Positions 1 to 64,000 of a stretch of DNA of 64,000 bases are shown here, one piece after another. The stretch's first letter is position 1. Each line of letters starts with the position of its first letter. The translations under genes and the position numbers were made by a program. The notes beneath the pieces were generated by a model, which was given only the letters and a program-made list of their open reading frames with translations, was not told where the DNA came from and did no database searches. The stretch is from Clostridiales bacterium (GTDB taxonomy: Bacteria; Bacillota; Clostridia; Saccharofermentanales; Saccharofermentanaceae), in assembly GCA_017513085.1 (NCBI GenBank), contig JAFWDK010000029.1, positions 64,001 through 128,000 on the forward strand. Reading direction: 5' to 3'.

Positions 1-600
1 GTAATGCATCATGGTCTTGAAAGTCTGCATTCTGGCATCGGGAGCTTCTTCCGGACCGAGCGCGCCGATGATCTCGGAGCGCTTAATGATCAGATCCCAG
101 ATCTGATAGAACTGCTTGGTGACCTCAAAGGCGCAGTGACGGATGGGGAGAAGGGTGTGCATGAGACGAGCCATCTCCTCGGTCATCTCATCAATGTCGC
201 GAAACCGCAGGTAAGGAAGATCCTTGTTTTCCACGATCGGGCGGATCGCCTGCATCTCGACGGCAACGGAAGCATTCAGGATGCCCGGATGCGCAATGAA
301 GATGATGTAGCGGCAGGTTTCGTCTTCGATCGCCATACTATAGTGGATCTGGTTGCTGTTGATGAAGATCGTATCCCCTTCGTGAAGCATGATGGTCTTG
401 CCGTTTACCGAGTAAGCCATTTTGCCTCTTGTTATCGTGCATATCTCAACGTCTTCGTGAAAATGCGGGACACGCTCCCACGTGACCTTCGGCTTGACCC
501 AGCCTTCAAACACATAAGAAGGGAACTGCGGATCGTCATAGTTGACGATCTCCGAGCCATCTTCTCTTTTAACGATAAGACCCATGATGTCGCGATTCAT
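1..600 (-). CDS. AraC-family transcriptional regulator, N-terminal cupin part (runs off window start)
   Basis: Not in ORF track. The minus strand from ATG at 600 reads MNRDIMGLIVKREDGSEIVNYDDPQFPSYVFEGWVKPKVTWERVPHFHEDVEICTITRGKMAYSVNGKTIMLHEGDTIFINSNQIH, the AraC cupin pattern; RBS GAGGT upstream; divergent from the ABC operon. Confidence 0.8.
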   Translation of the reverse strand, partial: MNRDIMGLIVKREDGSEIVNYDDPQFPSYVFEGWVKPKVTWERVPHFHEDVEICTITRGKMAYSVNGKTIMLHEGDTIFINSNQIHYSMAIEDETCRYIIFIAHPGILNASVAVEMQAIRPIVENKDLPYLRFRDIDEMTEEMARLMHTLLPIRHCAFEVTKQFYQIWDLIIKRSEIIGALGPEEAPDARMQTFKTMMHY

Positions 601-884
601 AACTTACCTCTTCCGGCTGATGATCTTTCTTAACAAGAAAAATACCAACGATCCTTCAAAATGAAATCTACCTATATTCTATCTTTATACCGGTAGTTTA
701 ATCTCTGATAAATCTTCCACAAAATTATAACAATCCAACAAATGCGTAGAAGATAGTTATAAAAAATAGGCAAATTTCATGTGTAAAAGCACTTACATAT
801 ACAATATACTTGCAGTAACGAAAGAAAGCAAGTGCTTTTGCCACATCAGAAAAATCACGTGGAAACAAGAAGGGAAACACAAAA

Positions 885-1880
885 ATGGAAAACGCAATCA
901 CAATGAAGAATGTATGTAAGGACTTTAAGATCCTGAACCGTCACGAAGGGTTGAAGGGCAGCATCCGTGATCTTTTCTCCCGTGACTACAAGACGATCTC
1001 GGCCGTGAAAGATGTTTCGCTGGAAATCAAAAAAGGTGAGATCATCGGATACCTGGGGCCGAATGGCGCCGGCAAGTCCACGACCATCAAGATGATGACA
1101 GGTGTTTTGGAACCTACGTCCGGCGAGATCATGGTAAATGGTCTGGTGCCGTATAAAGAGCGCACGAAGAATTCCGAAAGGATCGGAGTTGTTTTCGGGC
1201 AAAGAAGCCAGCTTTGGTGGTCGTTGCCTCTGATCGAGTCATTCAAGCTCTTGCGCGATATCTACCTGGTTCCGAAAAAGGACTACGAAGATATGCTTGA
1301 ACTGTACCGTTCGCTTGTGGATATCGAGCCGATCCTCCATAAACCTGTGCGACAGATGTCTCTCGGACAAAGAACGCTGAGTGATATTCTTGCCGCCTTC
1401 CTCCATAATCCTGCGATCGTGTTTCTTGATGAACCGACGATCGGTCTGGATGTCTCGATGAAGTCGAAGATCCGTGATCTGATTAAAGGTCTCAATCAGC
1501 AAAAAGGAACGACGGTCATTCTGACGACCCACGATATGGGAGATGTCGATGCCCTCTGTAAAAGGATCGTCATCATCGATGAAGGTAAGAAGATCTATGA
1601 CAACGATATCGAGCATCTGAAGTCCTATTTCGGTTCGTACCGGACACTTCGCATCCGTCATGCAGATGACACATGGGAAGAGCGGGTCATCGATGAGTCG
1701 AAAGAGGATGTAATGGATGTCATTCTGAAGAAGCAGAAGGAACAGAAGATCAAGGACATCCAGCTTCAGGAGATCTCCACGGAAGAAGTAATCAAGAAGA
1801 TCTATGAAGGAAGTTCTGCGGCAAAAGGAAACTCGTCCGTAGTCACTTCCGATGAGAAGAAAGGAGCGGCGGAACAATGA
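885..1880 (+). CDS. ABC transporter ATP-binding protein (ABC-2/drug-exporter type)
   Basis: Walker A GPNGAGKST, signature MSLGQ, Walker B VFLDEPT, H-loop TTH. Confidence 0.93.
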   Translation: MENAITMKNVCKDFKILNRHEGLKGSIRDLFSRDYKTISAVKDVSLEIKKGEIIGYLGPNGAGKSTTIKMMTGVLEPTSGEIMVNGLVPYKERTKNSERIGVVFGQRSQLWWSLPLIESFKLLRDIYLVPKKDYEDMLELYRSLVDIEPILHKPVRQMSLGQRTLSDILAAFLHNPAIVFLDEPTIGLDVSMKSKIRDLIKGLNQQKGTTVILTTHDMGDVDALCKRIVIIDEGKKIYDNDIEHLKSYFGSYRTLRIRHADDTWEERVIDESKEDVMDVILKKQKEQKIKDIQLQEISTEEVIKKIYEGSSAAKGNSSVVTSDEKKGAAEQ

Positions 1881-2686
1881 ATCTGAGAAGACATATTGCC
1901 CTGACCCGCGCAGGTATTATGGAGTCTCTCCAGTACCGCCTCGGCACGGCCGTTACGCTCTTTGCCAACCTGATCTATCTGGTCCTGGTGTATTTCCTCT
2001 GGAGAGCGATCTACGATTCTGCCGGAACCGACGTGGTCAATGGCATGACTTTTACCGATACCATGATCTATCTGATCCTGGCCACGGCTCTGTTCAATTT
2101 TCTGGAGATGTTTGTGGTCTGGGATATGAGCCGATCGATCCAGTCAGGAAAGATCATACTGGATCTTCTGAAACCGATGAAGTTCAGAAGCTACACCTTT
2201 TGGAGCTACTCCGGCTCACATGTAGTGCTTTTTACACTGACGTTCATACCGACATTTATCGTAGTCATGATCGTTACGCATGGCGCCATCCCGATGGGCA
2301 TCAATCTTTTGTACTTTGTGGTGGCGACCGTTCTGGCCTTGATCGTGAACTTCAGCATGGAGATGATCGTGGCAACGATCTGCCTCTACACGGAGTCCAC
2401 ATGGGGAATTAACATTGTTAAAGAGACGATCGTTCTGCTGCTTTCGGGCGCTTCGATACCTCTTGCGTTCTTCCCGGAGACCTTCAGGAAAATCGTCGGA
2501 TTTCTTCCGTTTCGTGCCGTCTATGACATTCCGTTGACGATCCTTCTTGAGAAAAACGGTTCGGATACACTCGAAGGATTGCTCCCGATGTTTGGTCTGC
2601 AGCTGGCATGGTGCATCATCCTGACAGTGACCGGGGTTTTGTTCTGGAATCATTCGGTACGCAAGATAACTGTTAACGGAGGCTGA
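1877..2686 (+). CDS. ABC-2 family permease (DUF990-like)
   Basis: Multiple TM helices, IQSGKIILDLLKP and LLSGASIPLAFFP motifs; ATGA overlap with the ATPase gene. Confidence 0.88.
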   Translation: MNLRRHIALTRAGIMESLQYRLGTAVTLFANLIYLVLVYFLWRAIYDSAGTDVVNGMTFTDTMIYLILATALFNFLEMFVVWDMSRSIQSGKIILDLLKPMKFRSYTFWSYSGSHVVLFTLTFIPTFIVVMIVTHGAIPMGINLLYFVVATVLALIVNFSMEMIVATICLYTESTWGINIVKETIVLLLSGASIPLAFFPETFRKIVGFLPFRAVYDIPLTILLEKNGSDTLEGLLPMFGLQLAWCIILTVTGVLFWNHSVRKITVNGG

Positions 2687-2689
2687 CTT

Positions 2690-3520
2690 ATGAGTGAGAC
2701 TACACTGACCAAACAGAAAACGAGAAGAGGCTTCGGCTTTTATCTCAGAATATACAAGAAGATCCTGGTGCAGGATCTGAAGAGTAAGATGAGCTACCGG
2801 GCTGACTTTGTGATCTCCACGTTCGGCATGATCATGACGAACCTGAGCGGTTTTGTGACCTTTCTGATCCTATTCAAGAATTTTCCCTCGATCAATGGTT
2901 GGGATTACTACCACATGCTGTTTCTCTACGGCTTTTCACTGGTAGCGCTGACCCCGGTGCAGTGCTTTTTCGACAACAACTGGAATCTGCGCTTTCAGGT
3001 GCAGTCCGGTGACTTCATCAAGTACTGTTTCCGTCCGATCAACGTATTCTTCTACTTTATGTCGGAAGTTTTCGATGTAAAAGGACTCGGGCAATTCGCT
3101 TTCGGTATCGGCACGCTGGTTTATGCGTGGATACATATCGGGATTCCGGTCACGCCGCTCGTGATCGCCAAACTGGTGCTTTTCCTCCTGACGGCATCGC
3201 TGTTTATGATCGCGATCATGAATGCGGCGGCGGCAACCTGCTTCTGGATCGTCGGATCCGGCTATGTGATGGTCATCATGTTCCGGTTTAAGGATTTTGC
3301 GAAATATCCGTCGAATATATTCCATGGTGTATTCCGTATCCTGTTTACCTTCGTGATTCCGATCGCTTTTGTGGCATATTACCCAAGTCTGGCGATCCTG
3401 GAAACGGATAATATCCCGGTACTGACATGGTGTGCGCCGGCTATCGGAGTGCTGTTCTTCTACTTAAGTTATAAGTTCTGGATGCTGGGTGTATCCAGGT
3501 ACGACTTTACGGGATCCTGA
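2690..3520 (+). CDS. ABC-2 family permease (DUF990-like)
   Basis: MSYRADF, VQSGDFIKYCFRP, FAKYP and IPIAFVAYYP motifs; multiple TM helices. Confidence 0.88.
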   Translation: MSETTLTKQKTRRGFGFYLRIYKKILVQDLKSKMSYRADFVISTFGMIMTNLSGFVTFLILFKNFPSINGWDYYHMLFLYGFSLVALTPVQCFFDNNWNLRFQVQSGDFIKYCFRPINVFFYFMSEVFDVKGLGQFAFGIGTLVYAWIHIGIPVTPLVIAKLVLFLLTASLFMIAIMNAAAATCFWIVGSGYVMVIMFRFKDFAKYPSNIFHGVFRILFTFVIPIAFVAYYPSLAILETDNIPVLTWCAPAIGVLFFYLSYKFWMLGVSRYDFTGS

Positions 3521-3792
3521 GTCAAACTTGAAAAAATGTTTCCTTGCCGGTGATCCCTTGAATGCGTTGGGCTTGGCTCTGAGAGGGTGGTTTTAGTTGT
3601 AAAGAGATGGAAAATGCGACTTTTGGTGCTTTTTTACCAAGATTTTGGCAAGTTTGCGCTACTTTTATTCCCTATTTCATAAGAGAATTTTAGAGACGGG
3701 AATGGTATAATGGTCACGTTGTTTTTGAGCAGATGCCATGTCATCGAGTTGGAAACACAGAATATTAAGGTTTATAAGAGGAGAAAAGTATT

Positions 3793-4248
3793 ATGAGAAC
3801 ACTTAAGAAGATCGCTGCAATCGTTCTGGCAGGTGCTATGGTATTTTCCATCGCAGGTTGTAAGAAGGGTTCAAAGAAGGTATCCGCTGATGATTTTAAG
3901 AAGGTCTGCGAGGAAGCTTCTCTCAAAGTAGTTGATGAAGCTGCTGATGAAGGTGTGACAAAGTCTCTTTCTGCAAAGAATGATGACGAATCTATCGAAG
4001 TGAATTTCATGGTTGCAAAGGACGAGGACGAGGCTAAGAAGGGTTTCGAGTACTTCACAAACAACACTGATTCCATGAAGGAAATGGGCGCTGATGTTAA
4101 GTCCAGCAGCGATAAGATCGAGGTTACAATGAACAGCCTGTTGTACATGTATGCTGTAAGAAATGGCGATACGATCGTTACTGTTTCTGCTGCAGGTGAG
4201 GAACAGATCAAGACAGGTAAGGACATCGTTAAGAAGCTCGGCATCTGA
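3793..4248 (+). CDS. Small lipoprotein, unknown function
   Basis: Signal peptide with lipobox IAGC; RBS GAGGAG; followed by a terminator. Confidence 0.8.
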   Translation: MRTLKKIAAIVLAGAMVFSIAGCKKGSKKVSADDFKKVCEEASLKVVDEAADEGVTKSLSAKNDDESIEVNFMVAKDEDEAKKGFEYFTNNTDSMKEMGADVKSSSDKIEVTMNSLLYMYAVRNGDTIVTVSAAGEEQIKTGKDIVKKLGI

Positions 4249-4274
4249 TCTGTAGCGGTATTTTATTGAAAACC

Positions 4275-4307
4275 AAAAGAGTGTCTTCAAAATGAAGGCA
4301 CTTTTTT
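4275..4307. terminator. Bidirectional intrinsic terminator
   Basis: AAAAGA-GTGTCTTCA-AAA-TGAAGGCAC-TTTTTT between convergent genes. Confidence 0.75.
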
Positions 4308-5583
4308 ATTTCCTCGCCCGGACCTGCTTGAAGAGCTCTTCCGCGGCGATCCTTGTTTTGGCGGCTACGTCTTTCTTCTTGGGAAAACAGTAGTAGAGAC
4401 AATCCTTTTTGCCGATGCAGATGACATCGCCGATCTCATACCAGTAGTAGTCGGAGTAGAGACTGTAATTTTCTTTGGGCGATTGCGTATAGTGGAGCCG
4501 GTCATCACAGCCATTGAGCACAAAACCTTCCGCATCGTGATGGAGCGTGCCTGAACCGACCATATACAGAGCTTGAAAATCCACGATGATGCCGATGTCC
4601 ACTTCTGTATCGAGAGAATACGTTCCCGCTGCGATGTCGTTTTTGACACAAGACCTTTCCCAGGCATACCAGTCCGGAATATGGGTAAAAGACGGAACGG
4701 ACGGAGACGGCTCCTTGCCGACAGGAGAAAGCTGTCCGAGTTCGGTGAGCTCCCATTTCCTGCCACAGGCGTGACAGGTGAGATGTATTCCTTTTCCTTC
4801 CATCTGACCTTCTACCGAACACGAAGTGCACTTATAAAGGATCCGGTTTAATCCGTCCGCACGGAAAGGCTCGGTAATGCGAAGTCCGGTATCCCGTTGC
4901 CAGGCAAAATAGTCAAAAGAGAAAGCCCGGTCAAGGATCGTATCGATTTCTTCCACGCTCTTTTCCATGACCTCGTCCTCAGAAAGAAGACAAGAAACCT
5001 CAGCGCTGACTTTGACCTTCCGTTTTTGAAGACAGTTGTATAAAGGATCTCTGGCAAAAGAACCATAGGTCGTGATCATGAGTACAGGAACACGAAGCGC
5101 TTTAAAAAGCACTCCCATCCTGCGTGGGAGCGGCGTCGCGGTTCCGTCGAAAGAGTAACTTGCTTCGGGATACATCAGGACGGATGTTTTGTTATTTCTA
5201 ACAGCGTGCTTGATGTCTGTGATCAGTGACAGATCCGAAACGAATTTCTGCGTCGGTATACAACCAAGGCGGCGCATGAGTCCTTCTTTTCCGACCAATC
5301 CGTCTGATGTGCAGACTATATTATATCTTTTGGGAAAAAGCACTTTGGATGCGATCTCGAGATCGAGAAAACTGGAGTGGTTCATGAGGATCAGATAGGG
5401 TCCTTTGCCTGCTTTTTTCATATCCTTTTTTGTATAGGAAAACTTTACGGCACAAAGGTCCGGGATCGATGCGAGCCGCATCACGAGACTCAAGAGTCTG
5501 CTTGGCTTCCCCGGTTTCCGGTGTGCCGGACGCGGGAGTTTTTTTACATCATCAAAATCCATTTTGCAGGTCTTGATCTTCAT
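4306..5583 (-). CDS. 1-acyl-sn-glycerol-3-phosphate acyltransferase-family protein with C-terminal Cys-containing domain
   Basis: NHSSFLD (HX4D) and YPEA motifs; CxxC pairs later in the protein. Confidence 0.85.
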   Translation of the reverse strand: MKIKTCKMDFDDVKKLPRPAHRKPGKPSRLLSLVMRLASIPDLCAVKFSYTKKDMKKAGKGPYLILMNHSSFLDLEIASKVLFPKRYNIVCTSDGLVGKEGLMRRLGCIPTQKFVSDLSLITDIKHAVRNNKTSVLMYPEASYSFDGTATPLPRRMGVLFKALRVPVLMITTYGSFARDPLYNCLQKRKVKVSAEVSCLLSEDEVMEKSVEEIDTILDRAFSFDYFAWQRDTGLRITEPFRADGLNRILYKCTSCSVEGQMEGKGIHLTCHACGRKWELTELGQLSPVGKEPSPSVPSFTHIPDWYAWERSCVKNDIAAGTYSLDTEVDIGIIVDFQALYMVGSGTLHHDAEGFVLNGCDDRLHYTQSPKENYSLYSDYYWYEIGDVICIGKKDCLYYCFPKKKDVAAKTRIAAEELFKQVRARK

Positions 5584-5798
5584 CAGTCTCTCACCCCATT
5601 GAATACTCAGATGTAAACATTATATCATTATGTAAAATACACCTTGCCGTGTCAGGTGACATGGAGGGTAACTGGAGGGTATGGTAACAGACCCTTTTTT
5701 GGGACTTCAAATTTGAGATAATCTTGTCGAAGAGAAGAGTTAACTGTTTGAAGCTTTCGTTTGAAATGAGAGCAGGTGATAGACAGGAGGTTCAGACG

Positions 5799-6677
5799 AT
5801 GGATAAGAAGCAGGCAAGAAATATAGTCGAGAGATTTTACCGGAAATCTAATCCGACGGAGGATGACAACTTTGTTTTCACGGAAGCACTTGGTTTTTTG
5901 ATTGAGACGGAGAAGGATCCGCGAGCGATGATGGAGCTCGGTGGATACTATTATGAACTCCGCAATTTTGATCTGGCGTTGAAGTATTACAACATGGCAG
6001 CTGAGTCAGATTATGAGGAAGCATGGGAATGTCTCGGCTATGTCTGGTACTATGGACGGACAGGAACGAAAGATTATAAGAAAGCATTCGAGTATTTTTC
6101 CAAGTGCATGGACAAGGGAAATGTTGTAGCGACATATAAAGTTGCGGATATGTTCAAGAACGGATATTACGTGGAGAAAGATGAAGAAAAATATGAGAAA
6201 CTGATCGAGTCTCTTTATCCGAGAGTTAAGAATGCAAGAAATCTCGGTCAGTCTTTGCCGGAAGTTTTTACGAGACTTGCGAAGATACGGGTAAAGCAGG
6301 GAAAGAAAACGGAAGCAGTCGATTTGTATCTGAGAGCCAAGGATTTTCTTGCACAACGGATTTCCTATAATGCTTTTTTCGGTAACTTGAATATTATGAA
6401 CTGGCTGATCTGTGATCTTTATGACTTGATCGAGTTCGATGAGGATGATTTCGATTTCTTTGATCTGTATTATCTGCTGAAGAAACCCTGTGTTGTTCAA
6501 TTCTATTATGCCCGGAATAAATACACAGTCGAGGCACAGATGGAAGATGAAAACTGCGTGATCCGATTCGGGGATAAGTGGTATAGAGATGTGTCTGATT
6601 TTATCGCGAAAGCTACTATCAGAAATCTTCCGTTGACTAAGATCAATAGAGAACTTTACGGATTTGAGGTGATCTGA
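5799..6677 (+). CDS. Sel1-like repeat protein
   Basis: AMMELGGYYY, CLGYVWYYGRTGTKDYKKAFEYF and VADMFKNGYYVEKD Sel1 repeats; start moved to ATG 5799 after AGGAGG. Confidence 0.85.
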   Translation: MDKKQARNIVERFYRKSNPTEDDNFVFTEALGFLIETEKDPRAMMELGGYYYELRNFDLALKYYNMAAESDYEEAWECLGYVWYYGRTGTKDYKKAFEYFSKCMDKGNVVATYKVADMFKNGYYVEKDEEKYEKLIESLYPRVKNARNLGQSLPEVFTRLAKIRVKQGKKTEAVDLYLRAKDFLAQRISYNAFFGNLNIMNWLICDLYDLIEFDEDDFDFFDLYYLLKKPCVVQFYYARNKYTVEAQMEDENCVIRFGDKWYRDVSDFIAKATIRNLPLTKINRELYGFEVI

Positions 6678-7448
6678 ATGAAAGAGAATAGAATCGAACA
6701 ATATGCTTCGTTATTGATCAGACGTGATCAGCTCAAGAAAGAAGCAGAGATCATGGAAGACGAGTATTACCGTGAATTCGGTGATGAGTTTTACAATGTC
6801 TATGAAGTGAAGATCTCTTGCATCGAATTGAAGAAGAAGATCCATTATTGTCAGGCTGCGAGAAATCACGGAGAGAAGATCGATGTGGAGATGATGGATG
6901 CAGTACTCAAGGAGGAGATGAGAGATTATTACACGCAGTTGAAAAATCTGTTTGCTAACGTTCAAGGCGTGAAGAAAATGAAGGTCAGTCCGGAACACGT
7001 GGTGCTTGCCGTCAAGAAAAAATACCGTGAACTGGCGAAGATGATCCATCCGGATCTGCATCCTTTTACGCAGGAAGACGAAACGTTGATGGACCTTTGG
7101 AATCGTGCTGTGAAAGCATATCACATGAATGATGAAAATGGTTTGGACGAGATCGGCATCCTGGTTCGCCATCGTTTGCAAGAACTAGGTTATGAAGAAG
7201 AATCCGTTGTCGTTATTGAGGATCTGGAAGAGAAGATCCGTAGTGTAAATGCGGAGATCGAAGAAATAATGAATACAGATCCTTATCAGTATAAGATGCT
7301 TTTTGAACGGGAAGATCTTGTCGAAGAGAAGCATTTGGAACTGAAAAAAGAATTGGATAGTTATTTGCATTATCAGGAAGAACTGGAAGGTATTCTTCAT
7401 ACTTTCATATCTGACGGAGAGGTGACGGTCGAATGGAAAATGGATTGA
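6678..7448 (+). CDS. Coiled-coil protein with internal J domain
   Basis: VKKKYRELAKMIHPDL with intact HPD motif, flanked by coiled coils; starts directly after the Sel1 stop. Confidence 0.8.
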   Translation: MKENRIEQYASLLIRRDQLKKEAEIMEDEYYREFGDEFYNVYEVKISCIELKKKIHYCQAARNHGEKIDVEMMDAVLKEEMRDYYTQLKNLFANVQGVKKMKVSPEHVVLAVKKKYRELAKMIHPDLHPFTQEDETLMDLWNRAVKAYHMNDENGLDEIGILVRHRLQELGYEEESVVVIEDLEEKIRSVNAEIEEIMNTDPYQYKMLFEREDLVEEKHLELKKELDSYLHYQEELEGILHTFISDGEVTVEWKMD

Positions 7449-7828
7449 GTAATATCGAAAAAAGTGAATTAAAGAGTGTAGTGGCGAAAGGTGATCTGGG
7501 AAGTGTTCTTCAACCATTGATCCGGGAGATTCATCTTTTTGATTCCTTTGTTGCAGGAACCACGTATCTTGAATCGCAGGATGTGCTCGATACGTTAGCG
7601 GTAGGTAACCTTCTTGTGCTGGAAAGAGAAGAAAACAAATTCGATATCAATGCGATCCTGATCAAGACGGATAAAGGAATTAAGATCGGATATGTTCCTG
7701 AAAAAGACAATGTCATTTTTGCCAGGCTGATGGATGCAGGAAAACTTCTTCGGGGGAGGATCAAGAGCATCGATAGACGACATGATTTTTCGAAAATCTC
7801 CATAGGCATCTTTCTTGTTGATGTCTAA
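7433..7828 (+). CDS. HIRAN domain protein
   Basis: FVAGTTY, LEREENKFDINAI and KIGYVP HIRAN motifs; overlaps the J-domain gene. Confidence 0.88.
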   Translation: MENGLSNIEKSELKSVVAKGDLGSVLQPLIREIHLFDSFVAGTTYLESQDVLDTLAVGNLLVLEREENKFDINAILIKTDKGIKIGYVPEKDNVIFARLMDAGKLLRGRIKSIDRRHDFSKISIGIFLVDV

Positions 7829-7994
7829 TTTCACTATAGCAATGGTCGGGAAGAAACATGTCCTCTCTTCCCGGCCATCGTTGCATATTGTCTTTCTCCG
7901 GAGAGAATGGTATTCTTGAAATGAATGATTGTTCACCCGAAACGGAAGTGCTTGATTTTCAAGCTTTGAGGGAACAAATGAGGAGGAGTTTCAG

Positions 7995-8570
7995 ATGCCG
8001 AGATCAAGAGAACAGTGTGAGCAGATCCGTGAAAGTTCGAAGAAGAATATACTCGATAAATCTATTTTGTATTTTGCAAAAAACGGGTTAGACGGGACTA
8101 AGATAAGTGATCTGGTCAAAGCAATCGGAGTCGGGCAAGGATCGATCTATTGTTATTTCGCTTCGAAGGAAGAATTGTTTTCTGAAGTTCAGAAAGTTTC
8201 TATGAAAAATGTCGGGCTGGAAGAGTTTGACATGATTAACTCCAAGGATCTTCCGCCGATCAGAAAACTTCGTTATGTATCAGATTACGTTGTGAAGAAT
8301 CTTTCGCAAAGTGAGATGTATTGTGCTTATGTTTATCTTGCTTTTTATGCAAGAATGCATGGCGAGAAAGAAGAAGAGAATCCATTCTTTGACATGATCA
8401 AGAAGATCGTGTCGCAAGGTCAAAAAGAAGGTTTTTTCTCGAAAGGAAATGCAGATAAAATTGCTGATTATTATCTGGGTGTGATCTATCTTTATGCCAT
8501 GCGTAAACTCTATGATCCTAAGATCGATATTCCATCTTCATCAGAACTGGAACGAGTAGTACGCGGATAA
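7995..8570 (+). CDS. TetR/AcrR family regulator
   Basis: FAKNGLDGTKISDLVKAIGVGQGSIYCYFASKEEL HTH. Confidence 0.9.
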   Translation: MPRSREQCEQIRESSKKNILDKSILYFAKNGLDGTKISDLVKAIGVGQGSIYCYFASKEELFSEVQKVSMKNVGLEEFDMINSKDLPPIRKLRYVSDYVVKNLSQSEMYCAYVYLAFYARMHGEKEEENPFFDMIKKIVSQGQKEGFFSKGNADKIADYYLGVIYLYAMRKLYDPKIDIPSSSELERVVRG

Positions 8571-8770
8571 AGAGAAAGTTACGTAACCGATTTCATAGTG
8601 CTTTTGTCGTTCAATATACTTCACAAATGTACTCTGCACATGTGCAATAATCGGCAGTTTGTACATAGTTTTCTTTTTTGCGAATATGATATAATGTTTT
8701 TAACATCGAATGATGTGTTACATTGGTTGCATATTTTAATATCAATTATCATTAATGGAGGACATGTAAT

Positions 8771-9184
8771 ATGGTAAAGGCTAATGCAAACAAAGAAGAA
8801 GCTAAAGTTGTTGCTGCTGAGACAAAGCCGGCTGTTGTAGCTGAGGCTAAGAAAGAAGAAGCAAAGAAGGCAGCTCCGGCAAAGAAGGCTGCTGCTAAGA
8901 AGCCAGCTGCAAAGAAGGCTGCTCCGGCTGCTAAGAAAGCTGCTCCGGCTGCTAAGAAGGCTGCTCCGGCAAAGAAGGCTGCTGCTAAGAAGCCGGCTGC
9001 AAAGAAGGCTGCTAAGAAGGCTCCGGCTAAGAAGCTTTCCAAGATCGTTTTCGAGTATGAAGGCCAGCAGATCGATTACAAGACAATCGAGAAGAAAGCT
9101 GCTAAGCTCGGCGGTGTTGTTTATGTAGTTGCTTCTGAGAAGAAGATTTTTGACGAAGCTGGTAATGCAGTAGATCTCTTCTGA
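8771..9184 (+). CDS. Histone H1-like Lys/Ala-rich protein with short globular C-terminus
   Basis: Repeated AKKAAP/AAKKP units; RBS GGAGG; strongly biased codons (GCT, AAG); followed by a terminator. Confidence 0.8.
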   Translation: MVKANANKEEAKVVAAETKPAVVAEAKKEEAKKAAPAKKAAAKKPAAKKAAPAAKKAAPAAKKAAPAKKAAAKKPAAKKAAKKAPAKKLSKIVFEYEGQQIDYKTIEKKAAKLGGVVYVVASEKKIFDEAGNAVDLF

Positions 9185-9210
9185 GTTTTACCATAACATA
9201 GCAAACATAA

Positions 9211-9250
9211 AGTGCCTCGTAACCATTTTGGTTGCGGGGCATTTCTTTTT
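9211..9250 (+). terminator. Intrinsic terminator
   Basis: GTGCCTCGTAACCA-TTT-TGGTTGCGGGGCAT followed by TTCTTTTT. Confidence 0.75.
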
Positions 9251-9276
9251 GCGTTTGTGAAGCCGTTTTATACATC

Positions 9277-9327
9277 AATCTTGACAGTGATAAGATTGCG
9301 AACTATAATCTAAGCAGTGATAAGATT
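9277..9327 (+). promoter_or_regulatory. Consensus sigmaA promoter overlapped by two TetR-type operators
   Basis: TTGACA(9281)-17-TATAAT(9304); two copies of AATCT-N11-AGATT sharing CAGTGATAAGATT at 9277-9297 and 9307-9327. Confidence 0.8.
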
Positions 9328-9342
9328 GAGAGGAAGATTGAG

Positions 9343-9909
9343 ATGCAAACGAAACCCTATCATCATGGAAACCTGAAAGAAGAGTTTATTGAAAGAGGAC
9401 TCGAGTACATCGATCAGTATGGCGTAGAAAATCTGTCGATGCGTAAACTGGCGGAATCGATCGGAGTGAGCAGCGCGGCGCCTTATGCACATTTTAAAAA
9501 CAAAGAAGCTTTCCTGGATGCGATCACGGAGTATGTTAATGAGAATCTGATATGTGCACTTCAGGATGCTATTCAGAATTGTACGAAAGAGCAACGGATG
9601 CTGATCGAGTTGGGAAAAAGATATGTATTGTTTTTTTACGAGAATCCGCTTTACTATCAATTCCTGTTTTCGAGAGGAACGGTAGATCTTCAAAACTATC
9701 CTCCGTTTCAGTATTACCGCACGGTAGCGGAAAGAACACTGAAGATCTTACATCCGAAAAGAATGACCAAAGAAACGGTGCGGAAGAAGACGATCACGAT
9801 GTGGGCAATCGTACATGGATTAGCACAGTTTGCACTGATGGATGGTGTGCTGGATAAAAGCAAATTGGAAAAAGAAATCGAATCACTGCTTTGCGCAGTA
9901 GATGTATAA
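9343..9909 (+). CDS. TetR/AcrR family regulator
   Basis: YHHGNLK N-terminus, LSMRKLAESIGVSSAAPYAHF HTH, WAIVHG C-terminal motif. Confidence 0.9.
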   Translation: MQTKPYHHGNLKEEFIERGLEYIDQYGVENLSMRKLAESIGVSSAAPYAHFKNKEAFLDAITEYVNENLICALQDAIQNCTKEQRMLIELGKRYVLFFYENPLYYQFLFSRGTVDLQNYPPFQYYRTVAERTLKILHPKRMTKETVRKKTITMWAIVHGLAQFALMDGVLDKSKLEKEIESLLCAVDV

Positions 9910-9921
9910 AGGAGATAAAAA

Positions 9922-10698
9922 ATGGTTGGCATATATTTGAGTGGAACAGGAAATACGAAGCATTGTTTAGAGAAGCTGCTTTCTGTTATAGATCCGAAAG
10001 CGGAAATGATCCCGATCGAAAACCATGATGCGGTCAGTAAAATCGTAGACAATGATGAGATCATACTTGCCTATCCGACACAGTTTTCAAATGTGCCGTA
10101 TATGGTGAAAGATTTTATCCAAAAGAATGAGAAACTTTGGGACGGAAAGAAAGTATTCTGCATGACCACGATGGGTGCTTTTTCCGGAGACGGAGCAGGC
10201 TGCTCGGCAAGACTTCTGAAAAAATACGGTGCGAAGATCCTGGGCGGGCTTCAGGTCAAAATGCCGGATTCTGTCTGCGACAGCAAGATGTTGAAGAAAC
10301 CGTTTTCTGTGAATCAGGAACTGCTGAGAAAAGCAGATGAAAAGATAGAACAGGTAGGAATAAAGATACGTAATGATGGAACATATCCAAGAGAAGGATT
10401 AAGCATCTTCGCACATATGGCGGGACTGTTCGGCCAACGGCTCTGGTTTTACGGAAAGACGAAAAACTACAGCAAGAATTTGAAGATCAACGATTCGTGT
10501 ATCGGTTGCGGACTTTGTGCAAGAAAGTGTCCGATGCAGAACATATCGATTACGGATGGACGTGCACATGCTAAAGATCAATGTGCGATGTGTTACCGGT
10601 GCATCAGTTTGTGTCCGCAAAAGGCCATCACGCTTCTCGGAAAAGAAGTGGTCGAGCAGACACGATATGAAAAGTTTGCATGCAAGAAGAACACCTGA
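9922..10698 (+). CDS. EFR1-type flavodoxin-fold/4Fe-4S ferredoxin protein
   Basis: SGTGNT flavodoxin loop; CIGCGLCARKCP and CAMCYRCISLCP clusters. Confidence 0.9.
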   Translation: MVGIYLSGTGNTKHCLEKLLSVIDPKAEMIPIENHDAVSKIVDNDEIILAYPTQFSNVPYMVKDFIQKNEKLWDGKKVFCMTTMGAFSGDGAGCSARLLKKYGAKILGGLQVKMPDSVCDSKMLKKPFSVNQELLRKADEKIEQVGIKIRNDGTYPREGLSIFAHMAGLFGQRLWFYGKTKNYSKNLKINDSCIGCGLCARKCPMQNISITDGRAHAKDQCAMCYRCISLCPQKAITLLGKEVVEQTRYEKFACKKNT

Positions 10699-10969
10699 GA
10701 TCGATTTTGAGTGGAATCCTTGGTGAGTGGTAACGTTGTCGCGTCTGAACTGTTTAATGGATGTAGGACAACATCCAAGACAGGAACAGGCAGGAGAGAT
10801 AAAACTGCTTCGGATATTCTTCTGTACCATCTTAAATCCGATGAGAGGTGTTGATCTTCCTCTTGTTCCACGGACTACAAGAAAAGACCCTGTGACCTAT
10901 CCCGGTTACAGGGCCTTTGGCTAAGCGGTGTAAGTTTCGTATTACAATTTCATGAGTCGGTCGCCATGA

Positions 10970-10998
10970 TTGACATGTGATTTTTCTAGGAGTATGAT
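10970..10998 (+). promoter_or_regulatory. sigmaA promoter of leader peptide/GNAT transcript
   Basis: TTGACA-17 nt-TATGAT. Confidence 0.75.
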
Positions 10999-11022
10999 GA
11001 ACAAAAATCAGGAGGCGGGACG

Positions 11023-11109
11023 ATGCGTAATAACGTAACAACGAAGTTTGCTTGTTGTGAGTGTGCTTGTGACATGAAGTCATATGGCATTGTTGTTGCG
11101 TCGAGATAA
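11023..11109 (+). CDS. Putative 28-aa Cys-rich leader peptide MRNNVTTKFACCECACDMKSYGIVVASR
   Basis: AGGAGG 7 nt upstream of ATG; lies between the promoter and a terminator that precedes the GNAT gene. Confidence 0.6.
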   Translation: MRNNVTTKFACCECACDMKSYGIVVASR

Positions 11110-11135
11110 TCCGTTATATCAGATCAAGTTACACC

Positions 11136-11168
11136 AAGGCCATTTATCTTTTGATAAGTGGCTTTTTT
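11136..11168 (+). terminator. Intrinsic terminator/attenuator upstream of GNAT
   Basis: GCCATTTATC-TTTT-GATAAGTGGC followed by TTTTTT. Confidence 0.75.
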
Positions 11169-11190
11169 ATTTCCCAAGGAGGTGAATGAT

Positions 11191-11694
11191 ATGGAAAGCA
11201 TTACCATACGAAGAATGACAATTGAAGATGCTGAAGCCGTTACCGATGTTCTGATCAAGACCTGGCAAACGGCATACCGCGGGATCGTCAGTGACGAGTG
11301 CCTGGATCATATGGACAGACCTACACTGATCGAAAGAAGAAAGAGGCAGTACAAGGATTATATCGTTGCGGTCGTCGAGGGACGGATCGTAGGTTTCTGC
11401 TGGTATGTGAATGATAATTCTTTTTCAAAAGAGGAAGCGGGAATAGACAGTGAGATCGTCGCCATTTATGTGCTGCCTGAGTCGGAGAGAAATGGTGTAG
11501 GCAGAAAGATGTTCTCTTACGCGGTGGATGATTTGAAGGCGCAGGGTAGAAAGAGAATGGTGATCTGGTGCTTGAAAGATAACTCTTCCGGTAGAAACTT
11601 TTATGAAAAGATGGGCGGAGTGATCATGGGAGAGCATAAGACACATATCGGGAATCTCGACTATGATGAAGTAGGCTTTCTGTTCGAACTCTAA
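11191..11694 (+). CDS. GNAT family N-acetyltransferase
   Basis: AIYVLPESERNGVGRKM motif A; WCLKDNSSGRNFYEKMG; RBS AAGGAGGTG. Confidence 0.92.
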   Translation: MESITIRRMTIEDAEAVTDVLIKTWQTAYRGIVSDECLDHMDRPTLIERRKRQYKDYIVAVVEGRIVGFCWYVNDNSFSKEEAGIDSEIVAIYVLPESERNGVGRKMFSYAVDDLKAQGRKRMVIWCLKDNSSGRNFYEKMGGVIMGEHKTHIGNLDYDEVGFLFEL

Positions 11695-11744
11695 TAGGTA
11701 AACCAAAGGACTGCGGAAGACAGAACGGCGCAGGCCTTTCTGAT

Positions 11745-12638
11745 TTAGATACTGTTTTGCAAAGTTTCACGCTTTAATTCGAGCGCGGCTAAGCTTAATG
11801 GACGGCTTTTGTCCTGAAGGAGCGAGATGCTTCTAGATGGCAGTTTTTCGGTCATCGGAATCGAAAAGACCTTCTTGCGTTCAATAGATGGCACAGCCAG
11901 TTCTTTTGGAACGAAACCAAGGCCCATACCGTGTTCCACGATCGGGAGGATCTGGTCGGTCGTGGTAACTTCGATCGAGGGCTTAAGTATAATGTCCGCT
12001 TTTAGGAAAAGATCGGTCAGATACTGAAAAGAAGTGGAGTCGTGACTTTGCGTGATGAGTGGATATTGAGACAGATCCGCAAGAGATTGTTTGCGTCGCG
12101 AAAGAGCGCGATACGGCTCGCCGCCGATGAGGATCTCCTGGAATGATTTGACGTGAGTAGCTTCGAGTGAATCAGAGATCTTAAGGGGCGAAGAAATGAT
12201 GGCGAGGTCGACCAGACCCTGTTCAAGTGCTTTGACACCTTGAGGGGTCGAGTGGTTGTAAACGCGGATACGGATGCCGGGATGCTTGGCCTTGAACCGC
12301 TGGAGGATCGGGAGCATGAGAACATGAAGCGCAATTTCGCTGATGGAAACGGATACACTGCCGCTCTCGAGGAGACGGTCGGAATTGATCTCGTCTTCTC
12401 CTTTTTCGATCTGCTGGTATGCGGCTTCGATATGCGCGAATAGTTTCTCGCCTTCGGGGGTGAGAGTTACGCCCTTTTGAGAACGTACGAAAAGGCGACA
12501 GCCAAGTTCCGATTCAAGCGTATTCATGACACGTGTGATATTCGGCTGGTTGTTATGGAGGGAACGGGCGGCTTGAGTGAAGCTCCCGTGCTTCCCGACG
12601 ACGTAGAAGATCTTATAGTATTCCCAGTTGCTGTTCAT
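11745..12638 (-). CDS. LysR family regulator
   Basis: GSFTQAARSL..QPNIT..LESELGCRLFVRSQKGVTLTPEG; divergent from ADH. Confidence 0.93.
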   Translation of the reverse strand: MNSNWEYYKIFYVVGKHGSFTQAARSLHNNQPNITRVMNTLESELGCRLFVRSQKGVTLTPEGEKLFAHIEAAYQQIEKGEDEINSDRLLESGSVSVSISEIALHVLMLPILQRFKAKHPGIRIRVYNHSTPQGVKALEQGLVDLAIISSPLKISDSLEATHVKSFQEILIGGEPYRALSRRKQSLADLSQYPLITQSHDSTSFQYLTDLFLKADIILKPSIEVTTTDQILPIVEHGMGLGFVPKELAVPSIERKKVFSIPMTEKLPSRSISLLQDKSRPLSLAALELKRETLQNSI

Positions 12639-12748
12639 GGTATGCCTCATGTAAATTTTGTATGACTGACATATAAAATATACTTTTTACATATGCTTCT
12701 GCCGACATTATAATCTAATTAAACAATAAAAAACAAGGAGGACTGCAT

Positions 12749-13972
12749 ATGGCACGTTTCACATTACCTCGGGATATTTATCACGGCAAAGGCGCTCTTG
12801 AGGCACTGAAGGACTTCAAAGGAAAGAAAGCTATGATCTGCGTCGGAGGCGGATCCATGAAGCGTTTCGGATTCCTCGACAAAGCAGAGAGTTATCTGAA
12901 AGAAGCAGGCATGGAAGTGGAGATCTTCGATGGAATTGAGCCTGATCCGTCTGTTGAGACGGTCATGAAGGGCGCAGAAGCGATGCTGAAGTTCGAGCCG
13001 GACTGGATCGTGGCAATCGGTGGCGGTTCTCCTATTGATGCAGCGAAAGCAATGTGGATCAAGTACGAGTATCCGGATTGCACTTTCGAAGATATGTGTA
13101 AGGTGTTCGGTATTCCGGAACTTCGTAAGAAAGCTCACTTTTGCGCAGTTTCCTCCACATCGGGAACGGCTACGGAGGTAACGGCTTTCTCAATCATTAC
13201 AGACTACTCCAAGGGTATCAAGTATCCGATCGCTGACTTTGAGATCACACCTGACGTGGCGATCGTGGATCCGGAACTTGCCGAGACCATGCCGAAGAAA
13301 CTCGTTGCTCACACAGGTATGGATGCGATGACACATGCAGTCGAAGCATATGTTTCGACCGCAAACAGCGACTACACAGATCCGCTTGCGATCCATGCGA
13401 TCGAGATGATCATGAACGACCTTGTTCCGTCTTATAACGGAGACATGGAAGCCAGAGACAGAATGCATAATGCACAGTGCCTGGCCGGTATGGCTTTCTC
13501 CAATGCACTCCTTGGTATCGTTCACTCTATGGCACATAAGACCGGTGCTGCTTTTGCAGATTACGGCGCACACATCATCCACGGTGCTGCCAATGCGATG
13601 TACCTTCCTAAGGTAATCGCGTTCAATGCAAAAGATGAGACAGCGAAGAAGCGTTACGGCGTGATCGTGGACTACATGGGTATCGCTGATAAGAATGCAT
13701 CTGATGATGAAAAAGTAGCGGCTCTTATCGCTTATCTTAGAAAGATGAACGATGACCTCAATATCCCTCATGGAATCGGCACATATGGTGCGGACAGTTA
13801 TCCGACAGAGAAGGGCTTCGTTCCGGAGGAAGTATTCCTGGAAAGACTGCATGACATTGCGGTCAATGCGATCGCGGATGCATGCACAGGTTCCAATCCG
13901 CGTCAGCCTTCGGTCGAGGAGATGGAAAAGCTCTTGAAGTGCTGCTACTATGATACGGAAGTGGATTTCTGA
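12749..13972 (+). CDS. Iron-containing alcohol (butanol) dehydrogenase
   Basis: GGGSPIDAAK, STSGTATEVT, GMDAMTHAVE, HSMAH and HGAANA motifs. Confidence 0.95.
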   Translation: MARFTLPRDIYHGKGALEALKDFKGKKAMICVGGGSMKRFGFLDKAESYLKEAGMEVEIFDGIEPDPSVETVMKGAEAMLKFEPDWIVAIGGGSPIDAAKAMWIKYEYPDCTFEDMCKVFGIPELRKKAHFCAVSSTSGTATEVTAFSIITDYSKGIKYPIADFEITPDVAIVDPELAETMPKKLVAHTGMDAMTHAVEAYVSTANSDYTDPLAIHAIEMIMNDLVPSYNGDMEARDRMHNAQCLAGMAFSNALLGIVHSMAHKTGAAFADYGAHIIHGAANAMYLPKVIAFNAKDETAKKRYGVIVDYMGIADKNASDDEKVAALIAYLRKMNDDLNIPHGIGTYGADSYPTEKGFVPEEVFLERLHDIAVNAIADACTGSNPRQPSVEEMEKLLKCCYYDTEVDF

Positions 13973-13977
13973 TCTTA

Positions 13978-15825
13978 TCAGACCAGATAGTTATGCGCCT
14001 GACGGTCGAACATCTCCTTGTATTTTCCGTTCAAAGCCATCAGTTCATCGTGTGAGCCTTGTTCAATGATCTGCCCATGCTCGAAAAGGTAGATACGGTC
14101 AGCCATACGGGTGGTGGAGAGCCTGTGGGAGATGAAGATAACGGTATCATCTCCGGCGTTTTCGATCAGATTCTTGTTGAGCTTATACTCAGATACCGGG
14201 TCCAGAGCTGACGAAGGCTCGTCCAGGATGGAGATCGCTCGGTCTTCATTCTTCAGAAAGACACGGGAAATAGCAAGTTTCTGACCTTCTCCGCCGGAGA
14301 GGTTGACGCCGTTGTCGTCGAATTCGCGAGTCAAAGGTGTCCGGATACCTTCATCGAGAGAATCCAGTTTCTTTCCGAAGTCCGCTTTGCGAAGGGCATG
14401 GATCACATCCGCTTTATCTTTTTCCTCAAATTTCCGAAGCAGTACATTTTCAGCGATCGTTGCCGCGTAGATATTGAAATCCTGGAACACCGCACTGATC
14501 TTCTTTCTGTATTCGTGCGTGTTGTACTCGCGGATGTCGTGACCACCGTACTGAATGCTTCCGTCTGTCACATCGTAAAGACGCATAAGCAGCTTCACGA
14601 AGGTCGTCTTACCGGCACCGTTTTCACCAACGATGGCGATTTTTTCACCAGGATGGATCTCGATCGAAATATCTTTCAGCGTGTCTTTATCCGTATTCGG
14701 ATAGCGGAAGGATACATGCGAAAGAACCAGCGGATCGGATCCTTTGGCAGGAGCAAGACCGTCGGCCACTTCGATATTCGGTTTTTCTTCCATCAGTTTG
14801 ATGAACTTGTCGCCATACTGACCGATCACTTGAAAATCCACCAGACAGTAGTTGATCTCGTTGAGGTTTCTTCTGACGTAATTCGCTGCATTATTAGCCG
14901 ATGCTACTTCTCCGAGTGCGATAGATTTCACGACTAAAGCAAGGTATCCCAAATACGCGGGGATCGCAAAAAACGAAAACACGGTAAAAACAGAGATCCA
15001 GTTCACCAGCGACACCCATGTCAGCGGCGGGCCGTACTTCCGGCCTTTGTCCGCTGCTTCTTTTATAGCTTCGTCGAACTGACGGCGAAGAGGTTCTTTG
15101 ACATCATTCAGCTTACATTCTTTTGCAAATTCCGGCTGGTAGAAAACACGCTGGCTGTACTCTGCTTTGCGGAGATCTTTTCGGCTTTCTATCCACCACT
15201 GGTAATTGATGCTCTCGATCTTGAAACGGGTGAGAAGATTGACGATGAATCCTGCAATCGGGAAAAGCGCCAGCACGGGGTTGATGGTCAGGATCATGGC
15301 GGAAGCGATCAGCAGCGCTACGGCACCACCCAGGATCTGACTGATGATCGTGACTGTGTCTTCGATCAGTCTGTCAGCGCTCTTGGCTACGACAGAATAA
15401 TTATCGTAGTTCTCCGGATCATCGTAGAAGAGGAGATCACGTTTGCTGTTCTTTTCGGACAGGTCGCGCATGATCCGTCCGGTGAGGTGGATCAGTTTCG
15501 CCTTCGCCCATTCATTGAGAAGCTGATGGATCCATTCCAGGATGACCAGCAGGACAAGAGAGATCAGAAGAAGGACAACGATCCTGGAAACTTCTGTATT
15601 GCCGGTAAGACCATCGATGATCATCTTCAGAATGAACGTATCGTTGATCGCCATGCCGCTCTTCAGCAGCACGTTCAGAAGGATGACACGTATGATCAAT
15701 GGCTTATCGTATTTTGCAGCGTACTTGAGCATGTAGAGCACGTTGCTTATCATATGCCGGATCGAGATCTTTTCTTCTTTCTTCTCGTTGTGCTTCGCGT
15801 TTTTGCGACCTTTATCCTTACTCAT
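13978..15825 (-). CDS. ABC exporter, fused permease/ATPase
   Basis: TM domain plus GENGAGKT, LSGGEGQK, ILDEPSSALD, ISHRLS. Confidence 0.92.
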   Translation of the reverse strand: MSKDKGRKNAKHNEKKEEKISIRHMISNVLYMLKYAAKYDKPLIIRVILLNVLLKSGMAINDTFILKMIIDGLTGNTEVSRIVVLLLISLVLLVILEWIHQLLNEWAKAKLIHLTGRIMRDLSEKNSKRDLLFYDDPENYDNYSVVAKSADRLIEDTVTIISQILGGAVALLIASAMILTINPVLALFPIAGFIVNLLTRFKIESINYQWWIESRKDLRKAEYSQRVFYQPEFAKECKLNDVKEPLRRQFDEAIKEAADKGRKYGPPLTWVSLVNWISVFTVFSFFAIPAYLGYLALVVKSIALGEVASANNAANYVRRNLNEINYCLVDFQVIGQYGDKFIKLMEEKPNIEVADGLAPAKGSDPLVLSHVSFRYPNTDKDTLKDISIEIHPGEKIAIVGENGAGKTTFVKLLMRLYDVTDGSIQYGGHDIREYNTHEYRKKISAVFQDFNIYAATIAENVLLRKFEEKDKADVIHALRKADFGKKLDSLDEGIRTPLTREFDDNGVNLSGGEGQKLAISRVFLKNEDRAISILDEPSSALDPVSEYKLNKNLIENAGDDTVIFISHRLSTTRMADRIYLFEHGQIIEQGSHDELMALNGKYKEMFDRQAHNYLV

Positions 15826-17644
15826 AGAAAGCCTGCGCTCCTTTCAGCATTTCTTCCGGTAAGCTGTCCTGATAGTTCTCGGCCTGAAGCATGAACATAT
15901 CGTAGTAATGCTTCTGCTGGTCCATCAGTTCTTCGTGGGACCCTTGCTCCACGACCTGACCGTCTTTCATCATGTAGATCTTGTCTGCCATTCTTGCCGA
16001 AGAGAGGCGGTGAGAAATGAAGATCACGCCTCGCCCGAGAGAGATACGCATCATGTTGTTGTACATGTTATATTCTGCCAGCGGATCCAGCGCCGAAGAG
16101 GGCTCGTCGAGGATGACCATATCCGGTTCATGTGCGAAGACTCTTGCGATGGCGATCTTCTGCGCCTGACCGCCGGAAGGGACAAATCCCTTCTCGTCAA
16201 ATTCACGAGTAACGACGGTATCCAGACCTTTCTCGAGTCCCGGATGATTCACATCAAACTGCGCAGCGATAAGTGCTTTTTCCGCAGCCTTATAATCCTC
16301 TTCGCCGGATGGCTTTCGCATCAGGACATTTTCCACGAGCGGCATAGCGAAAACCTGCAGATCCTGAAAGACCGTACCGAATCTCTTTCTGTAGGATTCA
16401 CCGTCAATGTCGTTGATGTCCTTCCCGTTGACCAGGATCTTTCCGGAGGTGGCCGGATACAGACCCATGATCAGCTTAATAAGAGTGGTCTTTCCGGCAC
16501 CGTTATAACCGACGATCGCCAGCTTCTCGCCTTTGTTCCAGGAGAAACTGACATCGTGGATCGTGCTTTTCTTCGCGCCCGGATAGGTGAAAGATACATG
16601 ATCCAGCTCGATGCTTAAGATCTCGCCGGCATCCGGCTTCGGTTCCGGCTTCTTTCTGTCCTGCTCCAGAAAATCTTCCAGATTCTTAAAGAGGTGGGAG
16701 TCGTTGCTCAACGCGATACGGTTCTCGACCGCATGCTTCAGCTGATCTGTCGAGAAGGCCATCGCCGAGATCATGGCAACATAGCTGGAGATGTCTGCTG
16801 CATCTCCGGACTTGACCTTAAAGACGACGTAGAAATAGGCGGCGATCCCGGCAAGGATCGAGTAGCTTCCTTTCATGAGGAAAGAATAGAATGCGGACCG
16901 CATGCGGTACTTCATCGAGACCTTTGCCATCTGCTCGACCGCGTTCTCCTGCTTATCCAGAAGGATCGAGTTGATATCGAAAAGACGAACCTCGGCGGCA
17001 TATTTTTTCTCGTAGTACACACGGTTTACGTAGTTGACTGTACGCTTGTCGCGGGTGATCGCTTTTTCGCGGTCGAAGTTGCAGATGCCGTTCTTTTTGC
17101 CGTAGTAGAGGCTGACGACCATCGGGATGATCATAAACACCAGAAGGACCGGATCGACCATGACTACAACGGCCAGTGACATGATCGTCGCGCCCACATT
17201 CCCGATATACACACCGGTCGTGATCGCCAGGTCCATCGCGGATTCCGCGCTCCGCTCGAGGGCTCTGGCATAGCGGTCGTAGAACTCCGGATTTTCGTAA
17301 TCCGAGAGCGTCAGGGTGTCGGAGATATCCATTACTTTATAGAAAATGTGCCGGTACACGAGGGGCGTGCGGATCTTTCTATATGTCTCGTACCAGCCGC
17401 AGATAAAGTGCACCACGACGTGGCCGGTGCAGGCGATGATCAGAAACCAGAAGAGCCTTCTATACTCCACACCATGCTCGATGCAGTTGAAGATGTACTT
17501 GGTGAGATATACGAAGAAGAAAACATAGAAGATCTGCTCGATGGAGTTTTTGAATATTGTGAAGATCAGAAGCAGCTTGTCGGACTGCCACACCTGCTTC
17601 AGCGCATAACGCAACTGTTTCCATGTGCTTGGTTTTGATTCCAT
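15818..17644 (-). CDS. ABC exporter, fused permease/ATPase (heterodimer partner)
   Basis: TM domain plus GYNGAGKT, PSGGQAQK, ILDEPSSALD; start set from AGGAGG spacing. Confidence 0.92.
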   Translation of the reverse strand: MESKPSTWKQLRYALKQVWQSDKLLLIFTIFKNSIEQIFYVFFFVYLTKYIFNCIEHGVEYRRLFWFLIIACTGHVVVHFICGWYETYRKIRTPLVYRHIFYKVMDISDTLTLSDYENPEFYDRYARALERSAESAMDLAITTGVYIGNVGATIMSLAVVVMVDPVLLVFMIIPMVVSLYYGKKNGICNFDREKAITRDKRTVNYVNRVYYEKKYAAEVRLFDINSILLDKQENAVEQMAKVSMKYRMRSAFYSFLMKGSYSILAGIAAYFYVVFKVKSGDAADISSYVAMISAMAFSTDQLKHAVENRIALSNDSHLFKNLEDFLEQDRKKPEPKPDAGEILSIELDHVSFTYPGAKKSTIHDVSFSWNKGEKLAIVGYNGAGKTTLIKLIMGLYPATSGKILVNGKDINDIDGESYRKRFGTVFQDLQVFAMPLVENVLMRKPSGEEDYKAAEKALIAAQFDVNHPGLEKGLDTVVTREFDEKGFVPSGGQAQKIAIARVFAHEPDMVILDEPSSALDPLAEYNMYNNMMRISLGRGVIFISHRLSSARMADKIYMMKDGQVVEQGSHEELMDQQKHYYDMFMLQAENYQDSLPEEMLKGAQAFYE

Positions 17645-17746
17645 GTCTAGCATCCTCCTGAAAATAATGTAAACATCTTATCACTCTTCTTTCTGCTGTG
17701 CGTGCTTTTATACCAGCGGGACAACCAGGGAATCGATCGAGCAAAG

Positions 17747-17796
17747 TTGACAGTGTCCTTTTGCGGTGCTACTATGTAGATAAACTACAAATGTAT
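17747..17796 (+). promoter_or_regulatory. blaI promoter and BlaI/MecI/CopY operator
   Basis: TTGACA(17747)-17-TACTAT(17770); TACA-AA-TGTA box at 17786-17795. Confidence 0.8.
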
Positions 17797-17816
17797 TTTA
17801 TGAGACGGGAGAGCAT

Positions 17817-18203
17817 ATGGGCAGTAAGGAAATCAAGAAGCTTCCGGATGCGGAGTTTGAGATCATGCGGGCGATCTGGAGATGCCAGGAGCCGGTGACT
17901 TCGCCGATCCTTACGGAGAAACTCAGGCTCGCTCTTCCCGAGAAAGACTGGAAGCAGCAGACCATCATGACGATGCTGGTCCGTCTGGAAAAGAAAGCAT
18001 TTCTCCGATCGGAGAAAAATGGTAAAGAGAGATACTATTCTCCGGCGGTGTCCGAAGAAGAGTATATGCAGGTTGAAGCGAAAAGCCTCCGCCAGCGCTT
18101 CGGCGGATCTCGTGTCACAGGATTGGTAAAGTCACTTTGCGATGGCGGAGATCTCTCGGAAGAAGAGATATCGGACTTAAAAAAATGGCTCGATGAGCAG
18201 TAA
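17817..18203 (+). CDS. BlaI/MecI/CopY family repressor
   Basis: LPDAEFEIMRAIW, WKQQTIMTMLVRLEKKAFL, RYYSPAVSEEEY. Confidence 0.92.
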   Translation: MGSKEIKKLPDAEFEIMRAIWRCQEPVTSPILTEKLRLALPEKDWKQQTIMTMLVRLEKKAFLRSEKNGKERYYSPAVSEEEYMQVEAKSLRQRFGGSRVTGLVKSLCDGGDLSEEEISDLKKWLDEQ

Positions 18204-18211
18204 GGAGAATC

Positions 18212-19510
18212 ATGGGAAATCTTTTTCAGACGATCGTTCTTAACTCGCTGAATATGACATTGGTAGCACTGCTTCTGATGGCTGTTCTTCGTGCGTTCAA
18301 GACCGTCCAGTCCCCGAAGATCCGGTATTACTCCTGGCTGATCGTGCTTCTTGGATTTCTGATTCCTGTGCGCTTGAATTTCGGCAGAGTTCTTTTGGCG
18401 GTCCCGAAAAACACAGTGGAACTCCCTGTGGCTCTGGGGGCAAACGCCCGCGTCGCGAATGCTTCCGGATCCGGCATATCCATGGATACACTGCTCCTCG
18501 TTCTGACGGGCATATATCTTGTCGGCGTCGTAACTTATCTTCTGGTAGCTTTCAGCCGCTTTTTCCGCTGGAAAAGAACTGTCCTCCGGCTTTCTGCACA
18601 GGACGAAAGATATAACAGCATCCTGTATTTTGTCGCGCAGGATATGGGGATTGAATCGGTTGAACTCCGCTTCTCGGAGATGATCTCTTCACCGATGATG
18701 ATCGGCCTTAGAAAACCGACGATCCTTCTGCCGAACCGGAAATATAATTATCACGAACTCCGCCTGATCCTCAAGCACGAACTGATGCACTTCCGGCATC
18801 AGGATCTCTGGATCAAACTTCTCCTGATCTTCTGCCGTGCTGCACACTGGTTTAACCCGTTTATGGTACTCGTCGCAAGATCCCTCGAGCAGGAGTGCGA
18901 ATACTATTGCGACATGGCTGTCATGGAAGGTGAGTCGGAGCCGATGCGAAAGGTCTATTGTGAATCGATCGTGAATACCCTTGCGGACCAGGTGCAGAGA
19001 AGAAAACAGAATGTCAGACCGGTACTGGCAACGAGTTTCTATTCACCGAAATCAGGACTCAAGCACCGTTTCTCCATGGTGCTTCGGGGGAAGACGAGAA
19101 AGTTCGTGGGTGTCCTGATCCTGGCGGGGATGCTGACCGTCGTGTCCGGATTTGTGCTGGGTGGAAAAAACGAGAATGAGAATGCCGGATCCGCCGGAAA
19201 GATGAATTCGTCAGGTTTTACCGTGACGAGCGAAGAGAAAGTTTCGAATACGGAATGGTCAGAGCAGGAAGTGGAAGAAACGACCTGGACAGAGGAACCG
19301 GGAATAGAAGAAACGACTTGGATCGACGAGAAGGATATAGAAGAAACAACATATTATGAAGAATCCGCCATTTATCTCGAGTCCTCGGAATACGAGTCTT
19401 CCAGGTCGGAGAGCGTCATGTGGACGGGTGAGATGGAGACGGAGAAAACGACACAAGTGGCAGAGACTTTCTTAAGTGAGCCATATGTGGTGAGACCTTC
19501 GGATAGCTGA
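18212..19510 (+). CDS. BlaR1/M56 family membrane metallopeptidase with acidic low-complexity C-tail
   Basis: SPMMIG..KPTILLP, HELMH, HWFNP and ECEYYCD motifs; no penicillin-binding domain follows. Confidence 0.9.
   Translation: MGNLFQTIVLNSLNMTLVALLLMAVLRAFKTVQSPKIRYYSWLIVLLGFLIPVRLNFGRVLLAVPKNTVELPVALGANARVANASGSGISMDTLLLVLTGIYLVGVVTYLLVAFSRFFRWKRTVLRLSAQDERYNSILYFVAQDMGIESVELRFSEMISSPMMIGLRKPTILLPNRKYNYHELRLILKHELMHFRHQDLWIKLLLIFCRAAHWFNPFMVLVARSLEQECEYYCDMAVMEGESEPMRKVYCESIVNTLADQVQRRKQNVRPVLATSFYSPKSGLKHRFSMVLRGKTRKFVGVLILAGMLTVVSGFVLGGKNENENAGSAGKMNSSGFTVTSEEKVSNTEWSEQEVEETTWTEEPGIEETTWIDEKDIEETTYYEESAIYLESSEYESSRSESVMWTGEMETEKTTQVAETFLSEPYVVRPSDS
19271..19369 (+). repeat. Three imperfect 33-bp coding repeats (V/I-EETT-W/Y)
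   Basis: VEETTWTEEPG / IEETTWIDEKD / IEETTYYEESA. Confidence 0.7.
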
Positions 19511-19542
19511 TACACGAGAACGATCTTTTTTTGCTTTTGAAA

Positions 19543-19556
19543 ACTACATATGTAGT
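19543..19556. promoter_or_regulatory. Second BlaI-type operator upstream of the lipoprotein array
   Basis: Perfect palindrome ACTACATATGTAGT containing TACA-NN-TGTA, 22 nt before the ATG at 19579. Confidence 0.75.
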
Positions 19557-19578
19557 GAATGAAAGGACGAGAACCAAT

Positions 19579-21924
19579 ATGAAAAAGACAGCACAGAGAA
19601 TAGCGGGAGCAGGGTTGGGGATACTGATTCTGATCTCTTCGGTTTCTTGTAAAAACAAAGGAAAGGAAAGCGTTCTCCCTTCGGAAAGTGCTTCGGAAGG
19701 AACGACCCGTGAAGAGATCGTGGCTCTGAATGACGGGCAGTATGTGAAAGAAGATGACCCGTATTTCGAATGCAGGGAGATCCCGCTTTCTATCCGTCCG
19801 GAAGAGGGAAAAAACATCAAAGATTATGAGCTTTTCCATACGACGATCGGTGAAGGAAAGATCGTCGCCGGCCTCTATTCGAGATATACCGATGGAAGCG
19901 ACAGCAATCGGATCGTGACTTTCAATATGGATGGAGAAATCATCAGTAGCGCTACGCTTCCGGAAGGAGAAAGCCTGGTCTCTGTTGCGAATGGAAGAAA
20001 CGGAGAGATCCTGGTCATGACTGATGCGAATGCTTCGAATAAAAACGAAGCGTTTATGTGCGTTTACAAAGTCTTAGATGACGTAACTCTGGCAAAAGCA
20101 CTGGATCTTCCTAATGGAATCCGGATGAGCAGCAATGCGTTCTTTACCGAAATGGAGGATGGATCGTATCTTACCCATGACTACGGACGGATCCTCCGGT
20201 TCAGTCCTTCCGGTGAGATTCTGACGGATATGACAGTCGGGAACGCACAGCACTCGATGATCCATATCGACGGGGAATGGTTCGTGGTCACCTATGAGTG
20301 GAATGATGATTTCACGGAAGAGGTGAACTCGATACTAAAGGTCGATCTTTCTGAAGGAAAGACGGTTGGAGAGAAGATGCGGATCGACAGTAAGTGGATG
20401 TATAGTTTTACGCAGACAGGAGATGCGTGTTACCACGCGGATGTGAACGGGATCTATAAACTCGACATGAAAGGAAACACGAAGAGCCTGGTGCTTTCCT
20501 GGAACGAAACAGACTGTGTTCCCGGGATCATGCTGGATCCGGTCTTCCAGGTTCCATCTTCTGACGAAGTGCTTTTCGTGAAGAAGGATTTTTCGCATGA
20601 AGACATAGTTTCTTCTGTTCCGAAGTATTCTCTGATGCATCTGACGAGGGCGAAGACGAATCCGCACGCAGGGAAAAGGATCCTGACTGCGGCGGTGGCC
20701 GGGGAAGAAGGGAAAACGGAATTTCATGAAATCATGATCCGGTATAATACCGACCCGCAGAGTACGGCCCGTATCCAGATCGTAGACTATAACGGTCTGT
20801 TCGGAATCTATGGTTCGACAGAAACGATGGAGGATCTTCTGGATCGGATCAACATGGAGATCATGTCCGGAAATGGTCCGGATATTCTTGTGAACTGTGC
20901 CGGATACCCGCGCTTTTCCAGCGGAGCGCGGATGGCGGATATGAATCCATTCCTGGATGGATCTTCCGGGATCACGAGAAGTGAATACTACGACAATCTT
21001 TTCCATGCATTTGAGACCGATGGAAAACTCTATCAGATCCCGATCTGCGTCGAGATCAGCGGGCTGGCTATCAATGACAGTGCACTCGGAAACAAGCACG
21101 AGTATTCCATTCATGACCTGCTTTCTGTCTCGGAGACGCTTCCAACGGATATGGCGCTTTTCCCGGTATATTCCCACGAAGATATTCTGGATATGCTCCT
21201 TCCGGTAGCTTTGAAAAACTTTGTAAATGATGACGGTCAAACCTGTAAGTTTGACTCCCAAGAGTTCTGTGAGCTTCTACAGTTTTGCAGGACATATGGA
21301 TCGCCTAAAGAATCCATAAGTCAGAATGGGAGTGCATGGACGGATCCGATCGACTATCTGGATCTGGAGACGGTTGCCGCAGTTCCCTATTCTTTCGATT
21401 CATTCTTCCATTACGGAGAATACATGACCGCACTTCACGGGAAAGTGCTTTTCAGCGGGTATCCGGTAACAGAAGGGACGGGGATCGCGGCGGAAGCGGT
21501 CATGTCGGCGTGCATCTGCGCCTCCTCATCTGGTAAAGAAGAGGCGTGGGATTTCATCCGGTATCTTCTCTCTATCGAGACACAGAAAACCATTGCCGGA
21601 TCCGGCGGGGGATTCCCGGTACAGCGTCAGGTTTTTTCTGAGCATATAAAGACACGGATGAATCAATATGAGTCGCGCCTGGAAGGAAATTCCGACTCAG
21701 AAGGAGACATTAAGCTGCGGGCGATCCTCAGCGAGAAAGAGAAGGTGCTGGATGGCCTCTCAGATCTTATGGCACGCGTTAATTCCCAGATCTCCTCGGA
21801 TCCATATATTCAGGATATTATAAAAGAAGAGGCAGCAGCTTATTTTTCCGGACAGAAAAGCGCGGAAGAGGTGAGCCGTATTATCCAGAACCGCGCAATG
21901 ACGATCGTCCTGGAGAGAGGATAG
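19579..21924 (+). CDS. Large lipoprotein with C-terminal extracellular solute-binding (family 1-like) domain
   Basis: Lipobox SVSC; GNGPDIL, DGKLYQIP, EEAWDFI and IIKEEAAAYFSG motifs. Confidence 0.85.
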   Translation: MKKTAQRIAGAGLGILILISSVSCKNKGKESVLPSESASEGTTREEIVALNDGQYVKEDDPYFECREIPLSIRPEEGKNIKDYELFHTTIGEGKIVAGLYSRYTDGSDSNRIVTFNMDGEIISSATLPEGESLVSVANGRNGEILVMTDANASNKNEAFMCVYKVLDDVTLAKALDLPNGIRMSSNAFFTEMEDGSYLTHDYGRILRFSPSGEILTDMTVGNAQHSMIHIDGEWFVVTYEWNDDFTEEVNSILKVDLSEGKTVGEKMRIDSKWMYSFTQTGDACYHADVNGIYKLDMKGNTKSLVLSWNETDCVPGIMLDPVFQVPSSDEVLFVKKDFSHEDIVSSVPKYSLMHLTRAKTNPHAGKRILTAAVAGEEGKTEFHEIMIRYNTDPQSTARIQIVDYNGLFGIYGSTETMEDLLDRINMEIMSGNGPDILVNCAGYPRFSSGARMADMNPFLDGSSGITRSEYYDNLFHAFETDGKLYQIPICVEISGLAINDSALGNKHEYSIHDLLSVSETLPTDMALFPVYSHEDILDMLLPVALKNFVNDDGQTCKFDSQEFCELLQFCRTYGSPKESISQNGSAWTDPIDYLDLETVAAVPYSFDSFFHYGEYMTALHGKVLFSGYPVTEGTGIAAEAVMSACICASSSGKEEAWDFIRYLLSIETQKTIAGSGGGFPVQRQVFSEHIKTRMNQYESRLEGNSDSEGDIKLRAILSEKEKVLDGLSDLMARVNSQISSDPYIQDIIKEEAAAYFSGQKSAEEVSRIIQNRAMTIVLERG

Positions 21925-22087
21925 ATCTAGGCATACGACGATATGCCGGAATTTTTTTAAATGGTTATACGAGGCATGGAACTTGTATGACAGAAAAAAG
22001 GCTCTCATTCCCAAGGATTTCGTGAAGAGCCAAGAAAAAACGAAAGAGAAGGTAACTGTTTTGTTGATTGAAGAAAAGAATTCTATC

Positions 22088-24406
22088 ATGAAAAAAGTGA
22101 TATCTGCTATTCTCGCTGTAGCGGTCGCTCTGACTATGTCGGGATGTAATATAAGCACTTCGTCGGAAAAGCAGAGCGGATCATCGGTCAACACGAAAAA
22201 AAGGCAGGAAGTCGTTGCGGAGTCCGATCCGTACTTCTACATAACGGAGAAGGAACTGTCTATCCCGGTTGAAAAGGACAGGAAAGTTGTCTATGCCGAT
22301 GTAGGAGAGTGCAGATTCGTCGGAGATCAGGTCTTTGTTTCCTACATGCTCTTCTACGAAACCGAAGGGGAACCGGAAGGCATTCTTGGAAGAGTGCTTT
22401 TTGATAAAGAGGGGAATCTTCTTGCGGATCTATCTTCCAAGGCGGAGTCGAAGGAGCGGATCGAGAAGATCATCGAAGATAACAGCCATGAACTTTATGC
22501 GATCTCATTTGATTCATCGGAATTTTCCTATTCGATCCAAAAGCTTAATAAGGACGGTTTGCACGGAGAAAAAAGAAAGATCCCTGCGGAAATAGACGAA
22601 GAAAGTGAAGTGCTTTTCCTGCAGGATGGAAACCTGATGATCGCCAATATGGGTGAGTTGCGCGTGATTGCGCCGGATGGCTCGCTGACCGGTTCATGCA
22701 GTCAGGAAGAGTTCATGGGACGGGTCTTCATTCAGGACGGGAAATACTATGGCGGATGTAACCACTATTCGCCGGAGGATTGGGATGAAAGCTATACCTA
22801 TATCCGTGAGATCGATCCGAAGACAGGTGAACTGAAGGGCAATAAGATCAAGTGCGGGGATTTTTCACGCATGTCGCGGGAAAAGGACCGGAGCTATCTT
22901 CTTTCGGCGGGGGAGATCGCAAAGGTCGATCTTCTGGATCCTTCTAAGAATCAGGTGGTGTTCAGCTGGAACGATACCGACTATGATTCCGCGCGGATCC
23001 TGGATACGAAGGTCAGTTCGGATCAGGAATTCTATTTCATCGAAGAATCGGGAAATGCGGAATCAGAAGAAAACGACGATCCCAGAGTGGAACTGAAACT
23101 GTTGCAGGCTGTCCGCGCAGAGAAGAATCCCAATGCCGGAAAAAAGATCATTCGCGTGGGTGTATTCGAACAGGATGTAAATTTCAAAAGACATGTCAAC
23201 CAGTATAATCTGGATGCGGATTCAACAAGCCGCGTAGAGCTGTATTATTATTCTCTCAACAGTGTTCCCGCGTCTTCCGGATTGGAAATGGAGAAGCGTA
23301 TTGCGGAGAAGATCTCGATGGATCTGCTAAGTGGTGACGGACCGGATATTCTGATGAATGCGTCGTGGCTTTCTCAGTTTAATACTGACAAAGTACTGGT
23401 TGACCTGAATACTTTTATCGACAGCACAGATGGTTCCGGGCTGGACAGGAGTGAATATTTGGATAGCCTGTTCCGGGCCTCGGAACAGGGTGGGAAACTC
23501 TATCACTTGCCTCTGACTTTTTACGTGCATGGCTGGGTCGCCAACCGTGAGCTTCTGGGAGATACATCTTCTTATTCGTATAAGGAATTTCTGGACGCTT
23601 GTGAAAAACTTCCCGAAGATGTCTCTGTATTCACGGAAAGCCCATATAACGACCTGCTTTCACTGCTTCCTGTTTCTGAGTTCGTTGATTATGAGAAGGG
23701 CCAGGTGCACTTCGAGGATCCGGAATTTAAGCAGCTTCTGGAACTGGTCAGAAAATATGGCTCGCCGAGGACGCATGAACAGCTTGCCAAGGAGATGGAA
23801 GATGAAGGGAGCGCCAGACCGGACAGCGGAGAGCTTTTCTGCGAGAACATGCTGGCCTTTACAACAGAAGCATTTGGGGATCTTTTCTCCTTCACCAGAG
23901 CGAAGAAAAGGCTTGGAGGAAAGGGTGTTTTCTGCGGGAGCCCCAGCCGTTCCGGAGGATCTATGATGGCAAGAGTAAGCATCTCTATGGCGATCTCCGC
24001 ATCCTCCAAGAATCAGAATGAAGCATGGGAATTCCTGCGCTTTATGGTCTCGGATGAACAGCAGGAGATGATGACGGAATCCCTAAACTGCAATTTCATT
24101 CCCGTGTCCCGAAAAGCACTGAATCTTCAGAATGAAAAGTGGATGGAGTTCAACCGGAAAAGAATCGAAAACTATGTTCCCGATCCGCGGTATCCGGATG
24201 AGAAGCCTCTCGAAATTACCGATGAAACACTCTCGGAGTACATGAAAATTTTGGAGAGTATCCGGCTCATTTCATCTTCCGATCCGGAGCTGATGTCGAT
24301 CGTGATGGAAGAAGCGGCAGGGTATTTTGCAAGTCAGCGGAGCCTGGACGAAGTGTGCAGTACGATATCGAACCGGGCAAAGACGATCGTGCAGGAAAGA
24401 GGATAA
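22088..24406 (+). CDS. Large lipoprotein with solute-binding domain (paralog 2)
   Basis: Lipobox MSGC; ESDPYF, GDGPDIL, NEAWEFL and EEAAGYF shared with neighbours. Confidence 0.85.
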   Translation: MKKVISAILAVAVALTMSGCNISTSSEKQSGSSVNTKKRQEVVAESDPYFYITEKELSIPVEKDRKVVYADVGECRFVGDQVFVSYMLFYETEGEPEGILGRVLFDKEGNLLADLSSKAESKERIEKIIEDNSHELYAISFDSSEFSYSIQKLNKDGLHGEKRKIPAEIDEESEVLFLQDGNLMIANMGELRVIAPDGSLTGSCSQEEFMGRVFIQDGKYYGGCNHYSPEDWDESYTYIREIDPKTGELKGNKIKCGDFSRMSREKDRSYLLSAGEIAKVDLLDPSKNQVVFSWNDTDYDSARILDTKVSSDQEFYFIEESGNAESEENDDPRVELKLLQAVRAEKNPNAGKKIIRVGVFEQDVNFKRHVNQYNLDADSTSRVELYYYSLNSVPASSGLEMEKRIAEKISMDLLSGDGPDILMNASWLSQFNTDKVLVDLNTFIDSTDGSGLDRSEYLDSLFRASEQGGKLYHLPLTFYVHGWVANRELLGDTSSYSYKEFLDACEKLPEDVSVFTESPYNDLLSLLPVSEFVDYEKGQVHFEDPEFKQLLELVRKYGSPRTHEQLAKEMEDEGSARPDSGELFCENMLAFTTEAFGDLFSFTRAKKRLGGKGVFCGSPSRSGGSMMARVSISMAISASSKNQNEAWEFLRFMVSDEQQEMMTESLNCNFIPVSRKALNLQNEKWMEFNRKRIENYVPDPRYPDEKPLEITDETLSEYMKILESIRLISSSDPELMSIVMEEAAGYFASQRSLDEVCSTISNRAKTIVQERG

Positions 24407-24411
24407 GATAC

Positions 24412-26619
24412 ATGATGAAAAAACAAAATCTTCCATTGAAAAAAATGGTGTCGACATTTCTCGCGATATCGATGGTCCTGACCATAGCGGGATGCCGTAA
24501 GCCGAAAGAAAAACAGAAGAAAGAGTATCGTGTCGTAAAGGAGTCGGACCCGTATTATTCCGCATCGGAAGTGGAGTTGATTATTCCTCGTAAGGAGGGA
24601 AAAGAACTGCAGCAGTTTCTTGTAAATAAACCGGAGATCGTGGACGGGAAGATCCGCTTTAAATTCGATGCGAGCTACAAGGTTCCGAAAGAACTGAATG
24701 ACAAGCAGTACCTATGCGCGCAGAACCTCGATAACTTCACGGAAGAGGAGAAACTGGCGATTTGGGAAGAGTGGATCAGCTATTTCGATGAAGGCATTGC
24801 CTGCTTTGACCTTAACGGGAATTTCCTCGGTGTGGAAAAAGAAGAGGAGGATCCTCGTGCTTCTATGCACTGGGCAGGTGAGCATTCGGAGCTTTTCTAT
24901 TGCCGCTCCCTTTCGGATGGAAGAAGCCTCGGCTGGAACTTCGAAAAGATAGTGCTTTTCGATCCGGAGGGAAAAGAACTGGCGAGCTATGTTCCCGAGT
25001 TGTTTTCGGGAGAAGTCTTAGTAGTGGGAGATGAGATCTTTGTTTCCGGCCGCCACTATGATGAGAAGAATACTGAAGCGTCGTATGACTACATCGTCCG
25101 GCTGGATAATCAGACGCTGAAAGAAAATGGAGATCAGATCCGGCTTTCCGGATCGGTCAGTATGGGGGATATCTGTGCGGGTGATCAGGGTCTTTTCCGG
25201 ATGAGCTCCAATGGAATAAATAAGATCAATACCGATAGCGGAAAAGAGGAAGAATTCCTTCTCTGGAGTGATACCGATCTGAATTATGTGGGCATGATCG
25301 GAGATGGCGCGCAGATCGGTAGCAATAAGTGTCAGCTGATCAAGTATGTGAACGAGGAAACAGATGAGAATGGACATCTGGTCATGCACGTTCTTCTTGT
25401 CACGCTTACTAAGGAAACGAAAAATCCGCATGCCGGAAAGACGGTGCTCACGCTCGGTGATGCACGTGAAAATGATGCAGATCTTGTTGAAACGGTGGTT
25501 GCATATAACCTGCTTCCGGATAAGAAAGTTCGGATCGAGGTGCACGACTATTCTTCCTATGCAAGTGCTTATGGTGCCTACGAGAAAGTCATCTCCAAGA
25601 TCGCCGATCAGGTCTATCTCGATCTTCTTGGCGGAACCGGTCCCGATATTCTCGTGAACTTCGCCACCTCACCCTCCTTTCAGACAGAAGATGTACTTCT
25701 GGATCTGATGCCGTACCTAAGCGGAGATACCGGGCTTTCGGATCAGAAATACTACAGTACTCTTCTTCGTGCCTATGAAAAGGACGGAAAAGTATTCCAT
25801 CTTCCGACAAATGTGGAACTCCTTGGCTTCTGGGGAAACCAGGAATTCCTGCCGGATACAGTATCCATTTCAGCTTCCGGTTTTGATACGATCCGCGCCT
25901 CTTTGCCGGAGAATACTCTGCTTCTTCCTGCAGCGGAATACGACGATCTTCTGGAGACATGGCTTCCGCAGATTTTAGGACAGTATCTGGATATGCAAAA
26001 CGGCCGGGCAGACTTCAATAATGATTCTTTTACCGCACTTCTTGAAGCAGTCAAAAAGTATGGATCCCACGTGGAAGAACCGATTGAGATCGAGTATGAA
26101 GAAGCGATGGCAAAAGCACCGGAGACGCTTCTTCACGAGAAAATGGTGGCGATGATCCCGTACATTATCTCTTCGCCAAAGGCTTATAAGGACTGCCTTG
26201 CGCTTGGTAATGGACACGGAAGAGTCTATGCTTTTGGAGATGTTTCCGGCATGGCAGTTGACAGCCGGATGACGGTAGCCATCTCAAAGAGTACGCCTTA
26301 TGCGCAGGAGGCATGGGACTTCCTCTGCACGCTTTTTAACGAAGAGAACCAGAAACACTTCGCGGAGAATCTCGGCGGGATCCCCGTATCCAGAAACGGC
26401 GTGGATGCACTCTGCAAAAAGTGTGAGATGACAGAAAATGAGGCAAGTGCTTTTGAAGCGGAATTAGAGAGGACACATGAAGTTTGCGTCAGGGATGACT
26501 CGATCATGGACATCGTAAAAGAAGAAGCAGAAGGATTCTTCATGGGCCAGAAAGAGATCCGCTCCGTGGTCAGCACGATCAATAACCGCGTGGCGACGAT
26601 CCTCAAGGAGAGAAAGTGA
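24412..26619 (+). CDS. Large lipoprotein with solute-binding domain (paralog 3)
   Basis: Lipobox IAGC; ESDPYY, GTGPDIL, QEAWDFL and EEAEGFF. Confidence 0.85.
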   Translation: MMKKQNLPLKKMVSTFLAISMVLTIAGCRKPKEKQKKEYRVVKESDPYYSASEVELIIPRKEGKELQQFLVNKPEIVDGKIRFKFDASYKVPKELNDKQYLCAQNLDNFTEEEKLAIWEEWISYFDEGIACFDLNGNFLGVEKEEEDPRASMHWAGEHSELFYCRSLSDGRSLGWNFEKIVLFDPEGKELASYVPELFSGEVLVVGDEIFVSGRHYDEKNTEASYDYIVRLDNQTLKENGDQIRLSGSVSMGDICAGDQGLFRMSSNGINKINTDSGKEEEFLLWSDTDLNYVGMIGDGAQIGSNKCQLIKYVNEETDENGHLVMHVLLVTLTKETKNPHAGKTVLTLGDARENDADLVETVVAYNLLPDKKVRIEVHDYSSYASAYGAYEKVISKIADQVYLDLLGGTGPDILVNFATSPSFQTEDVLLDLMPYLSGDTGLSDQKYYSTLLRAYEKDGKVFHLPTNVELLGFWGNQEFLPDTVSISASGFDTIRASLPENTLLLPAAEYDDLLETWLPQILGQYLDMQNGRADFNNDSFTALLEAVKKYGSHVEEPIEIEYEEAMAKAPETLLHEKMVAMIPYIISSPKAYKDCLALGNGHGRVYAFGDVSGMAVDSRMTVAISKSTPYAQEAWDFLCTLFNEENQKHFAENLGGIPVSRNGVDALCKKCEMTENEASAFEAELERTHEVCVRDDSIMDIVKEEAEGFFMGQKEIRSVVSTINNRVATILKERK

Positions 26620-26716
26620 CAGATGGAGTAACGGAGATATTGACAATCGGTTTTTAGTATTCCATGGGGGCATCATAAACTGATTTTTGAATCATAGTTC
26701 GCTTAAAAAGCTTGTC

Positions 26717-28207
26717 TTATTTAATTATTCCCAGGGTGGACAGCCCGCCGAGCATGATAAGGACCAGGATCGCCAGTACAATGATCAATGGTTTGAGCAT
26801 ATAAGTCTGTCCGGCGTTTTTGACTTCGTAGATCACCCAGTCATCACTTGCCGGTTCGCTTGCTGATCCGCAGTATGGACAGTTTCTGGTCTTAAATGAA
26901 TTGAAGCTGGCGCCGCAGTTCCGACACTGGATCTTCGCGATGGAGAAGTTGGAAGTGGTCGGGACATCAGTTCTTCGCCCAGCCTTGATCCGGTATACTT
27001 CGCGTTGTGACTTGATATGGTCGCCCAGATCACGTGTGACATCGACAAAAAGATTGCCCGTGACATAGACATATTTGCCTTCCTGTTTGATCTTGTTGCA
27101 GGACATCCATCCGCTAAAAGCACAGTCGACCACATTGTCGAATTCTGATCCGATGTCGCCGCCTTCGTAGAAGGGGAGGGAGGCACGGTTATCGGAAAAA
27201 GCAATCAGCTTAAACAAGGAAGTGATTCTTGAAGAGAAGGTCTCAAAGGTGTAAGCAGGCATGATCTTCGACATTTTAGCTTCGAATATTTTTCTTGATC
27301 TGCCTACTGAGAGAGCCGGACCTGTTCCCGTACCGATCTGACGCCCCGCGGCGGCAAAAATCGAAAACATCCACATGAAGTAACCGATGAGCGGGCTTAT
27401 GAGGATCGTGCCCAAAACGTACCTGATCAAGATCATCGGGGTGAAGGATCCATAGGTCTCCGGCATCGTATGGCGCTGGTACCAGGCGACACCTACCATC
27501 AAAGGGATCATGACGGGAAGAGAATACAGTCCGTATTTAATGATGGTCTTCTTGATCGGATCGCGTTTCCCGTGCGTGTCATAAGTAAAAAAGTAATTCG
27601 TTACCTTCGGATACAGTTCGGACATCTTAAACGCCGTTCCACAGTGACTGCATCCCTCCTGCAGTTCTTTGATCGTGGAGACCGAACCGCAGTTCGGGCA
27701 GCAGTAAGTATCGCCGCTGACATCTTCACCGCTTCGCACATCGACTACAGTTTCGTATATCGCCTGCGGCTCCTTTTTCTTATAGGGTTTCATATTGGGA
27801 CGGTCGAAGGTCTTCGTATGCTCGACAAAACCGACCGACCACGATGTCTCATACTGACCGTCCTGCCAGGAGCGGACGTTGTTGAATCCTTCTTGGAAAT
27901 AGGCACCGGGGACCATCTCGTCCGTGAAGCGCAGACTTCTATTCGCGATGCGCTTCTGCTGCAGTTCCAAGCAGTACCGGAGTTCTCTGTCTGCCGACAT
28001 CACTTTGGCACCCGGTTCATTCGCGTGATTTAATTCTTCGCGAAAAGCGGCGGCGACGGCGTCTCTGGTCGGCTTTCTGTCTTCCGTTACTGCGGAGGTG
28101 CCATCAAGCATCGCCGAAGCTTCTTCCACGCTCACGCCTGATGCAAGAGCAACTGCTTCCTCTTCCGTAAGCCAGTTCTTTTTCGGATTCGTATTATTCT
28201 CGCTCAT
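26717..28207 (-). CDS. Membrane protein with two zinc ribbons
   Basis: CPNCG..CSHCG and CRNCG..CPYCG; central and C-terminal TM helices. Confidence 0.75.
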   Translation of the reverse strand: MSENNTNPKKNWLTEEEAVALASGVSVEEASAMLDGTSAVTEDRKPTRDAVAAAFREELNHANEPGAKVMSADRELRYCLELQQKRIANRSLRFTDEMVPGAYFQEGFNNVRSWQDGQYETSWSVGFVEHTKTFDRPNMKPYKKKEPQAIYETVVDVRSGEDVSGDTYCCPNCGSVSTIKELQEGCSHCGTAFKMSELYPKVTNYFFTYDTHGKRDPIKKTIIKYGLYSLPVMIPLMVGVAWYQRHTMPETYGSFTPMILIRYVLGTILISPLIGYFMWMFSIFAAAGRQIGTGTGPALSVGRSRKIFEAKMSKIMPAYTFETFSSRITSLFKLIAFSDNRASLPFYEGGDIGSEFDNVVDCAFSGWMSCNKIKQEGKYVYVTGNLFVDVTRDLGDHIKSQREVYRIKAGRRTDVPTTSNFSIAKIQCRNCGASFNSFKTRNCPYCGSASEPASDDWVIYEVKNAGQTYMLKPLIIVLAILVLIMLGGLSTLGIIK

Positions 28208-28303
28208 ATTTTTTACCCCGTATTTGCATGCCCCTGTTTACCATGTCTTTATCTTACCACGTTCATCTTCATGAACAAAGAGATTCGTCTCTTCGATGCT
28301 CTG

Positions 28304-29002
28304 TCAATTCCCATCGATCGGGAAATCGAAGGAGATTACATAGTCACCTATATGATGAACCTGCAGCATGCACATTTGTCTGTCTCTTTGGAAGCTTACG
28401 TTCCAAGAGTCTTCGCTGCTTTTCATGTCGGTACGGATCGCGAAATCTTCCGACTGGATCTTGTCAGCGATTGCCTGAGCTACCTCGAATGCAAAATCCT
28501 TATCTTCAATATGCAGTTCCAGGGTAATGTTGCCAGGGCCTTCAAAAATCGGATCACACTTGAATCCGGAGAAGACAGAGATCCTGCTGATATAGCATGT
28601 GGTGTCCGAAGAGCCTTCATAGAATAACCAGCTGAAGTCGTCATCCTTTTTCGTGAAAGTTCTGCAGCCGTCCATGTTGATAGTCTCGTAATAATCCGCG
28701 CTCTTTGTGCCTGTTTTCACATTCATCGTGTTCCAGAGATCTTTGACGATCTCCTCTGTTGTCATCCCGTCCAGACGGAGAATGATCGAATCATTGGTGA
28801 CCGGCTTCGTCTCCGAAAGAGTTGTGGCCGCCTCTATCTGGATTTCAGGATTTTCAGATCTTCTGGTCGATTCTGCGAGGTTGGTATGCGTATCTTTGGT
28901 CGATCCCTGATTCTCCTTCTTAGAACAAGCAGTGGTGGCTCCGATGAGCATTGCTACGGTAAGTGTTGTGGCGATGATTCTGATAATAGCTTTCGTTTTC
29001 AT
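28304..29002 (-). CDS. Lipoprotein homologous to the C-terminal domain of the upstream sigma fusion
   Basis: Lipobox TTAC; NDSIILRLDGMTTEEIVKDLW, CDPIFEG and DYVISFDFP match the neighbour's C-terminus. Confidence 0.8.
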   Translation of the reverse strand: MKTKAIIRIIATTLTVAMLIGATTACSKKENQGSTKDTHTNLAESTRRSENPEIQIEAATTLSETKPVTNDSIILRLDGMTTEEIVKDLWNTMNVKTGTKSADYYETINMDGCRTFTKKDDDFSWLFYEGSSDTTCYISRISVFSGFKCDPIFEGPGNITLELHIEDKDFAFEVAQAIADKIQSEDFAIRTDMKSSEDSWNVSFQRDRQMCMLQVHHIGDYVISFDFPIDGN

Positions 29003-29108
29003 AATTCGTATTCCTTTCGTATTCGCATGTAGCGTTATAGGCTTAAGTGCTTTTCAAAAAGCATCTTCCGTAGATGGGGTAACAGGCTGCGTCGGACATC
29101 CTGTTTCC

Positions 29109-29156
29109 CCGCATCTACCCTATAGACGAATAACGAAAGGGAATTATTGGGTGGTT
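29109..29156 (-). promoter_or_regulatory. Putative ECF-type promoter, copy upstream of the lipoprotein
   Basis: Minus strand AACCACCCAATAA-N11-TATTCGTCTATAGG-NN-AGATGCGG; blocks identical to 30611-30658. Confidence 0.7.
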
Positions 29157-29177
29157 TTAGAAGATTTTTCAAAAAGA

Positions 29178-30590
29178 TTATTTCCCGATGAGCGGAATGG
29201 AAAAGTCGATGACATAATCTGTCAGGCAGTAGGCCCTTATACTGAAGGCCCTGCCGTTGCCCTGGAGACGCACGGTTCTCATGCTTACACTGGTTCCAAC
29301 ATCGCTTTTGACTTTGTATCCTTCCGATTCGAAGCGCTCGATGATCAATTCGAACACGTCTTCCGAGAAATCCTCGTCACCAAGATAAACCAACAGATGG
29401 ACATAGGAATTCTCATCGTCGCCTTTGAAGACCGGATCACATTCATCCTTCGAGTACACATCCAGTGCGCTGATAAAGCGTTTGGCATCATTTCTGCTGA
29501 ATGACCAGGAGAACTTATCGGGATGAAGCAGGGAAGGATTATCGGATAGGATGAGCTTCTCGCAATACTCTTCCCGTGTCATCCCTGTGTGCACATCGGT
29601 GGTTTTCCAAAGGTTCTCGATGCACTCTTCTGCGGTCATATCATCCATATACACATAGATCGAATTGTCCGTGGCTTTTCCGTACGTGTCTTCATCGTTC
29701 TTTCCGGAGATATTTACGGCAGAAGTGTCTGCGCCTTCCGTGTCGATCACTCCACGCCCGTTTTGACTTGTCCCTTGAACCTGAGCATCATTCTTCTTTT
29801 GGGTGGAGGCATTATGTGTAAATCCTATAGTGATGCCGATTATTGCACCAATAACAACGACTGCCGCGATGCCTCCGTAAATTACTTTTTCCATTATGGT
29901 ACCTGTCCCTTTCTTTACTGCCTCGGCAGCAGTAGAAGTGGCTTCCCCTGTGGAAGCCTCAGCAGATGCGGACAGGTGGCTGAGCAGTGAAGCGGGCATG
30001 GGCTTAAAGGGCACCTGCTCGGCTTCTTTGATAAACAGTTTGCTTAAGAACGGCACGACCATAAACAACTTGGTGTCATTATCTTTTTCATATTTCTCGA
30101 CCTCCTTCTTGATTTTCTTCTTGGCGAAGCTTAGCCGCCAAAGAACTGTTCCCTGGGGAACACCAAGAACTTCGGAGATCTCTTTCGTCGTCATTTCATC
30201 GAAATAGTAGAGAATGAGAGTTTTTCTGATTTCTTCCGACAAGGACTTCTCGATAATGTCCATGATCACCTTTCTCATCTCGGCGGACTCGATAAGAGAG
30301 TCCGGAAGGAAATCCTCGGCCACATCCTCGACGTTCTCGAAGAATTCGTCTTCTACATTGACGGTCTTTGTCAGTTTGATCCGGTCAAGACATTTGTTAG
30401 CTGCTGTTTTCTTCAGCCAGGCGTGGACCTTGCTCTTATCCTGGATCGAGTCGTAGGACTTGATCAGGGAGAGAAAAGTCTCCTGGACGATGTCCTCTGC
30501 ATCGGCCTCGTTCTTAAGAAGAGACATGGCCGTCCAGTACACCGCACGGTACGAGTCATTGTAGATCTTTTCGAGTTCTTGGTTTGTCAC
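29178..30590 (-). CDS. ECF sigma factor fused to a TM helix and extracytoplasmic domain
   Basis: Sigma2 (DAEDIVQETF, HAWLKKTAANKCLD) and sigma4 (TKEISEVLGVPQGTVLWRL), then a TM segment and a ~190-aa domain; GTG start with GGAGG. Confidence 0.85.
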   Translation of the reverse strand: MTNQELEKIYNDSYRAVYWTAMSLLKNEADAEDIVQETFLSLIKSYDSIQDKSKVHAWLKKTAANKCLDRIKLTKTVNVEDEFFENVEDVAEDFLPDSLIESAEMRKVIMDIIEKSLSEEIRKTLILYYFDEMTTKEISEVLGVPQGTVLWRLSFAKKKIKKEVEKYEKDNDTKLFMVVPFLSKLFIKEAEQVPFKPMPASLLSHLSASAEASTGEATSTAAEAVKKGTGTIMEKVIYGGIAAVVVIGAIIGITIGFTHNASTQKKNDAQVQGTSQNGRGVIDTEGADTSAVNISGKNDEDTYGKATDNSIYVYMDDMTAEECIENLWKTTDVHTGMTREEYCEKLILSDNPSLLHPDKFSWSFSRNDAKRFISALDVYSKDECDPVFKGDDENSYVHLLVYLGDEDFSEDVFELIIERFESEGYKVKSDVGTSVSMRTVRLQGNGRAFSIRAYCLTDYVIDFSIPLIGK

Positions 30591-30610
30591 TTTTTTCGCC
30601 TCCTGTTTAT

Positions 30611-30658
30611 CCGCATCTGTCCTATAGACGAATAGAGGAAGAGGTTTATTGGGTGGTT
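30611..30658 (-). promoter_or_regulatory. Putative autoregulatory ECF promoter of the sigma fusion
   Basis: Same conserved blocks and spacing as 29109-29156; CGTC-type -10. Confidence 0.7.
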
Positions 30659-30801
30659 AGAGAAATATTTCTTTCTTTTCTGTCTTCAGTATATCAGAGA
30701 ATCGTAGCACGTCTATCGAAGAAATAATTACCAAAATAGTAAAACCAAGAACAGAAGAAACAAGAAACCCCGAAACCATTGCGGTATCGGGGTTTTCTTT
30801 C

Positions 30802-30847
30802 TGGAGCCGATTGCGAGACTCGAACTCGCGACCTGCTGATTACAAAT
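30802..30847 (-). repeat. att copy 1: 3' 46 bp of tRNA-Thr
   Basis: Identical to 36411-36456 and 48970-49015; adjacent terminator hairpin at 30766-30794. Confidence 0.95.
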
Positions 30848-31496
30848 GGAAAAGAAGGTGTATTTCATCGTGACATATGATGGCATAAATGCCTGCAATC
30901 ACGAGCTTTTCTGTGATAAAGGTTTCCTCATCATGGAGCTGGATGTGGATAGCAGGAAATTTAGCGGCATGAATGGAAAGGTGAATCAGTATCCATACAT
31001 TGTAGTGAATGAGAATATGTCTCCGGAGAGGAAGCGATCAACGATCGCGCATGAACTCGTTCATATCATGTTCTCGGATAAGAATTGTTCAGAAGAAGCA
31101 GAGAAAGAAAAACGAGCAACAGCCGTAGCCGGTGCATTTCTCATTTCAATCGATGATGTCCATAGAGAACTTGGCTCCCATAGGACACGTGTTACCAAGG
31201 ATTATATATTGACTTGCGAAGAATACGGTATATCCATGTATCTTCTGGTAAAGCGCGCTGCTTTGGCAGGGATTATATCATCCAGTTTGGAGAAGAACTT
31301 CTATATTCGAGCAAACAAAGCAGGATATCAAACGAATGAACCTGTGTACATTAAAGATCCGGAGTCGCCAACACTTCTGCGTCAACTGGTATACAGAGCG
31401 GTTAACGAGGAAGGCTTGTCGATGGCGCGCGGAGCAGAATTACTCGGGACTAGTATTGCGGAAATGGAGCAGTTTTGTGGATTGGCGGTGACTTGA
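30846..31496 (+). pseudogene. 5'-truncated ImmA/IrrE (peptidase M78) gene
   Basis: ERKRSTIAHELVH, AVAGAFLI and EEYGISM motifs; no N-terminal HTH, no RBS; the ATG is formed at the att junction. Confidence 0.7.
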
Positions 31497-31509
31497 TTTG
31501 GAATATATC

Positions 31510-31548
31510 AGTAATCTTATACGCATCGCTTCTTTTCTGAATCTGCAT
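31510..31548 (-). pseudogene. Integrase N-terminal stub (MQIQKRSDAYKIT)
   Basis: Near-identical to the first 13 codons, RBS and upstream region of the integrase starting at 39550. Confidence 0.85.
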
Positions 31549-31675
31549 AGTATCACCTCCTGAACACTTGAGAATAAGCGCTTTTTCAGCTGTGCTGCAT
31601 ACATTGCAAATCGGACTCTGTCCCAATATTGGGACAGAATTATTTGGCGCGCCGTATTGTTTTCAAAATGCAAAT

Positions 31676-31736
31676 CGAAATGTTGTCGAAATGTTCCGAA
31701 ATGTTGCCGAAATGTCATAGAAAAGTTCCGAAATGT
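31676..31736. repeat. Helically phased CGAAATGT direct repeats
   Basis: Copies start at 31676, 31687, 31697, 31708, (31719 degenerate) and 31729; three more at 39690, 39701 and 39711. Confidence 0.85.
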
Positions 31737-31768
31737 CTGGTATTATCAACGTGTGAGGAGGTAGTGTT

Positions 31769-33172
31769 ATGAAAATCAGTGAGTTATTTCCCGATGTCAT
31801 GTGTGAAGATTTGAATTATGAGTATAAGGCTGTCTTGAACCCTGATCATATTGTCAAATGGGCAAAAACTATTGTTGGATTTGCAAATGATAAAGGCGGA
31901 ATAATATTCATAGGTGTTGCAAATGACGGAGAAACATTTGGCCTTTCACTTGAAGATATTGATGCTACGAAACTCCTTGTATCTCAGGTAAACGACAGAA
32001 ACATATTTCCTCATGTAAAGTATACATATATGTTGCGAAGTGTGGATGAAAAAGCAGAAAAGTACGTGTTGGCGCTTAAAGTCAAACCATCAGACTCGAT
32101 TGTAAGATACCGCGAGGGCGACTATAACGAGACAGTTTATATCAAAGGGGACGGAAACACAACTCCAGCAACCCCAGAAGAGATAATCGCATTGTCAAAG
32201 CGAAAATACGGGGTAGATAACGAAACAAGTGAAATCAAATATAGCAGCAGGGAATGGAAAGATTATTTAGATCTGTGCAAAGAATACCGGTCTGATTCAT
32301 CTGCTCCTACACTTAAAGAATTGCAAAATGAGGAAGTCGTTTCAAAGGATGGTTTTGCAAAAACGGGACTGCTCATGTTTAAAGACAATTATGAAGGTGA
32401 TGATACGCTGATTTGTTGCCGCCTTTGGAAGGGTGACAAGAAGATTGGAGATGCGCTTGATAGCGACAGGTTTAAAGGGCCGATTTCTACAGTTTTCAGA
32501 AATGCAATAAGATTTATCGAGCGTAATACAAAAACAGGCTGGCGCAAAGTTGAAGAAGGCGGACGAGAAGAAATTCGTTCTTATCCGGCAGAAGCAATAA
32601 GAGAAGCACTTGTTAATGCTATTGCCCATCGTGATTATTCGATTTCCGGTACTCAGATAGATATAGATATTTATAGTGACAGGATCGATATTGTCTCGCC
32701 AGGCTCATGGTTGCTTCCCAGATCATATGAAGAGTATCCTCTAGGTTCTATTCCTTCTATAAGGAGAAACGCAATAATCGCCGCATGTCTTGATATAGCA
32801 AATCTGATGGAGCGAGGCGGAACCGGATTTCAGACTATAATTGAAAGCTACAAAGATGCTGGGGAAGCAAAACAGCCCGGCGTATTAATATATCCGGGAT
32901 TCCTTGATTTGCGGCTTTTTGATTTGTTGTATGATACACAGACAGTAAATGAAGATCTCTCTGATAAGGATAAAGTCATAGAGTTGCTTCGAGTAAAGCC
33001 TTGTTCTGTAAAAGAATTGCAAGCGGTAACGCACTATAGCAGTAGGAGTACTTTTTTGTCGGAGATACTTAATCCGTTATTAAAAGAGGGCATAGTTTAT
33101 CGTGAGGGTAATCCTAAATCGCCGAGGTCTTTGATTAAAATCTCAAATCCATCGCAACATAACAAAACCTGA
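31769..33172 (+). CDS. Schlafen/AlbA_2 + HATPase_c_4 + winged-HTH protein
   Basis: EDLNYEYK, IVGFANDKGGIIFIGV; YPAEAIREALVNAIAHRDY, RIDIVSPG, RNAIIA, MERGGTG. Confidence 0.9.
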   Translation: MKISELFPDVMCEDLNYEYKAVLNPDHIVKWAKTIVGFANDKGGIIFIGVANDGETFGLSLEDIDATKLLVSQVNDRNIFPHVKYTYMLRSVDEKAEKYVLALKVKPSDSIVRYREGDYNETVYIKGDGNTTPATPEEIIALSKRKYGVDNETSEIKYSSREWKDYLDLCKEYRSDSSAPTLKELQNEEVVSKDGFAKTGLLMFKDNYEGDDTLICCRLWKGDKKIGDALDSDRFKGPISTVFRNAIRFIERNTKTGWRKVEEGGREEIRSYPAEAIREALVNAIAHRDYSISGTQIDIDIYSDRIDIVSPGSWLLPRSYEEYPLGSIPSIRRNAIIAACLDIANLMERGGTGFQTIIESYKDAGEAKQPGVLIYPGFLDLRLFDLLYDTQTVNEDLSDKDKVIELLRVKPCSVKELQAVTHYSSRSTFLSEILNPLLKEGIVYREGNPKSPRSLIKISNPSQHNKT

Positions 33173-33487
33173 GACTGACTGATTACCGTCAACGACCGTC
33201 AACTCTCGTTGATCATCGTTGATCATAAGTATATATCGGTAGCTGCCCAATATTGACCCAGTGGAAGAGGCAATTCATTCTCACGCCCAGCACGCCCAAA
33301 CGAATCCTCACGAACACGCAGCAAGAATAAAACCAGCGCAAATTCTTACCTCTTTTGTTAAAAAAGACAAAATACAATCCGATATATGTGAATATTTGTG
33401 CCAAGTGACGATTTCTCAATTTTATTGTAAGAATAACGACTATAATATCGCTATATGTGTTGAAAGATGACGCGGAGGACAATGCGT

Positions 33488-34045
33488 ATGGATGACGGAA
33501 AGATTGTAGATTTGTTTCTAGCAAGAGATGAAAATGCAATCAGACAGGTGTCGCTAAAATATGGAGGCCTATTGAGAACAGTATCCTACAGGATAACCGA
33601 AGATATTGAAACAGCCAAAGAATGCGAGAATGATACATATTTGCAAGCGTGGAATCTAATTCCGCCACACAAACCATATGATTATTTGATCGCATTTCTG
33701 TCAAGAATAGTTCGTAACGTTTCTATAGATCGTTGTCTTCGCGAGGAACGGTTAAAACGAAAAGGATACCTTGTAGAGTTGTCTGTTGAGATGGAGCAGT
33801 TCCTTCCTGCGGAAGAGTCAATCGAAACAGAAATTGATCGGAAAGTATTGGCAGATGCAATTAGTAACTTTCTTTTGATGCAGTCCAAAGAAAAACGCAT
33901 AATCTTCATGCGACGATACTTTGAATTTGAAACAGTCTCATCGATTTCAAAGAATATGCGATGTAAAGAAAGCAGAGTTTATACTCTACTCCATCGAATG
34001 AGACAAGATCTCCGAAAGTATTTGAAGAAGGAGGAAGTTATATGA
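33488..34045 (+). CDS. ECF sigma factor, cassette 1
   Basis: MDDGKIVDLFLARDENAI, ECENDTYLQAWNLIPP, IFMRRYF; paralog of cassettes 2-4. Confidence 0.9.
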   Translation: MDDGKIVDLFLARDENAIRQVSLKYGGLLRTVSYRITEDIETAKECENDTYLQAWNLIPPHKPYDYLIAFLSRIVRNVSIDRCLREERLKRKGYLVELSVEMEQFLPAEESIETEIDRKVLADAISNFLLMQSKEKRIIFMRRYFEFETVSSISKNMRCKESRVYTLLHRMRQDLRKYLKKEEVI

Positions 34046-34548
34046 GTTTCGAGGAAAGATTGCTACTGATATCAGATATAGATAGCAAGTTAATAGAAGA
34101 ACTTGCTGATGATTATAGAAATGAACAGAAGAAATCAGTAACAAAACTGCAAATAGGTGTGATTGTGGGTATTTGCGCTACGCTGGCTTTGGTTATTGGG
34201 ATTTTTTTGTGGAAAAATGGCTCGCGACCCCAAAATACTATAGAGAGTTCTTCCACTGACGTTACTTATTTTGCTTTGAATTCAATAGTAACTATTAATG
34301 GAATTGAATATGTTCCTTCTGGTCCAGCAACCTTTCGAGAATATACACTCCCAGCCAATAACGATATTACGGAAGCTGATCTAGGTAAAAGCATTGGAGA
34401 AGTAGAGCATTGCATTTCTTCACCTGAATTGTTGGGAAAGAAAGCATACTTCTATTCTAAAGACCAGAGTAATGGAATGGTTATCATTCTTGATATCGGT
34501 GGAACTTATGAATTCTATGAACGTGTAGATGGAGGAGGTGATAAATAA
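34042..34548 (+). CDS. Putative anti-sigma factor, cassette 1
   Basis: ATGA overlap with sigma; N-terminal ISDIDSKLIEE, single TM, short external domain. Confidence 0.75.
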   Translation: MSFEERLLLISDIDSKLIEELADDYRNEQKKSVTKLQIGVIVGICATLALVIGIFLWKNGSRPQNTIESSSTDVTYFALNSIVTINGIEYVPSGPATFREYTLPANNDITEADLGKSIGEVEHCISSPELLGKKAYFYSKDQSNGMVIILDIGGTYEFYERVDGGGDK

Positions 34549-34617
34549 TAACAGGAATTATGACTTTAATGTAACTTCCAGACACCCAAGAACAAGTCTT
34601 TAAAAGGAGGGACTCAT

Positions 34618-35268
34618 ATGAAAAAGATTGCAATAGGAATGAAGTTTTTATGTGCACTGCTTACGGCATCACTGATCTTTACTTCTGGTTCCGTAGTAGA
34701 AGCAAGTGGATCTGAAGAAGTGATTACATTAGAAGCAGCAGTTGATTCTGAAAACAACTCATTGGATTCAAATACCATTTCAGAAGCAGATTTTGAGTAT
34801 TCAAATTTGATAAATCAAGAATTTGATACTTTGGTAGCGCACTGGGGCGGAGAGTACCCAATATACTATGCAGGGGCATTCATTGCCGATAGGCAGTTTA
34901 CTATTTTAGTAACATGCGAACCACAAGATGTTCAGGATGAGATTTGGACTATAACAGGAAACAGAGATATCATTGTCGCTAAGGCATCGAACTCGTACAA
35001 TGACTTGAAGAACCTTCAGGACCAGATTACCGAGTTGGTGACAAACTTGCAATCAGAGGGAGATCGTGTAGCAAATCTTGTTGTCGGGATAGGTGTAGAC
35101 GAAATCCAAAATGACGTTTTTGTAGAAGTACTAAACATGGATGAAACTGTTCGAGAAGAAGTAGAAACAATGCTTGAAGCATATAGTTCAGTTCGTCTAG
35201 TAGCTAAGGATTCTCCCTATGAAGAAATGACAAATATTCTCAGTAGCATGAATGGGAGCCTCTACTAA
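34618..35268 (+). CDS. Secreted acidic protein, resembling a protease pro-region without a catalytic domain
   Basis: Signal peptide; YYAGAFI, SYNDLKNLQDQI and GIGVDEIQNDVFVEV; RBS AAGGAGG. Confidence 0.6.
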   Translation: MKKIAIGMKFLCALLTASLIFTSGSVVEASGSEEVITLEAAVDSENNSLDSNTISEADFEYSNLINQEFDTLVAHWGGEYPIYYAGAFIADRQFTILVTCEPQDVQDEIWTITGNRDIIVAKASNSYNDLKNLQDQITELVTNLQSEGDRVANLVVGIGVDEIQNDVFVEVLNMDETVREEVETMLEAYSSVRLVAKDSPYEEMTNILSSMNGSLY

Positions 35269-35747
35269 TGGATAACAAGAAAAAATATATTTTGATTGCG
35301 GGAGCACTTTTGATCCTTAACCTCGGTTTCACATCTTGTTCTTCTAAAGCAAGTAATCCATACCAAGAGAAATCGAGTGTTGTTTATCAGGTAACTGAAT
35401 CCACTGTGTCTATCAAAGCCAGCGTTTTACCTAATCAAGTGCTGGATCTAAGTATTATGAATCAGAGCTCAAAACATTGTTCGATTGGAGAGGATTATGC
35501 TATTGAATACAACTTTGAGGGAGATTGGTATGTTGTGCCAATCAAACCCAACACAGCTTTTCCGGCAATCGGCTATTTCATCGAACCAGGCGAAGAACGT
35601 TCTTTTACTGTTGAACTTAAGGAGTATTTTGACGTTCTGCCTTCTGGGCACTATCGTATTATCAAGGAGATGATCCTTCGTGACGATGTAGATGAATTTG
35701 CCAATGAGAATAACAGAGGTATCCTTGTAGCAGAGTTTGATATCTGA
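35268..35747 (+). CDS. Lipoprotein with Ig-like domain
   Basis: Lipobox FTSC; GEDYAIE..GDWYVVP, IEPGEE, LPSGHYRIIKE. Confidence 0.75.
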   Translation: MDNKKKYILIAGALLILNLGFTSCSSKASNPYQEKSSVVYQVTESTVSIKASVLPNQVLDLSIMNQSSKHCSIGEDYAIEYNFEGDWYVVPIKPNTAFPAIGYFIEPGEERSFTVELKEYFDVLPSGHYRIIKEMILRDDVDEFANENNRGILVAEFDI

Positions 35748-35831
35748 TTCTTGAGCTTCAGCTCATTGAGAGAAGTTTTAATTTGTAAATGGGAGGCGAG
35801 TGTTTTGAGAATACGACAAAAATGTATATTG

Positions 35832-36182
35832 ATGAGCATAGTTTATGATCAAAAAGTGATTGGAATCATCACTCTTCTTCGAGGCGATGACGGATCGATA
35901 ATGACTACAGTTTCCAAGAAACCAGACACAGTAGTCATGGGATTTGACGGGCCGGTCCCATCTGTTATTGAAGTGTTGGATTCACTTCTGAAATCGGCTC
36001 CGAATGAAAAGTATCTGGTGGCATATTATGGTGCGTTTGCGTATTTGCTTGATTCAAACAATGCGTTTCATTGCTTGGGTGAGAATAATAATCTGATTAC
36101 TGTTACGAACGGAGAAACTTTATACAAAAATCTATATAACGAACAGTCTACAGTTTCCGGTGAGATTCTAGATGAGAAGTAA
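35832..36182 (+). CDS. Hypothetical protein or gene fragment
   Basis: Open frame with protein-like composition; start uncertain, no clear RBS. Confidence 0.4.
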   Translation: MSIVYDQKVIGIITLLRGDDGSIMTTVSKKPDTVVMGFDGPVPSVIEVLDSLLKSAPNEKYLVAYYGAFAYLLDSNNAFHCLGENNNLITVTNGETLYKNLYNEQSTVSGEILDEK

Positions 36183-36410
36183 GTTTCTTAGTTTATAGCG
36201 GATTCATACCTTTTGAGAAGCACGAAAGATGCGATATGAATTGGCTGGAATACGAATGTTGTGGCATTGTTTGGCATAATGCTATATAGGTGAGAAAAAA
36301 CATGACTGTCCCCAAATTGTCCCCAAATCAGAGGAAAATGCCCGTTTCTGGACGGTTCCTTAGAGGAAACAAGAAACCCCGCAACCGTTGTGGATGCGGG
36401 GTTTTCGCTT

Positions 36411-36456
36411 TGGAGCCGATTGCGAGACTCGAACTCGCGACCTGCTGATTACAAAT
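36411..36456 (-). repeat. att copy 2 (junction between elements A and B)
   Basis: 46 bp identical to the tRNA-Thr 3' part, beginning at the anticodon loop. Confidence 0.95.
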
Positions 36457-36570
36457 AGCGGAAGGGGTGTTTTTTATCGTTTTATAAATGCGCCTTTGAT
36501 GCCTGAAAACAGGGCGTTTGACAGATTTATCGTCGCTTATCGTTTTGCCTGTTTTTATATGATTTTTTGT

Positions 36571-36596
36571 AAAATAAACACCAAATAAACACCAAA
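36571..36596. repeat. Putative integrase arm-type sites (AAATAAACACC x2), left end of B
   Basis: 26 bp identical to 48862-48887; TTATCGT repeats lie between core and arm. Confidence 0.75.
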
Positions 36597-36752
36597 AATC
36601 GTTTCAGGATACTTGCTGGCATCTTTAGCTTTTTCTTTTTGAGAAGAGAAAAACGTGATGACTTTTCAGAAATTTTCCCAATAGTGTAACCATATGTGAG
36701 AAAATGTCGCTAATAAGGGTGAATGCGCATGAAGAAAACGGAGGAGAGTTTC

Positions 36753-37313
36753 TTGGAAGACGATAAGATCGTAGATTTATTCTTATCCAGAGACGAACAG
36801 GCTATCACTGAGACGTCAAAGAAATACGGCAAGCGGCTTCGACGGATCGCATTTGATATCCTGTGCGACCACGAGGCGGCGGAAGAGTGCGAGAACGATG
36901 CGTACTTAAAGACATGGAACCTGATTCCACCTCACGAACCGCGGACCTACCTCTTTGCATTTGTCGGAAGGATCATCAGACACTGTGCGCTGGATATCTG
37001 TAAGGCCAATCGCCGGCAGAAGCGGTATGCCGTGTATAGTGAACTGACACAGGAGATGCAGGAATGTATTCCGGCGCCCTATTCTACAGAAGCGGAGATG
37101 GACAGGCTTTGCCTCAAGGAACTCTTGGAAACCTTTCTGGATTCCTGCTCTGAAGAGCAGCAGAGAGTGTTTGTTAGAAGATACTGGTACTTCGAATCCG
37201 TCGAAAGTATTGCCAAAAGATATGGTATGACGCAAAGCAAAGTCAAGACAGTGCTTTTCCGGATGAGAAAGAAACTGAAAGAGAATCTGAAAAATGGAGG
37301 TTATTCACTATGA
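36753..37313 (+). CDS. ECF sigma factor, cassette 2
   Basis: EDDKIVDLFLSRDEQAI, ECENDAYLKTWNLIPP, VFVRRYW; TTG start after GGAGGAG (ATG 36723 is an alternative). Confidence 0.9.
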   Translation: MEDDKIVDLFLSRDEQAITETSKKYGKRLRRIAFDILCDHEAAEECENDAYLKTWNLIPPHEPRTYLFAFVGRIIRHCALDICKANRRQKRYAVYSELTQEMQECIPAPYSTEAEMDRLCLKELLETFLDSCSEEQQRVFVRRYWYFESVESIAKRYGMTQSKVKTVLFRMRKKLKENLKNGGYSL

Positions 37314-38329
37314 CGGGTCACGATTTATTGGATACTTTAGGCGATATTGATGCCCGATTCCTTCGGAACGAGGCGGATATGCAGGCAAAGAACGACGGAA
37401 AATACATGTGGTTGGCTGTTGCTGCCGCGCTTCTGGTGATTGCAGGGGGCGTCTATGTCGTTTCAAGATTTGTTCTGCCAGGAAGGCAGGAGGCGAAAGC
37501 CACAGCTGCCGTCACGTATACTGCGCCATCAGAAACGACGAATACTGTCCCAACGTCTTCCACCAATGCGCCGGACAGTAAAGAGCAGGGGGTCTTTGTT
37601 CCTGAAATCGTCCTTCCGGAATCGGAAGAGAAAGGGGCATTGGTGATGATGGATATGGTCGGATTAGTGGTCTATAAGGGCGGCATCTATACGCAGGCTG
37701 AGTACTATGGCGAGCAGGATCTGGAAAAAGTTTCGGAACTGATCGGCGAGCGCCTCGGAACGGCGAAAGGAAATCTGGATGAGTGGTCTTCACAGGATGA
37801 GTACGCGACTGAGTTTGCATCGAATATGGCAGGGGAGGTCTATACGGTCAAGGGCTATGACCCGGACTTCAGAATATGTGTATGTGTATACGAAAATGAT
37901 GATATCCTCCGAATGGTCATGTTCATGGAGCGGATGAATAATATCACGCTTGCCACAGGAGAAGATATCTTCGAGACCCGGTTACACATATACGGGAATG
38001 TGAAATCGGTTCAGAAACAGAGTCAGGAGGATTGGAATAATGGCAGAGGGAACCGAAGTGATGTTTCGATCAGTGACGAAGTCTGGGACGCCTTCTGGAG
38101 AAGCACTAACGAGGCACCTGTCGTTGATACCTGGTCGGACGTGAACGAGGCGGAGAAGTGGTATCGGGAAGGGAAAATCGTTCATCTGTATCTCGAGATG
38201 GAAGACGGGACAGTGAACCATATCCGGCTAAAAGAAGGCGGATATGTCGGCTACACCATAACCCAGGATTCTTTTTGGGTAAAGATCCCTCTTGAAGACT
38301 TTAACAAAGTTTTCGAAGAAGTTCAGTAG
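37310..38329 (+). CDS. Putative anti-sigma factor, cassette 2
   Basis: ATGA overlap; LGDIDARFL N-terminus, TM, Thr-rich linker, large external domain. Confidence 0.78.
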   Translation: MTGHDLLDTLGDIDARFLRNEADMQAKNDGKYMWLAVAAALLVIAGGVYVVSRFVLPGRQEAKATAAVTYTAPSETTNTVPTSSTNAPDSKEQGVFVPEIVLPESEEKGALVMMDMVGLVVYKGGIYTQAEYYGEQDLEKVSELIGERLGTAKGNLDEWSSQDEYATEFASNMAGEVYTVKGYDPDFRICVCVYENDDILRMVMFMERMNNITLATGEDIFETRLHIYGNVKSVQKQSQEDWNNGRGNRSDVSISDEVWDAFWRSTNEAPVVDTWSDVNEAEKWYREGKIVHLYLEMEDGTVNHIRLKEGGYVGYTITQDSFWVKIPLEDFNKVFEEVQ

Positions 38330-38377
38330 TAATGTTGTCCCTCCATTCATTTGCATTATGTTCATGAATGGGGGCTT

Positions 38378-39550
38378 CTAGAGGCTGTAAAGATCATCAA
38401 GGTTGTTGATGGCACGCAGTTTAGCTTCGTTCTGAGGGTTGGCGTATACGTTCATCACAAGTGCCGGTGAACTCTGACCTAGAAGAGCAGCGGTGGTTCT
38501 TGGATCGGTTCCGTTCGCGATCAGGATACTTGCAAAAGTGTGCCGTAGCCCGTGAACAGAGATGCGCGGTACGCCACACCAGGCAAGATATTTATTCAAC
38601 CATTCTCTGAAAGTGCTGTCAAAAATCGGCTTGCCGTCAAGCGTGGTAAATAGACGTGCCTTGTCTCCGTGCTTTCCTTGATAAAGACAGCCAAGCCGTT
38701 TGATCTCGGACTCTTGCCACTTTCGATACTCTTTGAACTCGGCAACAAGTTTGTCCGAGATAGGAATAGAACGAACAGAGGATTTGCTCTTAGGTGTGCT
38801 CTCTATCATGCCGGTTCCAGGAATGTACTGCGAAGTCCTTGTGATGGATATCATGTGCTTCTCGTAGTTGATATCCTGCCATTCAAGACCAGCGGCTTCC
38901 GCTTCGCGAATACCGGTATTAAGGACAAGGAGAATGAACATCCGCGCACGGATATCTTCGTATTCCGGCAGTTTTCGAATGACCTTCTGGGCATCCTTGA
39001 GCTCAAGAGCCTGAACATCGGAGTGGGATTTGGCAGGTGCTTTGACACGTTTACACGGATTTTCGTCAATAAGTTCCCATTCGTATGCTTTCCCTAACAC
39101 TGCGGAAAGTGTCCGAAACCATACTCCAATACTGTTCCGAGAAAGCACGTCCTCTTTTCCATCTTTTCTTACAAGAGAAGAGATCCACCTTCGGATGTCG
39201 AGTGGCGTGATGTTTCTGATCAGCATATCGCCAAAGTAGGGGAGCAGCCTTGATTCTATAACTATTCTGTATCCGCTCGCTGTCTTTGGCTTAAGAAGCG
39301 GAAGATGATTCATGAAGTAAAGTTCCTTGCAGAAAACCCGAAAAGTCATTTTGTTGTACTGCACGTTTGCGCCGCCCTTGACCTTGCGCTCGAAATCTTC
39401 CGCAAACTCAAGAACAGCCTTCTGCTCCTGCTTTGAAGTCAAGCCCTTCGGAGGGACAAACGTTGTGGTCCTTCGGATCTGCTTTCCGTTTTCGTCATAA
39501 CCGCAACTGACGGTAATCTTATACGTATCGCTTCTTTTCTGAATCTGCAT
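38378..39550 (-). CDS. int: Tyrosine integrase
   Basis: N-terminal arm-binding domain (GYDENGKQIR), TGIREAE, TPKS, HGLRHTFAS, LLGQS..NVYAN. Confidence 0.95.
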   Translation of the reverse strand: MQIQKRSDTYKITVSCGYDENGKQIRRTTTFVPPKGLTSKQEQKAVLEFAEDFERKVKGGANVQYNKMTFRVFCKELYFMNHLPLLKPKTASGYRIVIESRLLPYFGDMLIRNITPLDIRRWISSLVRKDGKEDVLSRNSIGVWFRTLSAVLGKAYEWELIDENPCKRVKAPAKSHSDVQALELKDAQKVIRKLPEYEDIRARMFILLVLNTGIREAEAAGLEWQDINYEKHMISITRTSQYIPGTGMIESTPKSKSSVRSIPISDKLVAEFKEYRKWQESEIKRLGCLYQGKHGDKARLFTTLDGKPIFDSTFREWLNKYLAWCGVPRISVHGLRHTFASILIANGTDPRTTAALLGQSSPALVMNVYANPQNEAKLRAINNLDDLYSL

Positions 39551-39807
39551 AGTATCACCTCCTGAACACCTGAGAATAAGCGCTTTTTAAGACGCTTTTT
39601 AAGCTGTGCTACATACATTGTAAATCGGACTCTGTCCCAATATTTGGACAGAATTAATTGGAGTGTCGTATTGTTTTCAAAATGCAAATCGAAATGTTGC
39701 CGAAATGTTCCGAAATGTATTATTTACAATGTGAAGCATATGTGTAACATTCACAGTTCATTTGACGATAATTATAGTAGAAGGCATTTTTCGAGGAGGG
39801 CTATCAG

Positions 39808-40365
39808 ATGGACGACAGCATGATCGTAGATCTGTTTCTGAAACGTGATGAAGACGCGCTTCGTCAAGTAACGGAGAAGTATGGAACTAGGATGCTTCGA
39901 ATTGCTCAGAGAATCACGGAAGATGAAGAAACGGCCAAAGAATGCGTGAATGATGCGTATTTGGAGGCTTGGAAACGGATTCCGCCGAGCGAGCCGCGAG
40001 AGTATCTTATGGCTTTTCTTGCCAAAATTGTTCGTGCGAGGGCATTGGATCGTTGCGCACGTGACCAGCGACTGAAGAGAAAAGCGTATGTTGAGGAGCT
40101 TACTACAGAACTCGAACAATGCATCCCCTCCGGTACAAGTATAGAGGAGGAAATGGACGGCGTCGCTTTTGCCGAAGCCATAGGACGTTTTCTCAAGACC
40201 CAACCACTTGAGAAGTGCCGTGTATTTGTACGACGTTACTATTATCTCGAAAAAACATCTTCTATTGCGCAAAGACTCGGATACAGCGACAACAAAGTCC
40301 GGACAATGCTGTGTAGAATGCGCCGAGAACTAAAGGATTTTCTTATAAAGGAGGAGTTACTATGA
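39808..40365 (+). CDS. ECF sigma factor, cassette 3
   Basis: MDDSMIVDLFLKRDEDAL, ECVNDAYLEAWKRIPP, VFVRRYY; RBS GAGGAGG. Confidence 0.9.
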   Translation: MDDSMIVDLFLKRDEDALRQVTEKYGTRMLRIAQRITEDEETAKECVNDAYLEAWKRIPPSEPREYLMAFLAKIVRARALDRCARDQRLKRKAYVEELTTELEQCIPSGTSIEEEMDGVAFAEAIGRFLKTQPLEKCRVFVRRYYYLEKTSSIAQRLGYSDNKVRTMLCRMRRELKDFLIKEELL

Positions 40366-41012
40366 ACGGGAAAGCAATACTAGATATGATGGGAGATCTG
40401 GATCCGTGTATCGTGCTTGATGCGGAACCGGATATAGTGAATAGAAAAAAGCCTGTTAATTGGAAAATCGTGGGTGCGGTGGCAGCAGGAGTGCTGGTGT
40501 TTTCGTGTGTCGGAATTGGAATCCGACAGATAGCGAAGGCGAAGAAAACCGCATATACGGTCTATCCCGGAAACAGTGAATGGAATGCTCTGGGTGATGT
40601 GGAATCCAAAGTAGCTGCTTGCCGCATTCCGGAGGAGGAACTTCAAGAAATGACGGATGAAGATCTTGTTGAGGCTGTGTTGGAGTATCCATTCTTGCTC
40701 GATCTGTTTACTGTAGATGATGTGAGGGCATGCGTAAAATGGCAAGCGGAAAACTGCGATGCTCTTCGTGAGTTGATCCGACGAGGAACTGCAACGGAGT
40801 TGCTTCTTGCCAAAGTAAAAGAACTATATATAGATGTTCATGTTGAAGGATCTTATGACTTTATGAAGGAACAGCGGCACGACGCACTCTGTTTGATACT
40901 TTTCTATGCTCCAGAGTGCAGAAAGGATCTTACGGAGGAAGATATCGATCTGCTCAAGAGATCTTCTATGGTTAAGGAAACAATTGAAATGTGTGGTGAT
41001 GAAACAGTCTGA
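40362..41012 (+). CDS. Putative anti-sigma factor, cassette 3
   Basis: ATGA overlap; MGDLDPCIVLDA N-terminus, TM, helical external domain (ACRIPEEELQEMTDEDLVEAVLEYP). Confidence 0.75.
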   Translation: MNGKAILDMMGDLDPCIVLDAEPDIVNRKKPVNWKIVGAVAAGVLVFSCVGIGIRQIAKAKKTAYTVYPGNSEWNALGDVESKVAACRIPEEELQEMTDEDLVEAVLEYPFLLDLFTVDDVRACVKWQAENCDALRELIRRGTATELLLAKVKELYIDVHVEGSYDFMKEQRHDALCLILFYAPECRKDLTEEDIDLLKRSSMVKETIEMCGDETV

Positions 41013-41038
41013 AAATGTGAATGCCAAAGGAGATCAGT

Positions 41039-41734
41039 ATGAAATTTAAGAATATAGGTTTTCTGTTGTTTGGATTGTTATTTTTGTGTTCTTGTGGTAC
41101 TCATCAAAAGGAATCAGCGAGTTCGCTTGAACAAAACAATAGCAGTATAACAGAGCGGACACAGTGTAAAACAACTGAATCGACTCGGGAGATGAAGAAT
41201 AAAGTAGCTTCCTATGTTGTAACGTATAAAAATCTTGATGAAATTGAAACAGCATCTGACTTAGTTGTAAAAGTAACGGCTTTGGATTCTGAAGAACTGT
41301 GTTTTAATCAGCCAGATATTGATAACGGAGTCTTTCCCATGGGGTATGTATTAACATCGATTCGGATTGATGCTGTGTACAAATCTAATGACGTTGTGAA
41401 AGTGGGAGATGTGTTGAAAATCGAAGAATATTATACTACATCACTAAATCCGGAAAACAATGCAACTATTATCAATAGCTATGGTTTTTATTGCCCTATG
41501 GTCAAAGAGCATCAGTATATACTTTTTTTACAGAAACCACAGAATACAGGCGATTATGAAATCGTTCGATTTGACCTAGGGAAATATGCTATTAACGACG
41601 CTATTTCTACTTCAGATGATATTCGTAGACTCAGTTGCGAAGAATTAGAGATTTATAGTCAAGATAATCGCATTCAACGAATTCCTTCTGAATATTTTGA
41701 CATTGCTGAACAGGTTAAGAAGAAATACAATTAA
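41039..41734 (+). CDS. Lipoprotein, cassette 3
   Basis: Lipobox LCSC; ASYVVTYKNLDEIETASDLVV, YILFL. Confidence 0.8.
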   Translation: MKFKNIGFLLFGLLFLCSCGTHQKESASSLEQNNSSITERTQCKTTESTREMKNKVASYVVTYKNLDEIETASDLVVKVTALDSEELCFNQPDIDNGVFPMGYVLTSIRIDAVYKSNDVVKVGDVLKIEEYYTTSLNPENNATIINSYGFYCPMVKEHQYILFLQKPQNTGDYEIVRFDLGKYAINDAISTSDDIRRLSCEELEIYSQDNRIQRIPSEYFDIAEQVKKKYN

Positions 41735-41922
41735 GTACTTGGACACATACTAAAATCAACATGTAGACTAGTGTGACATATAATAAAGATTTTAAAGCGC
41801 AAACTTTTGCGCTTTATTTTGCGCTTTAAAAACGCAGTTGCGTTTTTTTCTTTTCAAAGGTACTGTAGTCATGTCAGATTCTCATCGAAATGTCGTCAAT
41901 ATAAGTGAAGGAGGTCATCCGA

Positions 41923-42483
41923 ATGGACGATGAAGGAATAATCCGCTTATATTGGAACAGGGACGAGACCGCGATTTCCGAGACATCTACGAAATACGGG
42001 AAGTACTGTTTCTCGATCGCTTACAGTATCCTCTATAATAATGAGGATTCCGAGGAGTGTGTGAACGATGCCTACACAAAGGTGTGGAATTCGATTCCGC
42101 CGCAAAAGCCCACGGTTTTCTCTGCCTTTATCGGACGTATCGTCCGTAATCTCGCAATTGACCGGTTTAAAAGAAAGACTGCGGAGAAGCGTGGAGGTAA
42201 GAACCTGGATGCGATCTTTGAAGAGATGAATGAAATCGCATCAGATGCACCAGGCCCGGAGGATGAACTTTCCCTTCGCGAACTAGCAAATCTGATCAAT
42301 GATTTTCTTTCTGACCTTCCGGTAGAGAAACGCGTCATGCTCATCCGCCGTTACTGGTATTCGGACGATATCAAGTCAATTGCGAATCGGTTGGGTATGA
42401 GTGAGAATAACGTCTCTGTGTCTATCCGCCGTCTTCGGATGAAGCTCCGGGATTACTTGAAGTCGAGGGGATTTGCACTATGA
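41923..42483 (+). CDS. ECF sigma factor, cassette 4
   Basis: MDDEGIIRLYWNRDETAI, ECVNDAYTKVWNSIPP, MLIRRYW; RBS AGGAGGT. Confidence 0.9.
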   Translation: MDDEGIIRLYWNRDETAISETSTKYGKYCFSIAYSILYNNEDSEECVNDAYTKVWNSIPPQKPTVFSAFIGRIVRNLAIDRFKRKTAEKRGGKNLDAIFEEMNEIASDAPGPEDELSLRELANLINDFLSDLPVEKRVMLIRRYWYSDDIKSIANRLGMSENNVSVSIRRLRMKLRDYLKSRGFAL

Positions 42484-43529
42484 GAAACGAATTTCTGTTT
42501 GAAGCTTTTGGATACATAGATGATGAGTATATCGCGGAAGCAGCGGTTTATCGTAAGTCGCGAAAGTCCGCAGTGTGGGTGCGCTATGCCGGAATCGCAG
42601 CGGCGGTTCTTCTGACCGCCGGGGTATTCTACCTTGTGAAAAGAACTGTTATGCGAAGCAATACCTCCACCGAAGCAACCAGCGTAGCGGACACGGTGCA
42701 GCCGGAGACCGGGATGGAGGAGACGGTTCCAATGGCAAGTCAATATGTCGATCCGACCAAGGATTCTTCTCTTCCGGAAGAGACTATTCAGGGAGATCCC
42801 AAGAGAGCGGAAAATCCGATCTATGGGTTAGTAGTTTTTCCAGATCCTCTGCGTACAGAGATAGAAAAGACGGAGAATAAAAATACAGTATTTACAGTGA
42901 CAATACTGGTTTCCCGATTTGACTTCGTGGATCTGTATCTTTCTGAAGAATATAAGAAGTATGAATCTTCGAAGAACGCGGAGGTCATCCAGCTCTATCG
43001 AGAGGAATTCATACACTGGCTGAATGAGGTGTATATGCCTCAGTTCACCGAGCAGGAATGGGCAGCTATCGAGAAACAGGATTCAGCCGGAGATATCGAT
43101 CTGAATAGTATTTTTGTCGAAGAATGCTGGTCGAAGCAACAATCAGAAGAGACGCAGAAAGAATATGAAGAGGCCAAGAAACTGGCGGAAGAAGCGGAGA
43201 TCGTCTATGCGAACAATACCAGCACAAAACATCTGGTGGAGCTGTATGGCGAGATGGCCAAAGCGGAGGTCGAAAGAGAGATGGAACGGCTTTCAAAACT
43301 GGGTTATGAATTCGAGATCGTGCCGGATCCGAGAATTGGCGATGGTGAAGAAATCGTTGCTGATGGAGAGAATAAGTACTCGATATACAGCGGATTTGCC
43401 GTGAAGGGAAACCTTACGGGAGAACAGCTGTCCAGATTTGAATCAGAAGTAAAACAGAATGATGTGAAGCACAATTACTTTTTCATCTGGCATACGGAAA
43501 ACGGCGATGTAATGATCCCCGGCGAATGA
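42480..43529 (+). CDS. Putative anti-sigma factor, cassette 4
   Basis: ATGA overlap; FGYIDDEYIAEA N-terminus, TM, Thr/Glu linker, external domain. Confidence 0.78.
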   Translation: MRNEFLFEAFGYIDDEYIAEAAVYRKSRKSAVWVRYAGIAAAVLLTAGVFYLVKRTVMRSNTSTEATSVADTVQPETGMEETVPMASQYVDPTKDSSLPEETIQGDPKRAENPIYGLVVFPDPLRTEIEKTENKNTVFTVTILVSRFDFVDLYLSEEYKKYESSKNAEVIQLYREEFIHWLNEVYMPQFTEQEWAAIEKQDSAGDIDLNSIFVEECWSKQQSEETQKEYEEAKKLAEEAEIVYANNTSTKHLVELYGEMAKAEVEREMERLSKLGYEFEIVPDPRIGDGEEIVADGENKYSIYSGFAVKGNLTGEQLSRFESEVKQNDVKHNYFFIWHTENGDVMIPGE

Positions 43530-43544
43530 TGGGAGGCGAGAGAT

Positions 43545-44180
43545 ATGGAAAAGAATTCAGGCAAAACGTTGGCAGCGAAAATACTTGCGATGGTACTGAT
43601 CGTCTCGATGGCGGGTATTTTTCCTGCATGCAAAAAGAAATCGGAGATACCTACGAAAGAGGAGTTCCTGAATGAGCATATCAACGATCCGGATCCACAT
43701 GGTGTGAAGAAACTGGACTTCAACCGCGAGGACCTTATCAAGGCGTGGGGTGAACCGGACGCTGATAAGAGCCGGGGTTCTTCTTATGTTTGGAAGTGCG
43801 GGGATAAATTTATCATTGTCGGAGCTGATCCGGACGATCCGAATAAGATCGAAGAGATGTATGTGTCCTATACGCAGGAACTGGTATATCTGTTCTCGAA
43901 TGCTTCGATAATCTACGTGAGTGCGCGGCAGGACGGTGTGACGGATTATCATAACTGCATCATGGTTGAGGAGATGTATTTTGACAAGGAGACTTTGGCG
44001 TGTCTTGAGAGAGGGACGATCCTGGAGATCGAGTTTGACGGGTACTTTCTCGAAACGTATCCCGGACAGCTGAGCAGTTTGTACTCGGTCAAGGCTACAG
44101 GAAAAGTCGACGAGTCGGAAATGCCGGCGCTACGGGAACAGGAGCAGTATATACGCGAGAATTACACCGGCGAACAATGA
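43545..44180 (+). CDS. Lipoprotein, cassette 4
   Basis: Lipobox FPAC; LIKAWGEPD, EFDGYFLETYPGQL. Confidence 0.8.
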   Translation: MEKNSGKTLAAKILAMVLIVSMAGIFPACKKKSEIPTKEEFLNEHINDPDPHGVKKLDFNREDLIKAWGEPDADKSRGSSYVWKCGDKFIIVGADPDDPNKIEEMYVSYTQELVYLFSNASIIYVSARQDGVTDYHNCIMVEEMYFDKETLACLERGTILEIEFDGYFLETYPGQLSSLYSVKATGKVDESEMPALREQEQYIRENYTGEQ

Positions 44181-44626
44181 TATATAACGTCCATGCATAA
44201 ATATGGCGAAAATATAATTCCAATTGGTCATCGTATTCCAATATCGGGATTCACATATATTGATTAGCGAGAGATGGAGAAGCAGCAAATAGAGTTTAAC
44301 AGCAGCAGTATTCTGAGTTCGCTCTTCTTTGTTGAGTTTTTCAACTTTGGCTTTATAGATGATGTTCAGTTCGATACAACGGAGTCGTAACCTTTTAGTA
44401 TGCTCTCTTGCCTGTCCTAAAATTGGGACAATACGGTCCGACAATTGTCCGACTGAAAGTTTACAATTAGCCCTAAACATAGGCGTTTGGAGGCTTTCGG
44501 AGATGTATGCCTATTTGTAAACATTTTTATCATGTTTTTCCTCTTGTACAGTGTAAAATATCGTGCTATTATTCGGCTATATAGAATATATGTTCGTTTT
44601 CTAAATCTGTTACAAGGAGAGATGAA

Positions 44627-45178
44627 ATGGGAAGACATGATACGGTAGCCTGGCAGAGAATAATTGCTCTGTGCACGATATACGGAGTAGATATAAACGA
44701 TATTAAGAAGAAGTCCAAGAAGATCCTGTCTCTCTATTCGGATCTTGTTGTACTAAAAAGAGCGAAAGAAGACGAGTTTGCTTTTCTCTATCCCTGTCCA
44801 CCGCTGGACTATATGAAAGCATTGGATATTCTAGATAAACTCGATCCGAATCAAGGGAAACATGACCTTTCGATCATCATATATAACCACATAAAAGTTG
44901 AATGGTTTACGGAACTCGTGGAGGATACAATAGCGAAGCTGAGAGAGTTTCCGGATGGAGACCTGTATTCGGGTGTCATAAACCAATACTATCTGACATC
45001 TTTCGTTCAGGATGATGAGACGATCGCTCACGAACTCCGGGTCGAATACAGTCGGTTATATGATCGGAAACGAGAAGCGATGATCATGTTCGGATTGTGT
45101 CTCTGGCATTATGTTATTCCGCGTAAGCGTGATGAGATGATAAAGCTATCTGACCTTCCTTTCGCTACTATAGATTAG
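44627..45178 (+). CDS. Putative IME transcriptional regulator (DUF1492/sigma4-like HTH)
   Basis: C-terminal ETIAHELRVEYSRLYDRKREA HTH-like segment; RBS AAGGAG; flanked by GTCC repeats. Confidence 0.6.
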   Translation: MGRHDTVAWQRIIALCTIYGVDINDIKKKSKKILSLYSDLVVLKRAKEDEFAFLYPCPPLDYMKALDILDKLDPNQGKHDLSIIIYNHIKVEWFTELVEDTIAKLREFPDGDLYSGVINQYYLTSFVQDDETIAHELRVEYSRLYDRKREAMIMFGLCLWHYVIPRKRDEMIKLSDLPFATID

Positions 45179-45391
45179 TCCCAGCACTTGTCCCAAAAGT
45201 TGTTCCAAAATCGGTTCATGAAACTTCCAAGTGACAGACGAAATGGACCGCCATACAATCAAGGTGACGATAAGAAATCGGCACCACGAAGAAAGAGGAG
45301 AAGCCTCGTAACCTTGTGGTTGCGGGGCTTCTTTAGTCGGAAAGGAGTGATGAAAATAAACAATCGGAAGATGAATCTCGACATCTTCTAT

Positions 45392-45600
45392 GAACCTTGA
45401 CAACTGAATAGCAGTTCCCTCCCCTCCATAGGAACCTTACCCGTAGTCACAGGCCGAGCGTTGAAGCGATGAACGAGCATCGTGAGCCGTCACACCCAAT
45501 GAGCGAGGTAAGAAGGATGAATAGTCCTGGGGGAAGGAGATCCGAAGAAACCCTCGTAAAGAGGGAGACTTCCTGCCCGGGAGTGGACGGTAAATACGGG
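45392..45600 (+). ncRNA. Putative structured cis-regulatory RNA upstream of the rep helicase
   Basis: GAACCTTGACAACTGAATA followed by nested stems (see findings); strand inferred from the downstream gene. Confidence 0.5.
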
Positions 45601-45636
45601 CAAAGAAGAAACTATATTACAGAAAGGAAAACAACC

Positions 45637-46668
45637 ATGTACAATTCTTATGAACCTTTGGAAACAAAGACGATCGAAGATCTGATGGAAAAAGAATTCG
45701 AAGACAAGCCGCATTTGGTGGATACCCTTCTTCCGGGTGTAGGCGTGTATATTCTGGCAGGCGATCCCAAGAGTGGGAAGTCATGGCTTGCACTTGATCT
45801 GGCACTTCATATTGCTTCAGGAAAGCCAATGTGGGAACACGAAGTCTTTATGACAGAAGTGTTGTATCTGGCACTTGAGGATGGAGAGAAACGGCTGCAG
45901 GACAGAATCCTTCGAAATGGCACAGGAGCTCCACCGGGTTTCTACTATGCAACCAATGCACTGACCGTGCGGGGCGAACTTATCCGTCAGCTTTCAGATG
46001 AAATGAAAAAGCATCCTGGCATAGGCCTTGTCATAATTGACACGCTTGCTGCGGTAAAAGGCGAATCTATCGCAACAGCCAGCATATACCAGGATGATTA
46101 CAACATTATGAGAGCTCTTCACGAGTTCTCTACCAACAATAATATCACGATTCTGGTAATACACCATACCAATAAGAGCAAGTCCCCTTACCCGATGAAC
46201 AACATTTCCGGATCCAATGGAGTGACCGGTGGTGCAGATGGGAGTTTTGTTCTTGAGAAAGACAAGTTTGAAGATGAGGTAGCGAAGCTCTACTGCAGCT
46301 GTCGAGACTATGAGGATCACGTACTTACATTGAAGTTCAATAAGGAGACTTGCAAATGGGAGTGCTTGAAAGATAACTCTTCATATATGGACTCGCTGGA
46401 AAGCGATCCGGATATGCGTAAGGTCGTTGAGTACATCAAGGCGACGAAAGAGTATCGGGGCAGCGCCAGTGAATTGTCACAGAAACTGGAGATCGATAAA
46501 CCGGGCCAGATCCTAAGTGGGAAACTCAGAAGAAAGAGATTGGATCTGGAACGTGCCGGAATCCTCTTCACGAGAAACCGAAGCCGCATCGGAAGAGAAA
46601 TTACTCTCATGCTGATCACCCCAAGCGATCAGGTTCCAAATGTGGAAGGTGGTGGTGACGATGCGTGA
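45637..46668 (+). CDS. AAA_25/RepA-like replicative helicase
   Basis: GDPKSGKS Walker A, VLYLALED, LVIIDT, IHHTNK, SGSNGVTGGAD; start 45637 after GAAAGGA. Confidence 0.88.
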   Translation: MYNSYEPLETKTIEDLMEKEFEDKPHLVDTLLPGVGVYILAGDPKSGKSWLALDLALHIASGKPMWEHEVFMTEVLYLALEDGEKRLQDRILRNGTGAPPGFYYATNALTVRGELIRQLSDEMKKHPGIGLVIIDTLAAVKGESIATASIYQDDYNIMRALHEFSTNNNITILVIHHTNKSKSPYPMNNISGSNGVTGGADGSFVLEKDKFEDEVAKLYCSCRDYEDHVLTLKFNKETCKWECLKDNSSYMDSLESDPDMRKVVEYIKATKEYRGSASELSQKLEIDKPGQILSGKLRRKRLDLERAGILFTRNRSRIGREITLMLITPSDQVPNVEGGGDDA

Positions 46669-46730
46669 CGATGTGACGATGAAAAATACCCACCCTCTCC
46701 AAGAAAGCGTCACAGCGTCACAAGCGTCAC
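46655..46730. repeat. Inverted iteron-like array (GTGACG x3 / CGTCAC x3), candidate replication origin
   Basis: GTGACG at 46655, 46665 and 46673; CGTCAC at 46708, 46716 and 46725. Confidence 0.65.
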
Positions 46731-47269
46731 AAGTGAACGCAGAAACGAACGGTAACGCAGACACGGAAGTGGAGAAGCAAACCATTTCTTTTTCAGCCAA
46801 TCCATCCGCTCAGTGGCAAGCCACAAGAGATGTAGAAGTAGTGGAAGAGAAAAAGGCAAGCAGAGCATTCGGCATGCCACCGAACGCGGAAGAATCGGGC
46901 GGTAGCCCGAACCCACTCGAAAGACACAGTTCCACCGGGAAGAAAATCACCCGGAAAAGAAGCAAAAATCTGTCGATCCATCTCACTCCAAAGGAGAAAG
47001 ATGTTATCGTCACAGGAGCCAGGAAAGCGAAAAAGACCGTCACGGATTTCATCTTGGATTCCGTTCGAGGTGCAGAATTTATTGTGTGCGATGATCTTCA
47101 CCCGATGCTTCTGGAAGAGAAACGAATCGGAAACAACATCAATCAGATTGCAAGGAAGATCAACTCCGGCGAAGTGCAAGCTCAAAACTTCGAAGAACTT
47201 GCGAGAGAATTGAAGCTTCTGAACGCATCTCTGTATATGATCGTGAGGCGATTCTATGGCGACAGTTAA
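46661..47269 (+). CDS. mobC: MobC relaxosome accessory protein (start uncertain)
   Basis: RHH-like RKRSKNLSIHLTPKEK and KRIGNNINQIARKINSG; overlaps the relaxase start. Confidence 0.82.
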   Translation: MRDDVTMKNTHPLQESVTASQASQVNAETNGNADTEVEKQTISFSANPSAQWQATRDVEVVEEKKASRAFGMPPNAEESGGSPNPLERHSSTGKKITRKRSKNLSIHLTPKEKDVIVTGARKAKKTVTDFILDSVRGAEFIVCDDLHPMLLEEKRIGNNINQIARKINSGEVQAQNFEELARELKLLNASLYMIVRRFYGDS

Positions 47270-48623
47270 CTACATTCAAGAGAAGACTCAGTCCGCATCG
47301 GTCATGAAAAAAGTCATCGACTACTGCTCCCGGGAAGATAAAACCATCGATCAGAAGAGCGGGATCCGGTACCTTAGCGGTGTAAATTGTGATGGAACAA
47401 ATGCATACGAAGACTTCATCGCAACGAAGATGCTCCATCAGAAAATGAGCGGATTCATGTTCTATCACTACGATCAATCATTCCATCCGGATGAGGATAT
47501 TGCTCATGATAAAGCACATGAAATCGCGAAAGAGTTTGCTGAAAAAGCATGGCCGGGACACGAAGTTCTGGTCGCCACCCACTGTGATGCGAAGCATATT
47601 CACTCGCATTTTGTAGTGAACTCTGTCAGTTTCAGAGATGGAAAGAAGCTGCATCAGACACCGAACACCCTTAAAGAATTGCGGGAACTGAGTGATGAGG
47701 TCTGTCAGAAATACGGCCTATCTACCCTACCGCCGAAGCAGAAAAAGAAAGCAAAAGACATGAGTGCGCGAGAGTACAGAGCCGTGGATCGCATGATGAG
47801 CTGGAAGATGAGGCTGATTGCTGCGATCAATACGGTTATGACAAAAGTGAAAACGAAAGACGAATTTGTGAAGTTCATGAAAGACCTCGGATACGATGTC
47901 GCGTGGACGGACAGCAGAAAGTATATCACCTACACTACCCCGGATGGGTACCGGTGTAGAGATAACCGGCTGCATAAAGATAAATATTTAAAGGAGCACA
48001 TGGAATATGAATTCAGAATACGAGAAGAAATTCAACGACGCGATGAACGCGTGCATGCAGGATCTGAAGACCGCGGAAAAAGGGACAGCATTCTTTACTA
48101 TCAGCGAAGAGAACTGGAAAGCTCTCGTCCGGGTATTGAGATCACAGGCTACGCTGATAGACACGATCAGATTCACCATAAAGAATGTAGCAACGAGCGA
48201 TGTCCTGAAATGGTATCTGGAACAGACGATGAGCATCCATACGGGAAACGAGACAGCTTGGAAGGACGAACTGAAAACGCAGGCGAAATCGTGGAACGAA
48301 GAGTGGAGAACCAGAGCGATGACCTATCAGGAGGAACTGACGAAACAGGTTGGGAAGCAGAACGAGAAATTTGCTTTGGATATGGAGAAAGTAAAGCAGG
48401 AACTCCAGAACCAGATGCAGGAGAAGACAGAGAGGCTGTACCACCGGCTCCTGTTCCCGTGTCTGCTTACGACATTGTTGGCGTCAGTGCTAACCTTGCT
48501 GCAGATCTTGTAGGCATCATTGATTCTCGACCCAGGGAAGATGGGACACCCCATCCCCGACCTGTGAGAGAACGGAAGAACAAACAAAAAGACGATCGGG
48601 ATGGTCCGATCATGAGTATGTAA
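47256..48623 (+). CDS. Relaxase/mobilization nuclease (MOBP-type)
   Basis: VIDY, HYDQSF, HEVLVATHCDAKHIHSHFVVNSV HUH motif. Confidence 0.93.
   Translation: MATVNYIQEKTQSASVMKKVIDYCSREDKTIDQKSGIRYLSGVNCDGTNAYEDFIATKMLHQKMSGFMFYHYDQSFHPDEDIAHDKAHEIAKEFAEKAWPGHEVLVATHCDAKHIHSHFVVNSVSFRDGKKLHQTPNTLKELRELSDEVCQKYGLSTLPPKQKKKAKDMSAREYRAVDRMMSWKMRLIAAINTVMTKVKTKDEFVKFMKDLGYDVAWTDSRKYITYTTPDGYRCRDNRLHKDKYLKEHMEYEFRIREEIQRRDERVHAGSEDRGKRDSILYYQRRELESSRPGIEITGYADRHDQIHHKECSNERCPEMVSGTDDEHPYGKRDSLEGRTENAGEIVERRVENQSDDLSGGTDETGWEAEREICFGYGESKAGTPEPDAGEDREAVPPAPVPVSAYDIVGVSANLAADLVGIIDSRPREDGTPHPRPVRERKNKQKDDRDGPIMSM
48007..48513 (+). CDS. Overlapping-frame coiled-coil protein with C-terminal TM (MobB-like)
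   Basis: 168-aa ORF nested in the relaxase C-tail; AAGGAG upstream; ends LLFPCLLTTLLASVLTLLQIL. Confidence 0.6.
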   Translation: MNSEYEKKFNDAMNACMQDLKTAEKGTAFFTISEENWKALVRVLRSQATLIDTIRFTIKNVATSDVLKWYLEQTMSIHTGNETAWKDELKTQAKSWNEEWRTRAMTYQEELTKQVGKQNEKFALDMEKVKQELQNQMQEKTERLYHRLLFPCLLTTLLASVLTLLQIL

Positions 48624-48640
48624 GAAAGGAGGCCGATACT

Positions 48641-48841
48641 ATGCCAAAAGAAGTACCTGTATGGGAGAAGTACGCTTTGACAATCCGGGAAGCAGCGAAG
48701 TATTTCCATATTGGAGAAACAAAGATGCGACAGATCGTGGATGAAAACAAAGATTCCGACTTTGTAGTCATGCTTGGCAACCGGGCCATGATCAAAAGAA
48801 AGTGCTTCGAAAAGTATCTTGATCAGGCAAAAGTCCTGTGA
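48641..48841 (+). CDS. xis: Tn916-type excisionase
   Basis: VPVWEKYALTIREAAKYFHIGETKMR..GNRAMIKRKCFEKYL; RBS AAGGAGG. Confidence 0.9.
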   Translation: MPKEVPVWEKYALTIREAAKYFHIGETKMRQIVDENKDSDFVVMLGNRAMIKRKCFEKYLDQAKVL

Positions 48842-48861
48842 GAATTGAGGATGGTTTTTTG

Positions 48862-48887
48862 AAAATAAACACCAAATAAACACCAAA
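48862..48887. repeat. Putative arm-type sites, right end of B
   Basis: AAAATAAACACCAAATAAACACCAAA, identical to 36571-36596. Confidence 0.75.
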
Positions 48888-48969
48888 TCGGCAAAATACG
48901 ATGATTCCCAAGAGAAAAAACAAAGAAATGAAAAACCCCGAAACCTTTGCGGTATCGGGGTTTTCTTTC

Positions 48970-49045
48970 TGGAGCCGATTGCGAGACTCGAACTCGCGAC
49001 CTGCTGATTACAAATCAGCTGCTCTACCAACTGAGCTAAGTCGGC
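48970..49045 (-). tRNA. tRNA-Thr(TGT)
   Basis: GCCGACTTAGCTCAGTTGGTAGAGCAGCTGATTTGTAATCAGCAGGTCGCGAGTTCGAGTCTCGCAATCGGCTCCA, 76-nt cloverleaf with CCA; terminator hairpin at 48934-48962. Confidence 0.97.
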
Positions 49046-49173
49046 ATATCGCCTGCGCTTTTTGTAGCGCAAGAGATATTTTAAGATGTGGGGGTAGGTT
49101 TGTCAAGCCTTTTTTTGAAATTCTGTGTGATCCTGAAATTGCATGCAGGATCACACAGAAGATTGCGTCGGTA

Positions 49174-50790
49174 TTATTTGGCGTCGACATCCACTTTCTG
49201 ATTGATGGTGTAGACTACTGTTTGCGGATCGGCGGCGGCGAAGTAGTAGCATGTGTCCTGGTCTTGAGCTTGAGGATCCAGGTCGTAATAATTTTCACCT
49301 GAAAAACTATCCGGTAAAAAGAGGATCAACAAGTACTCGGTTCCATCAATCGTTGCGGTAGGGTAAGGCTCGAAAAGATAATTTGAAACATCTATGTCAT
49401 ATAGATCCAGGGAATAGAAGATTCCTGTTCCTTCCGTGAACATATTCAAGAGCTGGTCATAATGTCTGTTGAATGCCGGCATGTCAGATGTTTTAGGTAC
49501 TGCAAAGAAACAGTAATCTCCTTCAATTGCTGGCATCGGAAGATCAAGACCGAAGCTTTCATAAGTATATGTGGAGTCATATTTTTTGACCGGTAAAGAA
49601 TTGCCATTGAAAGTCGCCGTTAAGTTTTTCGGATCGATCCTGAGCATGTTCGGATCATAAGTATAACCACTCAGCGTCTTGATGTGGATCTGGATCTTAT
49701 CTACATCTTTGTGATAGATAGATGGAAGGATATAACAATCGAAAGACTCTTCTGTTATCTGGTCGCCTTCAACAAGAAAATTAGTTAAGACTTGAGGTTG
49801 AGCATAGTTTCCGGTTTCGATATGGGAAAAAGGATCGGCGATGACCTGTCCTTTCTCATCGGTGAGATAGATCTCGAATCCATAAGCATAGAAGTCGGGG
49901 ATATTCGGTCTTTCAAGGATGAGCTTGGTGCCTGTGTTGTAAAGCATCATCTCGAGAATGGTGATCTCTTGCTTCTCATAGGTGAATGACTTGTTGATAC
50001 GATAATACTTGGATGCTTTGCGCACGACATCGTGAAATTCAATATGGAATGAGTCCACGGTGTGCTCCTGATTATATTTTCGGTTTTCTTCATTTTTGGC
50101 AGCGAGTTCAGGGGAAGAGAAGGTATCTTCCTGTGCAAACATATCATACATATCAAAATATGCTTTGGGCTCGCAGTCGAATACGGAAAACTCTATAGCA
50201 AAATCCGTTTTAAGGGGGAGATCATAGAGCTGTACGTAAGACTCTTTACCAAGGTGATAGTTGAAAGATGAAAGGAGCTGTTCTTTTTGAGGGAGTTCGT
50301 CGTCCAGTCTGACAAAGTGGAAATCGCCAAGATAATACTGTTGGGATTCCAGATCCAGATCCGTAAACATATCCATGAAAAAAACAAAGGAAAGATGGTC
50401 CGCAAGAAAAGATTTTACTTCACAATCGATTGTGCCTTTTTCGCCGGAAAAGCGCTTGTGAACTTCGGTGAAATCCCCCGCTTCGATAGCTTCTTTAATA
50501 TCATCGCTGAGCGCTTCACGGATGTCGGAACGAAGGATCAGAGCGGAACTGAATTTGCCGAGAACCGGGAGATCCGTAGCGGTTCTGGCAAACGTCAGCG
50601 ATGCGTTTACCCCGATAAAGAGTGTGACAAAAAGCAATGCGGCAACGGAAAGTGCCACTTTCCCTGCAAATGCGATGTTATGGCGAGTCTTCCGCTTCTT
50701 GGTTTTTTCTACGATCGTTTCCATATTCAGGCGATCTGGTATACGTTGTGCTTCGAAAGCCAGCTCGTTCAATTTATCTTCTATGTTCAT
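49174..50790 (-). CDS. Anti-sigma factor (DUF4179/RsiV-like N-terminus)
   Basis: Overlaps the sigma stop; TM followed by VNASLTFARTATDLPVLG and a large external region. Confidence 0.72.
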   Translation of the reverse strand: MNIEDKLNELAFEAQRIPDRLNMETIVEKTKKRKTRHNIAFAGKVALSVAALLFVTLFIGVNASLTFARTATDLPVLGKFSSALILRSDIREALSDDIKEAIEAGDFTEVHKRFSGEKGTIDCEVKSFLADHLSFVFFMDMFTDLDLESQQYYLGDFHFVRLDDELPQKEQLLSSFNYHLGKESYVQLYDLPLKTDFAIEFSVFDCEPKAYFDMYDMFAQEDTFSSPELAAKNEENRKYNQEHTVDSFHIEFHDVVRKASKYYRINKSFTYEKQEITILEMMLYNTGTKLILERPNIPDFYAYGFEIYLTDEKGQVIADPFSHIETGNYAQPQVLTNFLVEGDQITEESFDCYILPSIYHKDVDKIQIHIKTLSGYTYDPNMLRIDPKNLTATFNGNSLPVKKYDSTYTYESFGLDLPMPAIEGDYCFFAVPKTSDMPAFNRHYDQLLNMFTEGTGIFYSLDLYDIDVSNYLFEPYPTATIDGTEYLLILFLPDSFSGENYYDLDPQAQDQDTCYYFAAADPQTVVYTINQKVDVDAK

Positions 50791-51374
50791 GTTTCTTCTC
50801 CTCCAAGATCAATGCGTAAAAGGTCAAGTGCCCGGCGGACACGAGTGCCGACAGTACCTATCGGAATGTCCAGCATTTCGGCGATCTCTTTTGTGGCGTA
50901 GCCTGCGAAATACTTGAGTGAAATGATTTTCTGAAGATCATCGGGTAACCTGGATAGAGCTTCGCTCAGTTCAAGTCTGCTTATGGAAGGTTCGAGAACG
51001 GGTTCGTGATCCACCACATATTCTTCAAAACTCCTGTGTTTCTTCGCTTTCTTGTACTGCGTCGCGCAGAGATTCAACAAGATCCGGATCATCCACGTCT
51101 CGAAGAAATCTTCGTTCTTCAAGGTCTTTTTCTTCAAGTATCCGCGATAGATTGCGTCGTCTACGAGATCACAGGCCGTGGTCTCGCTGCAGAAATACGA
51201 GTAGGCGATGGCATACATTTTCTGCCGTATTTTTTCGACTCTACTGAAAAAAACATCATCATTCATGACTGATTCTTTTCCCTTTTTCTTGCTTCGGACG
51301 TCGTCTTTGCCCCGGGATCTTATGGAATCATCCTGTTCCAATACTACTTCATTGTTCATAATCTGCTCCTGCAT
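50787..51374 (-). CDS. ECF sigma factor (SigV-like, distinct from the island paralogs)
   Basis: FFETWMIRILLN, TKEIAEMLDIPIGTVGTRVRRA; start could be ATG 51266. Confidence 0.88.
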   Translation of the reverse strand: MQEQIMNNEVVLEQDDSIRSRGKDDVRSKKKGKESVMNDDVFFSRVEKIRQKMYAIAYSYFCSETTACDLVDDAIYRGYLKKKTLKNEDFFETWMIRILLNLCATQYKKAKKHRSFEEYVVDHEPVLEPSISRLELSEALSRLPDDLQKIISLKYFAGYATKEIAEMLDIPIGTVGTRVRRALDLLRIDLGGEET

Positions 51375-51548
51375 CTTTTATCCGGATAAAGTGGTGTGTT
51401 GCGCGTCTTTGATAGGAGGCGCTTCGTGTACTTCAATAATTAGACAATTCAACAGGGCATTTTTTTCTCGGAGGAGAAAAATTATTTATATGATAACAGA
51501 AAAAACACAAAAAGAGGGAAAAAGTATTGGGAGAAGTGCTTTTGCCAC

Positions 51549-51640
51549 TTGACGAGGGACGGACCATGTAGTAACATTATCAGGCACGTGAAGTCCGGTT
51601 TGGCATACGTGGTGAACGAAATTACGCGCCAGACCTTTGA
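51549..51640 (+). promoter_or_regulatory. rpmE promoter and structured 5' leader
   Basis: TTGACG-17-TAACAT; stem GGTTTGGC/GCCAGACC in the leader. Confidence 0.55.
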
Positions 51641-51656
51641 TTGAGAGGTGAAAGAA

Positions 51657-51863
51657 ATGAAAGAAGGCATCCATCCGAAGACACAGGTTGTCACCGTAAA
51701 GTGCGCATGCGGCGAGACTTTCGAGACAACTTCCACAAAGAGCAGCCTGCGTGTTGACATCTGCTCCAAGTGCCACCCGTTCTACACAGGTAAGCAGAAG
51801 CTCGTAGATACAGGCGGACGTATCGATAAGTTTAAGAAGAGAATGAACCAGGGTCAGAACTGA
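51657..51863 (+). CDS. rpmE: 50S ribosomal protein L31 (Zn-binding type)
   Basis: [26 protein letters not shown]. Confidence 0.97.
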
Positions 51864-51887
51864 TCATTCCGGTTAAAGAGAACTTTC

Positions 51888-51920
51888 AAAGGTCGTTTCA
51901 ATTCGAAACGACCTTTTTTT
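51888..51920 (+). terminator. Intrinsic terminator after rpmE
   Basis: AAAGGTCGTTTC-AATTC-GAAACGACCTTT followed by a T run. Confidence 0.85.
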
Positions 51921-51998
51921 CGTGCGCGAGGTAGTCCGCTTCGGGAATATCTGTTAGAATGGGTAGTGATGTGTATCCGTATTTAGAAAGGGTAACCT

Positions 51999-53417
51999 AT
52001 GAGCGAAAACAATGAAAATGTAAATAGCGGAATGCCGGCGGCTGAAAGTTCGCCGGATGAGGCGGCTTCGGCGTTTACTCCTGAGCAGGAGGCCGTCGAG
52101 ACAAGATTCCTGATCGAACAGGAAGAAGCGCAGCATGCGGCACAAGCTGCTGAGCCGGTGATTGAGGCTGCGAAAGATGCGGAACCTGCATTGGAAGTGC
52201 AGCCGCAGGACCAGGAAGTGCAGAAGACAGCCCCGATGCAGGCGGCACCACATGTGAAGCCGAAGAAGACGACTATCGGTGGTCAGGCCCTGATCGAGGG
52301 CATCATGATGTGCGGTCCGAGAAGAACGTCCATCGCAGTCAGGAAAGCGGATGGTTCTATCTATGTGGAAGAAATAAAGAAGAGCACCAGCGAAACATTC
52401 TTCGAAAAAGTGCCTTTTGTTCGAGGATGTATCCGTTTCTTCCGTCAGTTGGTGACAGGTACCGCCGCGATGATGAAGTCGGCAGAGATCTCCGAACAGG
52501 GCGCCCCCGCTGAGGAGAACGAGGCTTCAGAACTCCTGAATCATGAAACAGAAACGATCAAGACTGTATCGGATGCGGCAGAAGCAGTTGCTTCCGATAC
52601 GATCAAAGAGGTAAAAGAAGTCAGTGATACCGACGATATTGCCGCGACAGACGATTTGAATATTTCCGCGATCTCCGAGGAGACGGCCGGAAAGAAGAAC
52701 ACGGCGGGCGACATGAAGAGCGCGAAAGGCGAGAGCAAGCTGGACAAGTGGGTAAACAAACATAGCGATGGTGTTATGGTCTTTGCTGCTGTTCTCGGCC
52801 TGGCTTTCAGTATCATGCTCTTTATTCTTCTCCCGCGTCTTATCGTGGATGGTATCCTGGGTTTGTTTGCCGCAGAGCGCTCGGATTCGGTCGGACTGAA
52901 TGTGGGATTGAACTTTGTGGAAGGATTCCTTCGTATCATCATCTTCCTTTTGTACCTGATCTTTACGTCAAAAATCAAGGATATCGCGCGCGTTTGGATG
53001 TACCACGGCGCCGAGCACAAGACCATCGCCTGCTACGAGGCCGGCGAGATGCTGACTGTGGAAAACGTTAAGAAATTCAGCCGCTTCCATCCGCGTTGCG
53101 GTACGGCTTTCCTTTTCATCGTCGTTTTGATCTCGATCCTTGTATTCTGCGTAGCAAGCGTATTTATCGGTGTCAACGTATGGTGGATCAACCTTCTGAT
53201 CCGACTGGCTCTGGTGCCGCTGATCGGTGGTATATCCTTTGAGATCCTCCGCTTTACCGGCCGCCACGACCAGAATCCCGTATGCAAGATCTTCATCGCG
53301 CCGGGACTGTGGCTGCAGAGATTTACTACCAGAGAACCGAATGACAGCATGATCGAAGTGGCGATCGCCGCGATGTCAGCAGTTATTCCGGAAAACAGCA
53401 AAGAGGATATCTGGTGA
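51999..53417 (+). CDS. DUF1385 membrane protein
   Basis: IGGQALIEGIMM, YHGAEHK, RFHPRCGTAF, LQRFTTREP; acidic N-terminal extension and insertion. Confidence 0.9.
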   Translation: MSENNENVNSGMPAAESSPDEAASAFTPEQEAVETRFLIEQEEAQHAAQAAEPVIEAAKDAEPALEVQPQDQEVQKTAPMQAAPHVKPKKTTIGGQALIEGIMMCGPRRTSIAVRKADGSIYVEEIKKSTSETFFEKVPFVRGCIRFFRQLVTGTAAMMKSAEISEQGAPAEENEASELLNHETETIKTVSDAAEAVASDTIKEVKEVSDTDDIAATDDLNISAISEETAGKKNTAGDMKSAKGESKLDKWVNKHSDGVMVFAAVLGLAFSIMLFILLPRLIVDGILGLFAAERSDSVGLNVGLNFVEGFLRIIIFLLYLIFTSKIKDIARVWMYHGAEHKTIACYEAGEMLTVENVKKFSRFHPRCGTAFLFIVVLISILVFCVASVFIGVNVWWINLLIRLALVPLIGGISFEILRFTGRHDQNPVCKIFIAPGLWLQRFTTREPNDSMIEVAIAAMSAVIPENSKEDIW

Positions 53418-54358
53418 CACTTCGCGAGTATCTGCAAGAAAAAACGGAACTTCTAACTGAGTCGGCCATTCCCGATGCGGAAAATGAAGTGTGGGTCATT
53501 CTTTTGACGTGCACAGGCCGAAGCAAGGCGGAGCTCCGTTTTTTGTTGCCTGATTCTGTGGAAGAAGCATTTCCGTCTGAGGTCCGAGTGTATTTGGAGG
53601 AGGTTTTCCGTCGTCGTGCGGGGCACGAGCCATTAGCCTATATTGTAGGACATGCGCCATTTTATGACATGGAGTTTTCTGTCGGAAAAGGCGTCCTGAT
53701 CCCCCGCTTCGATAGTGAGATCCTGGTGGAAACCGCGCTGGCATGTCTGGGTTTTTCGGAATTCACGGTAGGCATTCCATCCGAAACTCCCGTGGTTTCC
53801 TGTTGGAACAAAAAAAGCATCGAGCCGGTGGTGATCTTTGATCTCTGCACGGGATCCGGGATCCTTGGCATCACCTTGGCACACCAGTTGGCTGCCAAAC
53901 AAATACCCTGCCGGGTGACCCTGACAGAGATTTCGCAAGACGCGGCTGCTTTTGCCCAAAAGAATGTGGAAACACTGATCGGTAAACAAAGCCGGACAGA
54001 CGTCAAAGTCGAGATCGCAGACCTTTGGCCGCAAACGGCAGAGAAAGCGGATCTCATTATATCGAATCCGCCATACATCCCCCAAAGCCAGATGCAGGGG
54101 CTTTTGCCGGAAGTTAAAGAACATGAGCCGGCATTGGCTCTGACAGATGGAGGGGACGGGCTTTCTATGTATCGAAGGATCTTTTCCGGTGTTGGCCGCT
54201 ATTTGAAGACCGGTGGGGCATTACTGCTCGAGCATGGGTTCGATCAGGCCCAGGCGGTTCGTGAACTGGCAGGAGAGCGCTGGGAGAAGATCACATGTAT
54301 ACAGGATTACGGGCAGCAGGACCGCGTGACATGCGGCATTTATCGTGGGGAGGCGTAA
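53414..54358 (+). CDS. prmC: Release factor glutamine methyltransferase
   Basis: EPLAYIVG, VLIPRFDSE, DLCTGSG, SNPPYI, EPALALTDGGDGL. Confidence 0.93.
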   Translation: MTLREYLQEKTELLTESAIPDAENEVWVILLTCTGRSKAELRFLLPDSVEEAFPSEVRVYLEEVFRRRAGHEPLAYIVGHAPFYDMEFSVGKGVLIPRFDSEILVETALACLGFSEFTVGIPSETPVVSCWNKKSIEPVVIFDLCTGSGILGITLAHQLAAKQIPCRVTLTEISQDAAAFAQKNVETLIGKQSRTDVKVEIADLWPQTAEKADLIISNPPYIPQSQMQGLLPEVKEHEPALALTDGGDGLSMYRRIFSGVGRYLKTGGALLLEHGFDQAQAVRELAGERWEKITCIQDYGQQDRVTCGIYRGEA

Positions 54359-54359
54359 G

Positions 54360-54569
54360 ATGCAAGGACAGTTCTTTTTATATCCGTATCAAGAAGGTCA
54401 GGTCGTGACCATGAAGAAGAGTCACCCGTGTGGAGGCAAAACATGGAAACTGCTGCGTGTCGGAGCCGAAGTGCTCATGGCGTGCGAGACGTGCGGACAT
54501 AAGATGACCATGAAGCGAAGTGCGCTCGAAAAGGCTTGCACGAAGGTCAGCGATTCGCAGAATTCATAA
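54360..54569 (+). CDS. DUF951 family protein
   Basis: MKKSHPCGGKTWKLLRVGA..CETCGH. Confidence 0.85.
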   Translation: MQGQFFLYPYQEGQVVTMKKSHPCGGKTWKLLRVGAEVLMACETCGHKMTMKRSALEKACTKVSDSQNS

Positions 54570-54696
54570 AAAAATAAAACGCGATTTTTAAACCCCTGAA
54601 ATCTCTGTGTAACAAGGAAACTTGGATTTCATGGTAAAATACATTGACGGCTATATATCCTTTGCCGGGCACAAGCGACATTAGAAGGAGAGTTCT

Positions 54697-57444
54697 ATGT
54701 ACCGAAATTGCGGCATGCGCAAGAGGAATAGCATCAGTGTGTTTTTGGCACTGTGTTTGTTTTTGAGCGGCTGGCTGAACAGCCTGACCGGTCTTTCTTC
54801 CGTGCGTGCAGATGATGTGGATACCGAAGCGACGCCTGCGTATAACGCAACGGTGTATGTGTACGGAATCGGCGAATATTTGAATGTCCGAAATGTTGCC
54901 GGCACCACAAAGAGTTATGTTATTGATCAGATCTTCCGTGGCACACGTGTATATATCAATAAGTATGAGACGGTAGCGGGAGACCCGAGTGGCTGCGAAA
55001 AGTGGTGTGAAGTCATCTATAAGACGCGCGGGCAGACAGTCAGAGGTCACGTGATCGCTGATTATCTGGTGCCGGATGTGTCCTGTTCGCAGGAGTTCGA
55101 GGAAGAAATCGCGGATTTCCCGGAAAGCTATAAGCCTTACCTGCGTCTCTTGCACAGCAAATTCCCGAACTGGAAATTCGAAGCGGTAAAAGCTTCGGCC
55201 GACTGGAATACGATTATGAAGGTTGAAACCGAGCTGGGTACCAGCGCGATCCCGAACTGGGTACCGGATACCTGGAAATCCCATGAGCCCGGTGCTTACG
55301 ATCCGAAAACCGGAAAGTATCACGAAGTGGACAGTGGTGGCTGGGTCAACGCTGCCTACGACGTCGTGGCCTATTACCTGGATCCGAGAAATATGCTTTT
55401 TGATTCACAGGTCTTCCAGTTCCTGGATCTTGGCTATGATCCGAAGATCCAGACCAAAGAAGCGGTCAAGAGCATCATCGGAAATACATTTATGAATCAG
55501 TGGGATGTTTATCGTGAGCCGACCCCGACTCCGGTTCCGGTACCGGCAGAACTCCCGGAGGTTCCGATCGAGGATAAGGTTCCTCAGGTATCTCCGCCAC
55601 CGCAACCGGATGATACAAGAGATGACAAACATCGTACCCAAGGTCATGGTTATTTTGAGGATCCATCGGCCCCGACTCCGACAGATACTCCGACGCCGAC
55701 TCCGTCACCAAGTCCGAAACCGACGTCGACTCCGTCACCGACCCCGACTCCGGATCCGCTTATTCCTGTGCCGCATTGGCAGGCCTTGATGGAAGCGGCG
55801 GAACAGTCCGGCATCAGTCCGGTCTACCTCGCGTCGAAGATCATTCAGGAGGTCGGCAAAGAGGGCAGTGACTCGATTTTCGGTACGGGTCATAACGGGC
55901 TTTATCCCGGTTATTACAACTACTATAACATCGGCGCGTATGCGGCCGACGGATATGACGCTATGGGCCGTGGCCTGTGGTATGCATCCTGCAGCGACGG
56001 AGAAAACGAGCGCTATATGCGTCCGTGGAACACCGGCTATAAGGCTATCGTCGGTGGCGCGATCTGGCAAAGACTCAACTACTACGATATCGGGCAGAAC
56101 AGTCTTTTCCTCATGAAGTTTAACGTGACTCCGGAAGATCCGGCTCAGGTGGGACTCCATCAGTACATGACCAATGTCCGCGCGCTGGAAAACGAGTCAT
56201 ATAAGATGTACCAGGCATATGGTAACATCAACAAGTTCTCTAAAGACCTTCTCTTTAAGATCCCTGTGTTTGACGGCATGCCGGCTGAAGCGGCGCATCT
56301 TCCGCCAACGATCGGCCCGGCGCAGTATATCCGTGATATCTATAAGAGTATTCTGGGCGTGCATATCCAGGACAGCGTCGTCCGTTCCTGGTCCAATAAG
56401 ATCATGTCCGACAACATGAACGCCTACACATTGGCGTACGAACTGGCCTACCACCCGAGAGTGCTTTTTAAGAAGCTGGATGACAAGGACTATATTACGT
56501 TCATCTATAAGGGTCTGATGGAAGACGAAGTGCCGAAGAATGTAGTCGATGGTTATTTGAAGAAATTCGAAGAAGGCATGACGAGATCGGAATATGTTGA
56601 AGAATTGCTCAATTCATCGGTGTTCAATCTGCGGCTGAAGAAGTACGGCATCGTCCGCAAGACGTTCAAGTGCACGGATGCGCAGAAGCACTACGATAAC
56701 GATGCGCTCTTTATCGATCGCTTGTACAGCACTGCGCTCGGACGTGAAACAGAGTATGGTGGTTTTGAATTCTGGGTCAAGAAGGTCAGAAACGAAGGAA
56801 CCAGCTATTCGGCGCTTGTTGAGTTCTTCGCGCTTTCGGAAGAGGCAAAAGCAACATACAAGACGAACTCGTCGTACATCAATATGTTGTATAAGGCGAT
56901 CTACGATCGTGACGCCGATGAGGGCGGTTTCGAGTACTGGATGGCATACATGGACTTTGGCATGAACCGTCAGGAAGTTCTGGAAGGTTTCCTGGGCGGA
57001 CAGGAGTTCGCCAACCTTTGCAAGCGCTATGGCGGTAAGAAGGGTTCCTATAAGGCGGGCAAGGCTTCCGGTGTGGATAAATACCTGAACGTGGTGGGCG
57101 TATCTCACTTCGTAAAACGTATGTATGAGGTCGTACTTGACCGTGAGTGCGAGACGAAGGGATATTGCTACTGGGGCAACCAGATCTGCACGCATAAGCT
57201 TACCGGCGCGGATATGGCCTGGAAGTTCGTCTTCAGTACCGAGTACCTGGAGAAAAAGTCCACGGATGAAGAGTACGTTACCATGCTTTATAAGTCCATC
57301 ATGGGACGTGATCCGGAAGAGGGCGGAATGAAGTACTGGCTCGACGCAATGAAGCACGGCGCGTCACGTGAACACATCCTGAATGAGTTCGTCAAATCCC
57401 AGGAGTATGCAGACATCTGCGCGAAGTACGGAATAGACGTCTGA
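54697..57444 (+). CDS. Secreted cell-wall hydrolase: SH3-like + glucosaminidase-like + DUF4214-type repeats
   Basis: Signal peptide, YLNVRN, YYLDPRN, LASKIIQEVG, YNYYNIGA, HQYMTNV; C-terminal LY...GR....G..YW repeats. Confidence 0.85.
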   Translation: MYRNCGMRKRNSISVFLALCLFLSGWLNSLTGLSSVRADDVDTEATPAYNATVYVYGIGEYLNVRNVAGTTKSYVIDQIFRGTRVYINKYETVAGDPSGCEKWCEVIYKTRGQTVRGHVIADYLVPDVSCSQEFEEEIADFPESYKPYLRLLHSKFPNWKFEAVKASADWNTIMKVETELGTSAIPNWVPDTWKSHEPGAYDPKTGKYHEVDSGGWVNAAYDVVAYYLDPRNMLFDSQVFQFLDLGYDPKIQTKEAVKSIIGNTFMNQWDVYREPTPTPVPVPAELPEVPIEDKVPQVSPPPQPDDTRDDKHRTQGHGYFEDPSAPTPTDTPTPTPSPSPKPTSTPSPTPTPDPLIPVPHWQALMEAAEQSGISPVYLASKIIQEVGKEGSDSIFGTGHNGLYPGYYNYYNIGAYAADGYDAMGRGLWYASCSDGENERYMRPWNTGYKAIVGGAIWQRLNYYDIGQNSLFLMKFNVTPEDPAQVGLHQYMTNVRALENESYKMYQAYGNINKFSKDLLFKIPVFDGMPAEAAHLPPTIGPAQYIRDIYKSILGVHIQDSVVRSWSNKIMSDNMNAYTLAYELAYHPRVLFKKLDDKDYITFIYKGLMEDEVPKNVVDGYLKKFEEGMTRSEYVEELLNSSVFNLRLKKYGIVRKTFKCTDAQKHYDNDALFIDRLYSTALGRETEYGGFEFWVKKVRNEGTSYSALVEFFALSEEAKATYKTNSSYINMLYKAIYDRDADEGGFEYWMAYMDFGMNRQEVLEGFLGGQEFANLCKRYGGKKGSYKAGKASGVDKYLNVVGVSHFVKRMYEVVLDRECETKGYCYWGNQICTHKLTGADMAWKFVFSTEYLEKKSTDEEYVTMLYKSIMGRDPEEGGMKYWLDAMKHGASREHILNEFVKSQEYADICAKYGIDV

Positions 57445-57473
57445 CGTCTCTGATGTCCGAATCTGTCAGGTGG

Positions 57474-59102
57474 TTAGCCTCGTGCTTTCTTCATGCGTGC
57501 GCAGAAATCCGCGGCGCCCTTGCAGATCAGCTTCTGGTACGAAGGATCGGAAAGAAGCCGATCGTCTTCCGGATTGGACATGAAGCCCATCTCCAAAAGG
57601 AACGAAGGAACAGAGGTGGCCCAGTTCAGGCCGCTGTATCTCTCAGAAGCATTGCATCCACGGTATTTTGCACCCATTGCGGATGACATGGCATCGCCCA
57701 GCATATCGCCCCAGCCAACCTGTTTGTCAGCCAGTTCTCCGCGACTGCAGACAAAGACGCCGACACCGCGGGCCGAGGAGCTCTCCGCATCGTCGCAGTG
57801 CAGCCTCAGGAAGACATCGGCGTGGTTGTTTACCGCGATCTTGGCACGCTCGATATTCGAGATATTTACATCGTTTTCCGTTCTCGTCATGATGACCTTG
57901 GCACCCATGGAGGTAAGATAATCACGCATCATGAGTCCGATTTCCAGGGTTACTTCGTATTCCGGGCGGCCTGTGGCGACACCGGAGGTGCCGGCAGATA
58001 CTTTGATCTTCTGTTCGTCTGACCACGGAGCCAGCGGCTCGGTCTCGTAATTGGCGTGTTTCTGGTGACCGGGATCGATCACGATGACCATACCGGTCAG
58101 ATCGTATGGTGCGTCCGGATCCGGTGTCGGAGACGGGGAGGGCTCTGGTGTAGGCTCGACTGTCGGTTCCGGTGTAGGCGTTGGCTCAGGTGTCGGAGCA
58201 GGGCGGAAGGGATCCGCGCTTCTGTCCAGCGAACCACGCTCGATGCTGTAACTCTTACAGATATTCGTAAACTCCTCAGATTCGACAAACTCACAAAGGA
58301 TCTGGTAACGCGTGTTCCGGGAAATATAATCCAGCCAGAAAGCCTTGCCGTCTTCTTCCGGGTCACGATCCATCATGGTTCGGTACAGACGTGTCAGGTA
58401 TTCCTCATCAGAAAAACCGTGATCCAGGAATTCCTTACTCATGAAAAACTCGTTGGCCGCATCGCAAGCCAGAAGATCCTGGTTGGTGAGACCTAAAGCC
58501 CAGTAGAGAAGACCGGCTTCGTCCGGCTCACGGCCCAGGCAAGTGCTGTAGAGACGGGTCGCAAAGGCTTTGGCATTTTTGGAAGGGATCTCGGCCTTGG
58601 CCGTCGGCGCACCCGGACGGATCCCGTATGTGGCGCACAGATTGCACCATTCCGTGGAATCGATAAAACCGTTGACTGCATCGCTCTTGGTGTGGTCTTT
58701 CAAGTAATCCAGCCAGAAACCGGCTCCGCCTTCTTCGGAAGGACGGTCGAAAAACGTCAGGTACAAAGTCTCGACAAACGCCTGATCGGAAAGATTCCGG
58801 TTCTGAAACTCTTCAGCATCGATCAGGAAGAAGCGCGCACAATCCGCACCGGTATACCCTTCCTGTGTGACTTTTTGAAGCCAGTAGGCTTTGCCCTCTT
58901 CCTCCGAATCACGATCAAGAGCGACGTGATACAGACGCTCGATAAAATCCGCAAACGAAGGCTCTTCGACCGGCGGCTCCGGATCCTGTCCTTCCTGCGC
59001 ACGCGTAATTTTCTTTCCGGCCCAGGCACATACGCTCAACCCGAAAGTCAGGGCGAGAAGAAGTGACAGCAGCCGGATCTTTCTTGAATAATGTGATTTC
59101 AT
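57474..59102 (-). CDS. N-acetylmuramoyl-L-alanine amidase (Amidase_3) with DUF4214-type repeats
   Basis: IVIDPGH, E, LRLHCD and LEMGFMSN motifs; N-terminal LY..DR..EEG..YW repeats; PT linker. Confidence 0.9.
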   Translation of the reverse strand: MKSHYSRKIRLLSLLLALTFGLSVCAWAGKKITRAQEGQDPEPPVEEPSFADFIERLYHVALDRDSEEEGKAYWLQKVTQEGYTGADCARFFLIDAEEFQNRNLSDQAFVETLYLTFFDRPSEEGGAGFWLDYLKDHTKSDAVNGFIDSTEWCNLCATYGIRPGAPTAKAEIPSKNAKAFATRLYSTCLGREPDEAGLLYWALGLTNQDLLACDAANEFFMSKEFLDHGFSDEEYLTRLYRTMMDRDPEEDGKAFWLDYISRNTRYQILCEFVESEEFTNICKSYSIERGSLDRSADPFRPAPTPEPTPTPEPTVEPTPEPSPSPTPDPDAPYDLTGMVIVIDPGHQKHANYETEPLAPWSDEQKIKVSAGTSGVATGRPEYEVTLEIGLMMRDYLTSMGAKVIMTRTENDVNISNIERAKIAVNNHADVFLRLHCDDAESSSARGVGVFVCSRGELADKQVGWGDMLGDAMSSAMGAKYRGCNASERYSGLNWATSVPSFLLEMGFMSNPEDDRLLSDPSYQKLICKGAADFCARMKKARG

Positions 59103-59199
59103 ATGGAAAAGAACTCCTTGCCGTTTCTTTTTTTCTTCATTCTATCTTTTTTGTGGCCGGCGGGCAATGCGAAGAAGGGAAGACAGCGGTAAAAGCAAT

Positions 59200-59230
59200 A
59201 AAAAACCGGCTTCCTCGAAAGGAAGCCGGT
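59200..59230 (-). terminator. Intrinsic terminator after GGGtGRT gene
   Basis: ACCGGCTTCCT-CGAA-AGGAAGCCGGT with A run on the + strand. Confidence 0.85.
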
Positions 59231-59259
59231 GATAAACTCGTTTCGGGAATGAAGAAGAA

Positions 59260-60258
59260 TTACTTCATGCACTCCTCAACAGCTACTGCAACAGCAACGG
59301 AAGCACCAACCATCGGGTTGTTGCCCATGCCGAGGAAGCCCATCATCTCAACGTGTGCCGGAACGGAGGAAGAACCTGCGAACTGAGCATCGGAGTGCAT
59401 ACGGCCCATAGTATCTGTCATACCGTAAGAAGCCGGACCTGCAGCCATGTTATCCGGATGCAGTGTACGACCTGTACCACCACCGGAAGCAACAGAGAAG
59501 TACTTCTTGCCGGCAGCAATTCTTTCCTTCTTGTATGTGCCTGCAACAGGGTGCTGGAATCTTGTCGGGTTTGTGGAGTTACCTGTGATGGAAACGTCAA
59601 CGTTCTCGCTCCAGAGGATCGCAACGCCTTCACGGACGTCGTCTGCGCCATAGCAGCGAACCTTCGCACGAGGTCCATCAGAATAAGGTGTTTCTTTAAC
59701 GACCTTCAGCTCGCCTGTGTAGTAGTCGAACTGTGTCTGTACATAGGTGAAACCATTGATACGGGAAATGATGAAGGCAGCATCTTTGCCCAGACCATTG
59801 AGGATAACACGGAGAGGCTTAACACGAACTTTGTTAGCCATCTCAGCGATCTTGATCGCGCCCTCGGCAGCAGCGAAGGATTCGTGACCGGCCAGGAATG
59901 CGAAGCACTCTGTTTCTTCACGGAGAAGCATAGCAGCGAGGTTACCGTGGCCAAGACCAACCTTACGGTCATCAGCAACTGTGCCCGGGATGCAGATAGC
60001 CTGCAGGCCGATACCGATTGCCTCAGCAGCGTCAGCTGCCTTAGTGCAGCCCTTCTTAATAGCGATAGCAGCACCTACAACATAAGCCCACTTCGCATTC
60101 TCGAAGCAGATGTTCTGTGTGCTCTCGCAGATCTTATACGGGTCAATACCCTTCTCGTCGCAGATCTTCTTTGCTTCTTCGATAGAGGAAATACCATTAT
60201 CGTTCAGAGCCTTGTTGATCTGATCTATTCTTCTGTCATAGCTTTCAAACAATGCCAT
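59260..60258 (-). CDS. GGGtGRT protein
   Basis: SGGGTGRTLHPDN signature. Confidence 0.93.
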   Translation of the reverse strand: MALFESYDRRIDQINKALNDNGISSIEEAKKICDEKGIDPYKICESTQNICFENAKWAYVVGAAIAIKKGCTKAADAAEAIGIGLQAICIPGTVADDRKVGLGHGNLAAMLLREETECFAFLAGHESFAAAEGAIKIAEMANKVRVKPLRVILNGLGKDAAFIISRINGFTYVQTQFDYYTGELKVVKETPYSDGPRAKVRCYGADDVREGVAILWSENVDVSITGNSTNPTRFQHPVAGTYKKERIAAGKKYFSVASGGGTGRTLHPDNMAAGPASYGMTDTMGRMHSDAQFAGSSSVPAHVEMMGFLGMGNNPMVGASVAVAVAVEECMK

Positions 60259-60278
60259 AATCTTTAATCTCCTTCCTC

Positions 60279-60971
60279 TTACTCTTTACGCGGATCGATG
60301 TAACGAGCCGCATTGTCGAATCTGCCGTATGTACCGAGGTTAGCCTGGTAAGCTTCATTGGCATCCTTACCACTCTTGATCTGATCGAGCATCGGTCCGA
60401 TCTTCAGGTACTGGTAACCAATGATCTGGTCGTCAGCATCCAGAGCCAGCTTAACGATGTAACCTTCTGTGAGCTCGAGGTAACGAGGACCCTTCTCAAG
60501 AGTAGAGAAGATAGTACCTGTCTGGGAACGAAGGCCCTTACCGAGATCTTCGAGGCCGGCGCCGATAGAAAGACCGCCCTCAGAGAAAGCAGACTGCGTA
60601 CGACCGTAAACGATCTGCAGGAAAAGTTCTCTCATAGCTGTGTTGATTGCGTCGCAAACGAGGTCAGTATTCAGAGCCTCGAGGATCGTCTTGCCCGGGA
60701 GGATCTCGCCGGCCATAGCTGCGGAGTGAGTCATACCTGTGCATCCGATCGTCTCAACGAGAGCTTCCTGGATAACACCTTCTTTAACGTTCAGGGACAG
60801 CTTACAAGTACCCTGCTGCGGTGCACACCAACCGATACCGTGTGTGTAACCGGAGATATCCTTAATTTCTTTGGCCTGTATCCACTTTCCTTCTTCAGGA
60901 ATCGGAGCCGGACCGTGGTTGCAACCCTTTGCAACGCAAGTCATCTGTTCAACTTCATGTGTCTTGATCAT
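60279..60971 (-). CDS. NifU/IscU-like Fe-S scaffold partner of GGGtGRT
   Basis: HGPAPIPEEG, GWCAPQQG, TIGCTGMTHSAAMA, TDLVCDA. Confidence 0.88.
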   Translation of the reverse strand: MIKTHEVEQMTCVAKGCNHGPAPIPEEGKWIQAKEIKDISGYTHGIGWCAPQQGTCKLSLNVKEGVIQEALVETIGCTGMTHSAAMAGEILPGKTILEALNTDLVCDAINTAMRELFLQIVYGRTQSAFSEGGLSIGAGLEDLGKGLRSQTGTIFSTLEKGPRYLELTEGYIVKLALDADDQIIGYQYLKIGPMLDQIKSGKDANEAYQANLGTYGRFDNAARYIDPRKE

Positions 60972-61227
60972 GTTGAAAACCCCTTTCGAAATAATGCATG
61001 TAGCTATTGTGCACGCTTTCCGAAATGGCGCACAACAACACCTCGTACATTATACGAGAATATCTTTGAAATAACAACCGAAAAACAGACACGGCAAGTT
61101 CTTTTTTTGTTGAAACGATAAATTAACTTTTTCTTTATTCTTTCTAGACCGTGACTTTACTCTTGGCTGTTAGGATTACGTTGTCAGGCAAAGAGAGAAA
61201 CGCTGACAAATGGAGGAAGATAGAAAG

Positions 61228-61863
61228 ATGACTATGGAAATGAAAGAAAATATGGAGACGAAGAGATCATTTGAAGGCGTAAGTGTTAATGCATTCGTAG
61301 TTACAGGATATGAACTCCTGTCAATCGGTAAGAGCCGGATCGCTAAAGCGAAATTTGAAACCATGCTGGATTTCCCGGAGGAGCAGAAGAAGGATATGAT
61401 CCTTGCCGGGCAAAAAGCACTTCTCAATAATGGTGTCGTACTCGGATACCGTAAGAACAAGAAGATCGTTGCCATGTATATCATCGATAAGAACACGGAT
61501 AGTTTTGACTGCAACCGTGCATTTATTTCGGAAAACGTGAGTGCAGAGGATCAAGAGCGTATGGAATATGACATCAAGCGTCAGATCGCACTCCTGGTTT
61601 ATTCCGCACAATTCAGCAGTGGCACTTTTTTCGGACAAAAGGCTCCCGGAATAGAGAGAGAAAAAAGACCCTATGCGCTTCCTTTGGCGTTGCTTATCTG
61701 TTTAGGCATGGGCCTGGCAATATACCCGGCTACGAAGAGCTTCCCGGTTGCCTTTTTCTTTATGCTTAGCCAGTTTGCACTATGGTTCACGATTATGAGC
61801 AACAGGCTGATCCTCAAAGATCCGGTTGAGGAGCCGGCAGACAAAGATAAAGAGAACGCGTAA
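61228..61863 (+). CDS. Hypothetical protein with two C-terminal TM helices
   Basis: ORF with GGAGGA RBS; hydrophobic C-terminus. Confidence 0.65.
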   Translation: MTMEMKENMETKRSFEGVSVNAFVVTGYELLSIGKSRIAKAKFETMLDFPEEQKKDMILAGQKALLNNGVVLGYRKNKKIVAMYIIDKNTDSFDCNRAFISENVSAEDQERMEYDIKRQIALLVYSAQFSSGTFFGQKAPGIEREKRPYALPLALLICLGMGLAIYPATKSFPVAFFFMLSQFALWFTIMSNRLILKDPVEEPADKDKENA

Positions 61864-61919
61864 CAGGCATCGGTAAAAGAAACGCCACGTGCGCACATGA
61901 CCTCCTCTCCGGGGATACC

Positions 61920-63851
61920 TCAGAGAGAGAGGTCTTTCTTATGCTCTTTCTTTTCTTCGTACATGGCAGAATCGGCTATTTTCATGTATTCTTCCGAATA
62001 TTTATGGATCTCCGAGTCGGTGCAGGCCGGAGGAAGTTTGACGCAGGCACCGATACTGACACGGACCTGATAGTCTTTCTTATCACGCGAGACACGAAGA
62101 GAAATGTGATTTCTGAGCGCCGCGATGTAGGCGGCAACTTTCTCCTCAGAATAGTTTTTGGCCAACACAACAAATTCGTCACCACCGGTACGGAGACAGA
62201 CCTCGCCGTGCTGGGCGGCCACATTCATCGCTTCGGCAATGGTGCAAAGGCTATAGTCGCCTTCGGCATGGCCATAGGTGTCATTGACGTATTTAAGATC
62301 ATCCATGTCGATGACGAGAATAGCGATCGGGACCCCGGAATCACGGCACTCTTTGAAGAATTCAGAGAAGAAAAGCTCATAACCGTGACGATTATAGAGA
62401 TCCGTCAGCATATCACGGTTATAAAGGTTTTCCATCCGTTTGACGGTCTTGTTGAGTTCCTGACGGACACGCCAGTTCTCGAGCATGGAACCGAGATTAA
62501 CGATCCAGGATTTCATGGCGAGCTGTTCATGCGATTCGTCCTTGGGCGAGACGATGAGATAGCCCATGTAATACTGCAGATGATGGATGGAAATAATATA
62601 ATACGGCTTCGGGTCAGCAAGCAGTGCAGGCGGAAGAAGATCTTTCTTCCGGAAAGTCTCATGCTCGACCTGCTTGTCGCCGATAAAACCGGCAGCAACC
62701 GTCATTTCCTCGTCCTGTCGGGCATAGTCATGCGAGAGGGCACGCTTCTTATCCCAGTCCGGAGCCAGACATAAAAGCATATCTTCAAATCCGGTATCGA
62801 TCGAAGCGTTCTTGGAGATCTCACTGAAACATTCTTCCAAAGTTGCTGCATTGGAAACACTGAGAATAAGATTCGTCGTTGCCTGCGCCAGATATACGAC
62901 ACGGTCCAGACGACCGGAATAAAGTTCTCTTATATCTTCGATCACGTCAGTAGTCATCGGCGCGCAACCACATGACTGGTTACAGCAGAGACGACCGTGC
63001 GTTAGAAGTTCTTTCGGAAGATCTCCGCCGTCCCAGAAACGCTTCAGCGCCTGAATGCATTCGTAGCCGGATTCATAGAACGGCTGGCTGGCAGTCGTAA
63101 TAGAAGGGTAGCCCTGAAATGCTTCCTCGATACCGTCGTAACCGGTTACCAGAATGTCTCCCGGGACGGCGATGCCATGCGCACGGCAAGCGTTGACTAC
63201 ACCGATCGCGGAATAGTCATTTGCACAGACAATGGCATCCGGGTATTTCTTGCCGTTCTTTCGGCAATTGTCCAGGATCGCCGAGAGCACCTCCTCGCCA
63301 CAGTCACGCCAGAGTGTTCCGTAAACGACTTTCGAAGGATCGTAGGGGATCGAGTGATCTTCCAAAGCAGCACGATATGCATCGATACGCTGTTGCGTGA
63401 ATGGCTTGTGCCGAAGACCGGCCACATGGTAGATATCTTTACAACCATGCACATCGATCAGATGCGAGATGATGTCCCGGAAAGCTTCCTTCTCATCGTT
63501 CAGGATATTGATGTAACGTGTGTCGTGTCCACCGACATTAATGATCGGTATCTTGACATCTTTGAGACGGTTGTCGAGATGCTCTTTGGCAAAAGTACCA
63601 TAGGACAGATCGACCCGGATGATGCCGTCAAAACCGTCGAGATCCGGGATCTCGAAAGCGATGACGTCGCCTTCGTCGTAATGGATATACTGATCGTACA
63701 CTTTGTTGCTGAATGTGTCACTGAAACTGGTGAAGCAAATGACCTTGACGCCGTTTTCCTGCGCAGCGGCATCAATGCCCTTGTGGATGGCATGCGCCAT
63801 CGGCTCATAAATATTGGATGAAAAAACAGCAACCTTCTTCTGCGTGTTCAT
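61920..63851 (-). CDS. Diguanylate cyclase with LacI-type sugar-binding domain
   Basis: AIVCANDYSAIG, VTGYDG, DMLTDLYNRHG, VNDTYGHAEGD, RTGGDEF; start after GGAGG. Confidence 0.92.
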   Translation of the reverse strand: MNTQKKVAVFSSNIYEPMAHAIHKGIDAAAQENGVKVICFTSFSDTFSNKVYDQYIHYDEGDVIAFEIPDLDGFDGIIRVDLSYGTFAKEHLDNRLKDVKIPIINVGGHDTRYINILNDEKEAFRDIISHLIDVHGCKDIYHVAGLRHKPFTQQRIDAYRAALEDHSIPYDPSKVVYGTLWRDCGEEVLSAILDNCRKNGKKYPDAIVCANDYSAIGVVNACRAHGIAVPGDILVTGYDGIEEAFQGYPSITTASQPFYESGYECIQALKRFWDGGDLPKELLTHGRLCCNQSCGCAPMTTDVIEDIRELYSGRLDRVVYLAQATTNLILSVSNAATLEECFSEISKNASIDTGFEDMLLCLAPDWDKKRALSHDYARQDEEMTVAAGFIGDKQVEHETFRKKDLLPPALLADPKPYYIISIHHLQYYMGYLIVSPKDESHEQLAMKSWIVNLGSMLENWRVRQELNKTVKRMENLYNRDMLTDLYNRHGYELFFSEFFKECRDSGVPIAILVIDMDDLKYVNDTYGHAEGDYSLCTIAEAMNVAAQHGEVCLRTGGDEFVVLAKNYSEEKVAAYIAALRNHISLRVSRDKKDYQVRVSIGACVKLPPACTDSEIHKYSEEYMKIADSAMYEEKKEHKKDLSL

Positions 63852-64000
63852 AAGAGCCTCCACCGAAAACACTTCTAAATATATTTTTATGATACAGCAC
63901 AGTTTCGCAAAAATCATGAATAACTTATAAACATTACGGCTTCAAAAGAACCGAAATGAAATATTCACATATTCCTGTTAAAATATCAGTAGTGTTTTGA

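Follow-up and report, generated by a model that had tools for sequence, protein, structure and literature searches.

Organization of the locus

The window, i.e. the whole 64,000-nucleotide stretch of Clostridiales DNA that was analysed, harbours four co-oriented ECF sigma factor genes (S1 to S4, starting at positions 33488, 36753, 39808 and 41923), each with an ATGA overlap to a gene for a partner protein (A1 to A4, of 168, 339, 216 and 349 residues). Secreted proteins or lipoproteins are added in three of the four cassettes, and the S2-A2 cassette has no downstream effector gene (Table 1). These features, like the RDE.A, EC.ND.Y...W..IPP and RRY motifs present in all four sigmas, agree with an earlier, sequence-only reading of the locus.

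Three copies of the tRNA-Thr 3' core are found, at 30803-30847, 36412-36456 and 48971-49015, and matching TAAACACCAAA arm pairs delimit only 36412-49015 as an IME. The three att cores and their matched arms thus define two units. All four cassettes had been assigned to the cargo of one IME, but only S2 to S4 are inside the TAAACACCAAA-armed element, whereas S1 lies outside it, in a separate remnant.

The IME is 12.6 kb long and possesses a tyrosine integrase, a MOBP relaxase and cognate att ends, with the S2 to S4 cassettes as its whole cargo. The boundary between cargo and backbone is constant, at ~44386, in three relatives. None of the ORFs that lie between 36412 and 49015 was identified as a T4SS gene. 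The 5.6 kb remnant that holds S1, beyond att2, has the make-up of a CIME: att1 and att2 are kept, the integrase is reduced to a 13-codon stub and the relaxase is absent. It has another arm type, TGTCCCCAAAT, together with an AlbA_2 gene and two genes damaged by deletions. The junction of the truncated IrrE/ImmA-like ORF shows ~20 bp of microhomology.

Table 1. Features of the locus (positions in the window)
Feature	Position	Strand	Remarks
att1, tRNA-Thr(TGT) 3'-end copy, outer boundary of remnant	30803..30847	-	contig joins att1-att2, 46 shared bases
Truncated IrrE/ImmA-like peptidase ORF	30846..31496	+	att arm joined to 3' portion of an HTH_3+M78 gene (346-347 aa)
First 13 integrase codons (stub) with promoter region	31511..31736	-	93-96% identical to 39513-39718
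AlbA_2/RecG-C protein, shuffled cargo	31769..33172	+	L019 copy (98% DNA identity) precedes BlaI/BlaR
Putative S1 promoter, TGTAAG-N14-TATCGCTA	33426..33453	+	site seeded motif search
ECF sigma S1	33488..34045	+	
Putative anti-sigma A1, 168 aa	34042..34548	+	family N-terminal motif; TM 38-56
Secreted protein X1a	34618..35268	+	corresponds to external domain of L168 anti-sigma (31% over 123 aa, E 4e-21)
X1b, Big_14 Ig-like lipoprotein	35268..35747	+	Pfam E 7.7e-21
X1c, remnant of a 233-aa lipoprotein gene	35751..36182	+	internal deletion of ~310 bp
Arm-type repeat pair TGTCCCCAAAT of remnant	36307..36328	+	
att2, IME/remnant boundary	36412..36456	-	att core comparison, metagenome joint
Arm-type repeat pair TAAACACCAAA, IME left end	36575..36596	+	
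Putative S2 promoter, TGTAAC-N14-TGTCGCTA	36685..36712	+	site seeded motif search
ECF sigma S2	36753..37313	+	TTG start
Putative anti-sigma A2, 339 aa	37310..38329	+	TM 33-51; AlphaFold pLDDT 79.9
Tyrosine integrase	38378..39550	-	
Putative S3 promoter, TGTAAC-N14-TGACGATA	39743..39770	+	site seeded motif search
ECF sigma S3	39808..40365	+	identical protein in G127, no integrase nearby
Putative anti-sigma A3, 216 aa	40362..41012	+	rare external domain, probably helical, low-confidence model
Lipoprotein X3	41039..41734	+	lipobox in sequence
Putative S4 promoter, TGTCAG-N16-CGTCAATA	41872..41901	+	site seeded motif search
ECF sigma S4	41923..42483	+	71% identical to copy on MobA element elsewhere in genome
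Putative anti-sigma A4, 349 aa	42480..43529	+	
Lipoprotein X4	43545..44180	+	homologue two genes downstream of S4 paralogue, contig C24
Putative regulator, 183 aa, first backbone gene	44627..45178	+	
AAA_25 replication-type ATPase	45637..46668	+	
MobC/NikA-like relaxosome protein	46640..47269	+	
MOBP-type relaxase (PF03432)	47256..48623	+	
Excisionase-like protein	48641..48841	+	TIGR01764 E 3.4e-5, below cut-off
Arm-type repeat pair TAAACACCAAA, IME right end	48866..48887	+	
tRNA-Thr(TGT), integration target	48970..49045	-	

One tRNA-Thr core is common to at least five arm types, and the other occupants of this hotspot encode BlaI/BlaR, two-component systems, ATPases and lipoproteins. The local cluster would have arisen by capture, accretion and deletion at this integration site. 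We also considered an integron-like cassette array and rejected it: neither the S3-S4 interval nor that from A2 to the integrase gene contains an att copy, and by inspection the cassette junctions have no common motif, some of them being microhomology deletions. The IME and its accretion at the tRNA gene are in themselves ordinary.

A family of ECF sigmas and putative anti-sigmas

S1 to S4 are 37-52% identical to one another. All four score above the TIGR02937 cut-off for sigma70-ECF and match Pfam regions r2 and r4. They conform to group 4 ECF sigmas, which have sigma2 and sigma4 but lack sigma3 and are about 185 residues long; the best solved relative of the window's sigmas is SigW (E 8e-13). 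The partner proteins all start with the S/G-D/Y-I/L-D motif that had been noticed initially, followed by one predicted TM segment. Such +1 single-TM partners are encoded next to 68 of the 69 sigmas family-wide, and the ATGA coupling, also found in 68/69, is a family trait not peculiar to this element.

Between 31 and 37 residues precede the TM segment in A1 to A4, and the A2 model has one short, low-confidence helix there. The cytoplasmic parts of A1 to A4 (~30 residues) gave no Pfam or NCBIfam match at cut-off. Class I anti-sigma domains are four-helix cytoplasmic bundles of roughly 70-90 residues, and these cytoplasmic parts are too short to form one, which rules out such a domain. 'Sensor' and 'anti-sigma' are labels that we infer for the +1 proteins.

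The possibility that these sigmas are equally dense across the host chromosome does not hold, as four of the eight family members of the genome are found within 18 kb of its 3.06 Mb. This clustering is not due to chance (binomial probability of about 1e-5, corrected for the number of windows).

Exchange of the external domains

As first noted, the external domains of A1 to A4 have no mutual similarity (best BLASTP E 0.36; HHalign probability ≤1%). Only a minority of the external domains of the family have any known relative, and those of A1, A3 and A4 have none. In the predicted structure of A2, residues 114-211 resemble NisI/SpaI, although the Z scores of 6.0/5.6 are modest (less than 8) and the resemblance may stem from an arrangement that is common; residues 211-339 resemble a clostridial lipoprotein (Z 8.6). 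The small external domain of A1 is common to L166, L172, L167 and L170, and A3 has only two homologues of similar length. DUF4367 and weak DUF4179 matches also occur in the family. Some domains have counterparts in free proteins: the sigma of L168, whose partner carries an X1a-like domain, falls in the S1 clade, and X3 probably belongs to the same domain family as the external domain of the L131 anti-sigma, judging from profile alignment (HHalign 60.6%, E 8e-5; BLASTP not significant).

We grouped 67 pairs into 28 external-domain clusters. The 18 loci of one sigma clade (71-100% identical) represent 11 domain clusters. As BLAST clustering tends to separate remote homologues too finely, the distinct folds number at most 28 and 11, respectively. 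Sigmas that are 97-100% identical are paired with unrelated external domains in a gut serine-recombinase IME: the L211 sigma is 100% identical to that of L215, 99.5% to that of L214 and 96.8% to that of L213, and all their external domains are unrelated. In the L211-type swap, DNA identity breaks at the codons that start the TM segment (position 10685) and is back again past the gene. Two swap alleles of the 18-locus clade were found again in independent genome assemblies. One orthologous chromosomal locus, situated between tuf and genes for arginine biosynthesis, has sigmas of 81-85% identity that are followed by two unrelated domains. Conversely, the A2 domain follows other N-terminus types and also accompanies a sigma that shares only 35% identity with S2 (E 4e-33).

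The external domain of A4 is 34-39% identical to those associated with sigmas only 40-41% identical to S4, but it is unrelated to that of the partner of the 71%-identical S4 paralogue. In the sister clade of S3 (64-68% identity), the anti-sigmas bear a serpin. The near-identical swap cases belong to other hosts and to another IME family; the closest swapped relatives of the window's cassettes are 58-71% identical. Tree incongruence, a check proposed in the sequence-only reading, was observed as well.

Thus, the external domain is an exchangeable part, and recombination occurs at the W-x-K-W-G-A codons that start the TM helix. The design of constant signalling parts with swapped external domains, proposed from the sequence, is borne out by the 97-100% identical sigmas with unrelated domains, the orthologous locus and the trees. 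Nevertheless, it belongs to the sigma family rather than to the IME family. Our literature search found no published description of such external-domain swapping.

Proposed function

A promoter motif search seeded with the four sites of the window gave a mean score of 15.1 for 37 upstream regions, compared with 8.0-9.4 for 10 shuffles. A TGTAAC-type promoter would allow each sigma to transcribe the operon that encodes it. The +1 protein, whose translation is coupled to that of the sigma, would keep the sigma at the membrane through its ~20-residue N-terminal motif. A cue at the external domain would cause the anti-sigma to be cut or reshaped and the sigma to be freed, which would then yield more anti-sigma and downstream lipoprotein; the cues are probably threats to the envelope, for example proteases or antimicrobial peptides. 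By the exchange at the TM-helix codons, a nearly unchanged sigma and putative binding motif are joined to a new domain from the pool of clostridial lipoprotein and secreted domains. The pairs are likely to be autoregulated envelope-threat sensors released by anti-sigma proteolysis and diversified by recombination at the membrane junction, a threat-sensing function deduced from the minority of domains with any known relative.

Serpins were found in all four members scanned of a cluster of ten external domains, and free serpin genes adjoin those for serpin anti-sigmas in L155 and L156. Inhibitory serpins have a small-residue hinge pattern, from which the hinges of most members deviate. This deviation, and the lack of known relatives for most domains, argue against the idea that the external domains are primarily tethered immunity or inhibitor proteins whose supply is titrated by the sigma, making the cassettes polymorphic, self-refilling defence modules and not general sensors. 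The serpin and NisI/SpaI-like domains would fit that idea, as would the free homologues of anti-sigma domains encoded next door (X1a, X3 and the serpin genes), the S2-A2 cassette with no effector gene and the direct binding of lysozyme by RsiV (PMC4183432, PMC5014341). We consider it unlikely as the primary function, and it and the sensor explanation are not mutually exclusive. No orphan silent cassettes or toxin genes were found downstream in the loci listed.

Spread of the cassettes

The recurrence of the three-cassette IME, at ~98% identity and free of its flanks, supports the spread by a mobile element that was proposed initially. Run X10, a gut metagenome from another study, covers 36411-48962 at ~98% identity and a depth of 14.6; for the remnant and the left flank, the depth is zero or close to zero. 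A contig of run X7 joins att1 to att2, skipping the 5609 bp of the remnant. At least half of the words of the three-cassette stretch are present in 14 runs from 7 studies, 2 of these runs possibly being the source and 6 studies remaining without the source's study. The variant with three cassettes probably circulates as one unit at present. Among the metagenome joints listed, none corresponds to an attP circle. Single cassettes are also portable: S2-A2 is 94-96% identical at six other loci with different neighbours, and S3-A3 is 97% identical in another context.

The claim that an IME family stockpiles such cassettes was not supported. Rep/mob backbones 95-96% identical to that of the window carry no pair (G120), no pair (G122, partial contig) or one pair (G125), so that related IMEs without such cassettes, which were to speak against the claim, are largely what these sister-backbone counts reveal. 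Two or more pairs were found at none of the 42 other att-containing loci (many of them fragments, some overlapping), and the 29 integrase-relative loci harbour no family sigma. The relatives of the sigma family are mostly among chromosomal genes, and for most members the nearest 5 kb contain no mobile-element gene. Three pairs also occur in tandem at a site where no mobile-element gene is evident. A dedicated, selected family of integrase/relaxase elements that collects several ECF cassettes as specialized cargo is thus quite improbable, even though the intact IME has no cargo other than three cassettes, metagenomes of several studies contain this version again, and pairs of the family occupy the tRNA-Thr site of G125, G128 and G132 as well as of four metagenome contigs. 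That the sigmas regulate the excision or transfer of their own element on envelope cues, as the integrase gene flanked by S2 and S3 and one weak motif match (score 12.1) over the xis start might suggest, is hardly credible given the sister backbones without these sigmas, the best motif matches upstream of the sigma genes themselves and the distance of >5 kb between most family members and any mobile-element gene.

Taking accretion, portable modules, the proposed working and domain exchange jointly, we consider it fairly likely that the stretch results from tandem accretion of an intact IME and an integrase-less CIME at the 3' end of tRNA-Thr(TGT), with portable, Clostridia-wide cassettes.

Relation to known systems

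Polymorphic toxin/immunity proteins and phage receptor-binding proteins combine a constant N-terminal part, a conserved junction motif and a replaceable C-terminal domain. The same arrangement is found here, but with the variable part on a putative signalling anti-sigma.

The nearest precedents are the SigI/RsgI paralogues and CIME accretion. In the multiple SigI/RsgI pairs of Clostridium thermocellum, the N-terminal region and the TM segment are homologous, the C-terminal extracellular sensing modules differ and recognition is pair-specific; SigI has no sigma4 domain, and the RsgI N-domain is a 50-60-residue beta-barrel (PMC6582324). The window family similarly consists of paralogous pairs with a constant N-terminus, a TM segment and varied external domains. 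However, its sigmas are canonical sigma2+sigma4 ECFs and its cytoplasmic parts have ~30 residues, which rules out SigI/RsgI membership, sigma4 being present and the N-terminus too short. Furthermore, its domains are not carbohydrate-binding modules by Pfam, its swaps are recent (sigmas up to 100% identical) and its pairs ride mobile elements. In IME-CIME accretion, an incoming IME enters the att site of a decayed, att-keeping element, giving composite islands with complex excision (Guedon 2017, PMC5704250); the structure is the same here, with ECF sensing cassettes as cargo.

The mobilizable Tn6104 and Tn6105 of C. difficile carry sigma-factor-like genes, three of them in tandem in Tn6104 (Brouwer 2011, PMC3158075). 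Their products are described as sigma-like helix-turn-helix proteins, and the available text of that report mentions no anti-sigma partner or variable domain (PMC3158075). The gut element of L211-L219 has a similar serine recombinase and MobA/MobL backbone, unlike the window IME with its tyrosine integrase and MOBP relaxase. The Firmicutes groups ECF232, ECF106, ECF235 and ECF23/30 have +1 single-TM anti-sigmas; ECF232 is described with a 'conserved N-terminus' and DUF4367 or WD40 outside, and ECF235 with a TGTAAC -35 element (Casas-Pastor 2021, PMC7826278). Compared by group descriptions, the window family has +1 single-TM partners like these groups and DUF4367 like ECF232, its putative promoters of the TGTAAC type would resemble the -35 element of ECF235, and the supplement text available for that study contains no match to 'serpin' (PMC7826278). 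Within an ECF group, the domains that accompany class I anti-sigma domains are as a rule conserved (PMC7406223), in contrast with the 28 external-domain clusters of the window family.

Implications

We tentatively propose a polymorphic sensing system in gut Clostridia, in which the ECF sigma and the 20-residue motif would act as a socket and the domain would be exchanged at W-x-K-W-G-A from a pool of immunity- or inhibitor-type lipoproteins (serpin, NisI-like and others) under diversifying selection by microbial antagonism. IMEs would trade single alleles or multi-sensor sets, and the serpin alleles would be suicide-substrate protease detectors. The fusion of a serpin to an anti-sigma points to a route by which protease sensing would lead directly to transcription, of which our literature search found no description.

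One widespread, apparently uncharacterized clostridial family changes its putative sensor domain at a defined junction, even where the sigmas are identical. The swap alleles therefore represent natural near-isogenic sets for probing what each domain senses, and the family could be a chassis into which engineered sensors are plugged for use in gut anaerobes. Cassettes on mobile elements may let gut bacteria trade detection abilities.

Four coupled pairs in two units

The sequence-only reading placed four ECF sigma/anti-sigma cassettes in a mobile array carried by one integrative mobilizable element (IME). The four pairs exist, but they are not all cargo of one element. The sigmas S1 to S4 contain the motifs quoted for them, lie above the sigma70-ECF superfamily cut-off and share 37-52% mutual identity. 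Each is coupled by an ATGA overlap to a gene for a putative anti-sigma (A1 to A4) with a single transmembrane (TM) segment. The first ~20 residues of A1 to A4 align with the N-termini of 39 other family members, whereas neither BLASTP nor HHalign relates their external domains to one another. In a search seeded from the window's candidate promoter sites at 33426, 36685, 39743 and 41872, TGTAAC-N14-TGTTGATA was found upstream of most sigmas, its -10 part varying by clade. Contigs of the RNA run X15 cover S2-A2 and S3-A3; such contigs cannot prove transcription, DNA is possibly present, and gaps in their coverage are uninformative.

The 3' 45 bases of tRNA-Thr(TGT) are repeated at att1 and att2, and the tandem arm repeat TAAACACCAAA occurs just inside both ends of the IME. 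The entire cargo of the latter is S2-A2, S3-A3-X3 and S4-A4-X4, where X3 and X4 are lipoproteins, and the S1 cassette belongs to a separate remnant. In that remnant, an ImmA-like gene has lost its 5' part via a microhomology deletion, and a lipoprotein gene has an internal deletion. No integron-like recombination site between cassettes was found on comparing the cassette junctions and att copies.

Four of the 24 listed sequencing runs were compared. One contig of run X7 fuses att1 to att2, alongside contigs covering the remnant. In run X10, two contigs meeting at 37421-37422 span the IME at ~98% identity and a depth of 14.6, and the remnant and left flank have depths of zero or nearly so. Both metagenomes agree with the two-unit structure; together with the att/arm layout, they rule out a single element with four cassettes. 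At least half of the three-cassette stretch was found in 14 runs from seven studies, two of the 14 possibly being the source. The two X10 contigs have equal depth, overlap by 2 bases and each continue 4.5-5.5 kb into other sequence. This break is probably an insertion in the TM codons of A2, where swaps occur, although an assembly artefact is possible. Named relatives of the IME integrase are mainly from assemblies of rumen Clostridia, a Saccharofermentans sp. among them, so the host is probably a related rumen clostridium. The island corresponds to textbook IME-CIME accretion (PMC5704250).

Features of the window and of related loci (window coordinates unless a locus, L, is named)
Feature	Position	Description
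S1; S2; S3; S4	33488; 36753; 39808; 41923	Sigma starts; A1 to A4 of 168, 339, 216 and 349 aa
att1; att2	30803; 36412	
Remnant	att1-att2	5.6 kb; other arm type, 13-codon integrase stub, AlbA_2, S1 cassette
IME	36412-49015	Tyrosine integrase, AAA_25, MobC, MOBP relaxase, excisionase-like gene
tRNA-Thr(TGT)	48970-49045	ARAGORN
Flanking ECF systems	28304-30590; 49174-51374	Other ECF families
64-bp repeat	29099; 30601	Upstream of both genes of the first flanking system
Lipoprotein module	17817-26619	BlaI/BlaR-like pair, three tandem 750-810-aa lipoproteins (SBP_bac_8 in one scanned)
Small protein	8771-9184	Lys/Ala-rich, AKKAAPA repeats
Serpin fusion	L001:8198-9655	Own genome, contig C10
Second mobile element	L004:7155-17175	Own genome, contig C24; MobA/MobL, BlaI/BlaR-like pair; cargo S4 paralogue, DUF4300 lipoprotein, X4 homologue
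Tandem family pairs	L223:9826-14934	Genome G192, three pairs
Gut element (example)	L214:7288-13399	Serine recombinase, small gene, sigma, anti-sigma, DUF3847, MobA/MobL

The island is flanked by two ECF systems. In one, a 470-aa sigma has a TM segment and an outer domain fused to it, and the next gene encodes a lipoprotein whose C-terminal part looks similar; the other has a sigma with a DUF4179/DUF5643-like partner. Modules like the lipoprotein module of the window occur within the tRNA-Thr island of relatives. The small Lys/Ala-rich protein has a histone-like composition.

External domains are exchanged across the family

In the loci collected, a gene coupled by a -4 overlap follows 68 of 69 distinct sigmas. 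The 67 complete pairs fall into 28 external-domain clusters (BLASTP, E 1e-4), a count that represents an upper bound. The cluster differs in 5/19 sigma pairs at least 95% identical and in 7/28 at 80-95%, these pairs being non-independent. In a maximum-likelihood tree of 45 sigmas, from which eight near-duplicate or uncoupled rows were omitted, four domain types require two to three origins. The nearest paralogue of S4, 71% identical, bears an external domain unrelated to that of A4. The A4 domain is also found on partners of sigmas only 40-41% identical to S4 (E 1e-49 to 1e-54) and on a partner from a different ECF family (E 5e-19). The sister clade of S3 (64-68% identical) has serpin external domains. 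Sigmas 81-85% identical also occupy one orthologous site, flanked by arginine-biosynthesis genes and tuf, and are paired there with either A1-type or X1a-type domains, X1a being the secreted protein of the S1 cassette.

The sharpest case is a serine-recombinase element in IMG/VR contigs and gut genomes (L211-L219, L253, L255), situated within gut conjugative elements and with one sigma/anti-sigma pair as its sole cargo. Its small gene, which has no Pfam match, is presumably TnpV-like. Across nine loci, sigma identity is 89-100% and the N-terminal motif is nearly as conserved, yet four unrelated external domains occur. DNA identity stops at the W-x-K-W-G-A codons and returns directly after the anti-sigma gene. 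Chimeric assembly is made less likely by the recovery of two alleles from separate genome assemblies (L253, L255). In the wider sigma clade (71-100%), 18 loci are divided among 11 clusters, including that of the A2 domain. The domain swap is real and family-wide, and the proposed constant signalling part with swapped external domains stands on the cluster, tree and near-identical-sigma evidence.

At locus L249, the same gut-element frame has a different gene in the cargo slot. The external domains at L211 and L257 are 84% identical over 131 aa, but one copy is extended at its C-terminus by a further domain with a weak match to the A1-type profile (E 0.006). This difference suggests that external domains are also appended.

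Nature of the external domains and proposed mechanism

The predicted model of A2 (pLDDT 79.9, 103 sequences) has an N-lobe with a modest likeness to NisI-C (Z 6.0, rmsd 2.9, 67 aligned) and SpaI (Z 5.6, rmsd 3.4, 78 aligned). Its predicted C-lobe resembles a Clostridium perfringens lipoprotein (Z 8.6, rmsd 3.3, 109 aligned). Foldseek with this model gave no match at E <=0.001. Among the 120 A2 homologues listed, most have the family motif at the N-terminus, at least 16 have other anti-sigma-like N-termini and two have a lipoprotein-like signal. A NisI-like domain shared by A1 and A2 had been suspected from a motif; HHalign gave 0.7% (E 0.08), and a second comparison aligned the N-termini only. 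No named relative was found for the external domains of A1, A3 and A4. The single-sequence model of the A3 domain (pLDDT 53.5, best Z 4.3) is uninformative, and the Atlas gave no usable match for A3 or A4, which says nothing on absence or novelty.

Other external domains in the family are serpin, DUF4367 and, weakly, DUF4179. The serpin fusions, found in the own genome and at L151-L159, combine the anti-sigma N-terminal motif, a TM segment and a full serpin (Pfam E 1e-38 to 1e-67 in the four scanned), and possibly represent a protease-sensing ECF system. Free homologues of external domains are frequently encoded alongside: X1a, second serpin genes (L155, L156) and probably X3, for which BLASTP against the L131 external domain was non-significant and the profile match moderate.

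The architecture, the two units, the recovery of the IME without its flanks and the domain exchange with its junction are direct observations. We propose that the +1 protein would bind its sigma and that the external domain would sense an envelope threat, whereupon proteolysis would release the sigma. Release is proposed by analogy with RsiV, which responds in this way to lysozyme (PMC4183432, PMC5014341). Each sigma would transcribe its own operon, and exchange would result from recombination at the conserved junction codons with a second crossover downstream. Taken as a whole, this reading is probably correct. That the modules served immunity first is compatible with it but unlikely.

The array as a by-product of a hotspot

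Stockpiling of cassettes as a trait of an IME family, the other part of the earlier interpretation, is not borne out and we consider it rather improbable. The replication ATPase is present at 99% in 3 of 141 other genomes of the host family (G120, G122, G125), with backbone DNA 95-96% identical and identity stopping at the same point, ~44386. As judged from the ORF lists and from limited Pfam scans, G120 has a Tn916-type integrase and LysR/flavodoxin/reductase-like cargo; the cargo of G122, on a 15.9-kb contig with an interrupted relaxase, comprises permease-like genes, a two-component pair and an ATPase; and G125 has BlaI/BlaR, a large lipoprotein, one family pair and an ATPase. None of these sister backbones has multiple pairs. 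A further 42 loci with att copies, some overlapping and many of them fragments, include nine with a single family sigma; two family sigmas occur in none of them.

At least five arm types use the tRNA-Thr(TGT) hotspot, where cargo is reshuffled as near-identical blocks (S2-A2 at 94-96% in six loci, S3-A3 at 97% in G127, AlbA at 98% in L019). The four-pair array is a by-product of this ordinary hotspot. At loci L186-L205 and L131-L134, a single att core occurs with at least five types of integrase arm. Their units contain, in shuffled order, BlaI/BlaR with large solute-binding-like lipoproteins, XRE-ImmA with PIN, DUF4417, DUF4143 ATPases, AbiEii-type and two-component genes.

The sigma family is common: it is present in 82 of 142 genomes of the host family, and no other contig among the matches listed has a second family sigma within 20 kb. 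It occurs in 64 of 398 class genomes, with eight candidates scored per genome and two genomes left unscored. A close sigma was found in 0 of 56 in the family of G318. The plasmid search returned four records (368-861 kb, non-mobilizable, 37-40% identity). Control of the mobile element by the sigmas is very improbable. Of the eight family members in the own genome, four are S1 to S4; of the others, one, 71% identical to S4, adjoins a MobA/MobL relaxase and three are among ordinary genes. Among 142 ORFs of at least 170 aa from 25 relative loci, 135 have no integrase, relaxase or transposase match at E 1e-12. The three tandem pairs of G192 have neighbours that look chromosomal by their N-termini and no evident mobile-element gene; two of their external domains are homologous and the third is not.

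Relation to known systems

The window pairs would work like the SigI/RsgI paralogues (PMC6582324) but are not members. Sigma-like genes have been recorded on clostridial mobilizable transposons (PMC3158075), as has a genomic island with an ECF regulon (bioRxiv 10.1101/247056), and ECF232 combines a conserved N-terminus with two kinds of outer domain (PMC7826278). The family was compared with ECF groups through their descriptions, and the group tables or models may already include it (PMC7826278). Attached domains are typically conserved inside an ECF group (PMC7406223). The words 'sigma', spelled out or as the Greek letter, and 'ECF' are absent from the main text of a Faecalibacterium IME survey (PMC12084326). 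A literature search, covering mostly papers available without subscription, retrieved no description of recent domain swapping in ECF anti-sigmas or of a serpin anti-sigma. The real finding is the hypervariable anti-sigma family that the array exposes.
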